A stretch of 64,000 bases of DNA, taken from assembly GCA_963779415.1 (NCBI GenBank), contig CAVZYA010000001.1, positions 1,120,001 to 1,184,000 of the forward strand, in the 5' to 3' direction. The translations under genes and the position numbers were made by a program. Below are positions 1 through 64,000 of the stretch, piece after piece (position 1 is the stretch's first letter; the number at the start of each line of letters is the position of its first letter). The notes under the pieces were generated by a model. That model searched no databases and was not told the DNA's origin. It saw only the letters and a program-made list of their open reading frames with translations. This DNA comes from an uncultured Acidobacteriota bacterium. Lineage in GTDB: Bacteria; Acidobacteriota; Thermoanaerobaculia; UBA5066.

Positions 1-349
1 TCTCGGCGTTCCGGAGCTCCACTTTCGCCTTCTCGAGATTCGCCTTCTGCTGGTCGACCGTCTGCTGGAACGGCGTCGGGTCGAGCTCGGCCAGGAGCTG
101 CCCCTTCTTGACCTCCGAGTTGAAGTCGACGTAGAGCTTCGCGATGATTCCCGAAACTTGGCTGCCGACGTTCACCGTCGTGACGGCCGAGAGCGTTCCC
201 GTCGCCGTCACGGTTGCCGTCACCGTACCGAGATCGATCTTCGCCCACCGGTACTTCGCCTCGCCGTTGCTGCCCCGCTTCATGTAGAAGAACCCCAGGG
301 CCGCGGCGAGGAGAACGAGGAATCCGAGGAGAATGACGACTTTCTTCAT
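1..349 (-). CDS. Efflux RND transporter periplasmic adaptor subunit, MacA-like (5' part; runs off window)
   Basis: Manual translation MKKVVILLGFLVLLAAALGFFY...VTATGTLSAVTTVNVGSQVSGIIAKLYVDFNSEVKKGQLLAELD: N-terminal anchor plus the lipoyl-like motif of membrane-fusion proteins. Confidence 0.85.
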   Translation of the reverse strand, partial: MKKVVILLGFLVLLAAALGFFYMKRGSNGEAKYRWAKIDLGTVTATVTATGTLSAVTTVNVGSQVSGIIAKLYVDFNSEVKKGQLLAELDPTPFQQTVDQQKANLEKAKVELRNAE

Positions 350-368
350 GAACACACCACATTCATTC

Positions 369-395
369 GACGTTCGGGGACGGTTCCGGTTGACA
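369..395 (-). promoter_or_regulatory. Putative ECF-sigma promoter (TGTCAAC-N16-CGTC) for the MacA-like gene
   Basis: AAC / CGTC boxes with 16-nt spacing just upstream of the start codon; resembles ECF consensus. Confidence 0.35.
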
Positions 396-418
396 GGCGC
401 GGCCGCGTTCCCTTCATT

Positions 419-1462
419 TCAGAACCTCAGGCCGAAGCCGAGCCGGAATCCGTCCCCGGAAACGGGCCCCCGGGACCCGCTGAACCGGCGCGCGACGTAT
501 TCGATGGTCGCTTCGATCCCCTTTCGCGGCATCCAGACGACGGCGGGCTGAAGAAGCCACTCCCTCGCCTCGGCGCCGAGGTAGGACCACTGGGACCAGA
601 CGATTCGATAGACAACGGTCGGGAACTCGGCACGGAACTCCACGAGTCCCGCCCGGGCGGAATCATAAGCGAGGTCGAGGATCGACCCGGGAGGCTGCCG
701 CTCTCCTCCCCGGAGAAGGAACTCGGCCATCAGCGCGAGCGGCCCGGCCGTGAGGGTCATTTCCAGCGAGAGGTCGTTCAGCCGGAACGAGGGGCGTCCG
801 TCGTCGAAGGCGATCCGGACCGTCTCCCCCGAGAGGCCCGGCTTGAACGTCAGGAGCCCCTTGTAAAAGAGGTACGCGACGCGGGCCGAAGCCCCTTCGA
901 CGCGGCTGGCGGAGGAATCCGACGCGGCCCCTCTTCCGGTCTCCTCCCAGGAGCCCGCGCGGGGCCCGATCCCGTCCCACCGCGCGGCCCAGAGAAAGCT
1001 GTCGTAGCCGATCCGTTTCTCTCCGGAAATGCTCATCCCCCAGAACGGGCTTCGCGAGATGCCGTTGTCGGAAAAGAGCGTGCCGGAAAAAGTGTCGTCC
1101 GGGAGGCCGAACGCCCGCTCCGTCAACCCGGCGCGCACCTTGCCGACCGGTGTCTCGAGGTATGCGGTCGCCTCCTGGAACCAGACCGGGGTGCCGTAAT
1201 ACGGGCGGAATCCCCCGGGCGTCCCCCGAAGCTCGGCCTTCGCGCCCCAGCTCTCGCGGGAATAGTCGCCTCCCGTCGCGGCGTACCAGAGGTCGGCCTG
1301 CGTCGACTCCCCTTTCTGAAGCGGAATGAAGCCCATGGCGATCCCCTCGATCCAGAAGTTCGGACCCGGCCCGGGCACGGGGGGATCGCCTTCTGCGAGA
1401 AGGGCCGGGGCGGCGGCGAGGAGCGCAAGCGCCGCGAGCCGGCGCAGAGAGGCGGGACTCAA
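419..1462 (-). CDS. Putative outer-membrane beta-barrel protein
   Basis: Signal-peptide-like LRRLAALALLAAAPALLA, alternating aromatic strands, C-terminal GFRLGFGLRF with terminal Phe; start approximate (TTG). Confidence 0.6.
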   Translation of the reverse strand: MSPASLRRLAALALLAAAPALLAEGDPPVPGPGPNFWIEGIAMGFIPLQKGESTQADLWYAATGGDYSRESWGAKAELRGTPGGFRPYYGTPVWFQEATAYLETPVGKVRAGLTERAFGLPDDTFSGTLFSDNGISRSPFWGMSISGEKRIGYDSFLWAARWDGIGPRAGSWEETGRGAASDSSASRVEGASARVAYLFYKGLLTFKPGLSGETVRIAFDDGRPSFRLNDLSLEMTLTAGPLALMAEFLLRGGERQPPGSILDLAYDSARAGLVEFRAEFPTVVYRIVWSQWSYLGAEAREWLLQPAVVWMPRKGIEATIEYVARRFSGSRGPVSGDGFRLGFGLRF

Positions 1463-1523
1463 GTCGGCCCGTATGATACGAAGTGCCGCCCGGAGGGTTG
1501 CCTCCCGGGCGGCATCACTTCCG

Positions 1524-2791
1524 ATGAAGCTCCAGTTCGACATCCCGTGCGAGACCCGCACGCTCCAAAACGGCCTCAAGGTCGTCGTGGCGCCCCATCC
1601 CGGCGTTCCGATCGTCACGGTCGACGTGACCTACGACGTCGGGAGCCGCGTCGAGCCGGAAGGGAAGACGGGGTTCGCCCACCTTTTCGAGCACTTGATG
1701 TTCGAAGGGTCGGAAAACGTCGGAAAGGGGGAGCACTTCCGGCTCGTAGCCGAGGCCGGCGGGGCGATGAACGGGACGACCTCGGAGGACCGGACGAACT
1801 ACTTCGAGACGCTTCCGGCGGAGTGCCTCGACCTCGCCCTCTTCCTCGAGGCCGACCGGATGCGGGCCCTCGTCCTCTCCGAGGAGAAGCTCGCGAACCA
1901 GCGCGAGGCGGTGAAGGAGGAGAAGCGGCTCCGCGTCGACAACCAGCCGTACGCCCCCTCGTTCGAGGTCGCGGACGCCCTCGCGTACGACGCCTTTCCT
2001 TACCGCCACTCCGTCATCGGCTCGATGGACGATCTCGACCGGGCCACGCTCGACGACGCGCGCGACTTCTACCGCCGGTACTACTCCCCCGGGAACGCGC
2101 TCCTCTGCCTGAGCGGCGACGTGGAGCCGGAGGAGGCCTTCGCCCGCGCCGCGCGCGTCTTCGGCGCCGTCCCGGCGCGCGAGACGCCCCCCCCTTCCAC
2201 GTCGTCGAGCCGCCGCCGCACGGCGAGCGGCGCGCCCGCGTCGACGACCTCCACGCGGCGCTCCCGGCGCTGCAGGTGAACGCCAAGGGACCGGCCCGGC
2301 GCGACGCCGACGCCTACGCGCTCCTCTACGCCGAGAAGATCCTCGGAGGAGGCGAGAGCGCGACGCTCTGGCGGCGCCTCGTCAAGGACGAGGAGCTGGC
2401 CCTCTCGCTCTCGATCCACTTCGACGAGAGGCGCGGCCCTTCGCTCTTCCGCGTCTTCGCCATCGCGCGCGCGGGGGTCTCGCATCGCGTGCTGGAGGAG
2501 GAGATCCGCTCGGCGCTCCACCGGCTCGCGGAAGGCGGGCCGACGGCCGCGGAGATGGAGCGCGCGCGGCGCCTTCTCTTGGCCGACATGGTCCGCTCCA
2601 CGCAGACGACCCAGGCCGTGGCGTTCCTTCTCTCGGAGTACGGTCTCTACGACGGCGCGCCCGGCCTCTGGCGCGAGGACTTCGAGCGGATCCTCGCGCT
2701 CGACGCCGCCGCGGTCCGGGACGCGGCCGCGCGGCTCTTCACCCCCGAGCGGATCTCCACCGTGGAGATCCACCCCGCGGGGGGGCGATGA
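1524..2791 (+). CDS. M16 (pitrilysin-family) zinc peptidase, catalytic subunit; frameshift at C-run ~2187-2194
   Basis: HLFEHLMF (HxxEH) and NGTTSEDRTNY in ORF 1326..2279; the M16 C-terminal half continues in frame of ORF 158..2791 after the poly-C run. Confidence 0.9.
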
Positions 2792-4143
2792 AACTCCCGC
2801 CTCCCCGCCCCGGCCCGCCGCGCCCGTTCGCGCCGCCCCCCTTCACGGCGGCGACGCTCCGGTCGGGACTTCCCGCGCGCGCGGCGCGCTGGGGGAAGCG
2901 CCCGACGGTCGCCGTCTCGGTCGTCTTTCCCGGCGCGGGGAGCGCGTCGGACCCCCCGGGGCGCGAAGGGACCGCCGAGCTCGCGGCCGACGTCTTCCTC
3001 GGCGGGACACGGACGAAGAGCGCCCGGGAGCTGGCCGTCGCCCTCGACGACCTCGCCGCCGTCCTCGACGTCTCGGCCGGCAGCGACTCCTCGGTGGCGC
3101 GTCTCTACGTTCTCGAGCCGGATCTCGACGCCGGCCTCGCCCTTCTCGCCGAGGTCCTCACGGAATCGACGTTTCCCGAGGAGGAGTTCGCAAAGAGCCG
3201 CCGCCGGACGCTCGACACGCTGATCGAGCAGCGCTCCGAGCCCGACTTCCTCGCGCGCGAGCGTCTGCACGACCGGCTCTACCCGGGCCACCCGTATGGC
3301 CGGCTGACGCCGTCGGAGCGAGGCCTCGCGGCCATCAACCGGGACGACCTCGCCCGTTTTGCCGCCGATCGACTCTCGCTCGCCGGGGCGACGTTTCTCG
3401 CTGCCGGCTCGGCGGACCCGGAGCGCCTCCTCTCGGCCGCCGAGAAGGCCTTCGGCGGCCTCCCGATCCCATCGGCGCTCGCCGCGCCGGGGGTGCCCGA
3501 CGCGCCCGCGATCAAAGACTTCACGATCCACATCGTCCATCGGACCGGCTCGGTCCAGACGAACCTCCTCTTCGCCCGCCCCGCCATACCGCGCCGCCAC
3601 CCCCGCTACCTCGACGCGCTCGTCGCGAACCAGTCGCTCGGCGGGGGCGCCTCGTCGCGGCTCTTCAACGTCCTGCGCGAGGAGAAAGGGCTGACGTACG
3701 GGGCCTACTCGTCGCTTTCTCCCCGCGTCCGCGCCGGACACTTCGGCGCCTCCATCGACTGCCGGACGGAGGTGACGCGCGAGGCGCTGGAAGGGCTTCT
3801 CGGCCTCGTGCGTACCTACGCGGAAGGGGGGCCGACTCCCGAGGAGCACGGGCGCTCTCTTCGCTATCTCTCCGGGACGTTCGTCCTCTCGCGCGAGGCG
3901 CCCGGCGCGATCGTCCAGGACGAGGTGACCCGCCTCCTTCACGGCCTTCCCGGGGACGAATGGGCGACATGGCGCGAGCGGCTCCTCGCCGTGACGCCGG
4001 AATCGGCGGCGCGGGCCGCGCGCGACTACTTCGACCCGTCGATCGGCGTCCTGGCCGCCGTCGGCGACGCCGAGGCGCTCCGCCCCGTCCTCGAGCCGTT
4101 CGGCGACGTCACCCTCTGGGACACGGACGGGCCCCGGGCGTGA
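2788..4143 (+). CDS. M16 family peptidase, non-catalytic subunit
   Basis: LGGGASSRLFNVLREEKGLTYG motif, no HxxEH; ATGA overlap with upstream gene. Confidence 0.9.
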   Translation: MKLPPPRPGPPRPFAPPPFTAATLRSGLPARAARWGKRPTVAVSVVFPGAGSASDPPGREGTAELAADVFLGGTRTKSARELAVALDDLAAVLDVSAGSDSSVARLYVLEPDLDAGLALLAEVLTESTFPEEEFAKSRRRTLDTLIEQRSEPDFLARERLHDRLYPGHPYGRLTPSERGLAAINRDDLARFAADRLSLAGATFLAAGSADPERLLSAAEKAFGGLPIPSALAAPGVPDAPAIKDFTIHIVHRTGSVQTNLLFARPAIPRRHPRYLDALVANQSLGGGASSRLFNVLREEKGLTYGAYSSLSPRVRAGHFGASIDCRTEVTREALEGLLGLVRTYAEGGPTPEEHGRSLRYLSGTFVLSREAPGAIVQDEVTRLLHGLPGDEWATWRERLLAVTPESAARAARDYFDPSIGVLAAVGDAEALRPVLEPFGDVTLWDTDGPRA

Positions 4144-4150
4144 GCCATCC

Positions 4151-5035
4151 CTATCTCTCGGAGGGGACCGACGGAATCTCCGCCGAGTCGGCGTGGTCTG
4201 TCCGCATGGCCCGCGCCTCGAGCGTCCTCCGCAGCCGGGTCCGGAACGTCAGGACCTCGAGCTGACGCAGCCGCTCGGCTTCGCCAGACCGCCTCCGCTG
4301 CTGCTCCCGGGCAACGGCGAGTAGGAGCGCGCTCCGGACGTACTCCCTCCGCTCGTCCGAGCGGCCGAAGCGCCTCTCGAGAAGTCGGCGCCACGGCAGC
4401 TCCAGAGCGGATGCGTCGTCCGCCGGAAGGAATCCGAGTCGGACCTCTTCGTCGAGCTCGCGCCGGACCCGGGCACGCTCGAGGAGAAGGGCCGGAGCCC
4501 ACGCCAGAAGAGCCACGCCGAGGCTCGCGGCAAGTAGCGCCCCCGCGGCCGCCCGCGGCGACGGCCTCGCGAGCGCGGATCCGGCCGCCGCGAGGAGGGG
4601 CGGCGCGACGAGGGCCCAGGCCGCGAGCGCGATCTTCCGTTCTCCCGACTCCGCCGACGCCCGGACCATCTCGGCCGAAAAGAGGGAGACGGCGGCGAGG
4701 ACGCCGGCACCCGCCGCTCCGGCGACGAGCGCCCCCTCGCCGCGGAGGCTCACGGAAGCGACGGCTCCCGCGGGAAGGCCGAAGGCGAAGGCCGAAAGGA
4801 CCCCTTCCTCCGTGATGGGGAGCCATCGAGTCCAGGCGGCTGCGAGCGCGAGAACCAGAACTGCGAGAACGGCGGCGCCGGCTTCGGCCGGATCGGGAAA
4901 GGCGGACGGACCCCGCCCGAACGCGGCAAATCCCGCGAGGAGCCCGGCCGGCGCGAGCGCCAGAGGCCCCCTCATCCGGCCGATCCCGGCGGCGGCGGCC
5001 GCCGCGAGGAGGCGCAGCGCGATCTCGACCGTCAC
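4151..5035 (-). CDS. Hypothetical multi-pass membrane protein (degenerate PrsW-like?)
   Basis: Several hydrophobic Ala/Leu helices, then charged tail RRELDEEVRLGFLP; coupled to ribF stop. Confidence 0.55.
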   Translation of the reverse strand: MTVEIALRLLAAAAAAGIGRMRGPLALAPAGLLAGFAAFGRGPSAFPDPAEAGAAVLAVLVLALAAAWTRWLPITEEGVLSAFAFGLPAGAVASVSLRGEGALVAGAAGAGVLAAVSLFSAEMVRASAESGERKIALAAWALVAPPLLAAAGSALARPSPRAAAGALLAASLGVALLAWAPALLLERARVRRELDEEVRLGFLPADDASALELPWRRLLERRFGRSDERREYVRSALLLAVAREQQRRRSGEAERLRQLEVLTFRTRLRRTLEARAMRTDHADSAEIPSVPSER

Positions 5036-5976
5036 GACACCGGGCTCTGCGCGAAATAGAGCCGCGTCGTCTCCACGTCGCGCCGGATCTGCGCCGTCAG
5101 CTCCAGCATCGAGGGGAAGACACGCTCCTCGCGGAGCCTCTGGAGGAAGGCGAGGCGGATCCGCTCGCCGTAGACGTCGGACGAGAAGTCGAGGACGTAC
5201 GACTCGATCGTCGTGGCGTAGTCCTCGTAAACGGTCGGGCGCCGCCCGATGTTCGTGACGCAGCCGAACGTCCGCTGGAACGACGGAATGTACAGAGTCG
5301 TCACGTAGACGCCGTCGACGGGAAAAAGCTCGTTCTCCGGCTTGAGGTTGATCGTCGGAAAGCCGATCTTCCGTCCCATCCGGTCCCCTTTCGCGACGAA
5401 ACCGTCCATCGCATAGGGGCGTCCGAGAAGTCGTGCGGCGAGCGCGACGTCCCCCGACTCGACGGCGCGCCGGATCCGGGTCGAGGAGACCCGCTCCGAC
5501 CCTTCGGCGACGTCCGCGATCTCCGAGACCGTCGTCCCCGCCTCCGCGCCGACGCGCGCGAGGCGGTCGAGGTTCCCCTGCTTGTCGCGCCCGAAGGCGA
5601 AGCGCTCCCCGACGTGCACCTCGCGGGCCGCGAGACGCTTCACGAGAAGCTCCCGGACGAAGACCTCCGCCGGGGTGAGGGAGAAGTCCCGCGTGAACGG
5701 GACGATCAGGAGGGCGTCGATTCCGCAGGCTTCGATCGCCTCCTCCCGCTGCCGGAGCGTCTGGATCATCTTCGGCGCCTCTTCGGGCCGCAGCACCTTG
5801 AGAGGGTGCGGATCGAAGGTGACGACGATGGAGGGGACGCCGAGATCGTGTGCCCGCGCGGCGACGTCCCGGAGGAGCTTCTGGTGCCCGAGGTGGACGC
5901 CGTCGAAGTTGCCGACGGTGACGATCCCCCGTTTTGGAAGGTCGGCACTCCGAAACGGATCTCGAATCACGATCAC
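5032..5976 (-). CDS. ribF: Bifunctional riboflavin kinase/FAD synthetase
   Basis: GNFDGVHLGHQ, SSTRIR, GRKIGFPTIN, NIGRRPT motifs. Confidence 0.97.
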   Translation of the reverse strand: MIVIRDPFRSADLPKRGIVTVGNFDGVHLGHQKLLRDVAARAHDLGVPSIVVTFDPHPLKVLRPEEAPKMIQTLRQREEAIEACGIDALLIVPFTRDFSLTPAEVFVRELLVKRLAAREVHVGERFAFGRDKQGNLDRLARVGAEAGTTVSEIADVAEGSERVSSTRIRRAVESGDVALAARLLGRPYAMDGFVAKGDRMGRKIGFPTINLKPENELFPVDGVYVTTLYIPSFQRTFGCVTNIGRRPTVYEDYATTIESYVLDFSSDVYGERIRLAFLQRLREERVFPSMLELTAQIRRDVETTRLYFAQSPVS

Positions 5977-5999
5977 GAAGTCACCATCCTACAGGCGCC

Positions 6000-6036
6000 G
6001 GGGGGTCCGGGGGGCCCGCGACGCCAGGCCCCCCGG
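6000..6036 (+). repeat. REP-like palindrome GGGGGGTCCGGGGGGC-loop-GGCCCCCCGG (copy 1)
   Basis: 10-bp perfect stem 6007-6016/6027-6036; same element on - strand at 11151-11180. Confidence 0.65.
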
Positions 6037-6083
6037 CGAGCGATCGCGGATGACGTTCAAGGCGAGTAACGGATCCTAAGCCA

Positions 6084-7448
6084 CTAAACCACGATGCGCG
6101 CGACGACGTCGTACGGGTGGGCCTCGGTCACCTCGACCCGGACGATCTCGCCGGCGCGCGGCGCCCAGTCGTCCGGGACCTCGTTGACGAGGACGCGGCC
6201 GTCGATCTCGGGAGCCTGGGAGGCGAGGCGCCCTTCGAGGAGGAGATCCGTCTCGGCGCAGGGCCCCTCGAGAAGGGCGTCGAAGGTCCTGCCGCGCTTC
6301 GCGCGGTTCTTCGAAAGGGAGATCTTCTGCTGGGTCTCCATGAGAGCGGCGCGCCGCGACGATTTTTCTTCGAATGAAACAGGATCGCCGAGCGCCTCGG
6401 CTCCCGACCCCGGTTCCAGCGAATACGTGAAGACGCCCGCGTTGTCGAAGCGCACGGCCTCGAGGAACTCTTTCACTTCCAAGAAATCTCTCTCCTCTTC
6501 CCCCGGAAACCCGACGATGAACGTCGAGCGCAGCGAAATATCCGGAACGACCGCGCGGATTTCCTCGAATTGCCGGCGGAAGCTCGCTTCGTCCCCGCCT
6601 CTCTTCATCGCCGCGAGAATCTTCCTCGAGACGTGCTGGAGCGGCATGTCGACGTATGGGACGAAGCGCGGCTCCTTCGCCATCAGCTCGAAGACCGACC
6701 GGTCGAGCGTCCTCGGATAGGCATAGAGGAAGCGGATCCAGGGGAAGGACGTCCCGTCGAGGAGCGCCGTCACGAGCCGGGCGAGGCCCGTCCGCCCGAG
6801 GCCCAGATCCTCGCCGTAGCGCGTCGTGTCCTGCGAGATGAGGACCAGCTCCCGGACGCCCTGCGCCTCGAGGGAGCGCGCCTCCGCCACGAGGGACGGG
6901 ATCGTCCGCGAGCGCTGGAGGCCTCGCATCTGGGGGATCGTGCAGAAGGTGCACGGGTTGTTGCACCCCTCGGCGACCTTGAGATAGGCGTACCCCTTCC
7001 GGTGGGTCAGGACCCGGGGCGCGAGGTCGTCGTAGAGGCGCGTCGCGAGCGGCTTCTCGGTGAAGCGTGGAAGAGACGGCAGGCCGAGCGCCGCCGCCGG
7101 CGCCTTCTCCAGCTCGTCCAGCCCGATGAAGTGGTCCACCTCGGGGATCTCCGCGGCCAGCTCGCGGCCGTATTTCTGGACCATGCAGCCCGCCACGACG
7201 ACCCGGTCGATCTCCCCCTCTTCCCTCCTCCGCACCTCGCGGAGGATCGCGTTTACCGACTCTTCCTTCGCGCTTTCGATGAATCCGCAGGTGTTCACGA
7301 TGACGACGCGCGCCTTCTCGGGGTCCGAGAGCGCGAATCCGTCCTTCTGGAGGTGCCCCAGCATCACCTCGGTGTCGACGAGGTTCTTCGGGCAGCCGAG
7401 GGAGACAATCCCGACGGACGGAAGGGACGGGAGGGGAGGCTTCTTCAT
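6084..7448 (-). CDS. rimO: Ribosomal protein S12 methylthiotransferase
   Basis: SLGCPKNLVD, NTCGFI, radical SAM CNNPCTFC, QAPEIDG TRAM domain. Confidence 0.97.
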   Translation of the reverse strand: MKKPPLPSLPSVGIVSLGCPKNLVDTEVMLGHLQKDGFALSDPEKARVVIVNTCGFIESAKEESVNAILREVRRREEGEIDRVVVAGCMVQKYGRELAAEIPEVDHFIGLDELEKAPAAALGLPSLPRFTEKPLATRLYDDLAPRVLTHRKGYAYLKVAEGCNNPCTFCTIPQMRGLQRSRTIPSLVAEARSLEAQGVRELVLISQDTTRYGEDLGLGRTGLARLVTALLDGTSFPWIRFLYAYPRTLDRSVFELMAKEPRFVPYVDMPLQHVSRKILAAMKRGGDEASFRRQFEEIRAVVPDISLRSTFIVGFPGEEERDFLEVKEFLEAVRFDNAGVFTYSLEPGSGAEALGDPVSFEEKSSRRAALMETQQKISLSKNRAKRGRTFDALLEGPCAETDLLLEGRLASQAPEIDGRVLVNEVPDDWAPRAGEIVRVEVTEAHPYDVVARIVV

Positions 7449-7582
7449 AGATAGATATGGAGAGGCTGCGGCGACGCGCGCACGAGGTGCCTGCGCTGCG
7501 ACGGAAACGATTCTATATCGGAAGCTCCCGCTGGCGTGGGGTTGCGCGCCGCGTCAAGAGTACCGCCTCCGCCTGTAGAATC

Positions 7583-9766
7583 ATGGTCATCTACGAGTTC
7601 GACGACATTCGCGTGGATCCTGCGGCCTATCGTGTGACGAAGGCCGGCCTCCCCGTGCCCCTCGAGCCCAAGGCCTTCGAGGTCCTCCTCTTCCTGCTCC
7701 AGAACCCGGGAAGGCTCGTCGAGAAGAAGGAACTGCTCGAGAGGGTCTGGCCGGACATCGTCGTGACCGAGGGCGCGATGACGCGCGTGATCGCCGACCT
7801 TCGGCGCTCTCTCGGCGACGCCGCGCGCGAGGCCCGGTACATCGAAACCGTCCCGACGAAGGGCTACCGGTTCATCGCCGAGGTCCGGCGGATCGCCGAA
7901 CCCCAGGCTCCCGCGCCGCCGGCCGAACCCTCAGCCCCCGGGGCGGCCGCGCCGCAGCGGCGCGTTGTCTGGGTCGCGGCCGGCTTCCTCGTCCTGGCGG
8001 TCGCCGGCTTCATCGTCTTCCGAGTGCCGCGCTCGCGGCCCGCCGCCGGGCCGCCCCCGGGACCGGCGAAGCTGACCCAGGTCACGGAGTCCCTCGGACT
8101 GGACATGTTCCCCACGTTCTCTCCCGACGGGGCGCAGATCGCCTATTGCTCCGACCGCGACCGGTCGTTCGAGATCTACGTCCGGCAGCTCACGCCGGGT
8201 GGCCGGGAGATCCGCATCACATTCGACGGCCGCGACAACTTTCAGCCCGCATGGTCGCCCGACGGGCGCGAGATCGCGTACGCCTCGAGAGCCGTGCCCG
8301 GCATCTGGATCGTCCCCGCTCTCGGCGGGGAGCCACGCCGCCTGACAGTGTTCGGCTCCCGCCCTTCGTGGTCGCCCGACGGGGCGACGATCGTCTTCCA
8401 GTCCGGCGGCGTCATCGAGCTTTCCGCCACGTCTCCGGCCGCGCCGCCCCCTTCGTCGTTGTGGGTCGTGCCGGCCAGCGGCGGCGAGCCGGGGCCGCTC
8501 ACGCGCCCGGGGTCGCCCGTCGGCGGGCACGGGGCCCCGGTCTTCTCCCCGGACGGAACCGAGGTCGTCTTCGCGACCTGGTCGGTCCGCAGCGAGTTGT
8601 GGAGCGTGTCTCGAAAGGACGGCTCCCTGCGCCGGATCCTGCCGTCGGACGAGGCGGCGCGGGACGCGGGCTCCACGGAGCACCTGTACTTCGACCCCGC
8701 CTTCACGCCGAAGGGCGATTTCCTCTACTTCGCGGCGACGGAGCGGAGCTGGCTGAACACGAGCCTCTGGCGGATGCGTGCACCGGATGGTCCGGGCGGG
8801 CGCTGGGGGGCCCCCGAGCGCGTCACGCCGGACGGTACGGCGTCCGTCCGGCAGATCGCGGTCTCTCCGCGCAGCGGCACGGTCGCGTACGCCGCGCTCT
8901 CGATCGTGAGCAACCTCTGGTCGCTGCCGCTCGACCCGAAAACCTCGGTTCCGACGGGCGAGCCCGTCCTCCTGACCCGCGGCGCCGGCTGCCGCAACAC
9001 GTCGCCGAGGTTCTCGCCCGACGGCTCGAAGATCGCGTTCGTCTCCTGCCGGGCGGGCTCCTCCACCGACATCTGGCTCATGGACCGGGACGGCGGGGAC
9101 CCCCGCCCGGTCACGGACGGCTCCTCCGAGACGCACTTCCCGAACTGGTTCCCGGGCGCGGACCGGATCGCCTACTTCACGATTCGGGGCGGAAGAAAGG
9201 AGCTGTGGGCCATCTCCCTTGAAGATCGCTCGCAGCGGCTGCTCCTTCCGCTCGGGAACGACGTGTCTCGCACGAGCCTCTCGTTCGACGGACGCTTCGT
9301 CGCCTGCACGAAGGAGGCGCCCGACCACGGCCTCTCGACGTGGGTGGCGCCGCTCGACGGCGGCCCTGCGCGGCAGGTGACCCCTCCCGACATGAGCGCC
9401 GGCTATCCCTGCTGGTCGCGCGACGGCCGCTGGCTAGCCGTCGACCTGGTGCGGCCGCCAGACACGTTCCTCGCGGTCGTCCCGGCCGCGGGCGGCTCGC
9501 CGGCCCCGCTCGTGCATGAGAAGGGCCTGAGCTGGCCGTCGGACTGGTCGCCGGACGGGGAGAAGATCGCCTTCTCGGGACAGCGCGACGGGATCTGGAA
9601 CGTCTACTGGGTCGCACGCAGCGGGGGACCGGCCCGCCGCCTCACGGAGAACGGAAGGCCGCGCACGTTCCTGCGCTACCCCGTCTGGTCGCCGAAGGGC
9701 GACCGGATCGTCTTCGAGCGTTCCGAGACGACCGGCAACGTCTGGGTCCTGGACCCCGCTGGGTAG
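7583..9766 (+). CDS. Winged-helix (CadC/OmpR-type) DNA-binding protein with TM helix and TolB-like PD40 beta-propellers
   Basis: LEPKAFEVLLFLL...YIETVPTKGYRF; hydrophobic segment; repeated P(A/S)WSPDG. Confidence 0.9.
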   Translation: MVIYEFDDIRVDPAAYRVTKAGLPVPLEPKAFEVLLFLLQNPGRLVEKKELLERVWPDIVVTEGAMTRVIADLRRSLGDAAREARYIETVPTKGYRFIAEVRRIAEPQAPAPPAEPSAPGAAAPQRRVVWVAAGFLVLAVAGFIVFRVPRSRPAAGPPPGPAKLTQVTESLGLDMFPTFSPDGAQIAYCSDRDRSFEIYVRQLTPGGREIRITFDGRDNFQPAWSPDGREIAYASRAVPGIWIVPALGGEPRRLTVFGSRPSWSPDGATIVFQSGGVIELSATSPAAPPPSSLWVVPASGGEPGPLTRPGSPVGGHGAPVFSPDGTEVVFATWSVRSELWSVSRKDGSLRRILPSDEAARDAGSTEHLYFDPAFTPKGDFLYFAATERSWLNTSLWRMRAPDGPGGRWGAPERVTPDGTASVRQIAVSPRSGTVAYAALSIVSNLWSLPLDPKTSVPTGEPVLLTRGAGCRNTSPRFSPDGSKIAFVSCRAGSSTDIWLMDRDGGDPRPVTDGSSETHFPNWFPGADRIAYFTIRGGRKELWAISLEDRSQRLLLPLGNDVSRTSLSFDGRFVACTKEAPDHGLSTWVAPLDGGPARQVTPPDMSAGYPCWSRDGRWLAVDLVRPPDTFLAVVPAAGGSPAPLVHEKGLSWPSDWSPDGEKIAFSGQRDGIWNVYWVARSGGPARRLTENGRPRTFLRYPVWSPKGDRIVFERSETTGNVWVLDPAG

Positions 9767-9814
9767 ATCGGGGCGGAGGAGGCGCTGGGGACGCCGCGCC
9801 AGCGACTCCCCCGA

Positions 9815-11116
9815 TCAGGGATAGATCCGGTAGAGCATCCGGGGATAGGGGATGCACTCACGCAGGTGCGCCGCGCCGCACATCCACGCGACGAAGCGCT
9901 CGAGGCCCATCCCGAAGCCGGAGTGGGGGAAGGTTCCGTACTTCCGGACGTCGAGATACCACTGGAAGGCCTCGACCGGAAGAGCGTGCTCCGTGATCCG
10001 CCGAAGGAGCAGCTCGTGGTCGTGGATCCGCTGCGAGCCGCCGATGATCTCGCCGAAGCCCTCCGGCGCCAGCATGTCGAGGCAGAGGGCCACCTCCGGG
10101 TCGCTCGCGTCCGGCTGCATGTAGAACGCCTTGATCGAGGTCGGATAGCGCGTGACCATCACCGGGGTGTCGAACCCTTCCGTGAGCGCCGTCTCCTCGT
10201 CGCCGCCGAGGTCGTCCCCGAATTTCACGGGCAGCCCCTTTTTCTGGAGGATCCCGATCGCCTCGCGGTAGTCGAGGCGCGGAAAAGGCTTCGAGAGGAG
10301 CGGCGTGAGCTTCGCGACGTCGCGCTCGAGGCGCTTCAGATCCTCGGCGCGGCGGTCGAGAACCCGCCCCGTCAGCTCCCTGACGAACTCCTCGGCGAGG
10401 TCCATGAGGCCGTCGATCTCGAGAAAGGCGACCTCCGGCTCCACCATCCAGAACTCGCGAAGGTGCCGCCGCGTCTTCGACTTCTCCGCGCGGAAGGTCG
10501 GCCCGAAGCAGTAGACCTTGCCGAGAGCCGCCGCCGCCGGCTCGAGGTAGAGCTGGCCGGACTGCGAAAGGTAGGCCTTCTCCTCTTCCGTGTACTCGGT
10601 CTCGAAGAGGTTCGACGTCCCCTCGCAGGCGTTCGGCGTCAGGATCGGCGAGTCGACCCGGGTGTAGCCGCGCGCGTGGAAGAAATCGTGGATGGCGCTC
10701 TCGACCTCGCTCCGGATCTTCAGGATGGCGACCTGCTTGGCGGAGCGGAGCCAGAGGTGCCGCTGCGACAGGAGGAAGTCGATGCCGTGCTCTTTCGGGG
10801 TGATGGGCCAGTCGCGGCAGAGGTCGAGGATCCTCACGTCCGTGACGCCCAACTCGACCCCTCCGGGGGAACGCGGGTCCGAGCGGACGACGCCGGTCAC
10901 CTCGAGCGTCGACTCCTGCGTCGCCGTCGTGGCCGCTTCCCAGACGGCCTCGGGCACGTCCGCCTTCGAGACGACCGCCTGGACGTAGCCGCTGCCGTCC
11001 CGGAGGACGAGGAACCAGATCTTCCCCCCCTTGCGCCAGTGGTAGAGCCATCCCTTCAGCGTTACCGTCTCGCCGACATGCTTCGGGAGATCAGAGATTG
11101 CGACGGATGCCGTCAT
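9815..11116 (-). CDS. asnS: Asparagine--tRNA ligase
   Basis: OB-fold N-terminus, LSQSGQLY, FRAEKSKTRRHL, EIIGGSQR, PHSGFGMGLER. Confidence 0.95.
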   Translation of the reverse strand: MTASVAISDLPKHVGETVTLKGWLYHWRKGGKIWFLVLRDGSGYVQAVVSKADVPEAVWEAATTATQESTLEVTGVVRSDPRSPGGVELGVTDVRILDLCRDWPITPKEHGIDFLLSQRHLWLRSAKQVAILKIRSEVESAIHDFFHARGYTRVDSPILTPNACEGTSNLFETEYTEEEKAYLSQSGQLYLEPAAAALGKVYCFGPTFRAEKSKTRRHLREFWMVEPEVAFLEIDGLMDLAEEFVRELTGRVLDRRAEDLKRLERDVAKLTPLLSKPFPRLDYREAIGILQKKGLPVKFGDDLGGDEETALTEGFDTPVMVTRYPTSIKAFYMQPDASDPEVALCLDMLAPEGFGEIIGGSQRIHDHELLLRRITEHALPVEAFQWYLDVRKYGTFPHSGFGMGLERFVAWMCGAAHLRECIPYPRMLYRIYP

Positions 11117-11150
11117 GAGGGCGGGAGGATACAGGACCGGGATTCTCCGG

Positions 11151-11180
11151 CCGGGGGGCCTTAGCCCCCCGGACCCCCCC
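11151..11180 (-). repeat. REP-like palindrome (copy 2), overlapping the stop of the 89-aa ORF
   Basis: Reverse complement GGGGGGTCCGGGGGGC-TAA-GGCCCCCCGG matches 6000-6036. Confidence 0.65.
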
Positions 11181-11430
11181 GCATCCGGACTCTCCAGTTC
11201 TGGAGGACGACCACCGCCTGCGAGAGGCGGAGAAGCCTGCGACTTCTCTGCTGGACGACGTCCGTCTGCTCCGAGGAGACGATCTGACTGCGCAGCTCGC
11301 GCGAGAGCTTCTCGATCTCCTGAAGAAGCGCATCCACCTCGTGGCGTTCGTACTTCTTGAGCGTCACCGGATTCAGCAGCAGATAGCCGTCCGCGAGGTC
11401 GCTTGCGGCCTTCCATGCGGGGATCGCCAT
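11161..11430 (-). CDS. Small helical hypothetical protein
   Basis: 89-aa ORF with normal amino-acid composition filling the gap upstream of asnS. Confidence 0.7.
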   Translation of the reverse strand: MAIPAWKAASDLADGYLLLNPVTLKKYERHEVDALLQEIEKLSRELRSQIVSSEQTDVVQQRSRRLLRLSQAVVVLQNWRVRMRGGPGG

Positions 11431-11493
11431 GACGGCAGGATGCTACATTCCGCCCCTCAGGGCAAAGCGCCCGCGGGCGGAAGGGGGACGATC

Positions 11494-12681
11494 GTGGGCT
11501 TTCCGGGTGTCGACTTCTACGGGATCGAGGAACTCTTCTCCGACGACGAGCGGGCCGTTCGGGACCTCGTCCGCGACTTCGTGGACGCCGAGGTCCTCCC
11601 CATCATCGAGACCTGCGCGTGGGAAGGGCGCTTCCCCCGGGAGCTGGTCCCGAAGATGGCGGGACTCGACCTCCTCGGGGCGACGATCCCGGAGTACGGC
11701 CTCCCCGGCCTGAACAACGTCGCTTACGGCCTCATCATGCAGGAGCTGGAGCGGGGGGACTCGGGCCTCCGCTCCTTCGTCTCGGTCCAGTCCTCTCTCG
11801 TGATGTTCCCCATCTACACCTACGGGTCGAAGGAGCAGAGGGACCTCTGGATCCCCAGGCTCGCGTCGGGCGAGGCGATCGGCTGCTTCGGCCTGACGGA
11901 GCCCGACTTCGGCTCGAACCCGGGCGGGATGAGGACCGTCGCGAAAAAGGAAGGGAGCGAGTGGGTCCTGAACGGGGCCAAGGCGTGGATCACGAACGGC
12001 TCCATTGCCGATGTCGCCCTCGTCTGGGCCAAGGTGGGCGATACGAACGGAGTCGTCCGCGGCTTCCTCGTCCCGCGTGGAACGAGAGGCTTCACCACCT
12101 CCGAGCACCGGATGAAGATGTCCCTCCGGGCGTCCGTCACGTCCCAGCTCGCCTTCGACGACTGCCGGATCCCGGAGCAGAACGTCCTCCCGGGGGTCGA
12201 AGGGCTGAAAGGGCCGCTCTCCTGCCTGACGCAGGCCCGATACGGCATCGCGTGGGGGGCTCTCGGCTCCGCCATGGCGACCTACCACTGCGCTCTCGAG
12301 TACGCGAAGAGCCGGAAGCAGTTCAAGGGCCGCCCCATCGCCGCGCACCAGCTCGTCCAGTCGAAGTTCGCCTTCATGATCACCGAGATCACGAAGGGGC
12401 AGCTCCTCGCCCTCCGGCTCGGACGCCTGAAGGACGAGAAGAAAATGAAGCCCGAGCACGTCTCGATGGCCAAGCGGAACAACGTCTGGGTGGCCCGCGA
12501 GTGCGCGAAGCTGGCCCGCGAGATCCTCGGCGCGAACGGCATCGTCGGTGAGTACCCCGTCTTCCGTCATCTCGCGAACATCGAGTCGGTCTTCACTTAC
12601 GAAGGGACGCACGACATCCACACCCTCGTTCTCGGGCAGGCCGTGACGGGAATCCCGGCCTACGATCCTCCGACGGAATAG
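11494..12681 (+). CDS. Acyl-CoA dehydrogenase (glutaryl-CoA dehydrogenase-like)
   Basis: ELERGDSGLRSFVSVQSSL, GCFGLTEPDFGSNP, TYEGTHDIHTL. Confidence 0.92.
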   Translation: MGFPGVDFYGIEELFSDDERAVRDLVRDFVDAEVLPIIETCAWEGRFPRELVPKMAGLDLLGATIPEYGLPGLNNVAYGLIMQELERGDSGLRSFVSVQSSLVMFPIYTYGSKEQRDLWIPRLASGEAIGCFGLTEPDFGSNPGGMRTVAKKEGSEWVLNGAKAWITNGSIADVALVWAKVGDTNGVVRGFLVPRGTRGFTTSEHRMKMSLRASVTSQLAFDDCRIPEQNVLPGVEGLKGPLSCLTQARYGIAWGALGSAMATYHCALEYAKSRKQFKGRPIAAHQLVQSKFAFMITEITKGQLLALRLGRLKDEKKMKPEHVSMAKRNNVWVARECAKLAREILGANGIVGEYPVFRHLANIESVFTYEGTHDIHTLVLGQAVTGIPAYDPPTE

Positions 12682-12705
12682 CGCACAACCTCTAGAATCA
12701 ACCGA

Positions 12706-14055
12706 ATGGCAATCTCCGGAAGCCTCCGGACGATGCAGTTCTCGGAACTGCTGCAGTGGCTCTCCACCGGCCTGAAGACCGGCACGCTGATCGTCCGGGG
12801 CTCGTCCGGCGAGAAGAGGATCTACTTCCAGAACGGGCGGATCATCTCTTCATCCTCCACCGTCGAGCGCGAGTTCCTCGGCCGTTTCCTGGTCGGCTTC
12901 GGCTTCATCACGGAGGAAGAGCTCCTCCGCGCCCTCGACGTCCAGCGGGAATCGAAGGTCCTTCTCGGCAAGATCCTCGTCATGATCGGCGCGATCCGCG
13001 AGGAGGAGCTCGCGGATCTTCTCCGCCTGAAGGCCGCCGAGACGATCTATGACATCTTCCTCTGGGAGGAGGGGACCTTCGCTTTCCTCGACGGCGAGGT
13101 CCCGAACCTCGCCACCGTCACGATCTCCTCCGAGGTGACCGGCATCGTCATGGAGGGGCTCCGCCGCTACGACGAGTGGCAGCGGATCCGGACGCGCCTC
13201 GCCTCCCTCCGGCAGGTCCCGGCGATCCTCATTCCGGTCGAAGAAGGGTTGAACGACCGGGAGAAGATGATCCTGAACGCGATCGACGGCGTCCGGCCCG
13301 TGGAGGAAATCGCCGCCGTCACACACAACCCGGACTTCCACGTAGCCAAGTTCGTCTACGACCTTCTCGAATCGGGGCACCTGCAGCTCGTGGGCGAGCG
13401 CGAGCCCTCGTCGACGCCCCCCGACCGCCTCGAGGCCGAGCTTCACGCCGAGATGATGTCGACGGGGCCGATCTCGTCCATCTACAGCCACGAGCCCGGC
13501 CTTCCGGAAGCGGCCGAGGTCTCCTTGTCGTCCGCCGGCCGCGCCGCCGCAGCGCCGTCTTCGGCCGCAGTCTCGGCTCCGGCCGCGTCCGAACCCCTCT
13601 CCCCGTCTCCTTCGTCGCCGCAGGACTTCCGCCGTTTCCTCCGCCCCCACGATTCCGACTCGCGCGCGAGGCGTCCTTCGGGGGCGATCGCGCAGGTCCC
13701 GTCCCCCGCGCCGCCTTCCGTCCCCCCCTCCGCCGTCGCTCCGGAGCTGCCCTCGATTCCCGAGGAAGAGCGGGACCTTCCGGAAGCCGTGGAAGCCGCG
13801 GACTCGCTGCCGCCGGTGCCGATCGACGCGCCCGCGGTTCCCCGGAAGATCCCGCTCGCCTCCATTCCCCGGCTCACGAAGCCGATGGAGGATCTGGTGT
13901 CGCTCCCGTTCACACCGAACGAGGCCTTCGTCGTCTCGCGGATCAACGGGCTCTGGGACGTCCGCTCGATCGCCCGCATCAGCCCGTTTCCCGAAGTCGA
14001 GGTTCTCCGCGTCTTCGCGAAGCTCGAGGCGCAGGGCGTCGTCGCGTTTCGATGA
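12706..14055 (+). CDS. DUF4388 (PatA-N-like) domain protein with Pro/Ser-rich linker and C-terminal wHTH-like segment
   Basis: ISGSLRTMQFSELLQWL..KTGTL..KRIYFQNGRI; EGLRRYDEW. Confidence 0.8.
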   Translation: MAISGSLRTMQFSELLQWLSTGLKTGTLIVRGSSGEKRIYFQNGRIISSSSTVEREFLGRFLVGFGFITEEELLRALDVQRESKVLLGKILVMIGAIREEELADLLRLKAAETIYDIFLWEEGTFAFLDGEVPNLATVTISSEVTGIVMEGLRRYDEWQRIRTRLASLRQVPAILIPVEEGLNDREKMILNAIDGVRPVEEIAAVTHNPDFHVAKFVYDLLESGHLQLVGEREPSSTPPDRLEAELHAEMMSTGPISSIYSHEPGLPEAAEVSLSSAGRAAAAPSSAAVSAPAASEPLSPSPSSPQDFRRFLRPHDSDSRARRPSGAIAQVPSPAPPSVPPSAVAPELPSIPEEERDLPEAVEAADSLPPVPIDAPAVPRKIPLASIPRLTKPMEDLVSLPFTPNEAFVVSRINGLWDVRSIARISPFPEVEVLRVFAKLEAQGVVAFR

Positions 14056-15752
14056 GCTTCTCCGCGGCCGCGCTCGTCCTTCTCGCCTTCCTCGTCGTGG
14101 TGGTCGCCGTCGCGCAGGCGCTCCTGCAGGCGCGCCGCGCGCAGGAACGTCGGAAGGCCGAGCGGGAGCGGACGGGGCGCGAGCTGAAGACCCTTCGCGA
14201 GATCTCCGTCGCGTTTTCCGCCGTCGGGCCCGACCGCGAGGCGTTCGAAAGGCTCTTCCAGACGATCCGAGTCGGCTTCCCGATCCGTGCCCTCGCCGCG
14301 GTCTCCTACGACGAGGACCCGGAGGGCGCCCTTTCCGTCACGATGGCGGGGGACGTCACGCTCACGCGCTCCGGCTTCCAGGACTGGCTCGCCGGCCAGC
14401 GCGACCTCGAGCAGCCGTTCCTCCCCTCGGCTCCCGAGCCGCGGATCTCGCGCGGCCGCCGCCGCGACCTCGTTCTGAATCCGGGCTTCGACGTGCAGGT
14501 GCTTCTCCCGCTCCAGACGCCCGCCGTCATCGCCGGCCTCCTCGTTCTCGAGTCGAATGATCCGGACCTGGCCTCGTCCGAGACGCTGCAGGAGCTCTCG
14601 GTCCTCGTCGACCACGTCGCCCTGGCGCTCCAGGACCGGAATCTCCGGCGGCAGATGCAGATCGTCAATGAGCGGCTCCAGAGCCGCGCCGAGACTCTCC
14701 AGAAGATTCTCGGGCTCTCGAACGAGCTGAAGGCCCATCTCACGCTCGCCGGCGTCACCGAGGGGGTCGTGACGGCCGTGCGACAGAGCCTCGGATTCGG
14801 GACCGCCACCCTCTACCTTTACGACCGAAACGCGAACGTCTTCGAGCGGAAGGCCCGCGCCGCCGATGCCCCGGAGAGCGAACCCTCCCCCGCCCGGATC
14901 CCCCGCGAGGAGATCGCCTGCTGGTTCGCCGAGCGCTACCGGCTCTCGAAGAGCTACTTCGTCTCGCATCTCGACCGTTCCTCCGGGGTGGAGTCGAGCG
15001 GCAAGCTCGACCGGCGGCAGCGAACGCCCGGGCCGGGGACCTGGCACGCCGGGGACCGGCTCTTCATCCCGCTCACCGCCGGCGACCAGCTCGTCGGGGT
15101 CCTCCGCGCCGAGAACTCCGTGAGCGGCCAGGTCCCCTCCCTGCTCGACGTCCAGGCGCTCGAGATCTTCGCGAACCACGCGGTCTCGGCCCTCCAGTCC
15201 GCCCGCGCTTACGAGACGACGCAGGAGCTTTCGGTCCGCGATTCCCTGACCGACGCCTTCAATCACCGCTACTTCCAGGAGACGCTGTCCAAGGAGCTGA
15301 CGCGTCACGAGCGGAGCGGCAGCCCCTTCACGCTCGGGATGCTCGACATCGACGACTTCAAGAAGATCAACGACCTCTTCGGCCATCCGGTCGGCGACGT
15401 CGTCCTCAAGAGGCTCGTCGAGGAGATGGTCCGGAGCGTCCGGGAGATGGATACGGTGGCGCGGTACGGCGGCGAGGAGTTCGCGCTCATTTTCCCCGAG
15501 ACGACGACCGATCAGGCGCTCCTCGTGGCCGACCGCCTCCGGCGCCGGGTCGCTTCCCGCATCTTCTCCTCCCCCGGCCTTCCCCATCCGCTCGGGATCA
15601 CCGTTTCCATCGGCCTCGCGAGCTACCCCGAGGACGGCGTCTCGAAGCGCGCCCTCGTCGAGCGCGCCGACCAGGCCCTCTACCAGGCCAAGCGGAGCGG
15701 AAAGAACTGCCTCGTCACCGCGTCGTCGCTCGCGGACCTGAAGTCGTTCTAG
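14052..15752 (+). CDS. Membrane-anchored GAF-GAF-GGDEF diguanylate cyclase
   Basis: DSLTDAFNHRYF, DIDDFKKIND, RYGGEEF with REMD I-site. Confidence 0.92.
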   Translation: MSFSAAALVLLAFLVVVVAVAQALLQARRAQERRKAERERTGRELKTLREISVAFSAVGPDREAFERLFQTIRVGFPIRALAAVSYDEDPEGALSVTMAGDVTLTRSGFQDWLAGQRDLEQPFLPSAPEPRISRGRRRDLVLNPGFDVQVLLPLQTPAVIAGLLVLESNDPDLASSETLQELSVLVDHVALALQDRNLRRQMQIVNERLQSRAETLQKILGLSNELKAHLTLAGVTEGVVTAVRQSLGFGTATLYLYDRNANVFERKARAADAPESEPSPARIPREEIACWFAERYRLSKSYFVSHLDRSSGVESSGKLDRRQRTPGPGTWHAGDRLFIPLTAGDQLVGVLRAENSVSGQVPSLLDVQALEIFANHAVSALQSARAYETTQELSVRDSLTDAFNHRYFQETLSKELTRHERSGSPFTLGMLDIDDFKKINDLFGHPVGDVVLKRLVEEMVRSVREMDTVARYGGEEFALIFPETTTDQALLVADRLRRRVASRIFSSPGLPHPLGITVSIGLASYPEDGVSKRALVERADQALYQAKRSGKNCLVTASSLADLKSF

Positions 15753-16496
15753 CGGACAGGGCGAAGGCCGGCGGGCTTTGTCACCGCCGGGCAGCCGCCG
15801 ACGGCGAACCGGAGCGGCCACCGCGCCGCGTCGCCCGCATACGCGACGCCGACGCGCGGCCCGACGAGGACAGGAAAGAAAGGGAACGAAATCCTTCTGA
15901 GGGGGAAAGAGAAAGAGATCGGGACCCGAAAGCGGCTTTCCCGAGAGCGACGTCGTGATCTGTAAATAGCGGCAGAGTTTCGCGGGGCCGGACGCAACGA
16001 GAAGCCCTTCTCTTTCTGCCGCCGATAGCTCTCGGGGGGCCGGTGTCAAGGGCGCGCTTCGCGCGCCGCGCAGCGGTCGCGGACCCTTGACACCGGCCCC
16101 CCGAGGAGCACGTTGTCTGATATCGGCGGCTGCATCAGCAGCCGCCGCATATGAGAGGAAATCGATCCATCTCTCTTCCGGGATTCCCGCCCTGATGAGA
16201 ACGGCTTCAGGTTCGCCCTCTCGTCTCGTCACGACGTTCAGGCAGTGGTGCATGCCGTAGACGAAGTAGACGTAGGCGTGGCCGCCCGGCCCCCACATCG
16301 GCGCGACCCGCGCGGTTCTTCTTCCGTTCCAGGTGTGCGCCGCGCGGTCTCCCACGCCGAGATAGGCCTCGGTCTCGACGATCACGACCGACCGTTCCGA
16401 TCCGTCCGCAAGGCGCCGGACGAGGCGGCAGCCGAGAAGGTCGCGCGCGACGGCCGCGGTGCCTCGCCGGAAGAAGGAGGTCGGGAGCGGCTTCAT
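15749..16496 (-). CDS. mpg: DNA-3-methyladenine glycosylase with internal insertion; frameshift ~15880
   Basis: IVETEAYLG, YVYFVYGMHHCLNVV, AVLIRA, GPAKLC; C-terminal GPRVGV..WPLRF lies in another frame. Confidence 0.88.
16031..16105. repeat. Perfect 22-bp inverted repeat inside mpg
   Basis: CTCGGGGGGCCGGTGTCAAGGG (16031-16052) / CCCTTGACACCGGCCCCCCGAG (16084-16105). Confidence 0.9.
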
Positions 16497-16516
16497 TGCT
16501 ATTCTCGACCCCGATC

Positions 16517-17464
16517 ATGAATCAGACTGGTTCGCCCGTCCTCGTCACCGGCGGCGCGGGCTTCATCGGCTCGCACCTTTCCGACGCGCTCCTCGCCGCC
16601 GGCCACCGCGTCGTCGTCTTCGACGACCTCTCGAGCGGAAAACTCGGGCGCGTCCCGTCCGGGGCGCGCTTCGTGGAGGGGGATCTCCGGCGGCACGACC
16701 TCGGGTCCCTCCTGCGAGAGGAACGGATCGCCGCCGTCTTCCACCACGCCGCGCAGATCGACGTGAGGAAGTCGGTCGCGGACCCTGTCTTCGACGCGGA
16801 GGTGAACGTCCTCGGGACGATCCGGCTCGCGAAGGCCTGCGTCGACGCGGGCGTCTCCCAGATTCTCTTCGCGTCGAGCGGGGGCGCGATCTACGGCGAC
16901 CCGACAGGCTTCTCCGCCGACGAGAGCCACCCGATGAATCCCGTCTCTCCGTACGGGACGGCCAAGCTCGCGGGCGAAAAGTACCTCCAGTGCCTCGCCT
17001 GGGAGACCCCCCTCGTCGTGACGCTCCTCCGCTATGCGAACGTTTACGGCCCGCGGCAGGACGGCTCGGGAGAGGCCGGCGTCGTCGGGATCTGGATGAA
17101 GCGCCTTTTCGCCGGCGAGGACGGCGTGATCTACGGCGACGGCGTCCAGAGCCGGGACTTCGTCTACGTCGGCGACGTCGTCGCCGCGAATCTCGTGGCG
17201 TTCCGGAAAAAGGCGGCCGGCGTCTTCAACATCGGGACAGGGATCGAGACGACCGTGAACGCGCTCTACGACGAGGTCGCAAGGGCCTGCGGGACCTCCC
17301 GTCCGGCCCGCCGCGAAGCGGGAAAGCCGGGCGAGCAGCGCCGGAGCGTCCTCGACGTCTCCCGCGCCGCCGGCCTTCTCGGCTTCACCCCCGCCGTGCC
17401 CCTTCGGGAGGGGCTCCGGCGGACGGCGGAGTGGTTCCGGGACCCGTCGTCGCGGACGGCCTGA
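16517..17464 (+). CDS. NAD-dependent epimerase/dehydratase (UDP-glucose 4-epimerase-like)
   Basis: TGGAGFIGSH, YGTAK, RYANVYGPRQ. Confidence 0.92.
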   Translation: MNQTGSPVLVTGGAGFIGSHLSDALLAAGHRVVVFDDLSSGKLGRVPSGARFVEGDLRRHDLGSLLREERIAAVFHHAAQIDVRKSVADPVFDAEVNVLGTIRLAKACVDAGVSQILFASSGGAIYGDPTGFSADESHPMNPVSPYGTAKLAGEKYLQCLAWETPLVVTLLRYANVYGPRQDGSGEAGVVGIWMKRLFAGEDGVIYGDGVQSRDFVYVGDVVAANLVAFRKKAAGVFNIGTGIETTVNALYDEVARACGTSRPARREAGKPGEQRRSVLDVSRAAGLLGFTPAVPLREGLRRTAEWFRDPSSRTA

Positions 17465-18692
17465 CCCCTCCCGTTCCCGGGTGGGGCTTCGGCTCCGGAA
17501 ACTTTCGCCGGATCACGACGACGGTCTGGTCGTCCTCCGGGGAAGGCTGGCCGCTGAAGAGGCCGGCCGAGAGGAGGACCCGCTCGGCGATCTCGCGCGC
17601 CGGCCGGCGTCTCATCTCGGCCACCATCCGCCGGAGCCTCCCCGTCCCGAACTCGCGCCCCTTCTCGTCGTGCGCCTCCGTGATCCCGTCCGTGTAGAGG
17701 CAGAGGAGGTCCCCCGGCTCCATCCGGAAGCCGCGACGCCCGTAGGTCGAGTTCGGGGAAGGGCCGAGGACCATCCCCGTCGGCGCGAGCTCCTCGAAGG
17801 TTCTCCGGCGGCTCACGAAGTGAAGGGGCGCCGGGTGTCCCGCGTTGACGTAGAGAACCTCCCCGTTCGCCTCGAACTCGGCATAGAAGAGCGAGACGAA
17901 CTTCGTCGTCAGGCGGCTCTTGTTGAGGATCCGGTTCAGCCGCTCGAGCGTCCGGGAGATCTTCAGGTCGCTGCCGATCGCCATCCGGAGGCCCACGTGG
18001 ACGTCGCGGACGAGGAGGGCGGCGAGGAGGCCGTGCCCGGAGGCATCGGCGATCGCGGTGCCGAAGCTGTCGTTTCCGATCGGGATGAAATCGTAGAAGT
18101 CGCCCCCCACCAGCTCCGCCGGACGCGAGATCGCCGCGACGTCGAAGTCGCCGACGGAAGGGACGGAGCGCGGGAGGATCGACTGCTGGATCCGGTGCGC
18201 CTCCTGTATCAGCCCCTCCAGCTTCTCGGTCCGAAGCTTGCTGTCGACGGCCGTCCGGATGATGCCGAGGGCGAGGAGAAGATCGGCCGTCGGGACGCGC
18301 GGCGAGACGTCGAAGGAGAGGAGATATCCCTCGTCTCCCACCGAGACCGCCGCGAAGCGCTTCACGCCGAGGCGGGCCTCGAGGTCGCGGTCGACGGTCG
18401 GGTCGGAGAGGTCGGTGAGGTCGATCCCTTCCGAGAGCGCGCGCCGGACGGGCGCGTACTCCGTGGAGACGGTCAGGCCCGGCTCGATCTGCCGCGAGCG
18501 CCCGAAGCCCTTCGTCAGGACGTATTCGTTTTCGCGCCGGACGTAGAGGCGTCCGCCGAAGATGCCGAGCTCGTTCCGGAGGTTCCGGACGATCGCCTCG
18601 CAGACGGCGAGAATCGTGGTGGCGACGTCGGCGGAGCTCTCGATGGCGGAGAGGGTCCGCTCGACGCTTTGAAGGAGAGACCGGTAGTTCAT
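17385..18692 (-). CDS. PP2C/SpoIIE (RsbU-type) phosphatase with N-terminal GAF-like region
   Basis: VGGDFYD, IADASGHG, NAGHP, YTDGITEA, DDQT. Confidence 0.9.
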   Translation of the reverse strand: MNYRSLLQSVERTLSAIESSADVATTILAVCEAIVRNLRNELGIFGGRLYVRRENEYVLTKGFGRSRQIEPGLTVSTEYAPVRRALSEGIDLTDLSDPTVDRDLEARLGVKRFAAVSVGDEGYLLSFDVSPRVPTADLLLALGIIRTAVDSKLRTEKLEGLIQEAHRIQQSILPRSVPSVGDFDVAAISRPAELVGGDFYDFIPIGNDSFGTAIADASGHGLLAALLVRDVHVGLRMAIGSDLKISRTLERLNRILNKSRLTTKFVSLFYAEFEANGEVLYVNAGHPAPLHFVSRRRTFEELAPTGMVLGPSPNSTYGRRGFRMEPGDLLCLYTDGITEAHDEKGREFGTGRLRRMVAEMRRRPAREIAERVLLSAGLFSGQPSPEDDQTVVVIRRKFPEPKPHPGTGGVRPSATTGPGTTPPSAGAPPEGARRG

Positions 18693-18707
18693 GCGGGCCG
18701 GAGTGTA
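18634..18707. repeat. Direct repeat copy A (5' end of the SpoIIE gene plus -10 box)
   Basis: 59 bp identical to 19468-19526, extending imperfectly through CCGGAGTGTA. Confidence 0.92.
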
Positions 18708-18785
18708 CCCGTCCTCCGGTCGATTGAGACCCCGTCTCCCGGGTACCTTCTTCTGTATATGATACAGTAACGGTGAGGTTTCCCT

Positions 18786-19016
18786 GTGCCGCAGATCAAC
18801 CTCCACGTGACCGACCGCTTCGAGAAAGACCTCCGGCGCTTCATGCGCGCCCGCGGCATCCCGACGAAGTCCGCCGCGATCCGGACGGCCGTAGAGGAAG
18901 GATGCGAGCGGAGCGCGGCGGCGCGGCGGGCCGACTACCGCTCCTGGCTCGGCCTCGGGAAGAACGGGCCCGCGCGGCGCCCCCGCTTCGCCTCCCACGA
19001 CGACCTCTGGCGCTGA
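18786..19016 (+). CDS. Antitoxin, ribbon-helix-helix type (VapB-like)
   Basis: QINLHV..F..L......TKSAAIR RHH pattern; directly upstream of a PIN toxin. Confidence 0.75.
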   Translation: MPQINLHVTDRFEKDLRRFMRARGIPTKSAAIRTAVEEGCERSAAARRADYRSWLGLGKNGPARRPRFASHDDLWR

Positions 19017-19019
19017 GCC

Positions 19020-19427
19020 GTGGTCGTCGACACCTCGGCCCTCCTCGCGGTCCTCTTCGACGAGCCCCACGGCGCCTGGTGCGCCGACCGGATGGCCGAG
19101 GCGAAGGGGGACGTCGTCATGAGCACGGTCAACCTCGCTGAAACGCTGATCCTCGTCGCCGATCGGAGACCCGGCGCCATGAAGGCTGTCGAGGAAGAGG
19201 TCGTCTCGTCCGGAGCGATCCGCTTCGTCCCCCCCGACGCCGAACAGGCCCGCGCCGCCGCGGCGGCGCGCCTCCGCTTCCCGCTCAACCTCGGCGACTG
19301 TTTCGCCTACGCGCTCGCGGTCGCCGAAGACGCCCCCATCCTCACCCTCGACCGCGACTTCCTCGCCACGGGCCACCCGCTCCTTATCCCGAAGCGGACC
19401 CCCCGCCGTACGCGGCGCCGGCCTTAG
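19020..19427 (+). CDS. vapC: PIN-domain type II toxin VapC
   Basis: VVDTSALLAVL, NLAE, LNLGDCFAYALA, LTLDRDF. Confidence 0.92.
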   Translation: MVVDTSALLAVLFDEPHGAWCADRMAEAKGDVVMSTVNLAETLILVADRRPGAMKAVEEEVVSSGAIRFVPPDAEQARAAAAARLRFPLNLGDCFAYALAVAEDAPILTLDRDFLATGHPLLIPKRTPRRTRRRP

Positions 19428-19447
19428 AATTCAAATCGCAAATTAGC

Positions 19448-19459
19448 AGACCTGACCCC
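19448..19459 (-). repeat. GGGGTCAGGTCT motif (REP-like element end)
   Basis: Exact 12-mer also at 50971, 51014 and 52404; sits at the point where the duplicated SpoIIE 5' end is truncated. Confidence 0.75.
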
Positions 19460-19467
19460 GGCGGACC

Positions 19468-19541
19468 GAGCTCTCGATGGCGGAGAGGGTCCGCTCGACG
19501 CTTTGAAGGAGAGACCGGTAGTTCATTCGACCCGGAGTGTA
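19468..19541 (-). pseudogene. Direct repeat copy B: truncated 5' end of the SpoIIE gene (MNYRSLLQSVERTLSAIESS...stop)
   Basis: Identical first ~20 codons; interrupted by the GGGGTCAGGTCT motif and a stop. Confidence 0.85.
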
Positions 19542-19567
19542 GCGGGCGCGACGGAAGCGCGCCGCGC

Positions 19568-21088
19568 TCAGCCGAACGTCGCCAGCTCTGTGAGGAAGCG
19601 GTCCTGCCAGGCGTGGCCGCGCTTCTCGGAGATCCCGCCGTTGATCAGGATCGAGAAGACGTAGCGCGCGCCGCTCTTCGCGGTGACGTAGCCGCAGATC
19701 GTCGAGACGCCGTTGATCGTTCCCGTCTTGGCCACGACGTTCCCGAAGGTGGCCGCGCCCTGGAGCCGGCTTCGAAGCGTCCCGTCGGGGTCGCCCGCAA
19801 CCGCCATCGTCCGCTCGAACGATTCGAAGTGCGGCCAGCGCGTCGCCAGGGCCTGCAGAAACTCGGCGTACGCGCGGGCGCTCGCCCGGTTGCCGCGGGA
19901 CCGGCCGGAGCCGTCCGCGAGATCGTACGCGGCCGGGTCGAGGCCGAGCGACTGAAGGAATCCGGCGACCTCCGCGAGACCGCTGGCCCACGTCCCGGCG
20001 CCGCGCTTCTCGGCGCCGAGCGTCTTGAGGATCTGCTCGGAGAAGAACCCCTGCGAGCGCTTGTTGGCGACGGAGATCGCGGTGACGAGCGGAGTCTCGT
20101 GAGTATGCAGGAGCGTCCGGGTCGCCGTCGCTTCCGGCGTGGGGGGCGTCGGAACTTCCTCCGGGGGCGCCTCCACGCGGATCCCGGCGTCGCCAAGGAC
20201 GCGGGTGAACGCCGATGCGAAATAGAGGGGCGGATCGGGGACGGTCACGTCTCCCATCCAGATCCGGTTCTTCCCGACGCTGCCGGCCGCGATGACCGTC
20301 CGGCTTCCGGCCGTCCTCCGGACGCCGACGTAGGTCCGCGAGGCAGTCGTCGAGACGTGAGAGATGAGCGAAAGGAGGTACGGCCAGGCCGGGTGAAAGC
20401 CGAGGACCGCCGGGCGTCCCGGCCTGAGACCGCCGGACGCTCTGACGAGCACGACATTGTCGTTGTAGGAGATCGCGGAGACCGGCGCCTGGTACCAGCG
20501 CCCGTCCTGCTCCTCGGGCCAGTCCGGATGGATCTTCACGTCGTCGAAGAAGGACGTGTCGAGAAGGAGGCCGCCGCGGACGTCCTTGATTCCCTGACGC
20601 GCCAGCGAATCGGCCCACGGACGGAAGACGGCGAGCGGGTCGTCGTCGTAGAGGCGCCCCGAAATCGCCGGATCGCCCCCGCCGACGACGATTAGCCGCC
20701 CCGGCAGCGTCCCGTCCGGCTCGATCTGCGTGTCGCGGTAAAGACGGGTCCGGAACCGGTACTCCTCGCCGAGACGGTCGAGCGCCGCCGCCGAGGTGAA
20801 GAGCTTCGTCGTCGAGGCGAGGACGAGCGGCCGGTCGGCGTTCACGGCAACGATCGGAGAGGCGTCGCCGATCCGCGCGACGACGACCGCGTACTCCGAT
20901 GCGGCCACGGGCCGGCGCTTCGCGAGCCATGTCAGGCGCTGCGCGAGCGTCTGCGGCGCGGCCGGCCCCTTCGGCTTCCTCGGCTTCGCGGCCATCGCGC
21001 CGGCCGGAGCGAGGAGAAAGAACGCCACAGAGGCGGCCGCGAGCGCCGCGGATCGAGCACGCAGCCGCCTCGTCACCGGATGGATCAT
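19568..21088 (-). CDS. dacB: D-alanyl-D-alanine carboxypeptidase/endopeptidase (PBP4, peptidase S13)
   Basis: ASTTKLFT (SxxK), GGGDP, DGSG, AKTGT. Confidence 0.93.
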   Translation of the reverse strand: MIHPVTRRLRARSAALAAASVAFFLLAPAGAMAAKPRKPKGPAAPQTLAQRLTWLAKRRPVAASEYAVVVARIGDASPIVAVNADRPLVLASTTKLFTSAAALDRLGEEYRFRTRLYRDTQIEPDGTLPGRLIVVGGGDPAISGRLYDDDPLAVFRPWADSLARQGIKDVRGGLLLDTSFFDDVKIHPDWPEEQDGRWYQAPVSAISYNDNVVLVRASGGLRPGRPAVLGFHPAWPYLLSLISHVSTTASRTYVGVRRTAGSRTVIAAGSVGKNRIWMGDVTVPDPPLYFASAFTRVLGDAGIRVEAPPEEVPTPPTPEATATRTLLHTHETPLVTAISVANKRSQGFFSEQILKTLGAEKRGAGTWASGLAEVAGFLQSLGLDPAAYDLADGSGRSRGNRASARAYAEFLQALATRWPHFESFERTMAVAGDPDGTLRSRLQGAATFGNVVAKTGTINGVSTICGYVTAKSGARYVFSILINGGISEKRGHAWQDRFLTELATFG

Positions 21089-21139
21089 GGCGGCATTTTA
21101 CGCGATCGGAGGGCGATCCCGGCCGAAATACAATGAGTC

Positions 21140-23584
21140 GTGGGCCTCTCCGTCGATCTCGCGAAAAGGACGGTCACGGTCTCGCCCGCCACGCTCCTCT
21201 CCGGCGCGTTCCGGCGGATCGGCTTCGACCGCGGGGACGGATTCGAGCGCCTCTGGATCGGGCAGGAGATTCACAGGCGCGTGCTCGGCGCCTTCGCCGA
21301 CTCGGTCCCGGGCTACGAGTCCGAAAAGGGGGTCCGGCTCGCCTTTCCCGTGGACGACTTCACCGCGGTTCTGGAAGGGCGCCTCGACGGGCGCTTCGAG
21401 GTGGACGGACGCGTCGTCGTCGACGAGGTCAAGTCGGTCCACTTCGCCGAGGATCTCGCGAAACTCCCCGGCTCGCCCCGTCTCGCACGGTTCGAGACGC
21501 AGCTCCGGTGGTACCTCCTCGCGGTGGCCCGCGCCGAAGGGCGCGAGGTGGCGGGACGGCTTGTCCTCGCCGACATCGAGACCGGCGCCACCCGGATCCA
21601 GGATGTCTCCTTCGACCCGGCCGGCGTCCTCGCGGACCTCACACGCCGGGTCCGGTGGCTGCTCGAGGAGTTCCACGCGGTCCATGCCCTCGCGGAGGCG
21701 AAGCGCGCGGAGTCGGCGAACCTCCCGTTCCCCTTCGAGGAGTTCCGTCCCGGCCAGATCGCGATGGCGGCGGCGGTCGCCAGGGCCGCGGCGACGGGGT
21801 CGCACCTTCTCGTCGAGGCGCCGACGGGCATCGGAAAGACGGCGGCGGCACTCCACCCGCTTCTCGTGAACGCCCTCGCGAAAGGCCGGAAGCTCTTCGT
21901 CCTGACCGCGAAGACGACGCAGCAGGAGATGTTCGTCCGGACGCTCGACGCGATCGACGGCGACACGTTCCGATCCGTTCGACTCCGCGCGAAGGAGCGG
22001 ATGTGCGCGAACGACGTCGTTCTCTGCCACGAGGACCACTGCCGATTCGCGAAGGACTATGCCGCGAAGATGGAGTCCTCGGGGCTGGTCGAGCGCCTTC
22101 TCGATTCGCGGCGCCACCTCGACCCCGACGCCGTCTTCGAGGAGGCGCGGCAGGAGGAGGTCTGTCCGTTCGAGGTGTCGCTGGAGCTGGCCGAGCGGGC
22201 GGACGTCGTCCTCGGCGACTACAACTATGTCTTCGACCCGGTCGTCGCCCTCGCCGCCGCGAAGGACCCGGCCTCGCTCGCCGACTCGCTTCTCCTCGTG
22301 GACGAGGCACACAACCTCGTCGACCGGGGGCGCGGCTACTATTCCCCGGAGCTCGCGGACGCGGCCCTCGCCGCGCTCGAGGAGCGGATCGGCTCCTGTT
22401 CGGCCCGGTCGGCCTGGGACGCCGCGCAGGCGGCGCGGCGCATCCGGCAGCTCGTCGCGGACGCGGCGGCCCTCCTTCCCGAAGACGGGGCGGAGCCGAC
22501 CGGCCTCGTGCCGCTCGACGTCGCGCGCCTCGACGACCTCCGGCTCGATCTCGAGTCCCTCCTCGTCCGACATCTCGCCGACCTTCGCGCCGGGGCCGAG
22601 CGGCTGCCGAACGACCCCGTCCTCGACCTCTACTTCACCTTCACGCGCTTCCACGACGTGGCACGGATGGCGCAGCCGCCGGGGGTGGACGCGCCCGATG
22701 CGGCCTTCGACGTTCTCGCCTCGCGCGCGGCCGCGGGCGCGCGTTTCTCGATCCTCTGCAAGGACCCGTCACGTCCCCTCGGAGCCGTGCTGAACGGAGC
22801 CGCCGCCACGGTCGAGATGTCGGCCACGCTGACGCCGCCCGAGTTCTACCGGGATCTCCTCGGGCTGGACCCCGACCGTACCGACGTCCTCCGTCTCCCT
22901 TCCCCGTTTCCCCGGGAGAACCGGGTCGTCCTCATCGCGGCCGACGTCGACACCACTTACTCCGCGCGCGCGAAGGACTCGCCCCGCCTCGCCGTGCTCG
23001 TGGCCGACGTCGCCCGCGCCTGTCCGGGAAACGTCCTCGCGCTCTTTCCGTCCTACCGTTTCCTCGACGACGTCCGGCGGCACCTTCCCGCCCTTCCCGG
23101 GCGGCGGGTCCTCCGGCCGTCGGACCGCTCGACCGAGCTGGAGCGGATCGCGACGCTCGACGCGATGCGCGACGGGGGCGCTCCCGTCCTTCTCCTCGCC
23201 GTCTCGGGAGGAGCGTTCGCGGAAGGGGTCGACTACCCCGGCGAGATGCTCCGCGCCGTCGTCGTCGTCTCCCCCGCTCTCCCACAGGTCCGCTTCGAGC
23301 AGGAGCGGATGCGCGCCTACTTCGAGGAGCGCTTCGAGAAGGGCTTCGAATACGCCTACGTCGTCCCCGGGATGACGCGCGTCGTCCAGAGCGCGGGGCG
23401 CCTCATCCGGTCGGAGACGGACACGGGGGTCGTCGTCCTCGCGTGTCGGCGCTTCCTCCGCGCGCCCTATGCGAGCTACCTCCCGGCGGACTGGTACGGG
23501 GACGACCCCTCGGAGCTCCTCTCGACGTCGGTGGGCGCCGACACGGCGGCCTTCTTCGAGAGATGCAGCCGCCACGTCCGCTGA
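21140..23584 (+). CDS. Rad3/XPD/DinG-family FeS DNA helicase with N-terminal PD-(D/E)XK (Cas4-like) nuclease domain
   Basis: GQEIH, GRLDG..VDEVKS, QLRWY; EAPTGIGKT, four Cys, DEAHN, EGVDY, QSAGRLIR; TACAAT 5 nt before GTG. Confidence 0.9.
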   Translation: MGLSVDLAKRTVTVSPATLLSGAFRRIGFDRGDGFERLWIGQEIHRRVLGAFADSVPGYESEKGVRLAFPVDDFTAVLEGRLDGRFEVDGRVVVDEVKSVHFAEDLAKLPGSPRLARFETQLRWYLLAVARAEGREVAGRLVLADIETGATRIQDVSFDPAGVLADLTRRVRWLLEEFHAVHALAEAKRAESANLPFPFEEFRPGQIAMAAAVARAAATGSHLLVEAPTGIGKTAAALHPLLVNALAKGRKLFVLTAKTTQQEMFVRTLDAIDGDTFRSVRLRAKERMCANDVVLCHEDHCRFAKDYAAKMESSGLVERLLDSRRHLDPDAVFEEARQEEVCPFEVSLELAERADVVLGDYNYVFDPVVALAAAKDPASLADSLLLVDEAHNLVDRGRGYYSPELADAALAALEERIGSCSARSAWDAAQAARRIRQLVADAAALLPEDGAEPTGLVPLDVARLDDLRLDLESLLVRHLADLRAGAERLPNDPVLDLYFTFTRFHDVARMAQPPGVDAPDAAFDVLASRAAAGARFSILCKDPSRPLGAVLNGAAATVEMSATLTPPEFYRDLLGLDPDRTDVLRLPSPFPRENRVVLIAADVDTTYSARAKDSPRLAVLVADVARACPGNVLALFPSYRFLDDVRRHLPALPGRRVLRPSDRSTELERIATLDAMRDGGAPVLLLAVSGGAFAEGVDYPGEMLRAVVVVSPALPQVRFEQERMRAYFEERFEKGFEYAYVVPGMTRVVQSAGRLIRSETDTGVVVLACRRFLRAPYASYLPADWYGDDPSELLSTSVGADTAAFFERCSRHVR

Positions 23585-23593
23585 GGTCGCGGG

Positions 23594-24469
23594 TCAGTCG
23601 TCGAAGTCGTCCTTCGGCGAACCGCCCTTCTTCATCGGCATCGTCGTCTTCTCGGAGTCGCGCTTGCGCGTCGAGTGCGTCCGCTCGCCGCTCTCCTTCG
23701 CCCCGTCGCCGACGACGTCGATCACGATCGACGTGATGTTGTCGACGCCGCCCCGCTCGTTCGCCAGGTCGACGAGCTTCCGGACGACGGACTCCGCGGC
23801 GGTCTCCGTCAGGAGGAACCCGTGGATCTCGTCGTCGGCGACCATCCCGGTCAGTCCGTCGGAGCAGAGGAGGAAGCGGTCCCCTTCGCGGAGCGGGACC
23901 TCGATCAGGTCGACCGAGACGTGCGGCGATCCGCCGAGGGCCCGGGTGACGACATTCTTCAGGGGGTGGCTCTTCGCCTCGTCCTCCGAGAGGATTCCGG
24001 CGTTCACCTGCTCCTGCACCCACGAGTGATCGTCGGTGAGGCGCCGCAGCTCGCCGTCGCGGAAGAGATAGGCCCGGCTGTCGCCGACGTGGACGAGCGT
24101 CGCGCGCTCGCCGTCGACGAGGGCGGCCACGACCGTCGTCCCCATCCCCTTCAGCTCGGGGCGGTTCGCGACGGCGCGCATCACCTTCTCGTTGGCGCGC
24201 TCCACGGCCGCCGTCAGGCGGTTTCCGCTCGAGGAGGCGCGGTTTCCGTAGCCGAAGGGCCACGAGCTCTCCGTCGTGTCGTCGCTCGTGGCGATGAACT
24301 CCTGCATCGACTCGACCGTGATCCTCGAGGCGACCTCCCCCGCCGCGTGGCCCCCCATGCCGTCGGCCACGACGAAGAGGCCCCGCTCGGCATCGACGAG
24401 GTACGCGTCCTCGTTGTGCTTCCGCTTCCGTCCGACGTCCGTCAGCCCGAAGGCCTTGAGTGTCCGCAC
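23594..24469 (-). CDS. Stp1/IreP-family PP2C Ser/Thr phosphatase
   Basis: TDVGRKRKHNED, VADGMGGH, HVGDSR, CSDGL, GGVDNIT. Confidence 0.95.
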   Translation of the reverse strand: MRTLKAFGLTDVGRKRKHNEDAYLVDAERGLFVVADGMGGHAAGEVASRITVESMQEFIATSDDTTESSWPFGYGNRASSSGNRLTAAVERANEKVMRAVANRPELKGMGTTVVAALVDGERATLVHVGDSRAYLFRDGELRRLTDDHSWVQEQVNAGILSEDEAKSHPLKNVVTRALGGSPHVSVDLIEVPLREGDRFLLCSDGLTGMVADDEIHGFLLTETAAESVVRKLVDLANERGGVDNITSIVIDVVGDGAKESGERTHSTRKRDSEKTTMPMKKGGSPKDDFDD

Positions 24470-24472
24470 GCG

Positions 24473-25117
24473 TCAGACCTTCCTTCCCCAGGAGCCGCTC
24501 GTGGGGCGCTGCGTCTCGCCGTCCCGCACCTTCTGAAGGAGGGTGAGCATCTCGGCGTCGTCGGGAAACCACTTGAGAGCTTCGGTGAGGTACCGCTCGG
24601 CCTTCGCGCTCAGGCCCGCCATGTAGTAGAGGCGGCCGGCGTCCCGGTAGTACTTGGGGTTGTTGGGGTCGAGCCGGATCGCGGCCTCGATCGCCTCGAT
24701 CCCCCTCCGCACCTGCCCGACGACCCGCTGACAGCAGAGGGCGAGGTACTGCCACGCCCTCGGATCCCTGTCCCAGTGCTTGACGGCGAGGTCGAACTCC
24801 TGAAGGGCCTCCGGGTAGAGCCCTTCCTTGTATGCCTTCACGCCTCGCGCGAGGTATGCCCGCGCGATCGCCTGCGTGTCATTCGCCACCGGCTTCTGCT
24901 TGTCCAGCTCGGCGTCGTGCTGCTTGCGTCGTGCCGCGTTCGTCAGAACGTTCATCGCCTCCGTCAGGAGCTGGAAGGTCTCCTCCGCCCGCCGCTTCAG
25001 CTCCGGGTCCGACTGCCGGTCCGGGTGCCCTTCGCGGGCCAGGACCCGGAACCGCGTCCGGATCTCGTCGTCCGTCGCCTGCCGGGGAGCCCCGAGCACG
25101 TCATAGTAATTGATCAC
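24473..25117 (-). CDS. J-domain (DnaJ) + TPR protein
   Basis: NYYDVLG...HPD motif followed by TPR-like helices. Confidence 0.85.
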   Translation of the reverse strand: MINYYDVLGAPRQATDDEIRTRFRVLAREGHPDRQSDPELKRRAEETFQLLTEAMNVLTNAARRKQHDAELDKQKPVANDTQAIARAYLARGVKAYKEGLYPEALQEFDLAVKHWDRDPRAWQYLALCCQRVVGQVRRGIEAIEAAIRLDPNNPKYYRDAGRLYYMAGLSAKAERYLTEALKWFPDDAEMLTLLQKVRDGETQRPTSGSWGRKV

Positions 25118-25220
25118 ACACCCTCGACGGCTGGCAGGGAACGAAACGCCATCTTCCCAGGCCGTTTCCGTGATTCTCACACAGCGGAGCGGCGGCGGAA
25201 AGTGGCCCGTTCCCCTTGGG

Positions 25221-26255
25221 TCAGGTCTCCCGGCGCGAGACCTCGCGGCGGGCGAGAGCCCGGATCGGGTCCGGGATGTTGCGGTCCCTCGAGAGCTTCT
25301 TCTGGTCGTCGTGGTGGAGGCGGATCACGAGCGAAAGCGAGGCGTCTATCGGAGTCCGCGAGTTTCGGGCAATCGCGAGCATGATGGAGTACTTCCGCAT
25401 CCACTCCTTGCGGAGGGTGATGTAGCGGAGGACGTCCTCCGAAACGCTCTTCATGTTCGCGATCGTCTCGACGTCACCTTCCCGGGTCTTCGGCGACTTG
25501 AGGACGGCGAGGGCGACGAGGCGGTTCGAGTCGCGGACCAGGAAGAGACGCTCCTCCTTGGACCCCCGCCAGGCGAGGCGGATCTTCTGGGCGACCGTGA
25601 AGTTCGCGAGCCGGGCGAAGAGGCTCGTGTGCTTCTCTTCCGACTCCGCCACGGCGGCGGCGGCCTCCGGGGAGATCGCCGTGGGGGGCGTCGTCTCGTC
25701 GCCCGGCTCGGGAGCGCCCGCCGCCCGGGCCCGCTCGTCCTCCTCGCGCTCCTTCTTCAGGAAGAACTCCTCGAGGAACTCGTCCGCGCGGCGGCGGATG
25801 TCGGGCGAGACGCGCGGGTTCTCGAACAGCCTCTCCACGATCTGCGGCGCCGCGAGGAGCCGGACCTGGTTCGTCACGAGGACGTCCTGCAGGTACGGAT
25901 CGATCCGGTCCGCGAGCCAGGCGAGCGTCTCGTCCGCCACCGCTTTGTGGCGGAGGAGCGGCTCGAGGACCATGGCCTCCTCCGTCCGCCGGGCGATCGC
26001 GTCGAGCTGCTCCGGCCTCACGCCGGACGAAAGAACTGCCTCCCGGAGCGTGTCGGCCTTCAGCTCCCGGAAGCTCTCCTCGGCGAGCGCCCGGAGCGTC
26101 GACTCTCCCCGCGAGAGAAGCGACCCGAGCGCGCGGGCGATCTCGCTCGGCGCGAGCGGGACGAGGCCGCGCGCCGCGAACTCGAGGACCTGAGCGGGCG
26201 CGGTGCCCGACTCGATCTGGGAGAGAAGCTCACTCTCGGTCTCGCCCGGAGCCAT
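25221..26255 (-). CDS. Hypothetical alpha-helical repeat protein
   Basis: Normal codon use; KIRLAWRGSKEERLFLVRDSNRLVALAVLKSP, ARNSRTP repeats. Confidence 0.75.
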   Translation of the reverse strand: MAPGETESELLSQIESGTAPAQVLEFAARGLVPLAPSEIARALGSLLSRGESTLRALAEESFRELKADTLREAVLSSGVRPEQLDAIARRTEEAMVLEPLLRHKAVADETLAWLADRIDPYLQDVLVTNQVRLLAAPQIVERLFENPRVSPDIRRRADEFLEEFFLKKEREEDERARAAGAPEPGDETTPPTAISPEAAAAVAESEEKHTSLFARLANFTVAQKIRLAWRGSKEERLFLVRDSNRLVALAVLKSPKTREGDVETIANMKSVSEDVLRYITLRKEWMRKYSIMLAIARNSRTPIDASLSLVIRLHHDDQKKLSRDRNIPDPIRALARREVSRRET

Positions 26256-26285
26256 GGCCTGAGATTATCGGATGCGGGACGGAAA

Positions 26286-27137
26286 TCAGCCGTTCGTCCG
26301 GTGGGCTCCCGGCTCGATGACGTGGTCCTTCACGACTTCCCCGGGGCGGCCGATCGGCGGAATCGCCCGCCCGTCGATCGTCACGTCGACGCTCCCCGCG
26401 TTCCCGAGGGTCAGCGTGAAGGTTCGGCCGCCCGTGAACTCGCGGGTCGACCCTTTCGGGAAGAGGGAGCGGACGGCCACCCGGCCGTCGACGAGCACCT
26501 CGGTCCAGCAGTCGTCGCGGAAATGGAGCGTCATCGTGCTCGTCCCGGCAGGCGCCGACGGGGATGGGGCTGAGGAGGTGCTTCCCGGAACGGGAGAGCC
26601 TGCCGGGAGGGCCACGGTCGCTGCGGCGACCGCCTGCGGGAGGGCGAGGGACGCCGGACCTCTCTCGGCCCGCGTCGGACCGGGCGCGGCGCCGTGGCGC
26701 GGCTCGGGGGCCCGGGATTTCGCGAGGATCGCGATCCCGGTCGCGATCGCGAGCGTTGCGGTCACCGCCACGACGCGGATCATCGTGCTCGAGGCGACGC
26801 TTCGCCGCGAGTGCGGGGTCGAAATCGTCTCCGTCATCGGGCGGATGGACGGAGCGGAGGACGTCTCCTTCGGCCGCGACGCCTCCCACGCCTCGAAGAC
26901 GTGCCGGTACGCCGCCACCGTCCGTTCCGGGTCGAGACCGAGGTGGAGGGAGATGGCGCGGATGAAGCCGCGCGAGAAGACGAGCGCGGGGAGGATCTCG
27001 AATCGCCCGGTCTCGAGCGCCTCGATCTGGCGCACCGACACTTTCGTCACGAGAGCAAGCTGCTCCCGCGTCACTTCCCGAAGCTCCCGCTCGCGGCGGA
27101 GCTCCTCCCCGAAATCCCGAGGGGTTTCGACTTTCAC
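26286..27137 (-). CDS. rodZ: RodZ-like protein (HTH-TM-DUF4115)
   Basis: FGEELRRERE..IEALE.G.F..LP...RGFI; TM helix; CWTEV..DG, LGNAG. Confidence 0.8.
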   Translation of the reverse strand: MKVETPRDFGEELRRERELREVTREQLALVTKVSVRQIEALETGRFEILPALVFSRGFIRAISLHLGLDPERTVAAYRHVFEAWEASRPKETSSAPSIRPMTETISTPHSRRSVASSTMIRVVAVTATLAIATGIAILAKSRAPEPRHGAAPGPTRAERGPASLALPQAVAAATVALPAGSPVPGSTSSAPSPSAPAGTSTMTLHFRDDCWTEVLVDGRVAVRSLFPKGSTREFTGGRTFTLTLGNAGSVDVTIDGRAIPPIGRPGEVVKDHVIEPGAHRTNG

Positions 27138-27145
27138 GGCCCGAG

Positions 27146-27928
27146 CTACGTTAAGACCCGCTTCCCGGCCCTGTCAATGAATCGCGGGGGCGATTCGAGG
27201 AGACGCCGCACCCAGGCCGAGAGAAGCGGCGCGAGTGTCTCGTCCGCGGCCAGCCGGACCCACTCGGCCCGTGTCGACGAGACGAGCAGGGCGAGCGCCG
27301 CGCCCCGCGGCGTCCGCGGGTGCCGGATCAACGCCTCGCGGACCGCCGGCCGCCCCGCCCACCGGGGGATCGCCGCGAGGGCCGCGAGAGCCGACGCCTC
27401 CGGACGCCCGACGGTGAGCCAACGGACGACGTCGTCGGGGACGAGGCGGGAGTTCTGGCAGAGCGCCTCGAGGATCATCGGGTCATTCTCCTCGAGGAGG
27501 GGAAGGAAGAGATCGCGGTCGGCGAGCCGCGAGAGCGCCGCCTTCTCCCCCCGGGAGAGCTGCCGGAGCATCGCGAGGAGCCTGCGGCTCGCCGCCTGGC
27601 GGACGGGACCCGGCGCGCGGACCTCGCGGGCGACGGCGGCGAGATCCCGCCACGAGAGGTCCTCGAGAACATGGAGCGCCTCGGCCCGCGGCGTGGAAGG
27701 GTGCTCGGCGAGAGCGCGGCGAATGGCCCGCGCCCGCAGGAGCGAGCGCATACGGACGATCCGCTCGACGATCTCCGGCGTCGCGAACGGATGCCGGAGG
27801 ACCAGGAGGACCTCACGCTCGTGAAAGCTCTCGAGGTGCTCCTCGACGAGGGCGGCGAGCGTCGGCCCGTCGGCCTCTCCGATCCGGACGGCCCAGGGGA
27901 CCTCCCGGGGCGACTCTTCCTCCGTCAC
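27146..27928 (-). CDS. Hypothetical helical-repeat protein
   Basis: Repeated L.HP.TP / L.QN.RL motifs; GTGA overlap with trpA stop. Confidence 0.7.
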   Translation of the reverse strand: MTEEESPREVPWAVRIGEADGPTLAALVEEHLESFHEREVLLVLRHPFATPEIVERIVRMRSLLRARAIRRALAEHPSTPRAEALHVLEDLSWRDLAAVAREVRAPGPVRQAASRRLLAMLRQLSRGEKAALSRLADRDLFLPLLEENDPMILEALCQNSRLVPDDVVRWLTVGRPEASALAALAAIPRWAGRPAVREALIRHPRTPRGAALALLVSSTRAEWVRLAADETLAPLLSAWVRRLLESPPRFIDRAGKRVLT

Positions 27929-28733
27929 GCCCGCCGCACGGCGGCGGCGAGGCTGCGGACCCGTCCGGCGGCGGCTGCGACGGGGTCTCGGCCTTCCCGC
28001 ACCGCGTCCTCCGCCGACGAGACTACCGCACTGCCGACCACGACTCCGTCGGCGAGACGCGCCACCGACGCGACCTGCTCCGGCGAGGAGATGCCGAAGC
28101 CGACGGCCAGAGGAAGACGGGGAGCCTGCGTCCTGACCCGGGTGATGAGCGCCCCCAGCCCTTCCGAAAGCTCCGCGCGGGCGCCGGTGACGCCCGTCCG
28201 CGAGACGAGGTAGAGGAAACCGCGCGACAGGAGAGCGGCCTTCCGGAGCCTCTCGTCCGGCGAGGTGGGGGCGACGAGGGAGACGAAATCGAGCCCGGCC
28301 TTCCGGAGGCGCGCGGCGAATCCCTTCGCCTCCTCGAACGGCAGGTCCGTCAGGAGAACGCCGTCGGCCCCCGCCTCCTTTGCCCGCCGCGTGAAGAGCT
28401 CCTCCCCCATCGCGAGGATCGGGTTCGAATAGCCGAAGAGGACGACCGCGACGGAGAGCCCGTCGCGGCGAAGGCGCTCGAGGAGGTCGAGGACGGCGGG
28501 CAGCGTCGTCCCGCCGGCGAGGCTCCGCTCGCTCGCCCGCTGGATGACCGGCCCGTCGGCGATCGGGTCGCTGAACGGAATCCCCAGCTCGAGGAGGTCG
28601 GCCCCCGCCTCCTCGAGCGCGGGGAGGAGCCTCGCCGTCGTCGCGAGGTCCGGATCGCCCGCCTCGACGAAGACGACGAGGGCGGCTCGGTTCTCCTTCG
28701 CGGCGCGCGCGAAGGCCCTGCCGATCCGCGTCG

Positions 28734-28737
<4 letters not shown>
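27925..28737 (-). CDS. trpA: Tryptophan synthase alpha subunit
   Basis: [30 protein letters not shown]. Confidence 0.96.
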
Positions 28738-29942
<1,205 letters not shown>

Positions 29943-29950
<8 letters not shown>

Positions 29951-31319
29951 GTCGCACCTCCCCGACGAAGGCCGCGACCTTCGCCTCGTCCTTGATCCCG
30001 GGCGACGACTCGACGCCCGACGCCGTGTCGACGGCGAACGGGTGCGCCGCGAGGATCGCCGCGCGGACGTTTTCGGCGCGAAGCCCTCCCGCGACGACGA
30101 ACGGGCGGCGGACGCCGAGGGCGAGAAGACGCGACCAGTCGAAGACCGTCCCCGTCCCCCCCGGCCGGCCCCCCGCCGCCGCGTCGAAGTGAAGGACGTC
30201 GCCCGGCCAGAGAAGCGCCTCCTCGAGGTCGTCCCGCCCCACGCCGACCGTCTGCCAGAGGGCGGGGCCGAACGGAGGCTCCACCGTCCCGGGAGGATCG
30301 GTCAGCTGGACGGCGTCGGGCCGGACGAAGGAGGCCGCCGCACGGACCTCTTCCGTCGTGTTCCCGCCGAAGACGGCGACCACCCCTTTGCCGCCACGGG
30401 CCGCTTCGGCGAGAGCTCGTCCCCGCTCGAGCGTGAGACGCCTCGGCGAACGTGGCGAGAAGATCAGCCCGATCCAGTCGACGCCGAGGCGGAGGCAGAG
30501 CTCCACGTCCTCCTCGCGGGTCAGGCCGCAGATCTTCACCTCGGTCGTGCCGCGTCCGAGGAGGTAGCGGAGCGCCTTGGCGCCGTCTCCCGACTTCAGG
30601 AGCGTCTCGCCGACGAGAAACGCACCGTACCCGGCCGCCGAGAGCCGCGCGACCTCCGCCGCGGTCCTCACGCCGCTCTCGGCGACGCGGACGACGCCCT
30701 CCGGGATCCCGCGCCCCGCCGCCTCGACCGCGGCGAGGTCGACGGTGAACGTCGCGAGGTCGCGGGCGTTCACGCCGACGATCTCCGGCGCGACCGCGAG
30801 GGCTTCGGGGACCTCGCCCGCCCCGTGCGCCTCGACGAGGACCGCGAGGCCGCGCGCCCGGGCGGCGGCATGGAGGCGCGCGAGATCGGCGGCCGGAAGC
30901 GCCGAGACGATCAGGAGGACCGCATCCGCGCCGAGGGAGAGCGCGACGTCGAGCTGCATCTCGTCGACGACGAAGTCCTTCATCAGGACCGGGAGCCCCG
31001 AGGCCGCCTTCGCCCTCGGGATCCAGGCCGGATCGCCCCCGAAGAAGTCCTGCTCGACGACGACGGAGAGAGCGGCCGCGCCGCCGCGCCGGTAAGCCCG
31101 GGCCGTCGCCTCGATCTTCTGCGAGGCGTCCGGGAGAAGAATCCCGGCGGAGGGGGATCGGTGCTTGATCTCGGCGATCACGGCGGGAGGGCGGCGGACC
31201 GCCTCGAGGAAGCGGCGCCCGTCCGACGGAAGAGCCGGCCGGCCGGTGGCCGTGAACTCCCCCCGGGCGAGGCGCGCGCGCTTGGCCGCGAGGATCTCGG
31301 CGAGAATCGTCTCGCTCAC
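29943..31319 (-). CDS. trpCF: Bifunctional indole-3-glycerol phosphate synthase / phosphoribosylanthranilate isomerase
   Basis: [26 protein letters not shown] then VKICGLT, AGGL, DTASGVE in one frame. Confidence 0.9.
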
Positions 31320-32356
31320 GCCGCCCCCTTCGAGATGGCCACGAGGAGAAGGAGAGCCTCGCGCGCGGCTCCGCCGTCGATCGCCGCGGCGGCCAGGCCG
31401 ACCCCGTCCCGGAATCCGTCGGCGCGCCCGGCGACGACGAGCGCGGCGGCCGCGCTCATCAGGACCGTCTCGCGATGCATCCCGAGGTCGCCGCCGAGGA
31501 TCGCATGGAGGATCGCCACGTTTCGCGCGACGTCGCCCCCCTTCAGACCGTCCAGGTTTCCTTCCTCGAGGCCGAAGTCGGCGGCCGAAAGGTCGAAGAG
31601 GCGGATCCCTCCCGGCGTCACCTCCGCGACACGGGTCCGGCCGATCGGGAGAAGCTCGTCCCCGCCCGCCTCGTTCGAGTAGACGAAAACCCGCTCGGCG
31701 CCGAGGAGGGCGAAGGCCCCCGCCACCACCTCGATCCGCTCGGGCCGGTCGACGCCGACGATCTGCCGCGGGACCCGCGCCGGGTTGCAGAGCGGCCCCG
31801 CGAGGTTGAAGACCGTCCGGATCCCCAGCTCTCGCCGGAGCGGCGCGACCTTCTTCATCGCCTCGTGGTAGATCGGGCGCGAAGAAGAACCCGATCCCCG
31901 CGCGGCGGAGCGCCTCGACGGCCCTCTCCGGCGGCATCTCGATCTCGACACCGAGCCCCGAGAGGACGTCCGCGGAGCCGCAGGTGGAGGAGACCGCCCG
32001 TCCACCGTGTTTGGCCACCGTGACCCCCGCCCCGGCCACGACGAGCGCCGTCGCCGTCGAGATGTTGAAGGTCAGGAGGCCGTCCCCGCCCGTCCCGCAG
32101 ACGTCGACGGCGCTCCGGGCGAGAGCCTCGTCGACGGGCGGACGGCGCGAGCGGTCCCGGAGAACGTCCACGAGCCCCGCGACGTCCTCGGCGGCCTCTC
32201 GCCGCGCGCCGCGAGGGCCGCGACGAACGCCGCCGCGAGGGCCCCCGGCTCGGGCCCGTCGAAGAGATCCTCGAACGCCCCGCGAGACTCCTCGCGCGAG
32301 AGGTGACCGCCGCGCGTCACGGCACGGAGCGCCTCCCGAAGCCTCTCGCCGCTCAC
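31316..32356 (-). CDS. trpD: Anthranilate phosphoribosyltransferase; frameshifts ~32200 and ~31870
   Basis: [36 protein letters not shown] spread over three frames. Confidence 0.9.
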
Positions 32357-32920
32357 GCGACCCCCCGCTCCACGAAGTTCCGGAGAAGCCTCTCTCCATC
32401 CGGCGTCAGGATCGACTCCGGGTGGAACTGGACGCCGGCGAGGGGACGGCTCCGGTGGACGAGCCCCATGACGAGGCCGTCCGCCTCGGCCGTGAGGACG
32501 AGGTCGGGCGGAACGGAGGAGCGCTCGACGACGAGCGAGTGGTACCGCGTCGCCGTGAAGGGGTTCGGGAGGCCGCGAGAAGATCCCGGTGCCGGAGTGC
32601 GCGATCTCCGATGTCTTGCCGTGCATCAGGACGGGGGCGCGGACGACCCGGCCGCCGAAGACGAGGCCGAGGGCCTGATGGCCGAGGCAGACGCCGAGGA
32701 GCGGGATCCGGTCGTTCCTCTCGATCAGCGCGCAGGAGACGCCGGCGTCCTCCGGCCGGCCCGGGCCCGGCGAAATGACGATCCGGTCGGGGCGCATCGC
32801 GAGGAGGGCGTCGGCCGAGGCCGTGTCGTTCCTGAGGACGCGGACGTCGCCGTCCACCCGCGCGAGGAACTGCACGAGGTTGAACGTGAACGAGTCGTAG
32901 TTGTCGATGACGAGGATCAT
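32353..32920 (-). CDS. trpG: Anthranilate synthase component II (glutamine amidotransferase); frameshift ~32580
   Basis: [30 protein letters not shown]; RYHSL and VQFHPES in next frame. Confidence 0.92.
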
Positions 32921-34318
32921 CCGCCGAAGGCTCCGTACTCCGCCGCGGCGTCCACGGCGCGCATCAGCGCCCGCGCCTTGTTCTCGCACTCGTCCGCCTC
33001 GGCGGCGGGGACCGAGTCGGCCACGATGCCGGCCCCGGCCTGGATGTGGAGGACGCCGTTCACGACGACCGCCGTCCGGATGGCGATCGCCACGTCGAGG
33101 TTCCCGGCGAAATCGACGTACCCGACGGCCCCGCCGTAGGGGCCGCGCCGGACCGGCTCGAGCGCCTCGATGATCTCCATCGCCCGGATCTTCGGCGCGC
33201 CCGACAGGGTCCCCGCCGGGAACGTCGCCGCGAGGGCGTCCACGGCGTCCCGTCCCGGCGCGAGCGACCCGACGACGCGGGAGGCAAGGTGCATGACGTG
33301 CGAGTAGCGCTCGACGGAGAAGAACTCCTTCACCGTGACGCTCCCCGGGACGGCGACCCGCCCCACGTCGTTGCGGCCTAGGTCGACGAGCATGACGTGC
33401 TCGGCGCGCTCCTTCTCGTCCGCGAGAAGCTCGCGCTCCAGGGCGAGATCTTCCTCGCGCGTGGCGCCGCGCGGGCGCGTTCCCGCGAGCGGGATCGTCT
33501 CCACCTCGGCCGGGCCTTCCCGCCGCCGGACGCGGACGAGCCTCTCCGGGGAGGCTCCGAAGATCGTCCCGTGCGGCGTCCGGAGAAAATACTGGTAGGG
33601 CGACGGGCTGATCCGGCGGAGCGCGCGGTAGAGAGCGAACGGGTCGCCGGTAAACGGCGCCGACCAGCGCCGCGAGAGGACGACCTGGAAGATGTCGCCC
33701 GCCCGGATGTGCTCTTTCGCCTCCTCGACCGCCGCCATGTAGTCGGCGCGCGGAAGGCTCTCGGTCCACGCCATCTCGGGCCCCGCGCGGCGTGAAGAGA
33801 CCGCCGGTGCCTCTGAGAGAAGGGAATCAGCGAGTTGGCCCAGACGCTCCCGCGACTCGGCCTGGCTCGGCGGGTGGAACTCGCGCAAGGAAGAGCAGCC
33901 GGTGCTTGACGTGGTCGAAGGCGATGACGTCGTCGAAGAGTCCGAACCATCCGTCCGGAAGGCCGACGGGATCGGGGTTCTTCGAGGGGAGCCGCTCCAG
34001 CCGCCGGACGGCGTCGTAGCCGAGATAGCCGACGGCGCCTCCCGTGAAAGGGGGGTCGTCCTCTCCCCGCGGGAGCGGCTCGTGCGGAACCGTCTTGAGC
34101 GCGGCGAAGGGATCCCCTCCCGCCGCCGGGAGCGACGCCGACGGCGCCGTTCCGAGGAACGACCAGCGTCCCAGCCGCTCGCCCCCTTCGACCGACTCGA
34201 GAAGAAAGCAGGGCTCCGCTCGTGAGAGGAGCGCGCGCATCACGGCCACGGGCGTCGTCATGTCGGCCGGCCGCTCCACCGAGACGAGGAGCCGCGAGGC
34301 GGCCGCCGCGGGCGTCAC
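32917..34318 (-). CDS. trpE: Anthranilate synthase component I; frameshift ~33885
   Basis: [18 protein letters not shown]; [31 protein letters not shown]. Confidence 0.93.
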
Positions 34319-35745
34319 GCCGGCCTCTGCTCGCCCCGGCGCTCGCGGAGCTTCCGCTCGACGTCGGAGGGCGAGAGGCCGCGCGCGGTCAGGAGCACCG
34401 CGAGATGGTAGAGGAGGTCCGCCGCCTCTCCCGCGAGGGCGCCGTCGTCCTCGACGAGGGCGGCGAGCGCCGTTTCGACCCCCTCCTCGCCGACCTTCTT
34501 CGCGATCCTCGCGATCCCCGCGTCGAGGAGATGGTTCGTGTACGAGCCGGCGACCGGATTCTTCTGCCGGTCCGCCACGATGGAGAAGAGCGGCCCGAGG
34601 TCGAGCGCGGGTGCGGCCGCCGCGGCGTCGAGCGTCCGGGCGACGCGGAAGCACGAGCGGCTCCCCGTGTGACAGGCCGGCCCCTCGGGAACGACGTCGT
34701 AGACGACGGCGTCGCCGTCGCAGTCGACCGAGATCGAGGCGACCCGCTGGACGTTCCCCGACGTCTCCCCCTTCTTCCAGAGCTTCTTGCGCGAACGGCT
34801 GAAGAAATGCGAGAAGCCGGTCGTCCGCGTCAGCTCCAGCGCTTCCTCGCTGGCCCAGGCGAGCGTCAGCACCTCTCCGTTCCGGACGTCCCGGACCACG
34901 ACGGGGACGAGCCCGGCCTCGTCGAACGTGACGGGAAGCGGGCCCGCCGCCTCCGGGGCCGGCGCCACGCCGCCGAGACGGACGGGGATCCCCGCCGAGG
35001 AGAGGGCCTGCTTCACCTCGCCGATCGTGAAGACGCGCTCGTGGAAGACCCCCGCGGCGAGGACCGCGTCGGCCCCCCCGTCGCGAACCGCCGCCACGAA
35101 GTGCGCGAGCTTTCCGGCGCCGCCGGAGGCGACGATCGGCACGTCGGCCGCGCTCCGGACGGCGCGCAGCATCTCGACGTCGAATCCTTCCCGTGTCCCG
35201 TCCGCGTCGACGGAGGTGAGGAGGATCTCCCCCGCCCCGAGCGACGCCGCCTCGGCCGCCCACTCGACGACGCCGCGCCCCGTGATCCGCCGGCCGCCGT
35301 GCGTCGTGACGACGAGCCGCACGGCGCCCCCGTCACCGCGGACTCTCTTGCCGTCGAGCGCGAGGACGACGCACTGCGCCCCGAACTGCTCCGAGAGGCG
35401 CCGGATCAGCTCCGGCTCGGCGGCGGCCGCCGTGTTGACCGTCACGCGGTCGGCTCCCGCCTTCAGGAGCGAGTCGGCGTCCTCGACCGACCGGACCCCG
35501 CCTCCGACCGTGAAGGGGATCGAGAGGACCTCGGCCACGCGGGAGACGAGCGAGACGAGCGTCCCGCGGTTCTCGTGCGCCGCGGCGATGTCCAGGAACG
35601 TCAGCTCGTCGGCCCCTTCGGCCTCGTACCGCACCGCCGCCTCGACGGGGTCTCCCTCGTCGCGGAAGTCGACGAACCGCGTCCCTTTGACGACCCGCCC
35701 CGCCGCCACGTCGAGACAGGGGATCACCCGGACCGCCAGCGTCAT
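34315..35745 (-). CDS. hisF: Fused HisF (IGP synthase cyclase) - HisI - HisE
   Basis: [18 protein letters not shown]; then [26 protein letters not shown]; [18 protein letters not shown], all in one ORF. Confidence 0.9.
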
Positions 35746-36503
35746 CGCGTCCTCCCTTCCGCGGCGAGAGCGGCCGAGAGCCGCGTCACGCTCGTCGCCC
35801 CGAGGTGCAGGGCCCTGCCGAAGATCGCCCCTCGCGCGCCTCCGGCAAGGGCCGCGTCCACCGGAGAGAGGTCTTCCTCGCCGCGCATCCCGCCCGAGGC
35901 GAGGATCTCTCCGGGAAAGACCGCGCGGACCGAGGCGAGAAGCTCGAGGTTCGGCCCCTCCATCGCCCCGTCGCGTGCCACGTCGGTGACGAGGAGCGCC
36001 GTGACGCCCAGAGAAGAAAGCTCCTTCGCGACGGATACCGCATTTCCCGCACCGGCGTCCCGAGTCCAGCCGGAGGTCGTGGGCCGGCCGTCCTTGCAGT
36101 CCAGCGCCACGACGAATCGGGCGGAAGAAAATCTTCTTAGAAGGGTAAGAAAGACCGTCCGGTCGAGAAACGGCAGGCTGCCGAGAACGACCCGGTCGCC
36201 CCTCTTCCTTTCAAAGAAATCCTCGACGGCCTTTTCCGTGCGCAGTCCTCCCCCGACTTGAACCGGAATTCCCGCTCTTTCGACAATCTTGAGGATCACC
36301 GTCCGGTTCTCCCCCCGGCCGAAGGCCGCGTCGAGGTCCACGACGTGGATCCCGTCGGCCCCTTCGCTCTCGAAACGCCGGGCCGCCTCCACCGGGTCGA
36401 CATCGTAGACCGTCGTCTTCTCGAGGTCGCCCCGGAGCAGACGGACGACGCGCCCCTCCTTCAGGTCGAGGGACGGCCAGAGCGCGAGGCGGTCCGCGCT
36501 CAC
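35742..36503 (-). CDS. hisA: ProFAR isomerase
   Basis: [37 protein letters not shown]. Confidence 0.93.
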
Positions 36504-37117
36504 ACGGGCTCCGGAGCGAGGAAGTTCCGGAGGAGCTTCCGCCCCGCGTCGGAAGACTTCTCGGGATGGAACTGGCACCCCCAGACGTTCCCGCATTGGA
36601 TGGCGGCCGGGAAGGAACCGCCGTACTCGCACGTCGCGGCGACGTCCTCGGGGTCGACCCCCTCCGGGCGGTACGAGTGGACGAAGTAGACGTACGTTCC
36701 GGACGGGACGCCGGAGAGGAGCCCGCCCTCCCTCGCGACGTCGAGCGCGTTCCAGCCGACGTGCGGTATCCGGACGCCTCCGCCGAAAGGAACGATCCGC
36801 CCTCGCACGACGCCGAGGCCGGGTGTCTTTCCGTGCTCCTCGCTCTCGTCGAAGAGGAGCTGGAAGCCGAGGCAGAGTCCGAGGAGGCGCGAGCCGTTCC
36901 GGACGGCTTCGAGGAGCGCCGAGTCGAGGCCGGTCTCCTCGAGCCGTTTGCGGGCCGGGCCGAACGCGCCGACGCCGGGAAGGACGATCCGGCCCGCGGA
37001 CGCGACGTGCGCCGGATCCGCCGTCAGGAGCACCTCCGCCCCGAGGCGCCGGAAGGCGCGCGTCACGGAGGCGATGTTTCCCACGCCGTAGTCGACGAGC
37101 GTCACGGAGTCCGTCAT
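36500..37117 (-). CDS. hisH: Imidazole glycerol phosphate synthase glutaminase subunit
   Basis: DYGVGN, LPGVGAF, GLCLGFQ, YFVHSY, QFHPEKS. Confidence 0.95.
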   Translation of the reverse strand: MTDSVTLVDYGVGNIASVTRAFRRLGAEVLLTADPAHVASAGRIVLPGVGAFGPARKRLEETGLDSALLEAVRNGSRLLGLCLGFQLLFDESEEHGKTPGLGVVRGRIVPFGGGVRIPHVGWNALDVAREGGLLSGVPSGTYVYFVHSYRPEGVDPEDVAATCEYGGSFPAAIQCGNVWGCQFHPEKSSDAGRKLLRNFLAPEPV

Positions 37118-37710
37118 GCCGTCAGCGTCCCTTTCGTCGAGAGGATCCCGGTCCCCGTCCGCTCCGCGGCGATCCGGAGGGCCCGCGCCGCCGACTTGAA
37201 GACCGCCTCGGCCGCGTGGTGGCCGTTTCTTGCCCGGATCACGTCGACGTGCAGGTTCAGCTTTCCGCGAAAGGCCGCGGACTTCCAGAACTCCTCGACG
37301 AGGGCGAAGGGGAACTCCTTCGTCACGAGGAGGAGCTCCTTGTCGACCGGCGACTCGAAGACGAGGAACGGGCGCCCGGAGAGGTCGACGACGGATCGCG
37401 CGAGCGCCTCGTCGAGAGGGACCGTGCACTCGCCGAACCGCTCGATCCCCGCCCGGTCGCCGAGGGCCGTCGCGAGCGCGTCCCCGAACGCGAGCCCCAC
37501 GTCCTCGACGGTGTGGTGCGCGTCGACGTGCGTGTCGCCCGTCGCGCGGACGAAAAGGTCGAATCGTCCGTGCTTCGCGACCGCCTCCAGCATGTGCGAG
37601 AGAAACCCGACGGGCGTCTCGACGTCCGCCTTTCCCGTCCCGTCGAGCTCGAGCTCGAGCGTGACCGACGTCTCCTTCGTCGTCCGCGAGACCTTTCCGA
37701 CCCGGCTCAT
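37114..37710 (-). CDS. hisB: Imidazoleglycerol-phosphate dehydratase (monofunctional)
   Basis: RTTKET, HML, DAHHTVED, NGHHAAEAVFK. Confidence 0.96.
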   Translation of the reverse strand: MSRVGKVSRTTKETSVTLELELDGTGKADVETPVGFLSHMLEAVAKHGRFDLFVRATGDTHVDAHHTVEDVGLAFGDALATALGDRAGIERFGECTVPLDEALARSVVDLSGRPFLVFESPVDKELLLVTKEFPFALVEEFWKSAAFRGKLNLHVDVIRARNGHHAAEAVFKSAARALRIAAERTGTGILSTKGTLTA

Positions 37711-38792
37711 CGCTCCTCCTTCCTCCGGACGATCTCCCGGAGCTCCGCGAGGAAGAGGTCATTCTCCTCGCGCCGCCCGACCGTGACGCGGAGCCTTCCC
37801 GGCGCGGACGGTCCGAGGTCGCGGACGAGGATCCCCCGCCCGAGAAGCTCCTTCCCCACCCGCTCCGCCTCGCCTCCCGGCGGCTCGACGAAGAGAAAGT
37901 TCCCCGCGGCGGGCGCCACCTTCGCGCCCATCCGCGAAAGCTCGCCGGCGACCCGGTCCCGCTCCCGGACGATCTCGGCGACGCGCGCACGCGCCGGCGC
38001 CGGATTCTCGAGAAGGGCGACGGCCAGCTCCTCCGCCGCCTGGTCGACGCTGAACGGGAGGACCGCCTTTCCGACTTCCCGGGCGAGGTCGGGACGGGCG
38101 ACGGCGTACCCGATCCGGAAGCCGGCGGCCGAGAAGGCCTTCGAGAAGGTCCGGAAGACGACGACGTTCTTCCCTTCGTCGACGAGCGGAAGAGCGCTCG
38201 CCTCCGCGGGGGCGAAATCGACGTACGCCTGGTCGACGAGAGCGACCGGAAAGGCGTCTGCGAGCTTTCGTAGGAACGGGAGTCCGGCCGCCGTCCCGGT
38301 CGGGTTGTTCGGCGAGCAGATCAGCGGGACCGTCCGCGGCGGCTCTCCGGCCGTTCGGAGGATCGCGGCCTCGTCGAACGCGAACTCGTCCCCCACGAGC
38401 GGGACCGTGACGACGTCGGCCTGCGCGATGGCGGCGAGCTGCGGGTAGAGCGAGAAGGTCGGCGGAGTCAGGAGGAGCCGCCCTCCCCCGGCGAAGACGT
38501 TGATCGCGGCGAGGACGATCTCGCCCGATCCGTTCCCGACGACGATCTCCTCCGGGCTTCGCCCGAGCAGGGCCGCGATCGCGCTCCGGAGCCTCCCCGA
38601 CCCGAACTCCGGATAGAGCGCCCAGCGCCGCCCCTTGAGCCGCGCGAGGACCTTCTCCTTCACCTCGTCCGGGACGTCGAAGGGCGATTCGTTGAAGTCC
38701 AGCTTCGCGCGGACCGGCACGGGAAGATCGGAGACGAGCGCGTAAGACTTCAGCGCCGCGATGCCGGGACGGGCCGGAGTTCCCGCCGTCAC
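37707..38792 (-). CDS. hisC: Histidinol-phosphate aminotransferase
   Basis: KLDFNESP, GNGSGE, CSPNNPTG, RTFSKA..AGFRIGY. Confidence 0.93.
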   Translation of the reverse strand: MTAGTPARPGIAALKSYALVSDLPVPVRAKLDFNESPFDVPDEVKEKVLARLKGRRWALYPEFGSGRLRSAIAALLGRSPEEIVVGNGSGEIVLAAINVFAGGGRLLLTPPTFSLYPQLAAIAQADVVTVPLVGDEFAFDEAAILRTAGEPPRTVPLICSPNNPTGTAAGLPFLRKLADAFPVALVDQAYVDFAPAEASALPLVDEGKNVVVFRTFSKAFSAAGFRIGYAVARPDLAREVGKAVLPFSVDQAAEELAVALLENPAPARARVAEIVRERDRVAGELSRMGAKVAPAAGNFLFVEPPGGEAERVGKELLGRGILVRDLGPSAPGRLRVTVGRREENDLFLAELREIVRRKEER

Positions 38793-40075
38793 GAGAGCCT
38801 CCGCCCCGCGGAACGTTCGTGCGCGACGAGCCCCTCGAACCGGGCCAGCGTGGCCGCCGCCGGGCCGAGCCGACGCGCCGCGCCCGGCGGGACCTCGACG
38901 CTCCGCCCCCATCGGAAGAAGTCGCGGACCGAGAGCCCCGAGAAGCTCCGCCCCGCGCCTCCCGTCGGGAGAACGTGGTTCGGGCCCGCCACGTAGTCAC
39001 CGAACGCCGTCGGCGTCGAAGAGCCGACGAAGAGCGCTCCGGCCGTGGGAAGCAGCGCGCGGGCGAGCTTCTCCGCCGGCTTTCCCATCACCTGAACGTG
39101 CTCGGCGGCGACGTCGACGCCCGCGGAGACGGCCTCTCCGAGTCCGGAGAAGACGACGATGCGTCCTCTCTTCCGGAGGGACGCCCGGATGACGGAGCGG
39201 ACGGATCCCGCTTCGAAGGCTCCGACCTGCGTGACGACTTCCCGCGCGACCGCCTTCGCGAGCCTCTCCGAGTCCGTGAAGAGGAGCCCGATCGCGTCCG
39301 GGTCGTGCTCGGCCTGCGCGAGGAGGTCCGCGGCCACGAGGTCGGCGCGGGCGTCTCCGGAGGCGACGACGAGGACTTCGGACGGGCCGGCGGGAAGATC
39401 CACCGACACAAGCCCCGAGACGAGGTGCTTGGCCGCCGCGACCCACCGGCTGCCGGGGCCGACGATCTTCGCGCAGCCGGCCACCGAGACGAGCCCCGCG
39501 ATCCCGTGGGCGCCCCCCGCGAGGAGCACCTCGCGGATTCCGAGCTCTCGAAGCGCCCACCGGAGCTCCGCGCTCCCGAGGTAGGCGCGCGGCGGCGTCG
39601 CGACGACGATTCTCTGGACGCCCGCCACCTGTGCGGGGACGACCCCCATCAGGAGCGACGAGGGATAGAAGGCGCGCCCGCCGGGGACGTAGACCCCGAC
39701 CGAGTCGAGAGGGAAGGGCTTCTCGACGAACCGGACGCCGAGCGCGTCCCGGAAGGAGAACCCCCGCGGAATCTGGCGCCGGTGGTACGTCTCGATCCGT
39801 CGCCGCGCCAGCCGGAAGGCGCGGACGAATGAGCGGTCGACCGCCAGGGACGGACCGAGAGAGGGATCGACGAGGATCTTCTTAGAAGGAAGAGAGACCC
39901 CATCGAATCTATGGACGAACTTCGCGAGAGCCCCTCTTCCCCTTCTAAGAATCTCTTCAACTATCGGTAGGACTTCGCGCAGCGTTCGAAAATCGACTTC
40001 GCCGCGCCGTCCCGCAAGAAGCCGTTCCAGCTCTTTTCTTCCCTTCACGGTTCTTGCGTCGACGATCTTCAGCAT
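38789..40075 (-). CDS. hisD: Histidinol dehydrogenase
   Basis: GVYVPGG, AGPSEV, DLLAQAEHD, GDYVAGPNHVLPT. Confidence 0.95.
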   Translation of the reverse strand: MLKIVDARTVKGRKELERLLAGRRGEVDFRTLREVLPIVEEILRRGRGALAKFVHRFDGVSLPSKKILVDPSLGPSLAVDRSFVRAFRLARRRIETYHRRQIPRGFSFRDALGVRFVEKPFPLDSVGVYVPGGRAFYPSSLLMGVVPAQVAGVQRIVVATPPRAYLGSAELRWALRELGIREVLLAGGAHGIAGLVSVAGCAKIVGPGSRWVAAAKHLVSGLVSVDLPAGPSEVLVVASGDARADLVAADLLAQAEHDPDAIGLLFTDSERLAKAVAREVVTQVGAFEAGSVRSVIRASLRKRGRIVVFSGLGEAVSAGVDVAAEHVQVMGKPAEKLARALLPTAGALFVGSSTPTAFGDYVAGPNHVLPTGGAGRSFSGLSVRDFFRWGRSVEVPPGAARRLGPAAATLARFEGLVAHERSAGRRLS

Positions 40076-41697
40076 GCCTCCCCCACGGCGGCCCGGAGGC
40101 GCCGGACGAGATCCGCGACCTCTTCGCGGCGGGAGACGAGGGCCGCGCGCCCGGCGATCAGGACGGCCCGGCTCCTCGCGATCGTTTCGATCTCCGTAAG
40201 GCCGTTCGCGGCCATCGTGGAGCCGGTCTCGATCAGGTCGACGACGGCGTCCGTCAGGCGAAGGGCGGCCGCCAGCTCGACGGAGCCCGCGAGCGGGACG
40301 ATCTCGAACGGGACCTTCCGCGCGTCGAAGAAGCGGGCGGCCGACCGGCGGTACTTCGTCCCGACGCGGATCGGGTGCCCGTTCGGGCGGGGCGGATCCC
40401 CCGTACGGCCGATGAGCGAGAGGCGACAGACGCCGAAGGGGAACTCCATCGGCGAGAAGACCTCCTCGCCCGACTCTTCGACGCGGTCGCTTCCGACGAT
40501 CCCGAGGTCGGCGCCGCCGTGGGCGACGTAGGTCGGGACGTCGTCGTCCTTCAGGAGGAGAAGCTCGACCCGCCCGGAGAGGTCGGCGAGGACGAGCCGC
40601 CGGCCGTCCGGCTCCGGAAGCTCCACGCCCGCGGTGCGCAGCACGCCGAGCGCCTCCGGCAGGAGCCGCCCCTTCCCTACGGCGAGACGGAGCGGCCTCC
40701 GCGCGCCCGGGCTCTCCGGCCCCGCGAGAGCCGTCGAGAGCGCTTCGAGGCCGACACAGAAGCCGAGAGCCGGCATCGGCGCGCCGAAGCGGCCGAGGAG
40801 GCCGTCGTACCGTCCCCCCGAAGCCAGAGGCGCCGCGCCGTCCGCGGCGTCGATCGCGAACGTGATGCCGGTGTAGTAGGGGGCCTCCGGAGTTCCGGCG
40901 AGGTCGACGACCACGGAGATCCCGGGGCGCGCCGCTCGTACCGCGGCTCCCGCGCGGAGGAGCGCCTCCGCCCCTTCGCGGAGGACCGGCGCGCCGAAGA
41001 GCGGCGAGGCGGGATCGAATCCGGAAAGGAGCGACCGGGCGATCTCGGCCGCTCGATCGCGGGTCGCGCCCGCTTCGAAGAGACGCTTCTCGACCGAGCT
41101 GACGCGCCGCGCCCGCGCTTCTTCCTCGGCAGCCCCGAGCGAGGCCCCATCCCCGCGGGCGAGGGCCGGAGCCGTGGCCGCGAGGAGCGACGGGAGAAGC
41201 CCCGCGAAGCCGAGCGTCACATGGAGCCGCTCAGTCGGGATCTCTGCGAGGCAATCGAGCGCGAGGGCGAGCATCGTTTCGTCCGCCGTGAACGACGGGT
41301 CGCCGTACCGTTCGGCCCCCACCTGCGCGAACTCGCGGGCCCGGCCGACGCCGCTCGGCTCGTCCCGGACGACGTCGCCGCGATAGAAGAGGGAAAGCGG
41401 AAACGCATCGGGCGAGAGGCGAGGCGCCACGACGCGGGCCGCCATCGGCGTGAAGTCGGCCCGAAGCGAGAGAGTCTGCCCCTCCCGGTCGAGGAACCGG
41501 TAGAGGCGCTCGTCCCCCTCGGCCGTGACGCCCCGGTAGGGGTCGGCGTAGTCGAGGACCGGAAGGATCACCTCCGCGAGGCCCGCCGCGACGAGGCGCG
41601 AGACGACCGCGTCTTCCGCCTTTCGACGGCGCGCGGCCGCCTCGAAAAGGAAGGCCGAGACGCCGCGCGGGAGATTCGGATCGGGGGAGGGGCTCAT
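40069..41697 (-). CDS. hisZ: Fused HisZ (ATP-PRT regulatory subunit) - short-form HisG
   Basis: HisRS-like LPRG, LRADFT, REFAQVGAE, YYTG, GGRYD followed in frame by AVGKGRL, DVPTYV, GSVE, DLIETGST. Confidence 0.88.
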   Translation of the reverse strand: MSPSPDPNLPRGVSAFLFEAAARRRKAEDAVVSRLVAAGLAEVILPVLDYADPYRGVTAEGDERLYRFLDREGQTLSLRADFTPMAARVVAPRLSPDAFPLSLFYRGDVVRDEPSGVGRAREFAQVGAERYGDPSFTADETMLALALDCLAEIPTERLHVTLGFAGLLPSLLAATAPALARGDGASLGAAEEEARARRVSSVEKRLFEAGATRDRAAEIARSLLSGFDPASPLFGAPVLREGAEALLRAGAAVRAARPGISVVVDLAGTPEAPYYTGITFAIDAADGAAPLASGGRYDGLLGRFGAPMPALGFCVGLEALSTALAGPESPGARRPLRLAVGKGRLLPEALGVLRTAGVELPEPDGRRLVLADLSGRVELLLLKDDDVPTYVAHGGADLGIVGSDRVEESGEEVFSPMEFPFGVCRLSLIGRTGDPPRPNGHPIRVGTKYRRSAARFFDARKVPFEIVPLAGSVELAAALRLTDAVVDLIETGSTMAANGLTEIETIARSRAVLIAGRAALVSRREEVADLVRRLRAAVGEAC

Positions 41698-43207
41698 CTC
41701 GTCGCTCCGGTGGCTGAGGGTGGCGCCGAGGCGAAGAGACCCCGTTTCCGTGCGGGAAGCCGGGAGACGAGGTCCGCCGCGGAGACGGACCGCCCGGTGA
41801 AGAGCGCCGCCTGTCCGGCCGCCTGCGCGAGAAGGAACGTAAAGCCGTCCACGACCTCGCACCCCGCCGCGCGCGCCGCGCGAGCGAGCGCCGTCCCTCC
41901 TTCCCGGTACGGCGCGTCGACGACGAGGAGGCCGGGGACCAGAATCGAAGCCTCGCAGGGGAGCGGGTCGTCGGCGCCGAGACCCAGCGGTGTCGCGTTG
42001 ACGAGAACCCGGGGAGAGACCCCCGGGAGATTCTCTGAATGGAATACAGAACCCGAGCGGACCGCGAAAGCCTCTCCCTTCTCGCGATCGCGCGTGCTCA
42101 CGAAGACCTCGTACCGCTTCTTTCGGAGAATTCCGACGGCGATCCGAGCCGTCCCTCCGGCTCCGAGGACGAGGGCACGTTCTCCCTCTTTCGCAGAGGG
42201 AATCAACTCGTCCAGCGCCTCGCCGTCCGTGTTCTCCCCGCGGACGGCGTCCTTTCCTTCGAAGAGAAGCGTGTTCATCGGCTCGCGTCGCGCCGGCGAT
42301 CGCGGCGGCTTCTTCCTTGAACGGGATCGTCACGGACGCCCCCGAGAGGGGAAGCCTGAGGCGAGCGAGGCCGTCGCGAAGGGCCGGCAGCTCGTTCACG
42401 AGTGAGCGGAGGGCGAAGGGAACGTAGAGGGCCTCCTCGTCGAGGGCCTCGAAGTTCGCGTTCTGGAGGGCGGGCGAGAAGCGAGTGGGAGACACGCGAG
42501 CCGAGGAGGGCGACGAGACGAGAGGCGCGTCGCGCCCGGCCCACGCCGTAGACGTCGCGGAGGTCCCGCGCCTGAAGCTGTCCCGGCGCCGTGGCGCCGC
42601 CCGGCACGATCGAGGCGAACATCAGCGGGGCGCCGAAATAAGGAGCGAGAACTCGCGTGGCTATCCCGGCCTCTCCCATGCCGAAGAGGGAGACGTTCGA
42701 TCCCTCGAACGATTTCTGGGCTTCGAGAAGGCGGACGGCGTCGTTCGAGTCGTTTGCCGTCCCGACGACCTTCACGTATCGGGCGCCGGTCGCGGCCATC
42801 CGCTCGGCGAGGCCGGCGACGTCGGGCGGAAGCCCTTCGAGATCGTGGACGGAGACGACGACCTTCGAGGGAGCGAGGCCCATGAGGTCGGCGTTCGTTC
42901 CGGCCCGGTACTCCACGTCCGACGAAGTCGAAGCCCGCCGCGAGCGCCTTCGAGAGGAGCGATCGGGCCTCTTCGGCGCTCCCCGAGAAACCGCCCCCCT
43001 CCGCCGTCGACCGGAGAGTGGCGACCAGGGTCTTCCCTTCGAAGCACGCGCGCAGCGCGCCGAAGTCTCCCGGTTCCCGGAGGGCGTCGAGCCGGACCTC
43101 GACGGCGGTCGAGGTCTCTCGCGAATGCCGCCGCCTCGCGGGCCTCCGCCATCGAGGAAGGCCCGAACGGAGCCGACGATCCGCGTCTTTTCCGCGCTCA
43201 GGACCAA
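41694..43207 (-). CDS. Type I 3-dehydroquinate dehydratase / shikimate dehydrogenase fusion (AroD-AroE), several frameshifts
   Basis: VEVRLD, TLR..EGG, SVHD, GMGE.G..R, APGQ; HS, SVTIPFK, NTD, LGAGG, NATPLG across frames; start uncertain. Confidence 0.85.
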
Positions 43208-43236
43208 ACGAAAACCCCCTCCGGTCCGGAGGGGGT
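43206..43236 (-). terminator. Attenuator terminator hairpin
   Basis: ACCCCCUCCG-GAC-CGGAGGGGGU 10-bp stem followed by UUUCGUUU on - strand, just upstream of aroD. Confidence 0.88.
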
Positions 43237-43306
43237 CGAAGTCGCTGCTTCTGGCCTTCGCGCCCTCCGGACAACTCCCTGTCCGGCGGCGAGAACGCCC
43301 GCCGGC

Positions 43307-43342
43307 TCAGTTGTGGTGACCGTGCCAGTGAAGAGCCAGCAT
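43307..43342 (-). CDS. His/Trp-rich attenuator leader peptide MLALHWHGHHN
   Basis: ATG CTG GCT CTT CAC TGG CAC GGT CAC CAC AAC TGA; lies between promoter and terminator upstream of the aro-his-trp operon. Confidence 0.85.
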   Translation of the reverse strand: MLALHWHGHHN

Positions 43343-43351
43343 GAGACGCGA

Positions 43352-43377
43352 ATTGAAACCCGCCCGGGGGAGCGCTG

Positions 43378-43381
<4 letters not shown>
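43352..43381 (-). promoter_or_regulatory. Sigma70-type promoter of the aro-his-trp operon
   Basis: Perfect TTGACA (43381-43376, overlapping cysS stop), 18 nt, TTCAAT; the leader ATG follows 9 nt later. Confidence 0.6.
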
Positions 43382-44834
<1,453 letters not shown>

Positions 44835-44920
44835 GACGGGCGATTCTCGACGACCGCTGCGGATTTCGCCAGCGAGCGTGCGGAAAGCGGCCTTCGGGTT
44901 CTGCGATACCCTTGGGCGCC

Positions 44921-45832
44921 ATGTTTCGATCGCCCGCCGCCGCCCCGCTGATTCTTCTCGTCGACGACGACCCTTTTCAGGCCGAGGTGGCGTCGTACAT
45001 CGCCTACGAGCTCGGCTGCGACTTCGACAGCGCGATCTCCGGAACCGAGGCGCTGGAGAAGGTCGCCGCGCGGAAGCCCGACCTGATCCTCCTCGACGTC
45101 CGGATGCCCGACCTCTCCGGCTACGAGGTCTGCCGCCGGGTGAAGACCGCGCCCGAGACCGCCGACACGCAGGTCATCTTCGTCACCGCCCGGACGGAGG
45201 AGGAGGACCTCCTCGCCGGATTCGAGGCGCTCGCGAACGACTACGTGACGAAGCCCTTCTCGGCCCGCGAGCTGAAGGCGCGCGTCAAGAACGCCCTCCG
45301 GGTCAAGAGCCTCCTCGACACGCTCACCGCGCGGACGCGGCTCCTCGAGGCGCAGCAGGAGATCACGGACCAGCTCGACTCCGACGACGTCACGTCGGAC
45401 GAGCTCCGGAGCGGCCGTCTCGGCCCGATCCTCGACCGGATCGCCGCCACGTTCGGAGCCGACGGAGCCACCCTCCATCTCCGGCGTCCGGGGCGCGGCG
45501 AGCTGGCCGCGATCGCCTCCTCCAAGTGGCCGGCCGGCGAGCCGCCGGCCCACCTCGCCGCGCTCGCGCTGCAGGAGGACCCGCGTGTGGAGCGCGCGCC
45601 GCGGATGCCGGGCGAAGTGCGGGACTCCGGCGGCGAGTGGACCATCTCGTCGGCGCCTCTCTGGGCGGGGCCCGAGCTGATCGGGACCCTCCGGCTCCAC
45701 CGCCGCGCCGTTCTCGCGCCCCCGGGGGAGTCTCCCGAGCTCGAGCACCTCGTCGCCTTCGCCTCGCACCTCGCCCGGACCCTTCACCGGGTCCAGCTGA
45801 CCGAGTCGTTGCGCGAGCGGGCCGCCGGCTGA
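44921..45832 (+). CDS. Response regulator receiver domain with C-terminal GAF-like domain
   Basis: LLVDDD, DLILLDVRMP, DYVTKPF. Confidence 0.85.
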   Translation: MFRSPAAAPLILLVDDDPFQAEVASYIAYELGCDFDSAISGTEALEKVAARKPDLILLDVRMPDLSGYEVCRRVKTAPETADTQVIFVTARTEEEDLLAGFEALANDYVTKPFSARELKARVKNALRVKSLLDTLTARTRLLEAQQEITDQLDSDDVTSDELRSGRLGPILDRIAATFGADGATLHLRRPGRGELAAIASSKWPAGEPPAHLAALALQEDPRVERAPRMPGEVRDSGGEWTISSAPLWAGPELIGTLRLHRRAVLAPPGESPELEHLVAFASHLARTLHRVQLTESLRERAAG

Positions 45833-45839
45833 CGCCGGC

Positions 45840-46355
45840 CTACCAGCTTCCCTCCCGCCTCCTCTTGGCCGCCTTCCGGAGGAGCAGGCTCTTCTTCAGG
45901 CTCGAGAGCCGGTCGACGTAGAGGTGCCTGTGGAGGTGGTCGATCTCGTGGCAAAGCGCACGGGCGAAGAGGTCGCGGCCGGAGAGGGTCCGGATGGCCC
46001 CGGTCCCGTCCTGCGCCTCCACCGTCACCTCCTCGGGACGGTCGACGACCTCCACGAGGTCCGGAAGGGAGAGGCACCCCTCCTCCTCGCGGACCCGCCC
46101 GCGCTCCGACACGACTCTCGGGTTCACGAGAACGACGACCCCGGAGGGGTCCTTGCCGACCGAGAGGTCGATGATCGCCACGCGGAGATTCACTCCGATC
46201 TGGGGTGCGGCGAGGCCGACGCCGGGAGCGGCCCAGCACGTTTCGGTGAGGTCCCGGATCAGCTCCGAAAGGGCCGGGCTTCCAAAGTCCGAAATCTCCT
46301 CGTTCGGGGCGAGGAGCCGGGGATCCCCGTACTTGACGATCTCGCGTATGGCCAA
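45840..46355 (-). CDS. def: Peptide deformylase
   Basis: GVGLAAPQIG, EGCLS, HEIDHL. Confidence 0.96.
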   Translation of the reverse strand: MAIREIVKYGDPRLLAPNEEISDFGSPALSELIRDLTETCWAAPGVGLAAPQIGVNLRVAIIDLSVGKDPSGVVVLVNPRVVSERGRVREEEGCLSLPDLVEVVDRPEEVTVEAQDGTGAIRTLSGRDLFARALCHEIDHLHRHLYVDRLSSLKKSLLLRKAAKRRREGSW

Positions 46356-46473
46356 TGAGTTGTCCCCTCCGCGGCGGGTCCCGCCCGTGCGCGCCAGATT
46401 GACCGGGGAGGGGGGCGGAGGTCAAGTCGTCCCCGGGCGGTGACGGTCCCGCTGGTACAGAGGTCGCATAAGA

Positions 46474-48375
46474 ATGACCGGAGGAATGGAAATGAGACGC
46501 GGCCAGGCCGCCGGAACCGCCGTCCTTTTCCTCGCCGCGGCCCTCGCGGGGCCGGCGGCGGCCGAGCGCGAGTCCTACTCCTACGTCTCGTACGCGGGGA
46601 ACGACGTCTCCCTCCTCTCCAGCGCCTCAGACGAGGAGATTGCCCGGATCAACACCCCGGTTCTCGGGGGAGACCGGATGGTGACCGGCGCGGCATCGCG
46701 CGCCGAGGTCGTCCTGGCGAGCGGAAACATCATCCGGATCGACGGAAGAACCGAGATCCGGTTCGACCGGATGTCCCGGACGTACGAGTCGGACGACGAC
46801 CGGGATCTTCTCTATCTTCTTCGCGGCTCGGTCGCCGTGGACGTCCGCGAAGCCGCCTTCGGCGAGGAGGCCTTCCGCCTCGACACGGACGACGCGACCG
46901 TCGTGATGGAGGGGAGCGGCCAGCTTCGCATCGACGCCGGGCCGCGCGGCTCGGTGATCACCGTCGTGGCCGGAGAAGCCGAGGTGACGGGACGGGGAGG
47001 CTCCGCGACTCTCCAGGCCGGAGAGTCCGCCGCCGTGAGCGGCTCCGAGCCGTTCGAGGCCGAGAGATTCGATCCCCCGCGCGACAGGTTCGCGCGTTTC
47101 GTCGAAGAACGGCGTGATCGCGGGACGCGTGGAGGCGCCGACACCTACGTCGGCTCCGACCTCCAGTACGAGGCCTCCGCCTCCGACCTCGAGGAGAACG
47201 GGAACTGGGTCTACGTCTCCGGATACCAGCGGTGGTGCTGGCGGCCAACCGTCGCCGCCGACTGGCGCCCTTACTCCTCCGGCACCTGGCGCTGGACGCC
47301 GTGCGGCCTGACATGGGTCTCGTACGAGCCGTGGGGCTGGCTCCCCTACCACTACGGCGACTGGTCCTGGGACAGCCTCGCCGGTTGGGTCTGGATCCCC
47401 GGATCCCTTTACGCCCCGGCATGGGTCTACTGGAGCTACACCCCTTCATGGACCGGCTGGTGCCCGATGGGCTACTACCAGCACCCCCGGCACCATCGCG
47501 TGAACAAGACGGTCTACGGAGCCGATGGAAGCGGATCGCGGATCCCCTACTTCCGAGGACGAGTCGACATCTCGAAGGTCGACCAGAGGGGGTGGAACTA
47601 CGCCCCTTCGACGCGTCTCGGCAGCCGCCTAGACCCGTCGCATGACATCGTTCGCGGAGAACGCCTCTCCTTCCGCCCCGGCGAGACCGGGATCATCTCC
47701 ACGGCGCCTCTCCGGATCGAGAAAGGCTCCGGTCCCGCTTCGGCGGCGGTCCGGGACGCCGTCGGGAAGATCTCCGGGTCTCCCGTGTCGCGGAGTCACC
47801 TCCCCGTGAACGAGGGCCTCACGGCGATCCTCCGGCGCGACGCGAGCCTGACGCCGGCCGCCGAGCAGGAGCTTCGCCGTTCGCTCGTCCGCCTCAGCGC
47901 CCGTGAGACGTTCCGTCCCGTCTCGCCCGAGTCTCTCCTCCAGGCGACCGTGACGGAGAGGCCGGCGGTCTGGACGGACGATTGGCGGACGTCGACCCCC
48001 CGAAGCCGCGCAGGCGGCCACACCGCGATCTCGTCCACCCGGAGGCCCGACCCCGTGCGGGACAACGGCTGGCGCTCCCCCGCCTCGACGGCGCCGCGCG
48101 ATATCGCCCCGAAAACGGCCGGACCGCCGGGAAGCGACACCGGATGGCGCGCCCCCCACCCGCAGTCGCGCCGCGAATCCGTCGCCCCGTCGACCCCCCG
48201 CACCCCCGGGAGCGACTGGCGTGACGCGCCGAGACGCGATCTCCCCTCTCCACGGTACGAGGCCCCGCGCCAGGCTCCGGCTTCGCCCCCCGCGCCCCGT
48301 CTCTCGGCCCCGGCTCCTCAGGCGGCACCGCAAGTGGCCCCCGCCCCGCGAGGCGACGCTCCCAGGCAGCACTGA
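46474..48375 (+). CDS. Secreted FecR-like + Trp/Tyr-rich (DUF6600-like) protein with Pro/Arg-rich tail
   Basis: Signal peptide; GDRMVTG..RAEV; WRPY..G.W...WVSYEPWGWLPYHYGDW. Confidence 0.75.
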   Translation: MTGGMEMRRGQAAGTAVLFLAAALAGPAAAERESYSYVSYAGNDVSLLSSASDEEIARINTPVLGGDRMVTGAASRAEVVLASGNIIRIDGRTEIRFDRMSRTYESDDDRDLLYLLRGSVAVDVREAAFGEEAFRLDTDDATVVMEGSGQLRIDAGPRGSVITVVAGEAEVTGRGGSATLQAGESAAVSGSEPFEAERFDPPRDRFARFVEERRDRGTRGGADTYVGSDLQYEASASDLEENGNWVYVSGYQRWCWRPTVAADWRPYSSGTWRWTPCGLTWVSYEPWGWLPYHYGDWSWDSLAGWVWIPGSLYAPAWVYWSYTPSWTGWCPMGYYQHPRHHRVNKTVYGADGSGSRIPYFRGRVDISKVDQRGWNYAPSTRLGSRLDPSHDIVRGERLSFRPGETGIISTAPLRIEKGSGPASAAVRDAVGKISGSPVSRSHLPVNEGLTAILRRDASLTPAAEQELRRSLVRLSARETFRPVSPESLLQATVTERPAVWTDDWRTSTPRSRAGGHTAISSTRRPDPVRDNGWRSPASTAPRDIAPKTAGPPGSDTGWRAPHPQSRRESVAPSTPRTPGSDWRDAPRRDLPSPRYEAPRQAPASPPAPRLSAPAPQAAPQVAPAPRGDAPRQH

Positions 48376-48408
48376 CGCCATCCGTCGGCTCGCCTCTAGA
48401 ATGCCGCG

Positions 48409-48690
48409 ATGGCCACGCCGGCCGAGTCGAAGATCCTCCGCTTCCTGACGATCATCTACTTCGCCGAGGCCGGCGCCTTCCTCGCCGTCGCGCCGTGGAG
48501 CCTCTTCTGGATCCGGCGGATCGTGGCCCGATCCCCCGCGCTCGTGCAGCCGCTCCTCCTCTCCCCGTATTTCCGGAGCTTCCTCGTCGGGCTGGGGATC
48601 CTTCACCTTTTCGTCGCCTTTCGCGACCTCGAAGCGTGGCGCAAGGCCTCCTGGGGACGTGCGCGTCCGGCCGAAGGGACGGCCTCGTGA
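48409..48690 (+). CDS. Small two-TM hypothetical protein
   Basis: Two hydrophobic segments; TAGAAT upstream; overlaps acpS start. Confidence 0.65.
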   Translation: MATPAESKILRFLTIIYFAEAGAFLAVAPWSLFWIRRIVARSPALVQPLLLSPYFRSFLVGLGILHLFVAFRDLEAWRKASWGRARPAEGTAS

Positions 48691-49121
48691 GCGACGGGCC
48701 TTCCGCCGCTCCCTTTGCGGCGCTCTCTCACGGCGGAACGGTCGTCGGGATCGGGACGGATCTTTGCGAGGTGCCGCGGATTTCCGAAGCCCTCGAGAGG
48801 CACGGGGACCGGTTCCTTCGGCGTCTCTTTCTCGACGGGGAGATCCGCCGGTCGCGCTCGTCCCCCGCCTTCGCCGAGCACGTGGCCGGACTCTTCGCAG
48901 CGAAGGAGGCGGCGATGAAGGCGCTCGGCACCGGGATGCAGGGTGTCGCCTTCCGGGAGATCGCAATCCTCCGCGAGAGGGGCGCCGCGCCCCGGCTCTC
49001 CTTCCGCGGCCGCGCGGCGAGACGCGCCGAGGCACTCGGCGTCAAGGCCGCCCACGTCACCATCACCCACACGCGCACTCTCGCTTCGGCCGTCGTCCTC
49101 CTTCTCGCCCGCGAAGACTAG
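48687..49121 (+). CDS. acpS: Holo-[acyl-carrier-protein] synthase
   Basis: GIGTDL, FAAKEAAMKALGTG, HVTITH. Confidence 0.92.
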   Translation: MSDGPSAAPFAALSHGGTVVGIGTDLCEVPRISEALERHGDRFLRRLFLDGEIRRSRSSPAFAEHVAGLFAAKEAAMKALGTGMQGVAFREIAILRERGAAPRLSFRGRAARRAEALGVKAAHVTITHTRTLASAVVLLLARED

Positions 49122-49133
49122 AATCGTCCTCTC

Positions 49134-49532
49134 GTGAGCAGCCTCCCGGGCCCCCTCGCCGGGCGCAAGATCCTGATCGTCGACGACGAGCCCTACATCC
49201 TGAAGATCGTCGCCTTCAAGCTGCGCCTCTCCGGGATGACCCCGTTCGAGGCGACCTCGGGCGAGGAAGCCCTCCGGATCCTCCGCGAGGAGTCGCCCGA
49301 GCTGATCCTCCTCGACGTCTCCCTCACCCCGGGCCTCTCGGGCTTCGACCTCTGCCGGATCCTCAAGGAGAACCCGGGAACCTCGCGCATCCCCATCGTC
49401 ATGCTCACGGCGCGGACCCACCCCTCCGAGCGCGACCTCGGTCTCCGCCTCGGCGCCCACTCCTACGTCACGAAGCCCTTCTCGACCAAGGTCCTCCTCC
49501 GCGAGATCGAAAGCGCGCTCGAAACGGCCTGA
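49134..49532 (+). CDS. Single-domain response regulator
   Basis: ILIVDDEP, LILLDV, MLTA, YVTKPF. Confidence 0.9.
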   Translation: MSSLPGPLAGRKILIVDDEPYILKIVAFKLRLSGMTPFEATSGEEALRILREESPELILLDVSLTPGLSGFDLCRILKENPGTSRIPIVMLTARTHPSERDLGLRLGAHSYVTKPFSTKVLLREIESALETA

Positions 49533-49551
49533 GCTCGCACGCCACGGCCAG

Positions 49552-50085
49552 ATGATGCAAGGGCTCGGACTCGCCGTCCCCGGCTCATGGCTCTCGACCA
49601 TTGGACTCGCCGTGGCCTGGCTTGCGCTGATGCTGGCCTGTAGCCCGCTCGCAGACAGGGTCGCGACCCGACTGGTTGCCAGGCCACCAAACCTCGGCGC
49701 CTTCCGTGTGCTTCAGCAGTCCAGGGCCAAGCTCGTCCTCGGGATCGTCGTGGCCTGGCTCCTCGGGGGATTTCTCGAGGAGATCGTCTTCCGGGGAGTC
49801 ATCCTTCAATCGGCGAAAAAACTACTGTCCGCCTGGCTCGCCGCGCCCGCCGCAACTGCTGCCGCCGTCTGTGGCGCCGCCGCAGGAGCGGGCCTCGTGC
49901 ACCTCTATCAGGGTCCCCGTGCCGCGATCATCGTCACCCAGCTCTCGGTACTGTTCGGCCTGCTGTTCGTCCTGAGCGGGTACAACCTCTGGACGGTCAT
50001 CCTCTGTCACGGGCTCTACGACACCATCGCCTTCGTCAGGTTCGCCCGGAAACAGTCCAGATACTCAAATCTCGACGGCCAATGA
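49552..50085 (+). CDS. CPBP/Abi (CAAX-type) intramembrane metalloprotease
   Basis: EEIVFRG, HLYQG, HGLYD motifs. Confidence 0.85.
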   Translation: MMQGLGLAVPGSWLSTIGLAVAWLALMLACSPLADRVATRLVARPPNLGAFRVLQQSRAKLVLGIVVAWLLGGFLEEIVFRGVILQSAKKLLSAWLAAPAATAAAVCGAAAGAGLVHLYQGPRAAIIVTQLSVLFGLLFVLSGYNLWTVILCHGLYDTIAFVRFARKQSRYSNLDGQ

Positions 50086-50097
50086 TGGAAACGGCAT

Positions 50098-50598
50098 TCA
50101 GACCACCCGAAAGTCGTCGTCGGGATGAATCTCCAGAAAACCCTCGCCGTCCGTATCCACGACGACCGGACCGCCGCAGAAGAGACTCTGCCCTTTCAAG
50201 ACGCCACCAAGTCGCTCGCAGACGGCGTGCGCGCCGGTCTTCGGCTCGACTTCGACCCGGACGTACCGTTCCACCTCCGATGGCATCGACACCGTCTGGA
50301 TGACGAACGTCTCGAGATGAAGATCGATCGTGAAAAAGCCGTCGGTGGAGTGGCCGGCGTCGTAGACGGCCACTCCCGCGGCCTTCGCATCGCACCCCGT
50401 TGGCTGCCATCCGCTGATGCCGCACCGCTTGAACGGCGTCGTCAGGATCCCGATGGCCTTGGAGAACCAGCCCAGCTCGTCCTGCGGCGCCATCGAAAGC
50501 TTCGCGACCGTGCCCGGGGCGTCACACGCACGTGCGGCCCGGAGCCCCTTGAGTTCGTGGTACCAGTAATGGCGCTGCACCAGGCGGCGCATCGTCAA
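50098..50598 (-). CDS. Hypothetical protein
   Basis: 166-aa ORF of normal composition, Cys-containing, ends LEIHPDDDFRVV. Confidence 0.6.
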   Translation of the reverse strand: MTMRRLVQRHYWYHELKGLRAARACDAPGTVAKLSMAPQDELGWFSKAIGILTTPFKRCGISGWQPTGCDAKAAGVAVYDAGHSTDGFFTIDLHLETFVIQTVSMPSEVERYVRVEVEPKTGAHAVCERLGGVLKGQSLFCGGPVVVDTDGEGFLEIHPDDDFRVV

Positions 50599-50667
50599 CC
50601 TCCCCGCCTCACCCGCATCCGGCCGGACGAACCTGGCGCTCTCCGGAATCGGAGCATGTCGGGCGGC

Positions 50668-50940
50668 TCAGGCCTCCCGGGAGGCCACCTGAGGGTTCTT
50701 CCGCCTTTCCGGATGATGCGGTGGGGCGTCGGGACGATAGACGCGCCTCTCGTGCCGCAGATATCGCCGGGGAATCGGCTCGAACACTTCGCCCTTCTTC
50801 ACCATGTCGCGAATCAGCTCCTGCACGACGTTCCGCTCGGCGCCGATCGCCTCGGCCACCATCCCCACGCTCCGCAGAATGTCCCCTTCCGCGTGCTCGA
50901 GGTAGTCGATGATTCGCGCCCGGAGCTCAGCCTCCTTCAT
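50668..50940 (-). CDS. Small winged-HTH-like protein
   Basis: RIIDYL...VAEAIG.ERNVVQELIRDMVKKGEV; TATAAT at 50997-50992 upstream. Confidence 0.6.
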   Translation of the reverse strand: MKEAELRARIIDYLEHAEGDILRSVGMVAEAIGAERNVVQELIRDMVKKGEVFEPIPRRYLRHERRVYRPDAPPHHPERRKNPQVASREA

Positions 50941-50970
50941 CCCGGCTCCACCCCTCTTGCTGGTCTTACT

Positions 50971-51025
50971 GGGGTCAGGTCTCATTCCTTGATTATACGC
51001 CATCGGTGTCATCGGGGTCAGGTCT
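50971..51025 (+). repeat. Two GGGGTCAGGTCT motifs (50971-50982, 51014-51025)
   Basis: Exact 12-mers; the second is preceded by CCATCGGTGTCATC, which recurs at 52284-52305. Confidence 0.8.
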
Positions 51026-51246
51026 TACACCTCTATTCTACTCCCATTCTGACATCCCCTCCGAGATCCTACCGGGTCCCTCACGAACGTCGGCCTGGCG
51101 TCGCCAACGGGAAAAGAGATCCGCTCGGCCGAGGACCGCGAGAGCCGGCTCACGGCCGCCGTCGTCACGAAAGAATGCTCAACGAGAGGACAGCTTTCCG
51201 CTCGAGGCGCCGTGGACCGTCAGGGCGGCTTCGCGCCGCGGAGAGG

Positions 51247-51897
51247 CTACGGAAGCGCTGCCCGCCGCAACCGCGGGATGAGGTCGGCGAGAAAGGATCG
51301 CAGCTCCGTGGGAGAGACGCCTCCCGGCAGGTTAGCCGCGTCCCCGATCCGGATCTCCGAGATAACCCAGGCCAGCGTGGCGGGCGTGCAACCCCCGTCC
51401 TTCGCTATGGCTGCGGGCAAGGCCGACTCGATCTTGTGGCCTGCACGTTCGAGAAGAAGCAGGTCGACGAGATCTCTCTCTTCCCCACGCGAGAGAACCG
51501 TCGTCAGTTTGTTTGCCAGGATCTCTTCAATCGGATCGATCCGGACGACCCCCACCCGCCGCTTTTCGGAGATCGCCTGTGGGGCACGGTCCCATACCAG
51601 ATCCACGACGACCGATTCATTGCCACGCGTCACGACGTAACGCTCGAATCCGGGTGACAGCTGGCGACGCCTCACCGTCGCACCGAGACTGTCAGCGGCC
51701 GCACCAAGCGCGTGAGAACCTCTCTCCAGCGCCTCGCGACTCTCGGTGAACAGGTCGAGATCCGTCGTCTCCCTGTGCTTCAAGTAGAAACCAGCGAGAG
51801 CGGCGCCGCCGGTGAGAAAGAACCCCTGCTCCCGCTCGAAGAACGCCTGGAGAAGTTCCCGCTGGAGCGGCGTCAGCCTATCGGTTGAGGAGTCCAT
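51247..51897 (-). CDS. AbiEii/AbiGii-family nucleotidyltransferase toxin
   Basis: FFLTGGAAL..YLKHRETTDLDLF, ANKL, RDLVDL. Confidence 0.88.
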   Translation of the reverse strand: MDSSTDRLTPLQRELLQAFFEREQGFFLTGGAALAGFYLKHRETTDLDLFTESREALERGSHALGAAADSLGATVRRRQLSPGFERYVVTRGNESVVVDLVWDRAPQAISEKRRVGVVRIDPIEEILANKLTTVLSRGEERDLVDLLLLERAGHKIESALPAAIAKDGGCTPATLAWVISEIRIGDAANLPGGVSPTELRSFLADLIPRLRRAALP

Positions 51898-52174
51898 CGG
51901 CTCGCCATCCTTCGATCAGGAAGTCCCAGAACGCGCGTCGCCGGCCGAGCCGGCTTCGGACGGCGGGCAGCGCTTCGGCCACCTCGGAAGGCGTCACGAA
52001 CTGCCACACGTCGGTGTCCCGCGCCTCCCGAAGCATCTTCGCCATGAGCCGAAGGCGCTCCAACCGGTCCCCGCCCTTCAGGCGTTCCTTCAGGTCACCG
52101 ATCGAGAGGTCCTCGTCCCAGAGGAAATAGGGGCGAGCGGCGTCCTGCGACAGGTCGACGGATAACACACGCAT
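51878..52174 (-). CDS. Putative cognate antitoxin
   Basis: 98 aa with YFLWD and FW motifs, overlapping the toxin start. Confidence 0.7.
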   Translation of the reverse strand: MRVLSVDLSQDAARPYFLWDEDLSIGDLKERLKGGDRLERLRLMAKMLREARDTDVWQFVTPSEVAEALPAVRSRLGRRRAFWDFLIEGWRADGLLNR

Positions 52175-52246
52175 GACCCGAACAGTATGCCTCGTCGGCC
52201 ATTCCCCCGCACCAGTCAGCCTCCCGGGCGCTGCGACCCCTTCCCG

Positions 52247-52276
52247 TCAGCCGACGACGCTGAAGATCTTGCGGTG
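52247..52276. repeat. 30-bp duplicate of the 3' end of gene 55793..56089
   Basis: TCAGCCGACGACGCTGAAGATCT(T/C)GCGGTG matches 55793-55822 with 1 mismatch. Confidence 0.85.
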
Positions 52277-52283
52277 TCAGCGC

Positions 52284-52415
52284 CCATCGGTGTTCATTGG
52301 GGTCACGCCCGATATCTAATCCCCCGATAAGTCACGCGCCAGACAGCGCCGGGGAAATCCACTCGAAGACGCCGGCTCACCGCGGTAGCATACGATAGCT
52401 GCAAGACCTGACCCC
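52284..52415 (-). mobile_element. Internally deleted REP-associated tyrosine (Y1/HUH) transposase element
   Basis: GGGGTCAGGTCT end, TATGCT -10, then GTG ORF MSRRLRVDFPGAVWRVTYRG (52380-52303) resembling RAYT N-termini (M.R.LR...PG..YHV..RG), then TGACCCC end. Confidence 0.7.
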
Positions 52416-52740
52416 GACTCACCCCGCCCTCACTCTTGTCCAAGATCGGCCGTGGAACATTCGCTTTCCGGGGGGCGGCGAGGGCGAATCCCCGAACGAC
52501 TCCGTGCATTCACCAGCGGAAATGGCCCGAATTCCTCGAAACCCGGCTGTTCGCCCTTTCTTCGAGACCCCGGCAGACAGCCTTCCGGGCGGCTCGGCTT
52601 CTGGACAGCATGTTTCACGCTTCCCCGGGGCCTGAACCGCCGATGCCCTCCTCATCCCACGTTTTCAGCCCGTCTTCGCCCCTTCCCCGTCCGAAATCCG
52701 CCGTTCTTGGACAGCAGTGCCCCGCCCTGAGGTTGACCCC

Positions 52741-53745
52741 TCAGTCCACCATGCTTTCGGCCCCCACAGCGAGAGCCCGGCCAAAGGGCAGCTCTGCAAG
52801 GTACTGGTCTCGACCCGCACTAGCGAAAACCCTCCGAATCTCGGGATCGAGCGCGATGCGCTTGATGGCACGCCGCAGCCACTCTGCGGTTTGGAAGAAC
52901 TCCTGCATCGCCTCCACGCGCTCTCTCTCCGTGTCGCTCCTCAAGAGTCCGTCCGCCCTTCCGTGAATCACCTTCGAGCGACGGCCATAAGTTCTCTTGA
53001 TTGCCCGATACAGGGCCCGCGCGGCCGAGATGTCGTCTTCGAGAAAGAGAGCGATCCGCTCAGCCAGCTGATGAATCGTCTCTCCGGAGCTGTCAGGTCC
53101 GAAGAGCGCCTCAAGCCCCACCCACATGAGTGCGAAAGCGATGTCTGCGTGGTTTTGATCCGACGCAAGAGCGGCCATCCTGAGGGCCACCCAAAGCGGA
53201 CCGCGACGTTCGCCATCGTAGCGTTCCAGAATTACGCTCACGAGATCCCGAGCCTCTCCGAGCTGCGCTTGAGTGAGAACCTGTTTCATGTCTAGCCGCG
53301 CGAGGTCCGCAGGCAGCACCGTCCAGGACTTGAATCGGCGCTTTCCGTCCTGTCCCACCGGCTCTACGAGGATCGTGACGTCGTAACGCAAGCGAATGCC
53401 GCTTGCGATCCAGACGGCCACTTGCGCCGACCGTAGCTTGGACTGGTCGAGCTCCTGCTCGCTTTGCCCTGGTCCGTTCGGGCCGGCGCGCCGTCCCGCC
53501 AAGAGTGCAAGCTCGGCCTTCTCTACTCTCTTCCGCTCAAAATGGCCCAGCCAAGTCGGAACTGCCTCAGGACCGAACCAGTCGGGACGAGGCGCTAGGA
53601 CTACCCCGTGCCCAAGATCAAATGCCTGATCGAGAACCCCTTCGGCAAGAGCGAAATCCTGCGACACCGGACCGATGAGGTGCCATGTCGCCTCGCCCTC
53701 TTCGGGTTCCCACTCGGTCGAAGTGCTTTGAGTAAGTTCTCGCAT
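52741..53745 (-). CDS. HEPN-domain (ApeA-like) protein, possible defence RNase
   Basis: LEALF...LAERIA, YGRRSKVIHG (Rx4H); atypical codon use. Confidence 0.75.
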   Translation of the reverse strand: MRELTQSTSTEWEPEEGEATWHLIGPVSQDFALAEGVLDQAFDLGHGVVLAPRPDWFGPEAVPTWLGHFERKRVEKAELALLAGRRAGPNGPGQSEQELDQSKLRSAQVAVWIASGIRLRYDVTILVEPVGQDGKRRFKSWTVLPADLARLDMKQVLTQAQLGEARDLVSVILERYDGERRGPLWVALRMAALASDQNHADIAFALMWVGLEALFGPDSSGETIHQLAERIALFLEDDISAARALYRAIKRTYGRRSKVIHGRADGLLRSDTERERVEAMQEFFQTAEWLRRAIKRIALDPEIRRVFASAGRDQYLAELPFGRALAVGAESMVD

Positions 53746-53801
53746 CTCTAAGGTATTCCCCCGGATCCCCAGCCAGTCGCCTCGACCGATGGCCCTGGCC
53801 G

Positions 53802-55754
53802 TCAGCCCGCCGGGCGCGCGGCCGCGGCAGGGGGACGGACTTTCCAGTAGACGACGTACCGCTCGCCGGCGATCCGGTTTAGCGGGGCGAGATCGATGAT
53901 CCGGCTCTGGGCCTTCGTCCGGAAGGCGAGCCGCCCGCGAACGGACTCGACCCATGTGCCGACCTCTTTCGGATCGGCAACGACATCGGGAACCGGAACC
54001 GGATTCCCCTTCAGCTCGCAGTCATAGCCGCCGTAAGTCGTCTCGCGCGTAAGCCCTTCCGATCCGAGTCGCCCCGCCAGGACGACGGGCCCGTAGAGGA
54101 GGGCCTGAATCGAGGGATCGTCGGGCATCGACTCGGCCCTCAGGCTCATCGGGAGGTCGAGCCGGACGCGGTCTCCCCGTCGCCAGGTCCGGTTCAGCGT
54201 CAGGTAGCTCGAGGGGCTGGCGAACGCGTCGACGGCCGTGCCGTTGACCGTCACGGTGCCGCCCCGGGTCGCCCAGCCGGGAATCCGGAGGCGGAGCGTC
54301 GTGGCGACGGGGCGCTCGTTCTCGAAGACGAGGGTCGTTCCTTCCTCCTCGGGGAACCGGGTCTCCTGCCGGAGGCGGAGGCCCTTTTCCGGCCACGAGA
54401 CTTCGGAGGCGGCGAAGAGATTCACCCAGACCCCCGCGTCGTCGTGAAAGTAGATCGAGTCGCCCAGCTTCGAGAACTCCTCGACCCCCGTCCCCGTGCA
54501 GCACCAGAACGCGCCGAGGGGCTCGCCGTAGAACTTCCAGTACCCGGACGCGAGCGGGGTGTAGTACATGAGCGTCCCGTCCTCGGGGTTCTGCGTTCCG
54601 AGCCGGCTGTTCAGGAGCGTCCGCTCGAAGTAGTCCGCCGCGCGCGGGTCCCCCGTCCAGGAGAAGACGTGGCGCGTGAGCTTCAGGAGGTTGTAGGCGC
54701 AGCAGCACTCGGCCGTCGACGGGGAAAGCTCCGTCGAAAGGACGCCCGGCGGCGTCTCCCACCGCTCGCCGTTGCTCGTGTTTCCCGTCACGTAGCAGCG
54801 TTCGGACGTGACCTCTCGCCAGAAGTACTCGGCTATGTCCCGGTAGCGCCTCTCGCCTGTCAGCTCGTAGCGCCGGGCGGCGCCGATGACCTTGGGGATC
54901 TGCGTGTTGACGTGGAGGCCCTTCAGCTCGTCGCGACGCGCGGCGAGAGGGGCGAAGAACGCTTCCTGGTCGAAGCGGTGGGCGAGATCGCGGTATTCGT
55001 CCTTCCCGGTCAGGGCGAAGAGATCGTAGAGCGCGTCGTTCATCCCGCCGAACTCGACGGTAAGGATCCGCTCCATCTGCGCGTCCGAGAGCCCCTTGGT
55101 CCAGGTGCGGATCCAGCCGGCCATCCCCTCGGCGGTCCGCAGCGCTTCCTCGTTTCCACACAGCTCGAAGACCGCGAGGTGCCCGGCGAGGATCTTATGG
55201 AGCGTGTAGAACGGGGCCCACACTTTCGCGCCGCGGCGCAGCCGGTCGAACAGCTCCTCGGGGAAGGCCGAAAGGTACCCGCTGCCGGAAGCCCTCTGGC
55301 ACCTCGCCAGCTCGGCCACCATCCCGCTGGCCCGCATTCGGAAGACGTCGTCTCCCGTCCCGGCGTACGAAAGGGCGCAGGCCGAGAGGTAGTGCCCCGT
55401 GAAGTGGCCGCGCAGCTCGCAGTCGGGCTTCTCCCACCCGCCGAGCGGCTCGGCGGCGGAAGGGAGCCCCGCATTGACGCGAAAGGTGTGAAGGAGGCGG
55501 TCCTGCGGCAGGGAGAGAAGGTAACGGGCGTTCCGCTCCTGCGCCTCCCGCAGCGGGCCGGAGAGCAGACGGACCTGTTTCAGCGGGAACGGGCGGACCG
55601 GTCCGCCTCGCCACGCCTCTCCCGCCGCAGCCGCAGCCTCCGACATCTCCGAAAGGACCGTGCCGAGAGCCCGGCGTCCGACGAGGAAACCGGCGCCTGC
55701 GGAGAGGGCTGCGCCGAAAAGGTTTCGTCGCGAAAGAGACGGACCGCCGGGCAC
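53802..55754 (-). CDS. Tat-exported glycoside hydrolase, GH127-like (beta-L-arabinofuranosidase family)
   Basis: SRRNL Tat motif; GGWE..ELRGHFTGHYLSA, EFGGMN, ECC..YN, FWCCTGTG. Confidence 0.9.
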   Translation of the reverse strand: MPGGPSLSRRNLFGAALSAGAGFLVGRRALGTVLSEMSEAAAAAGEAWRGGPVRPFPLKQVRLLSGPLREAQERNARYLLSLPQDRLLHTFRVNAGLPSAAEPLGGWEKPDCELRGHFTGHYLSACALSYAGTGDDVFRMRASGMVAELARCQRASGSGYLSAFPEELFDRLRRGAKVWAPFYTLHKILAGHLAVFELCGNEEALRTAEGMAGWIRTWTKGLSDAQMERILTVEFGGMNDALYDLFALTGKDEYRDLAHRFDQEAFFAPLAARRDELKGLHVNTQIPKVIGAARRYELTGERRYRDIAEYFWREVTSERCYVTGNTSNGERWETPPGVLSTELSPSTAECCCAYNLLKLTRHVFSWTGDPRAADYFERTLLNSRLGTQNPEDGTLMYYTPLASGYWKFYGEPLGAFWCCTGTGVEEFSKLGDSIYFHDDAGVWVNLFAASEVSWPEKGLRLRQETRFPEEEGTTLVFENERPVATTLRLRIPGWATRGGTVTVNGTAVDAFASPSSYLTLNRTWRRGDRVRLDLPMSLRAESMPDDPSIQALLYGPVVLAGRLGSEGLTRETTYGGYDCELKGNPVPVPDVVADPKEVGTWVESVRGRLAFRTKAQSRIIDLAPLNRIAGERYVVYWKVRPPAAAARPAG

Positions 55755-55792
55755 GCCTCAACGTTATGCCCGGCACTCCACGACCGTCAATC

Positions 55793-56089
55793 TCAGCCGA
55801 CGACGCTGAAGATCTCGCGGTGCCCCGACTCGATCATCGGGCGAAATCGGCCGTAGGCCTTCTGCCATTCCGGATCGGCGAAGATCTTCGCAAGCGACTC
55901 CTCGAACGCCGCGAGCGACGGGAACTCTCTCTCGAGGACGAGGGTGTAGTACGGCCCCGTCACGTCGGTCATCGCGCGCCCCACCGGAACGCCGAGCCGC
56001 TTGTTGAGCGACTGGATCTCCGGTATCAGGGCCTTCGCATCCTTCATCCGGTCGGGGTGGATCCGGAAGACGTCGCGGATCAGGGTCAT
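55793..56089 (-). CDS. Small dimeric alpha/beta-barrel (NIPSNAP-like) protein
   Basis: TDVTGPYYTLVLE.EF.SLA.FE...W; AGGAG SD upstream. Confidence 0.7.
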   Translation of the reverse strand: MTLIRDVFRIHPDRMKDAKALIPEIQSLNKRLGVPVGRAMTDVTGPYYTLVLEREFPSLAAFEESLAKIFADPEWQKAYGRFRPMIESGHREIFSVVG

Positions 56090-56257
56090 GATCGGCTCCT
56101 TTTCGCGCGCCCCCAAGGCGCGCTCAGTTGCGACTTCGTCTCACTGATGATACCCCTCGGAAGGATTTCATCCTCTCGACGAGGATCCGGCCGCCTCTCC
56201 GAGATTGCCTCCGGTCCCATCCCGTGTAAACGTCCGGCGGGGCTTTGACGTCTTATC

Positions 56258-56390
56258 ACCCGGTCTCGGCATCGCCCCGAGGCAGGCGGGCGGACCGGAA
56301 GACCCTGAGAAAAGGACACCTGTCCGGCGGCTGAGACCGCCGGCGCCTCTCCTCCAAGAGCGGGGCCCCGCGGCCCCGCTCCTTTTTTTT
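56258..56390 (+). ncRNA. Candidate small RNA
   Basis: ECF-like promoter upstream, two stem-loops, CU-rich linker, + strand intrinsic terminator, no + strand CDS nearby. Confidence 0.45.
56358..56390 (+). terminator. Intrinsic terminator
   Basis: GAGCGGGGCC-CCGC-GGCCCCGCTC followed by C and T8. Confidence 0.85.
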
Positions 56391-57362
56391 CTAGAGCCAG
56401 CCCGCCTTCCGGAAGAGCCGGTGGAGGAGGCTGCAGATGGACACCATGACGGCGAGGACGACGAAGTAGCCGTACTTCATCTCCAGCTCCGGCATGTGCC
56501 TGAAGTTCATCCCGTAGACGCCGGCGATCATCGTCGGAACGGCGAGGATGGCGACCCACGCCGAGATCTTCCGCATGTCCTCGTTCTGCCGGACGTTCAC
56601 CTGCGTCAGGTTCGCTTCGAGGACCGACGTCAGAAGGTCGCGGAAGGAAACGAGCTGGTCCGCGACGCGGAGCAGGTGGTCGTGAATGTCGCGGAAATAG
56701 GGGCGCATCTGCTCGTGGATCCACGGGAACTCGGCCCGCGAGAGCCGGTCCACGGCCGGGAGGAGGGGCACGACGGCCTGATGGAACGTGATCGACTCAC
56801 GCTTCAGGAAGTAGATCCGTTCCGCGGGGTTCGCCCGATCCCCCGAGAAGACCTCGGTCTCCACCTCCGCGATGTCGTTTTCGAGCCCGAGGACGACGGG
56901 ACCGTAGTCGTCCACGACCCGGTCCAGGATCTCGTGGAGGACGGCGCCGGGACCGAGACGGAGAAACTCCGGCTTCGCCTCCAGCTTCTTCCGGACGTCG
57001 GCGAGTCCGCTCGCCGGGCCGTGACGGACGGTGACGATGAAGCCGTCGCCGATGAAGGCGAGAATCTCGCCGAGATCGATTTCCTCGGCTTCCTCCTTGT
57101 ATGCGGCCGTCTTCAGGACGACGAAGATCGTGTCGTCGAAAACCTCAAGCTTCGGCCGCTGGTGGGCCTTGATGGCGTCCTCGACGGCCAGATCGTGGAG
57201 GGAGAACTCCTGCCGCACGGCGGCGAACTCCTCCTCGGTCGGCTCGTGGAGGCCGATCCAGACGAAGGCGTCCGCGGGCCTCCCGGCCTCGAAGGCCTCT
57301 TCGAGGGAGAGGGCGCCGCCGCGTCGGACGCCGTCCACGTAGACCGCGCAGTCGACGATCAG
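56391..57362 (-). CDS. corA: Magnesium/cobalt transporter CorA
   Basis: WIGLHEPT, HQRPKLE, YGMNF..MPEL; apparent CTG start overlapping ade stop. Confidence 0.93.
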   Translation of the reverse strand: MIVDCAVYVDGVRRGGALSLEEAFEAGRPADAFVWIGLHEPTEEEFAAVRQEFSLHDLAVEDAIKAHQRPKLEVFDDTIFVVLKTAAYKEEAEEIDLGEILAFIGDGFIVTVRHGPASGLADVRKKLEAKPEFLRLGPGAVLHEILDRVVDDYGPVVLGLENDIAEVETEVFSGDRANPAERIYFLKRESITFHQAVVPLLPAVDRLSRAEFPWIHEQMRPYFRDIHDHLLRVADQLVSFRDLLTSVLEANLTQVNVRQNEDMRKISAWVAILAVPTMIAGVYGMNFRHMPELEMKYGYFVVLAVMVSICSLLHRLFRKAGWL

Positions 57363-59098
57363 ACGAAGACTCCGGTGAAGTCGAACATCGTCACGTCCAC
57401 CAATCCCCTGTCGGTCAGCTTCAGCTCCGGGATGACCGGAAGGGCGAGGAAGGCGAGGGTCATGAAGGGATGATCCATCGTCGCGCCGAGGGCGCGGGCC
57501 GCCTCGTTGGCCGTCCGCTCGGCGGCGTCGACCTCCCCCATCGAGGCGTTCGACATGAGGCCGCCGACCGCGAGGGGGACCTCGGCGACCGGCTGCGCCC
57601 CTTCCGCGATGACGACGCCTCCGCCGATCTCCGCCGTCCGGCGGACCGCGGTCTCCATCGAAAGGTCGTCCGCACCGAGGACGACGATGTTGTGCGAGTC
57701 GTGCGCCACGGAGGAGGCGATCGCCCCGCGGGCGAGGCCGAAGCCGCGCGCGAAGGCGACGCCGACGTTTCCCGTCCCGCGGTGACGCTCGACGACCGCC
57801 AGCTTCAGGAGGTCGCGCGCCGGATCCGCCACTGCCGCTCCCGCCTCCACCTTCGCCGGGGCCGTGGAAGCGCCGGTCGCCAGCGAGCCGGCCCGGACCT
57901 CGATGACCCGGATCGCGGCCCCCGGCGCGGCCGGGATCCGGAGACGGTCGCTCGAGAAGCCGGCGACGCGAAACGCGGGCCCCTCGTCCATCCGCGAGGA
58001 ACGGATCTCTTCGAGGAGCCGGCCCCCCTTCGCGACGCGGCGGCCGGCGAGGACGACGAGGTCGGGGCGGAACTCCTCGAGGCTCTCGAACGTGAGGAGG
58101 TCGGCGCGGAACCCCGGCGCGACCGCCCCCCGATCCCCGAAGCCGTAGTGCCGCGCGCAGGACCAGGAAGCGAGCCGGAGGGCCAGAACGGCGTCGAGAC
58201 CCAGGGCGATGGCGCGCCGGACATGGTGGTCGACGTGCCCGTGGGCGAGGAGGTCCCACGGGTGGCGGTCGTCGGTCGCGAAGGCGAACCGCTCGGAGTT
58301 CGAAGGCGTCACGAGCGGCAGGAGGTCGTCGAGGTTCTTCGCGGCCGTCCCCTCGCGGATCCAGATCGACATCCCGCGGCGGACCTTCTCCTCCGCCTCG
58401 CCCCGCGAGAGGCATTCGTGGTCGGAGCGGATTCCCGCCCCGACGTACGCGTTCAGGTCGAGGCCTGCGAGGAGCGGCGAATGCCCGTCCATCGGGACGC
58501 CGCGGCGGCGTGCCGATTCGACCTTTCCGCGGACGCCCGGGTCGCCGAAGAGGAATCCCGGCACGTTCATCATCTCGGCGAGGCCGAGAACGCGCGGAAG
58601 GTCGTAGAGTGGCTCGAGGTCCCCGGGGCCCAGCGAGGCGCCGGCCGTCTCGAGGTGCGTCGAGGGGACGCACGACGGGAGCATGACGAAGATGTCGACC
58701 GGAAGGGCGTTCGACGCCTCGAGGAAGGCGCGGATCCCCGCGACGCCGCGGACGTTCGCGATCTCGTGCGGGTCGGTCACGGCGGCGGCCGTGCCGTGCG
58801 CGGCGGCGAGGCGCGCGAAGGTGGCGGGCGTCGTCATCGTCGACTCGACGTGAAGATGGGCGTCCCAGAGGGCCGGCGCGAGGAAGGCGCCGCGAAGATC
58901 GATCTCGTCCTCCGGACGGGCCGCACGGTAGTCACCGAATCCGAGGATCCGGTCTCCCTTCACGCCGACCGTCGCCTCGTGGATCTCTCCGGTCAGGACG
59001 TTCACGAGGCGCCCGCCGCGCAGGACGAGGTCGGCGGGGACCTTTCCGCGCGCGGCGTCGACGAATTCCCCGAGCGAAAGAGCGGAGTCGTACCTCAT
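57359..59098 (-). CDS. ade: Adenine deaminase
   Basis: DAHLHVES, DPHEIANV, AEMMN, DGH, DHE, TDD, SSVAHDSHN, LPVIPEL. Confidence 0.95.
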   Translation of the reverse strand: MRYDSALSLGEFVDAARGKVPADLVLRGGRLVNVLTGEIHEATVGVKGDRILGFGDYRAARPEDEIDLRGAFLAPALWDAHLHVESTMTTPATFARLAAAHGTAAAVTDPHEIANVRGVAGIRAFLEASNALPVDIFVMLPSCVPSTHLETAGASLGPGDLEPLYDLPRVLGLAEMMNVPGFLFGDPGVRGKVESARRRGVPMDGHSPLLAGLDLNAYVGAGIRSDHECLSRGEAEEKVRRGMSIWIREGTAAKNLDDLLPLVTPSNSERFAFATDDRHPWDLLAHGHVDHHVRRAIALGLDAVLALRLASWSCARHYGFGDRGAVAPGFRADLLTFESLEEFRPDLVVLAGRRVAKGGRLLEEIRSSRMDEGPAFRVAGFSSDRLRIPAAPGAAIRVIEVRAGSLATGASTAPAKVEAGAAVADPARDLLKLAVVERHRGTGNVGVAFARGFGLARGAIASSVAHDSHNIVVLGADDLSMETAVRRTAEIGGGVVIAEGAQPVAEVPLAVGGLMSNASMGEVDAAERTANEAARALGATMDHPFMTLAFLALPVIPELKLTDRGLVDVTMFDFTGVFV

Positions 59099-59109
59099 CG
59101 GCCGTGAGC

Positions 59110-59724
59110 CTAGCCGAGGGCTCCGGAGTTGGGAAGACGGTCGCCGCCGGCCGGGAGGCGGATTCCGGCCTCGCCGAGAAGCCGCGCGAGGAGCCGGACC
59201 GGAAGGCCGATCACGTTCGACGGGCTTCCCTCGACCCGTTCGATGAAGAGGCTGCCGATCCCCTGCAGGGCGTAGGCCCCGGCCTTGTCGTCCGGCTCTC
59301 CCGAGGCGGCGTAGAGGCGGATCTCCTCCTCGGTCATCGGCGCGAAGACGACACCGGTCACGTCGCGCCCCGACCGGAGAGCGGCGTCGCGCGCCACGGC
59401 GAGACCGGTGACGACCTCGTGTCTCCGCCCCCGCAGTTCCCGAAGCATCCGGACCGCGTCCTCCCGGTCGGCGGGCTTTACGAGGGGACGCCCCTCGAGG
59501 ACGACAATCGTGTCGGCCGCGACGACGATCGCCCCCGGCTCCGACGCGGAGACACGCCGGGCTTTCTCGCGGGCGAGCCTTTCGGCCGCGTCGTACGGGC
59601 TCTCCCCCGACAGGAGCGACTCCTCCACGTCGGAAGCGCGGATCTCGAAGACGAGGCCGAGCGTCTCGAGGATCTCCCGCCGGCGAGGGGAAGAGGAGGC
59701 GAGAACGAGACGCGGAGCCGGCAC
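59110..59724 (-). CDS. maf: Maf-family nucleotide pyrophosphatase
   Basis: [27 protein letters not shown]. Confidence 0.95.
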
Positions 59725-59786
59725 GCCCGGAGATTAACCGGGCCGGCCGTGGCTTCGGCCGACGATCGGCGCGAGAATGTGTGCAG

Positions 59787-62700
59787 ATGTCGGAAAATCC
59801 GGCGACCCCCGAGGGCGTAACGGGCGAGGAAACCGACCTGACCACGGGGGAAGTCCGCCTCCGGCGGATGGTGGACGAATCCCCGACGATCACATGGACG
59901 GTGGACACGGCCCTTCGTTTCACCTCCTCCCTCGGGGCGGGACTCGTCTCGCTGGGTCTGAAGCCCGGCGAGGTGGTCGGCCAGACGCTGTTCGACTTCT
60001 TCGGCACCCGGGACCCGGAGTTCCCGGCCGTCGCCGCGGCGCGCCGGGCCCTCGCCGGTGAGACCGTCTCGTTCGAGATCACGTACGCCGGCCGGCGATT
60101 CCGGACCCGGGTCGCGCCGATGAAGGGCCCCGACGGCAGCATCGCGGGCTGCCTCGGAACTTCCCTCGACGTCACGGAGACGTTCGGGCTGTCGCAGATT
60201 CTGAAGAGGCGCGAGGCCTTCGAGCAGCTCCTGCTCGGCATCACGACGGCTCTCGTCCGTGCTCCGACGGCGGGCCTCGACGGCGAGATCGTGCGGGTGC
60301 TCGAGCGGGTCGGGACGAGCCTCGGTGCGCCGGAAGCCGTCGTCTGGCTCCTTTCGGAGGACGGCACGCGGCTCCTTCCCCGCTTCGCGTGGGAACGGCA
60401 GGGCGGCCGCGGGAGCGCGCCGGCTCCGATTCACTCCCGCCGTCTCGAATGGCTTCTCTCGAGGTTCGAGTCCGGGGGTGCCGTGATCATGCAGGGAGCA
60501 TCCGGCCTGCCGGGTGGCGCCAACGGAGATGGGGAGATCGCGCGGGGGGCCCCGTCGGTCGCCGTCGTTCCCCTCCGGTCGGAGCAGACGCTCCTCGGGT
60601 TTCTCGCCTTGCCGGCCTCCCCCGCCGCAACGACGTGGCCGCCCGATCTCGTCGCGGCGCTTCCGCTCCTCGGCGAGATCCTCGGGCATGCGCTCGAGCG
60701 CCGTCGCGCCGCCGCCCTGCAGGGAGCGCTGGACCGGATCGCCGCGGCGGCGAGCGGATCCGCCGACCTCGGCAGCCTCCTTGCGACGATCCACGCGACC
60801 GTCGAGGACCTCATCGAGGCCCGGAACTTCTACGTCGCGCTCTGGGACGCCGAAGCCCGGCTCCTCCACTTCCCCTATTTCGCCGACGAGTTCGACCCGG
60901 CCCCCGCTCCAAAGCCGCTGGGGCGCGGGCTGACCGAGCACGTGATCCGGACGGGCGAGCCCCTTCTCGCCTCCCCCGAGGTCTTCGAGACGCTCATCGC
61001 CTCGGGCGACGTGGAGCTGATCGGCGCGCCGTCGCTCGACTGGCTCGGCGTCCCCCTGAAGGCCGGCGAAGAGACCTTCGGCGCCCTCGTCGTCCAGAGC
61101 TACGACCGCGAGACGCGTTTCGGCGACCGGGAGCTTCGGCTCCTCTCCGCTGTGGGACGCCATGTCGAGGCGGCCCTCCGGAGGCGGAGCGCGGAGGTAG
61201 CCCTTCGGCGTTCCGTCTCGCTCCTCGAATCGACGCTCGAGTCGACGGCCGACGGCATCCTCGTCGTCGACCTCGAGGGAAAGGTCACGTCCTGGAACCG
61301 GCGCTTCGGCGAGCTCTGGAGGATTCCGCCCGGATTGCTGGCGAGGCGAGAAGACGCCGCGTTGCTCGAGTCGGTCCTCGGCCAGCTCGAGAACGCGGAG
61401 GCCTTCCTCGCGAAGGTGCGCGAGCTCTACGCGCAGCCGGAAGCCGAGAGCTTCGACGTCCTCCGGTTCCGGGACGGACGCGTCCTCGAGCGCCTCTCCG
61501 TTCCTCAGCGCCTCGACGGAAAGGCCGTGGGGCGCGTCTGGAGCTTCCGCGACGTTTCAGAGAGGGTCCGTGCCGAGGCCCAGATCGAGCATCAGGCGTA
61601 TCACGACGCGCTGACGGGGCTTCCGAACCGCCTCCTTTTGAACGACCACCTCGAGCTCGCCCTCGCGCAGCTCGAGCGGGGCGGGAGCCCCTTCGCCGTC
61701 CTCTTCCTCGACATCGACCGGTTCAAGCCGGTGAACGACTCGCTCGGCCACGCCGTCGGAGACCGCCTCCTGAAGGCGGCCGGGGAGCGCCTCCGGGCCG
61801 CCACCCGCGCGGGCGACACCGTGGCCCGCGTCGGCGGGGACGAGTTCGTCCTCCTCCTCGCCGGGCTGTCGAAGGAGAACGTCGGCGCCGCCGCCCAGAA
61901 GATCCTCGAGGCCTTCGCCGAGCCGTACTCCGTCGACACGCATCCCATCTACGTGACGACGAGCATCGGCATCGCGATGGCTCCCGGCGACGGCGAGGAC
62001 TCCCAGACCCTCCTGAAGAACGCCGACAGCGCCCTCTACCGGGCCAAGGAGCTGGGGCGGAACAACTGCCAGTTCTGCACGCCCGAGCTGACGACCGCCG
62101 TGCGGGAGCGCGCCCAGATGGAGTCGGGCCTCCGGAAGGCGCTTCACGAGGAGCAGTTCCGCCTCCACTATCAGCCCCAGGTCCACCTCGCGACGCGCCA
62201 GATCGTCGGGATCGAGGCCCTTCTCCGCTGGGAGCAGCCCGGCCGCGGCCTCGTCGGCGCCGCCGAGTTCATCCCCGTGGCCGAGGAATCGCGCCTCATC
62301 GTGCCGATCGGGGCGTGGGCGCTCCAGACGTCGTGCCGCTTCGCGGCGAAGCTGGAGCGGCGTTCGACCCGCCGGATCCGGATCGCCGTGAATCTCTCCG
62401 CCCGCCAGTTCGCCCGCGGCGATCTCGTGACGACGGTCGAGGACGCCCTCACGGTGAGCGGCCTTTCGCCGCGCCTTCTCGAGCTCGAGATCACGGAGAG
62501 CGTCGCCATGAGCGACGTCGAGCAGACGACATCGACGCTCCGCCGCCTTCGCGAGCTCGGCGCCTCCATCGTCCTGGACGACTTCGGGATGGGACACTCC
62601 TCGCTCTCGTACCTCAAGCGCTTCCCGTTCGACGCGCTCAAGATCGACCGCTCCTTCGTCCGCGAGATCCCCGGAAGCGGCCCCGACGCCGCTCTCGTCC

Positions 62701-62882
62701 AGGCGATCGTGAAGATGGCGGGGAGTCTCTCGCTGAGGGTCATCGCCGAAGGGGTGGAGCGCGAGGACCAGGCCGCCTTCCTGCAGGATCTCGGCTGCCC
62801 GCTCGCGCAGGGCTTCCTCTTCCACCGCCCGCTTCCCCCCGCGGACGCGGAGGCTCTCGTCGCGGGAGCGGCTCAGGGGTAG
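59787..62882 (+). CDS. PAS-GAF-GAF-PAS-GGDEF-EAL c-di-GMP enzyme
   Basis: [31 protein letters not shown]. Confidence 0.95.
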
Positions 62883-64000
62883 TAGCCGCTGATCGTCCGG
62901 GCCACGAGGCTCGCGGGCTTCATCTTCACCTCGATCTTCCGCCACGCGTTGCCCGGAGTCCTGTTCTGGGGAAGGTAGGAGAGGAGGTACTGGCTCCGGA
63001 GCTCCTCGTTGATCTCGGCGTAGATGCGGGCGACTCCCATCGCGTCGCTCACGAAGTAGGCGGCCCCCCCCGTCTCGCGCCCCAGCTTCGAGAGCTTCGC
63101 GCGGACCGTGAGCTGCGTCCCCGGGATCTTCAGGCCGATGAAGTAGAGCGCGACGCCGGACTTCTTCGCGTAGTCGAGAGCCGCCTCGAACGGGAACTTC
63201 GACGAGCGGTCCTCGCCGTCGGTCAGGATCACGTAGGCCTTCCGGCCGCGGACGCCCTGGAACTGGAAGAGGCCGTAGACGATGGCGTCCCAGAGAGCGG
63301 TCGAGCCGTGCGCCCGCATCCCCGCCATCGCCTGCGCGAGGCGGTCCCGGTCGGTGGTGAAGCGGACGACGAGCTGCGGCTCGTTGTCGAAGTTCAGGAG
63401 GAAAGAGCGGTCCCGCGGCGTCATGACGTCCTTGAGGAACTCGTTCGCCGCCTTCTGCGCCTCGACGAGCGATTCCTCCATGGATCCCGACGTGTCGATC
63501 CCGATGCCGATCGAGAGCGGGAGGTTCGTGACGACCTCGAACCCGTCGAGCGTCTGGGGCACGCCGTCCTCGAGAATCGTGAACTGTTCCTTCGAGAGGC
63601 CGGTGACGGGCTTTCCCTTCGCGAGGACCGACGTGTAGAGCTCCACCGCCTGGACGCGCTCCTCCGTCAGGTACTTCGGGGCGTTGTAGTAGCGGAGGTC
63701 CTCCGTCTTCGTGCCGTCGGTCAGCGTCGCCACGACGCGGAGGAAACCGAGGTCCTTCGACTTCGGGACGTCCACGACCTTCGCCCACGGCGGCGCCCTG
63801 AGGACGGCCGCGCGCGTCTCGTTGACGAAGAACTCCACCTCCTGAAGCTCCTTCGTCTCGGGAACCGCGAGGTCGGCCACGAGGCGGACCGGCCCCGCCA
63901 GCTTCACCCCTTTCTCGGGGGCCGTGATCCGGATCCGGAACGCTTCGCGCCCCTCGTTCAGGATCATCTCGTCTTCCCCGAGGACCTTCCCTTCCTTCGA
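62873..64000 (-). CDS. VWA-domain protein (VWFA-related acidobacterial type), 5' end outside window
   Basis: DTSGS MIDAS, TALWDA, LTDGED, ETGG, LRSQY. Confidence 0.88.

What the first reader, a model, noticed from the sequence alone, without database searches (positions are those of the whole stretch)
43206..43381. Dual His+Trp-sensing attenuator: leader peptide MLALHWHGHHN in front of an aro-his-trp supraoperon
Seen in sequence (- strand): TTGACA-N18-TTCAAT promoter, then a 36-nt ORF with no obvious SD encoding M-L-A-L-H-W-H-G-H-H-N (4 CAC + 1 TGG), then overlapping, mutually exclusive pairings. A: CCGGCGGGCG/CGCCGCCGG right after the stop. B: CCGGACA/UGUCCGG (43286-43267). Antiterminator: GUCCGGAGGG (43272-43263) pairing 10/10 with CCCUCCGGAC in the terminator 5' arm. 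Terminator: 10-bp stem plus U tract just before aroD. Established: enterobacterial hisL and trpL attenuators each sense one amino acid. Inference: a ribosome reaching the stop blocks A, so B and the terminator form; stalling at His or Trp codons frees A and hence the antiterminator. One leader would then act as an OR gate for two pathways that both consume PRPP. I know of no described hybrid His/Trp leader, and the ORF is absent from the provided ORF track.
Basis: partly seen in the sequence, partly recalled or inferred. Interest (0 to 1): 0.92.

Follow-up and report, generated by a model that had tools for sequence, protein, structure and literature searches.

The report
Hybrid histidine/tryptophan leader-peptide attenuator
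A tiny upstream reading frame rich in histidine and tryptophan codons, followed by RNA hairpins that exclude one another, most likely lets this uncultured soil acidobacterium switch on one long operon for both amino acids when either runs short.

Summary

- **Operon.** It is aroDE-hisZG-D-C-B-H-A-F/IE-trpE-G-D-CF-B-A. These are the only his and trp genes in the genome, and there is no internal terminator between the two blocks.
- **Taxon.** Matching public records are MAGs titled Thermoanaerobaculia or Acidobacteriota.
- **Conservation.** All 38 distinct orthologous leaders keep W-H/Y-x-H/Y-H-x-stop, with 1-3 Trp and 3-4 His, and 28 of 28 further family loci keep a His+Trp leader (2-4 His). 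The N-termini, the stop codons and the CAC/CAT choice all vary.
- **Natural experiment.** In sister families the same attenuator scaffold carries Trp-only leaders before aroDE-trp operons, a His-only leader before a stand-alone his operon, and HHWHH before fused aroDE-his-trp operons. The regulatory codons track what the operon makes.

I read it as a ribosome-mediated attenuator that senses both His and Trp. This rests on comparative evidence. Nothing was shown experimentally, and ribosome-masked folding was only weakly supportive. There is no Rfam match, and seven literature searches found no prior description. I class it as a new variant of a known kind.

The parts
43376..43381 (-). -35-like hexamer TTGACA, overlapping the cysS stop codon (43380-43378)
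   Evidence: Read. TTGAC stands at a fixed distance from the leader start in all 37 distinct family leaders collected. The sister-family attenuators have the same hexamer in 22 of 24. Promoter function is inferred; the consensus scan lists no site.
43352..43357 (-). -10-like hexamer TTCAAT, 18 nt after the -35 and 9 nt before the leader ATG
   Evidence: Read. Relatives have TTCAAT, TCCAAT, TCTACT, TTTACT, CAGTAT or CAGAAT at the same place, with 6-10 nt between it and the start codon. This implies a leaderless or nearly leaderless leader ORF (inference).
43307..43342 (-). Leader ORF MLALHWHGHHN with stop. His codons at 43330-28, 43324-22, 43318-16 and 43315-13; Trp codon at 43327-25
   Evidence: Read. 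The motif W-H/Y-x-H/Y-H-x-stop is kept in 38 of 38 distinct orthologues, and 28 of 28 further family loci with upstream DNA carry a His+Trp leader. The N-terminus, the x positions, the stop codon and the CAC/CAT choice all vary.
43283..43305 (-). Helix A (segments 1:2): CCGGCGGGCG with CGCCGCCGG, starting 2 nt after the stop codon
   Evidence: -17.4 kcal/mol. Cognate arm pairs are more stable than non-cognate ones, -20.5 against -18.3 kcal/mol, with 2 of 5000 permutations as good. In fixed columns only 74.8% of cells pair, because the register differs between clades.
43267..43286 (-). Helix B (segments 2:3): CCGGACA with UGUCCGG. It shares CCGG with the 3' arm of helix A
   Evidence: -19.9 kcal/mol, z = -3.3. 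88.7% of cells pair, and C:G changes to U:A in 7 sequences. Cognate against non-cognate: 37 of 5000 permutations as good.
43224..43272 (-). Antiterminator (segments 3:4): GUCCGGAGGG (43272-43263) with CCCUCCGGAC (43233-43224)
   Evidence: -28.5 kcal/mol, z = -3.7. 88.6% of cells pair, and three pairs change on both sides (G:C to A:U in 6 sequences, A:U to G:C in 7). Cognate against non-cognate: 4 of 5000 permutations as good.
43206..43237 (-). Intrinsic terminator: 11-bp stem (43237-43227 with 43223-43213), a 3-nt loop, then UUUUCGUUU
   Evidence: -21.6 kcal/mol. 90.3% of cells pair and 4 pairs change on both sides. Cognate against non-cognate: 0 of 5000 permutations as good.
43218..43222 (-). 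GGAGG inside the terminator's 3' arm, with 10 nt between it and the aroDE TTG: the probable ribosome-binding site of aroDE
   Evidence: Read. The same arrangement is seen in the relatives. That the hairpin hides the site is an inference.
27925..43207 (-). The regulated operon: aroDE-hisZG-hisD-hisC-hisB-hisH-hisA-hisF/IE-trpE-trpG-trpD-trpCF-trpB-trpA
   Evidence: Pfam hits. The intact orthologue in G003. tblastn gene order. The hisIE stop overlaps the trpE GTG at about 34316. All of these genes are single-copy in the genome.

Best explanation
This is a ribosome-mediated (leader-peptide) transcription attenuator that controls a 15-kb aroDE-his-trp operon. It reads the supply of both histidine and tryptophan.

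Proposed mechanism
1. Transcription starts a few bases before an 11-codon ORF that has no Shine-Dalgarno sequence, so the ORF is probably translated as a leaderless message.
2. The last six sense codons are His-Trp-His-Gly-His-His.
3. Five RNA segments follow the ORF. They can form four helices in a chain, and each helix excludes its neighbour: A (1:2), B (2:3), antiterminator (3:4) and terminator (4:5).
4. If the ribosome runs to the stop codon, it covers segment 1. Segment 2 then pairs with 3, the terminator forms, and transcription ends in the U tract at the aroDE start codon.
5. If the ribosome stalls at a His or Trp codon for lack of charged tRNA, segment 1 stays free and pairs with 2. 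Segment 3 then pairs with 4, the terminator cannot form, and the whole operon is transcribed.
6. The antiterminated fold also frees the GGAGG in the terminator's 3' arm for aroDE translation.

Shown here: the sequence elements, their conservation and covariation, and that leader codon content follows operon content across relatives.
Inferred: the transcription start site, leaderless translation, how ribosome position sets the fold, the either-amino-acid logic, and the hiding of the ribosome-binding site.
For: (1) Anatomy. All elements are present and the fold is more stable than shuffled sequence.

(2) Operon. It holds the genome's only his and trp genes, and the hisIE stop overlaps the trpE start, so no internal attenuator exists.

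(3) Conservation.
- 24 of 24 same-family genomes match the intergenic DNA.
- 38 of 38 distinct leaders carry 1-3 Trp and 3-4 His in W-H/Y-x-H/Y-H-x-stop (two have Tyr at one His position), while the rest of the peptide, the stop codon and the synonymous CAC/CAT choice vary.
- 28 of 28 further loci with upstream DNA also have His+Trp leaders, 2-4 His.
- A pattern scan of about 186,000 species genomes gave 35 hits. 29 are this element in MAGs titled Thermoanaerobaculia, Acidobacteriota, Acidobacteria or Holophagales, and 6 look like chance.

(4) Structure.
- Cognate arm pairs beat non-cognate ones for all four helices in 14 representatives (2, 37, 4 and 0 of 5000 permutations as good).
- Column counts beat shuffles for B plus terminator (covariation score 0.198 against 0.111, 0 of 500).
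- They also beat shuffles for A plus antiterminator on an alignment fitted to that structure (0.180 against 0.145, 0 of 500).
- One clade has a coordinated one-base deletion in segments 3, 4 and 5.

(5) Natural experiment in sister families.
- 17 aroDE-trp operons without his genes have leaders with 1-3 Trp. In the last ten codons there is no His in 16 of them and one His in 1.
- 2 stand-alone his operons have RHPHHHEVNG (4 His, no Trp).
- 3 fused aroDE-his-trp operons have THHWHHEV.. or AHRWHHEV...
- Codon alignment of the three types: CAT CAC TGG CAT CAC (his+trp), AAT GGA TGG CGT AAC (trp only), CAT CCG CAT CAC CAT (his only).
Against: - There are no experimental data. No transcript 3' ends, ribosome occupancy or starvation responses could be examined.
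- The window's leader has a single Trp codon among six control codons. [quoted passage not shown]
- Minimum-free-energy folding with a masked ribosome gave only a trend. Segment 3 was free (2 nt or fewer paired) in 19 of 38 sequences with the ribosome at the Trp codon, against 2 of 38 with it at the stop codon. In the window's own sequence helix B formed under every mask.
- With the RNA cut after segment 4, the antiterminator was the minimum-energy fold in most sequences whatever the mask. Any switch must therefore be kinetic.
- On the alignment fitted to B plus terminator, A plus antiterminator did not beat shuffles (132 of 500).
- The promoter is not found by the consensus scan.
- The relatives are kin, so counts of sequences overstate the number of independent events. 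I see about three to four independent contrasts.
Confidence: 0.75

Rival explanations
1. A His-only attenuator. The single Trp codon is a relic of an ancestral Trp leader, or is kept because UGG pairs with CCGG of segment 3. It contributes no useful Trp response.
For: There is only one Trp against four His codons in the window. In several clades the minimum-energy fold pairs the ...CACUGG... region of the ORF with segment 3. [quoted passage not shown]
Against: Trp is invariant in 38 of 38 distinct leaders and rises to 2-3 copies in several genera, for example WHWHWHH and LWHWHH. On the same RNA scaffold the stand-alone his operon has His at the aligned position (CAT, not TGG). Where the his genes are missing, all His codons are lost but TGG is kept. 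Trp-only operons of relatives work with 1-3 Trp codons.
Confidence: 0.12
2. The control is mainly translational. The hairpin before aroDE acts chiefly by hiding the GGAGG ribosome-binding site, and leader translation opens it. Transcription termination is minor.
For: GGAGG (43222-43218) lies in the 3' arm of the hairpin, and the aroDE TTG lies in the U tract. The U tract is interrupted (UUUUCGUUU). Contigs from two RNA libraries, from a close relative, run across the hairpin into aroDE (contigs only, and DNA carry-over is not excluded).
Against: An 11-bp G+C-rich stem directly followed by UUUU is a canonical intrinsic terminator. It is conserved with covariation. The two modes do not exclude each other.
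Confidence: 0.07
3. The hairpin is simply the cysS terminator and the short ORF is a chance frame.
For: The element lies directly after cysS, and the -35 overlaps its stop codon.
Against: The ORF and its His/Trp codons are conserved while the flanking codons drift. In relatives the same attenuator precedes aroDE or hisZ where cysS is not the neighbour, for example G050, G028, G075 and G076. Codon content follows operon content.
Confidence: 0.02
4. The peptide itself is the product, either a small His/Trp-rich metal-binding peptide or a nascent-chain arrest peptide, and does not act as a codon sensor.
For: The invariant W-H-x-H-H resembles a metal-binding or arrest motif. This is a resemblance only; no call tests it.
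Against: In sister lineages the motif changes to WWW, WYWYW or HPHHH in step with the operon's genes, on the same scaffold. That fits codon sensing and does not fit a conserved peptide function. The peptides are 11-18 residues long with free N-termini.
Confidence: 0.03

Closest known systems
Enterobacterial his operon leader (hisL; Rfam His_leader; family name and accession recalled)
   Same: A short leader ORF with clustered His codons, a chain of alternative helices ending in an intrinsic terminator, and his biosynthesis genes downstream.
   Different: There are four His codons interleaved with Trp, where hisL has seven in a row (recalled). Nothing in the window, this family included, reached its Rfam gathering score or E <= 10. 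There is no Shine-Dalgarno sequence and the ORF is probably leaderless. The element is acidobacterial. The operon also carries aroDE and all the trp genes.
E. coli trp operon leader (trpL; Rfam Trp_leader; name recalled)
   Same: Trp codons a few codons before the stop of a leader ORF, with antiterminator and terminator as alternatives.
   Different: There is one Trp codon here (1-3 in relatives) mixed with His. There is no Rfam match. The chain has five segments and four helices, whereas trpL has the classical 1:2, 2:3 and 3:4 helices.
Multivalent attenuators thrL (Thr+Ile) and ilvL / ivbL (Ile, Leu, Val) of enterobacteria (recalled)
   Same: One leader peptide mixes codons for more than one amino acid, so shortage of any of them relieves termination. 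The same genome has a Thr/Ile-rich leader before an asd-like gene.
   Different: In those systems the amino acids belong to connected pathways. Here two biochemically separate pathways are joined in one operon. Seven searches found no His/Trp leader in print.
Bacillus subtilis aro supraoperon aroFBH-trpEDCFBA-hisC-tyrA-aroE (recalled)
   Same: Aromatic common-pathway genes, trp genes and a his-related gene are transcribed together.
   Different: In Bacillus only hisC is included, and control is by the TRAP protein (abstracts of PMC4027176 and PMC3064811 in the listing). Here the complete his pathway is included and control is by a leader peptide.
Leaderless poly-Cys short ORFs of mycobacteria that act as Cys-responsive attenuators (recalled; not looked up)
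   Same: Short ORFs at the very 5' end of the transcript, without a Shine-Dalgarno sequence, with clustered codons of the amino acid made by the downstream genes.
   Different: A different phylum and a different amino acid. Leaderless translation is only inferred here, from the distance between the -10 hexamer and the start codon.

Membership tests
Ribosome-mediated (leader-peptide) transcription attenuators, as a mechanistic class | A short ORF close to the promoter, with clustered codons for the amino acid or acids that the operon makes | tested here: met
   4 His and 1 Trp in the last 6 sense codons. Conserved in 38 of 38 distinct orthologues. The operon makes His and Trp.
Ribosome-mediated (leader-peptide) transcription attenuators, as a mechanistic class | An intrinsic terminator between the leader ORF and the first structural gene | tested here: met
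   An 11-bp stem followed by UUUU, conserved with covariation.
Ribosome-mediated (leader-peptide) transcription attenuators, as a mechanistic class | An antiterminator that shares sequence with the terminator's 5' arm | tested here: met
   A 10 of 10 pairing at -28.5 kcal/mol. Compensatory changes. On the alignment fitted to the other structure the result was not above shuffles.
Ribosome-mediated (leader-peptide) transcription attenuators, as a mechanistic class | The ribosome's position on the leader decides which fold forms | tested here: inconclusive
   Helix A begins 2 nt after the stop codon, so a terminating ribosome would cover it. Masked folding gave only a trend: 19 of 38 against 2 of 38.
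Ribosome-mediated (leader-peptide) transcription attenuators, as a mechanistic class | Read-through rises when the cognate amino acid is scarce | not testable with these tools
   This needs Term-seq, reporters or in-vitro coupled assays. Only two short RNA-library contigs of a relative were found.
Rfam His_leader and Trp_leader families (homology) | A match to the family covariance model at its gathering score | tested here: not met
   0 matches at gathering score in the 64-kb window. In 43100-43500 only unrelated families appear, at E >= 0.75.
T-box leaders and other riboswitches | A match to an Rfam model | tested here: not met

The most novel reading that the evidence does not exclude
Thermoanaerobaculia carry one homologous family of probably leaderless leader-peptide attenuators, and its regulatory codons have been rewritten as operons were rebuilt.

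- Trp only before aroDE-trp operons.
- Trp+Tyr before aroDE-trp-DAHP synthase operons.
- His only before his operons.
- His+Trp where the his genes sit between aroDE and trpE.

The His/Trp form would be the first described attenuator that couples two unrelated amino-acid pathways through one either-or sensor. Its terminator would also double as a mask of the aroDE ribosome-binding site, giving control of transcription and translation from a single hairpin.
Probability: 0.55. Interest if true: 0.72.

Novelty: new variant of a known kind. Interest (0 to 1): 0.62.

Why it matters
- **Scope of the mechanism.** Leader-peptide attenuation is a textbook mechanism, but it is known almost only from Proteobacteria, Actinobacteria and a few Firmicutes. 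[quoted passage not shown] This element extends the mechanism to an uncultured acidobacterial class.
- **A new combination.** It senses histidine together with tryptophan, and the sensor matches an unusual operon that fuses both pathways.
- **A natural series for evolution of regulation.** One scaffold carries Trp-only, Trp+Tyr, His-only and His+Trp leaders. The codon changes are single-nucleotide steps that follow gain or loss of genes, which shows how a cis-regulatory sensor is re-tuned.
- **Practical uses.** It offers compact designs for two-input amino-acid sensors. Leader codon content can also serve as an annotation clue for operon function, and for auxotrophy in MAGs. hisD passed the family cut-off in only 5 of 56 genomes of the largest sister family.

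Tried and rejected
- **The search for related loci** with the AroD part against genome contigs found no confirmed relative. I replaced it with a DNA pattern scan.
- **RNAalifold on the plain MAFFT alignment** gave a poor consensus (13 pairs, -10.6 kcal/mol), because helices are out of register between clades. I therefore used covariance-model realignments and an alignment-free cognate against non-cognate duplex test.
- **Folding with a masked ribosome.** With the RNA cut after segment 4, the antiterminator was the minimum-energy fold in 22-33 of 38 sequences under every mask, so this was uninformative. With the RNA cut after segment 3 there was only a trend.
- **HisZG protein search in five sister-family genomes** hit only 33%-identical HisS-like genes. 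I replaced it with the hisD Pfam family.
- **Consensus promoter scan:** 0 sites in 18 kb.
- **Rfam:** nothing at gathering score and only chance-level rows at E <= 10.
- **RNA evidence.**
  - Two metatranscriptome runs from one study hold 0.07 of the sampled words.
  - Laid on the window, each gives one contig of about 250 nt at 95-99% likeness covering 43129-43295. Each contig continues into a relative's leader codons.
  - Contigs show neither transcript ends nor strand, and DNA carry-over is not excluded, so I do not count this as support.
  - Parts of the stretch without cover say nothing.
- **The six non-acidobacterial pattern hits** lie in coding or low-G+C DNA without the promoter and ORF arrangement. 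I treated them as chance.
- **The tblastn gene-order listing** drops some genes in some loci (hisB, hisH, trpB) through my own overlap filter. I did not check each of them.
- **Supplementary files of papers** were not consulted.
Full report
**1. What is in the sequence**

- The cysS stop codon (43380-43378) lies inside TTGACA (43381-43376).
- After 18 nt comes TTCAAT (43357-43352).
- Nine bases later a 36-nt ORF begins (43342-43307). It encodes MLALHWHGHHN and has no Shine-Dalgarno sequence.
- Two bases after its stop codon a chain of helices begins:
  - A: 43305-43296 with 43291-43283.
  - B: 43286-43280 with 43273-43267.
  - Antiterminator: 43272-43263 with 43233-43224, pairing 10 of 10.
  - Terminator: 43237-43227 with 43223-43213, followed by UUUUCGUUU.
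- Each helix shares bases with the next, so neighbours exclude each other.
- Folded alone they give -17.4, -19.9, -28.5 and -21.6 kcal/mol.
- The whole leader folds at z = -3.27 against shuffles.

Some checks were negative. The consensus promoter scan finds nothing, because TTCAAT lacks the A at position 2. Terminator-like sites are not enriched across the operon as a whole, although this one is among the two strongest.

**2. What it precedes**

- Pfam scans of the window and of the intact orthologous locus in a genome of the same genus, G003, give this gene order: aroD-aroE (fused), hisZ-hisG (fused), hisD, hisC, hisB, hisH, hisA, hisF-hisIE (fused), trpE, trpG, trpD, trpC-trpF (fused), trpB, trpA.
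- Genes mostly overlap by four bases.
- The hisIE stop overlaps the trpE GTG. There is therefore no room for a second attenuator between the his and trp blocks.
- tblastn against the whole genome finds every his and trp gene only in this operon.
- The aroDE start is the TTG at 43207, inside the U tract. It aligns with an ATG in one relative.
- The GGAGG in the terminator's 3' arm has 10 nt between it and that TTG.

**3. Whose genome it is**

A pattern built from the leader core and the terminator was scanned over one genome per prokaryotic species. It gave 35 hits. 29 are the same element in MAGs titled Thermoanaerobaculia, Acidobacteriota, Acidobacteria or Holophagales. The other six lie in unrelated coding DNA. 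The organism is therefore an uncultured member of the class Thermoanaerobaculia.

**4. Conservation of the leader**

- The intergenic DNA is found in 24 of 24 other genomes of the same family.
- From 52 loci I collected 37 distinct sequences, and added L011 by hand to make 38.
- All 38 keep W-H/Y-x-H/Y-H-x-stop, with 1-3 Trp and 3-4 His codons; two have Tyr at one of the His positions. Examples are ...HWHGHH., ...RHWHVHH., ...LWHWHH. and ...SWHWHWHH.
- The N-terminal half, the two x positions and the stop codon (TGA, TAA or TAG) differ freely, and CAC alternates with CAT.
- In 30 further family loci, 28 have upstream DNA and all 28 carry a His+Trp leader. Three are slightly reduced variants, the lowest with 2 His. 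The other two loci end at contig edges.
- The start codon always lies 6-10 nt after the -10-like hexamer. The ORF must therefore sit at or within a few bases of the 5' end of the transcript. This explains the missing Shine-Dalgarno sequence and suggests leaderless translation (inference).

**5. Conservation of the structure**

- The plain MAFFT alignment was too poor in register for RNAalifold.
- **Alignment-free test.** On 14 representatives I compared duplex energies of cognate arm pairs with pairs taken from different sequences. Cognate pairs were better for all four helices:

| Helix | Cognate (kcal/mol) | Non-cognate (kcal/mol) | Permutations as good, of 5000 |
|---|---|---|---|
| A | -20.5 | -18.3 | 2 |
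| B | -21.5 | -20.2 | 37 |
| Antiterminator | -17.0 | -15.0 | 4 |
| Terminator | -21.4 | -18.2 | 0 |

- **Column counts on covariance-model realignments:**
  - B plus terminator: 89.6% of cells paired, covariation score 0.198 against 0.111 in shuffles, 0 of 500 shuffles as high.
  - A plus antiterminator, on an alignment fitted to that structure: 82.8% paired, 0.180 against 0.145, 0 of 500.
  - A plus antiterminator, on the alignment fitted to the other structure: not above shuffles (132 of 500).
  - Each alignment leans towards the structure it was fitted to.
- **Compensatory changes seen by eye:**
  - One clade has a one-base deletion in segment 3 (GUCCGGAGGG to GUCCGAGGG), matched by deletions in segments 4 and 5.
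  - Another clade changes GUCC:GGAC to GGCU:AGCC.

**6. The decisive comparison**

The sister families of the same order carry a recognisably related attenuator. It has a TTGACA promoter, a short ORF ending ...EV.R or ...EV.G, a hairpin that starts in the stop codon, and a terminator abutting the first gene.

Of 20 aroDE loci fetched from these families, 18 continue directly into trpE and 2 into hisZG.

| Operon type | Genomes | Leader |
|---|---|---|
| aroDE-trp, without his genes | 17 | 1-3 Trp. His in the last ten codons: none in 16, one in 1. Examples ...SGWWWREDFR, ...NWWREVER, ...PWRWRERNR, ...GNGWRNEVNR |
| Stand-alone hisZ-hisG-hisD-hisC-hisB, in two genomes that also have an aroDE-trp operon with a WW leader | 2 | ...ARHPHHHEVNG (4 His, no Trp) |
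| aroDE-his-trp. The full order was confirmed in G045 and G050. The G118 contig ends in hisH | 3 | ...THHWHHEVDR, ...THHWHHEVNR, ...AHRWHHEVRG |

Aligned codon by codon, the three types read:
- his+trp: CAT CAC TGG CAT CAC
- trp only: AAT GGA TGG CGT AAC
- his only: CAT CCG CAT CAC CAT

Every His codon is gone where the his genes are gone. The Trp codon is His where the trp genes are absent.

hisD was found in 52 of 57 family genomes. In the large sister family it was found in 6 of 56 (5 above the family cut-off), and in the third family in 1 of 7. That last hit comes from an unpublished genome.

In the third family the operon ends with a DAHP synthase, and the leaders read WYWYW or WYWY.

Leader codon content thus follows what the operon makes. 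This is what codon sensing predicts. A structural role for UGG, a functional peptide, or a chance ORF would not predict it.

These lineages are kin. I count about three to four independent contrasts, not dozens.

**7. Mechanism and its limits**

The most likely mechanism is classical ribosome-mediated attenuation with a five-segment, four-helix chain.
- A ribosome that reaches the stop codon covers segment 1. B and the terminator then form.
- A ribosome stalled at a His or Trp codon, 8-23 nt upstream of the stop codon, leaves segment 1 free. A and the antiterminator then form.
- In several clades the untranslated RNA also pairs the ORF with segment 1 or segment 3. Untranslated transcripts would then terminate, including read-through from cysS.

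I could not show the ribosome dependence in silico.
- With the RNA cut after segment 4, the antiterminator is the minimum-energy fold in most sequences whatever the mask.
- With the RNA cut after segment 3, segment 3 is free in 19 of 38 sequences with the ribosome at the Trp codon, against 2 of 38 with it at the stop codon and 4 of 38 with no ribosome. In the window's own sequence helix B forms in all cases.

The switch, if real, is kinetic, as in the known attenuators.

The single Trp codon may give a weaker Trp response than His response (compare the abstract of PMC1183508).

**8. Comparison with what is known, and novelty**

- Nothing in the window reaches an Rfam gathering score. The leader region gives only chance-level rows. 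It is therefore not a member of the curated His or Trp leader families, although it works like them.
- Leaders that mix codons for several amino acids are known for thr and ilv operons (recalled). The same genome has a Thr/Ile-rich leader before an asd-like gene.
- Seven full-text searches found no His/Trp leader, no his-trp operon of this kind, and nothing on Thermoanaerobaculia attenuators.
- I read passages of PMC4833913 and PMC2965389 and the abstract of PMC1183508. Subscription journals are not covered by these searches.
- I therefore class it as a new variant of a known kind.

**9. RNA data**

Only two short contigs from the metatranscriptomes of one study touch the region. They come from a close relative and run from the leader codons across the hairpin into aroDE. 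Contigs show neither transcript ends nor strand, so this is not counted as evidence.

Noticed in passing
window 43378-44922 (cysS), 41700-43207 (aroDE), 32920-34240 (trpE), 32356-32917 (trpG), 31319-32341 (trpD), 28763-29898 (trpB): Many genes of this assembly are split between reading frames, while their orthologues in G003 are intact. Examples: the cysS catalytic domain and its C-terminal domains lie in different frames, aroDE falls into 4 tblastn pieces, and trpE and trpD are split. The assembly has 3 contigs and is 92% complete. This suggests indel errors in the assembly more than pseudogenes. The sites I looked at were not clearly at homopolymers.
   Followed up: partly
L128-L131, L140 (genomes G028, G032, G036, G034; third family of the order): Leaders that mix Trp and Tyr codons (MHSAESRWYWYWSDTR, ...CWYWYWSDTR, ...SWYWYNEATR) precede aroDE-trpEGDCFBA. 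In G028, the one operon read through, it ends with a DAHP synthase that has a ferredoxin-like regulatory domain. This is a second kind of hybrid leader in the same attenuator family.
   Followed up: partly
G000:C1:1048180-1048330, minus strand (locus L143, outside the window): A weak hit of the covariance model (27 bits). It is a TTGACA-N17-TAGGCT promoter-like site, a leader ORF MIPPLATRKRTTIRKTTPTAAGEEVL rich in Thr and Ile, and a terminator. The gene that follows starts like aspartate-semialdehyde dehydrogenase (read by eye). It is probably a Thr/Ile attenuator.
   Followed up: partly
order-level genome set: hisD (PF00815) passed the family cut-off in only 5 of 56 genomes of the largest sister family, and matched in 1 of 7 of the third family, although many of these genomes are over 95% complete. 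Most of these lineages may be histidine auxotrophs. Two genomes (G075, G076) keep a separate his operon with its own His-only leader.
   Followed up: partly
L066 (G003) and window 27925-43207: There are four gene fusions in the operon: aroD-aroE (502 aa), hisZ-hisG (536 aa), hisF-hisIE (478 aa) and trpC-trpF (458 aa). In the sister family hisZ and hisG, hisF and hisIE, and trpC and trpF give separate tblastn pieces.
   Followed up: no
L135, L139 (G045, G118), upstream of the HHWHH-type leader: In the sister family the gene before the fused aroDE-his-trp operon is not cysS. It is an ORF ending ...GWGYE..FVTFESRRKVFHPLP, which looks to me like a PHP-type histidinol phosphatase. This is by eye only, with no family search.
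   Followed up: no
L059, about 4400-4634 (MAG titled Alphaproteobacteria): A chance hit of the pattern scan. One frame reads HWHRHWHRRHWGWHRHRWHRRHWGHHHWHRHHW before a terminator-like hairpin. It is probably the wrong frame of a Gly/Thr-rich gene end.
   Followed up: no
window 42221-42249, plus strand: A terminator-like hairpin with 11 pairs lies on the strand opposite to the operon, inside aroDE.
   Followed up: no
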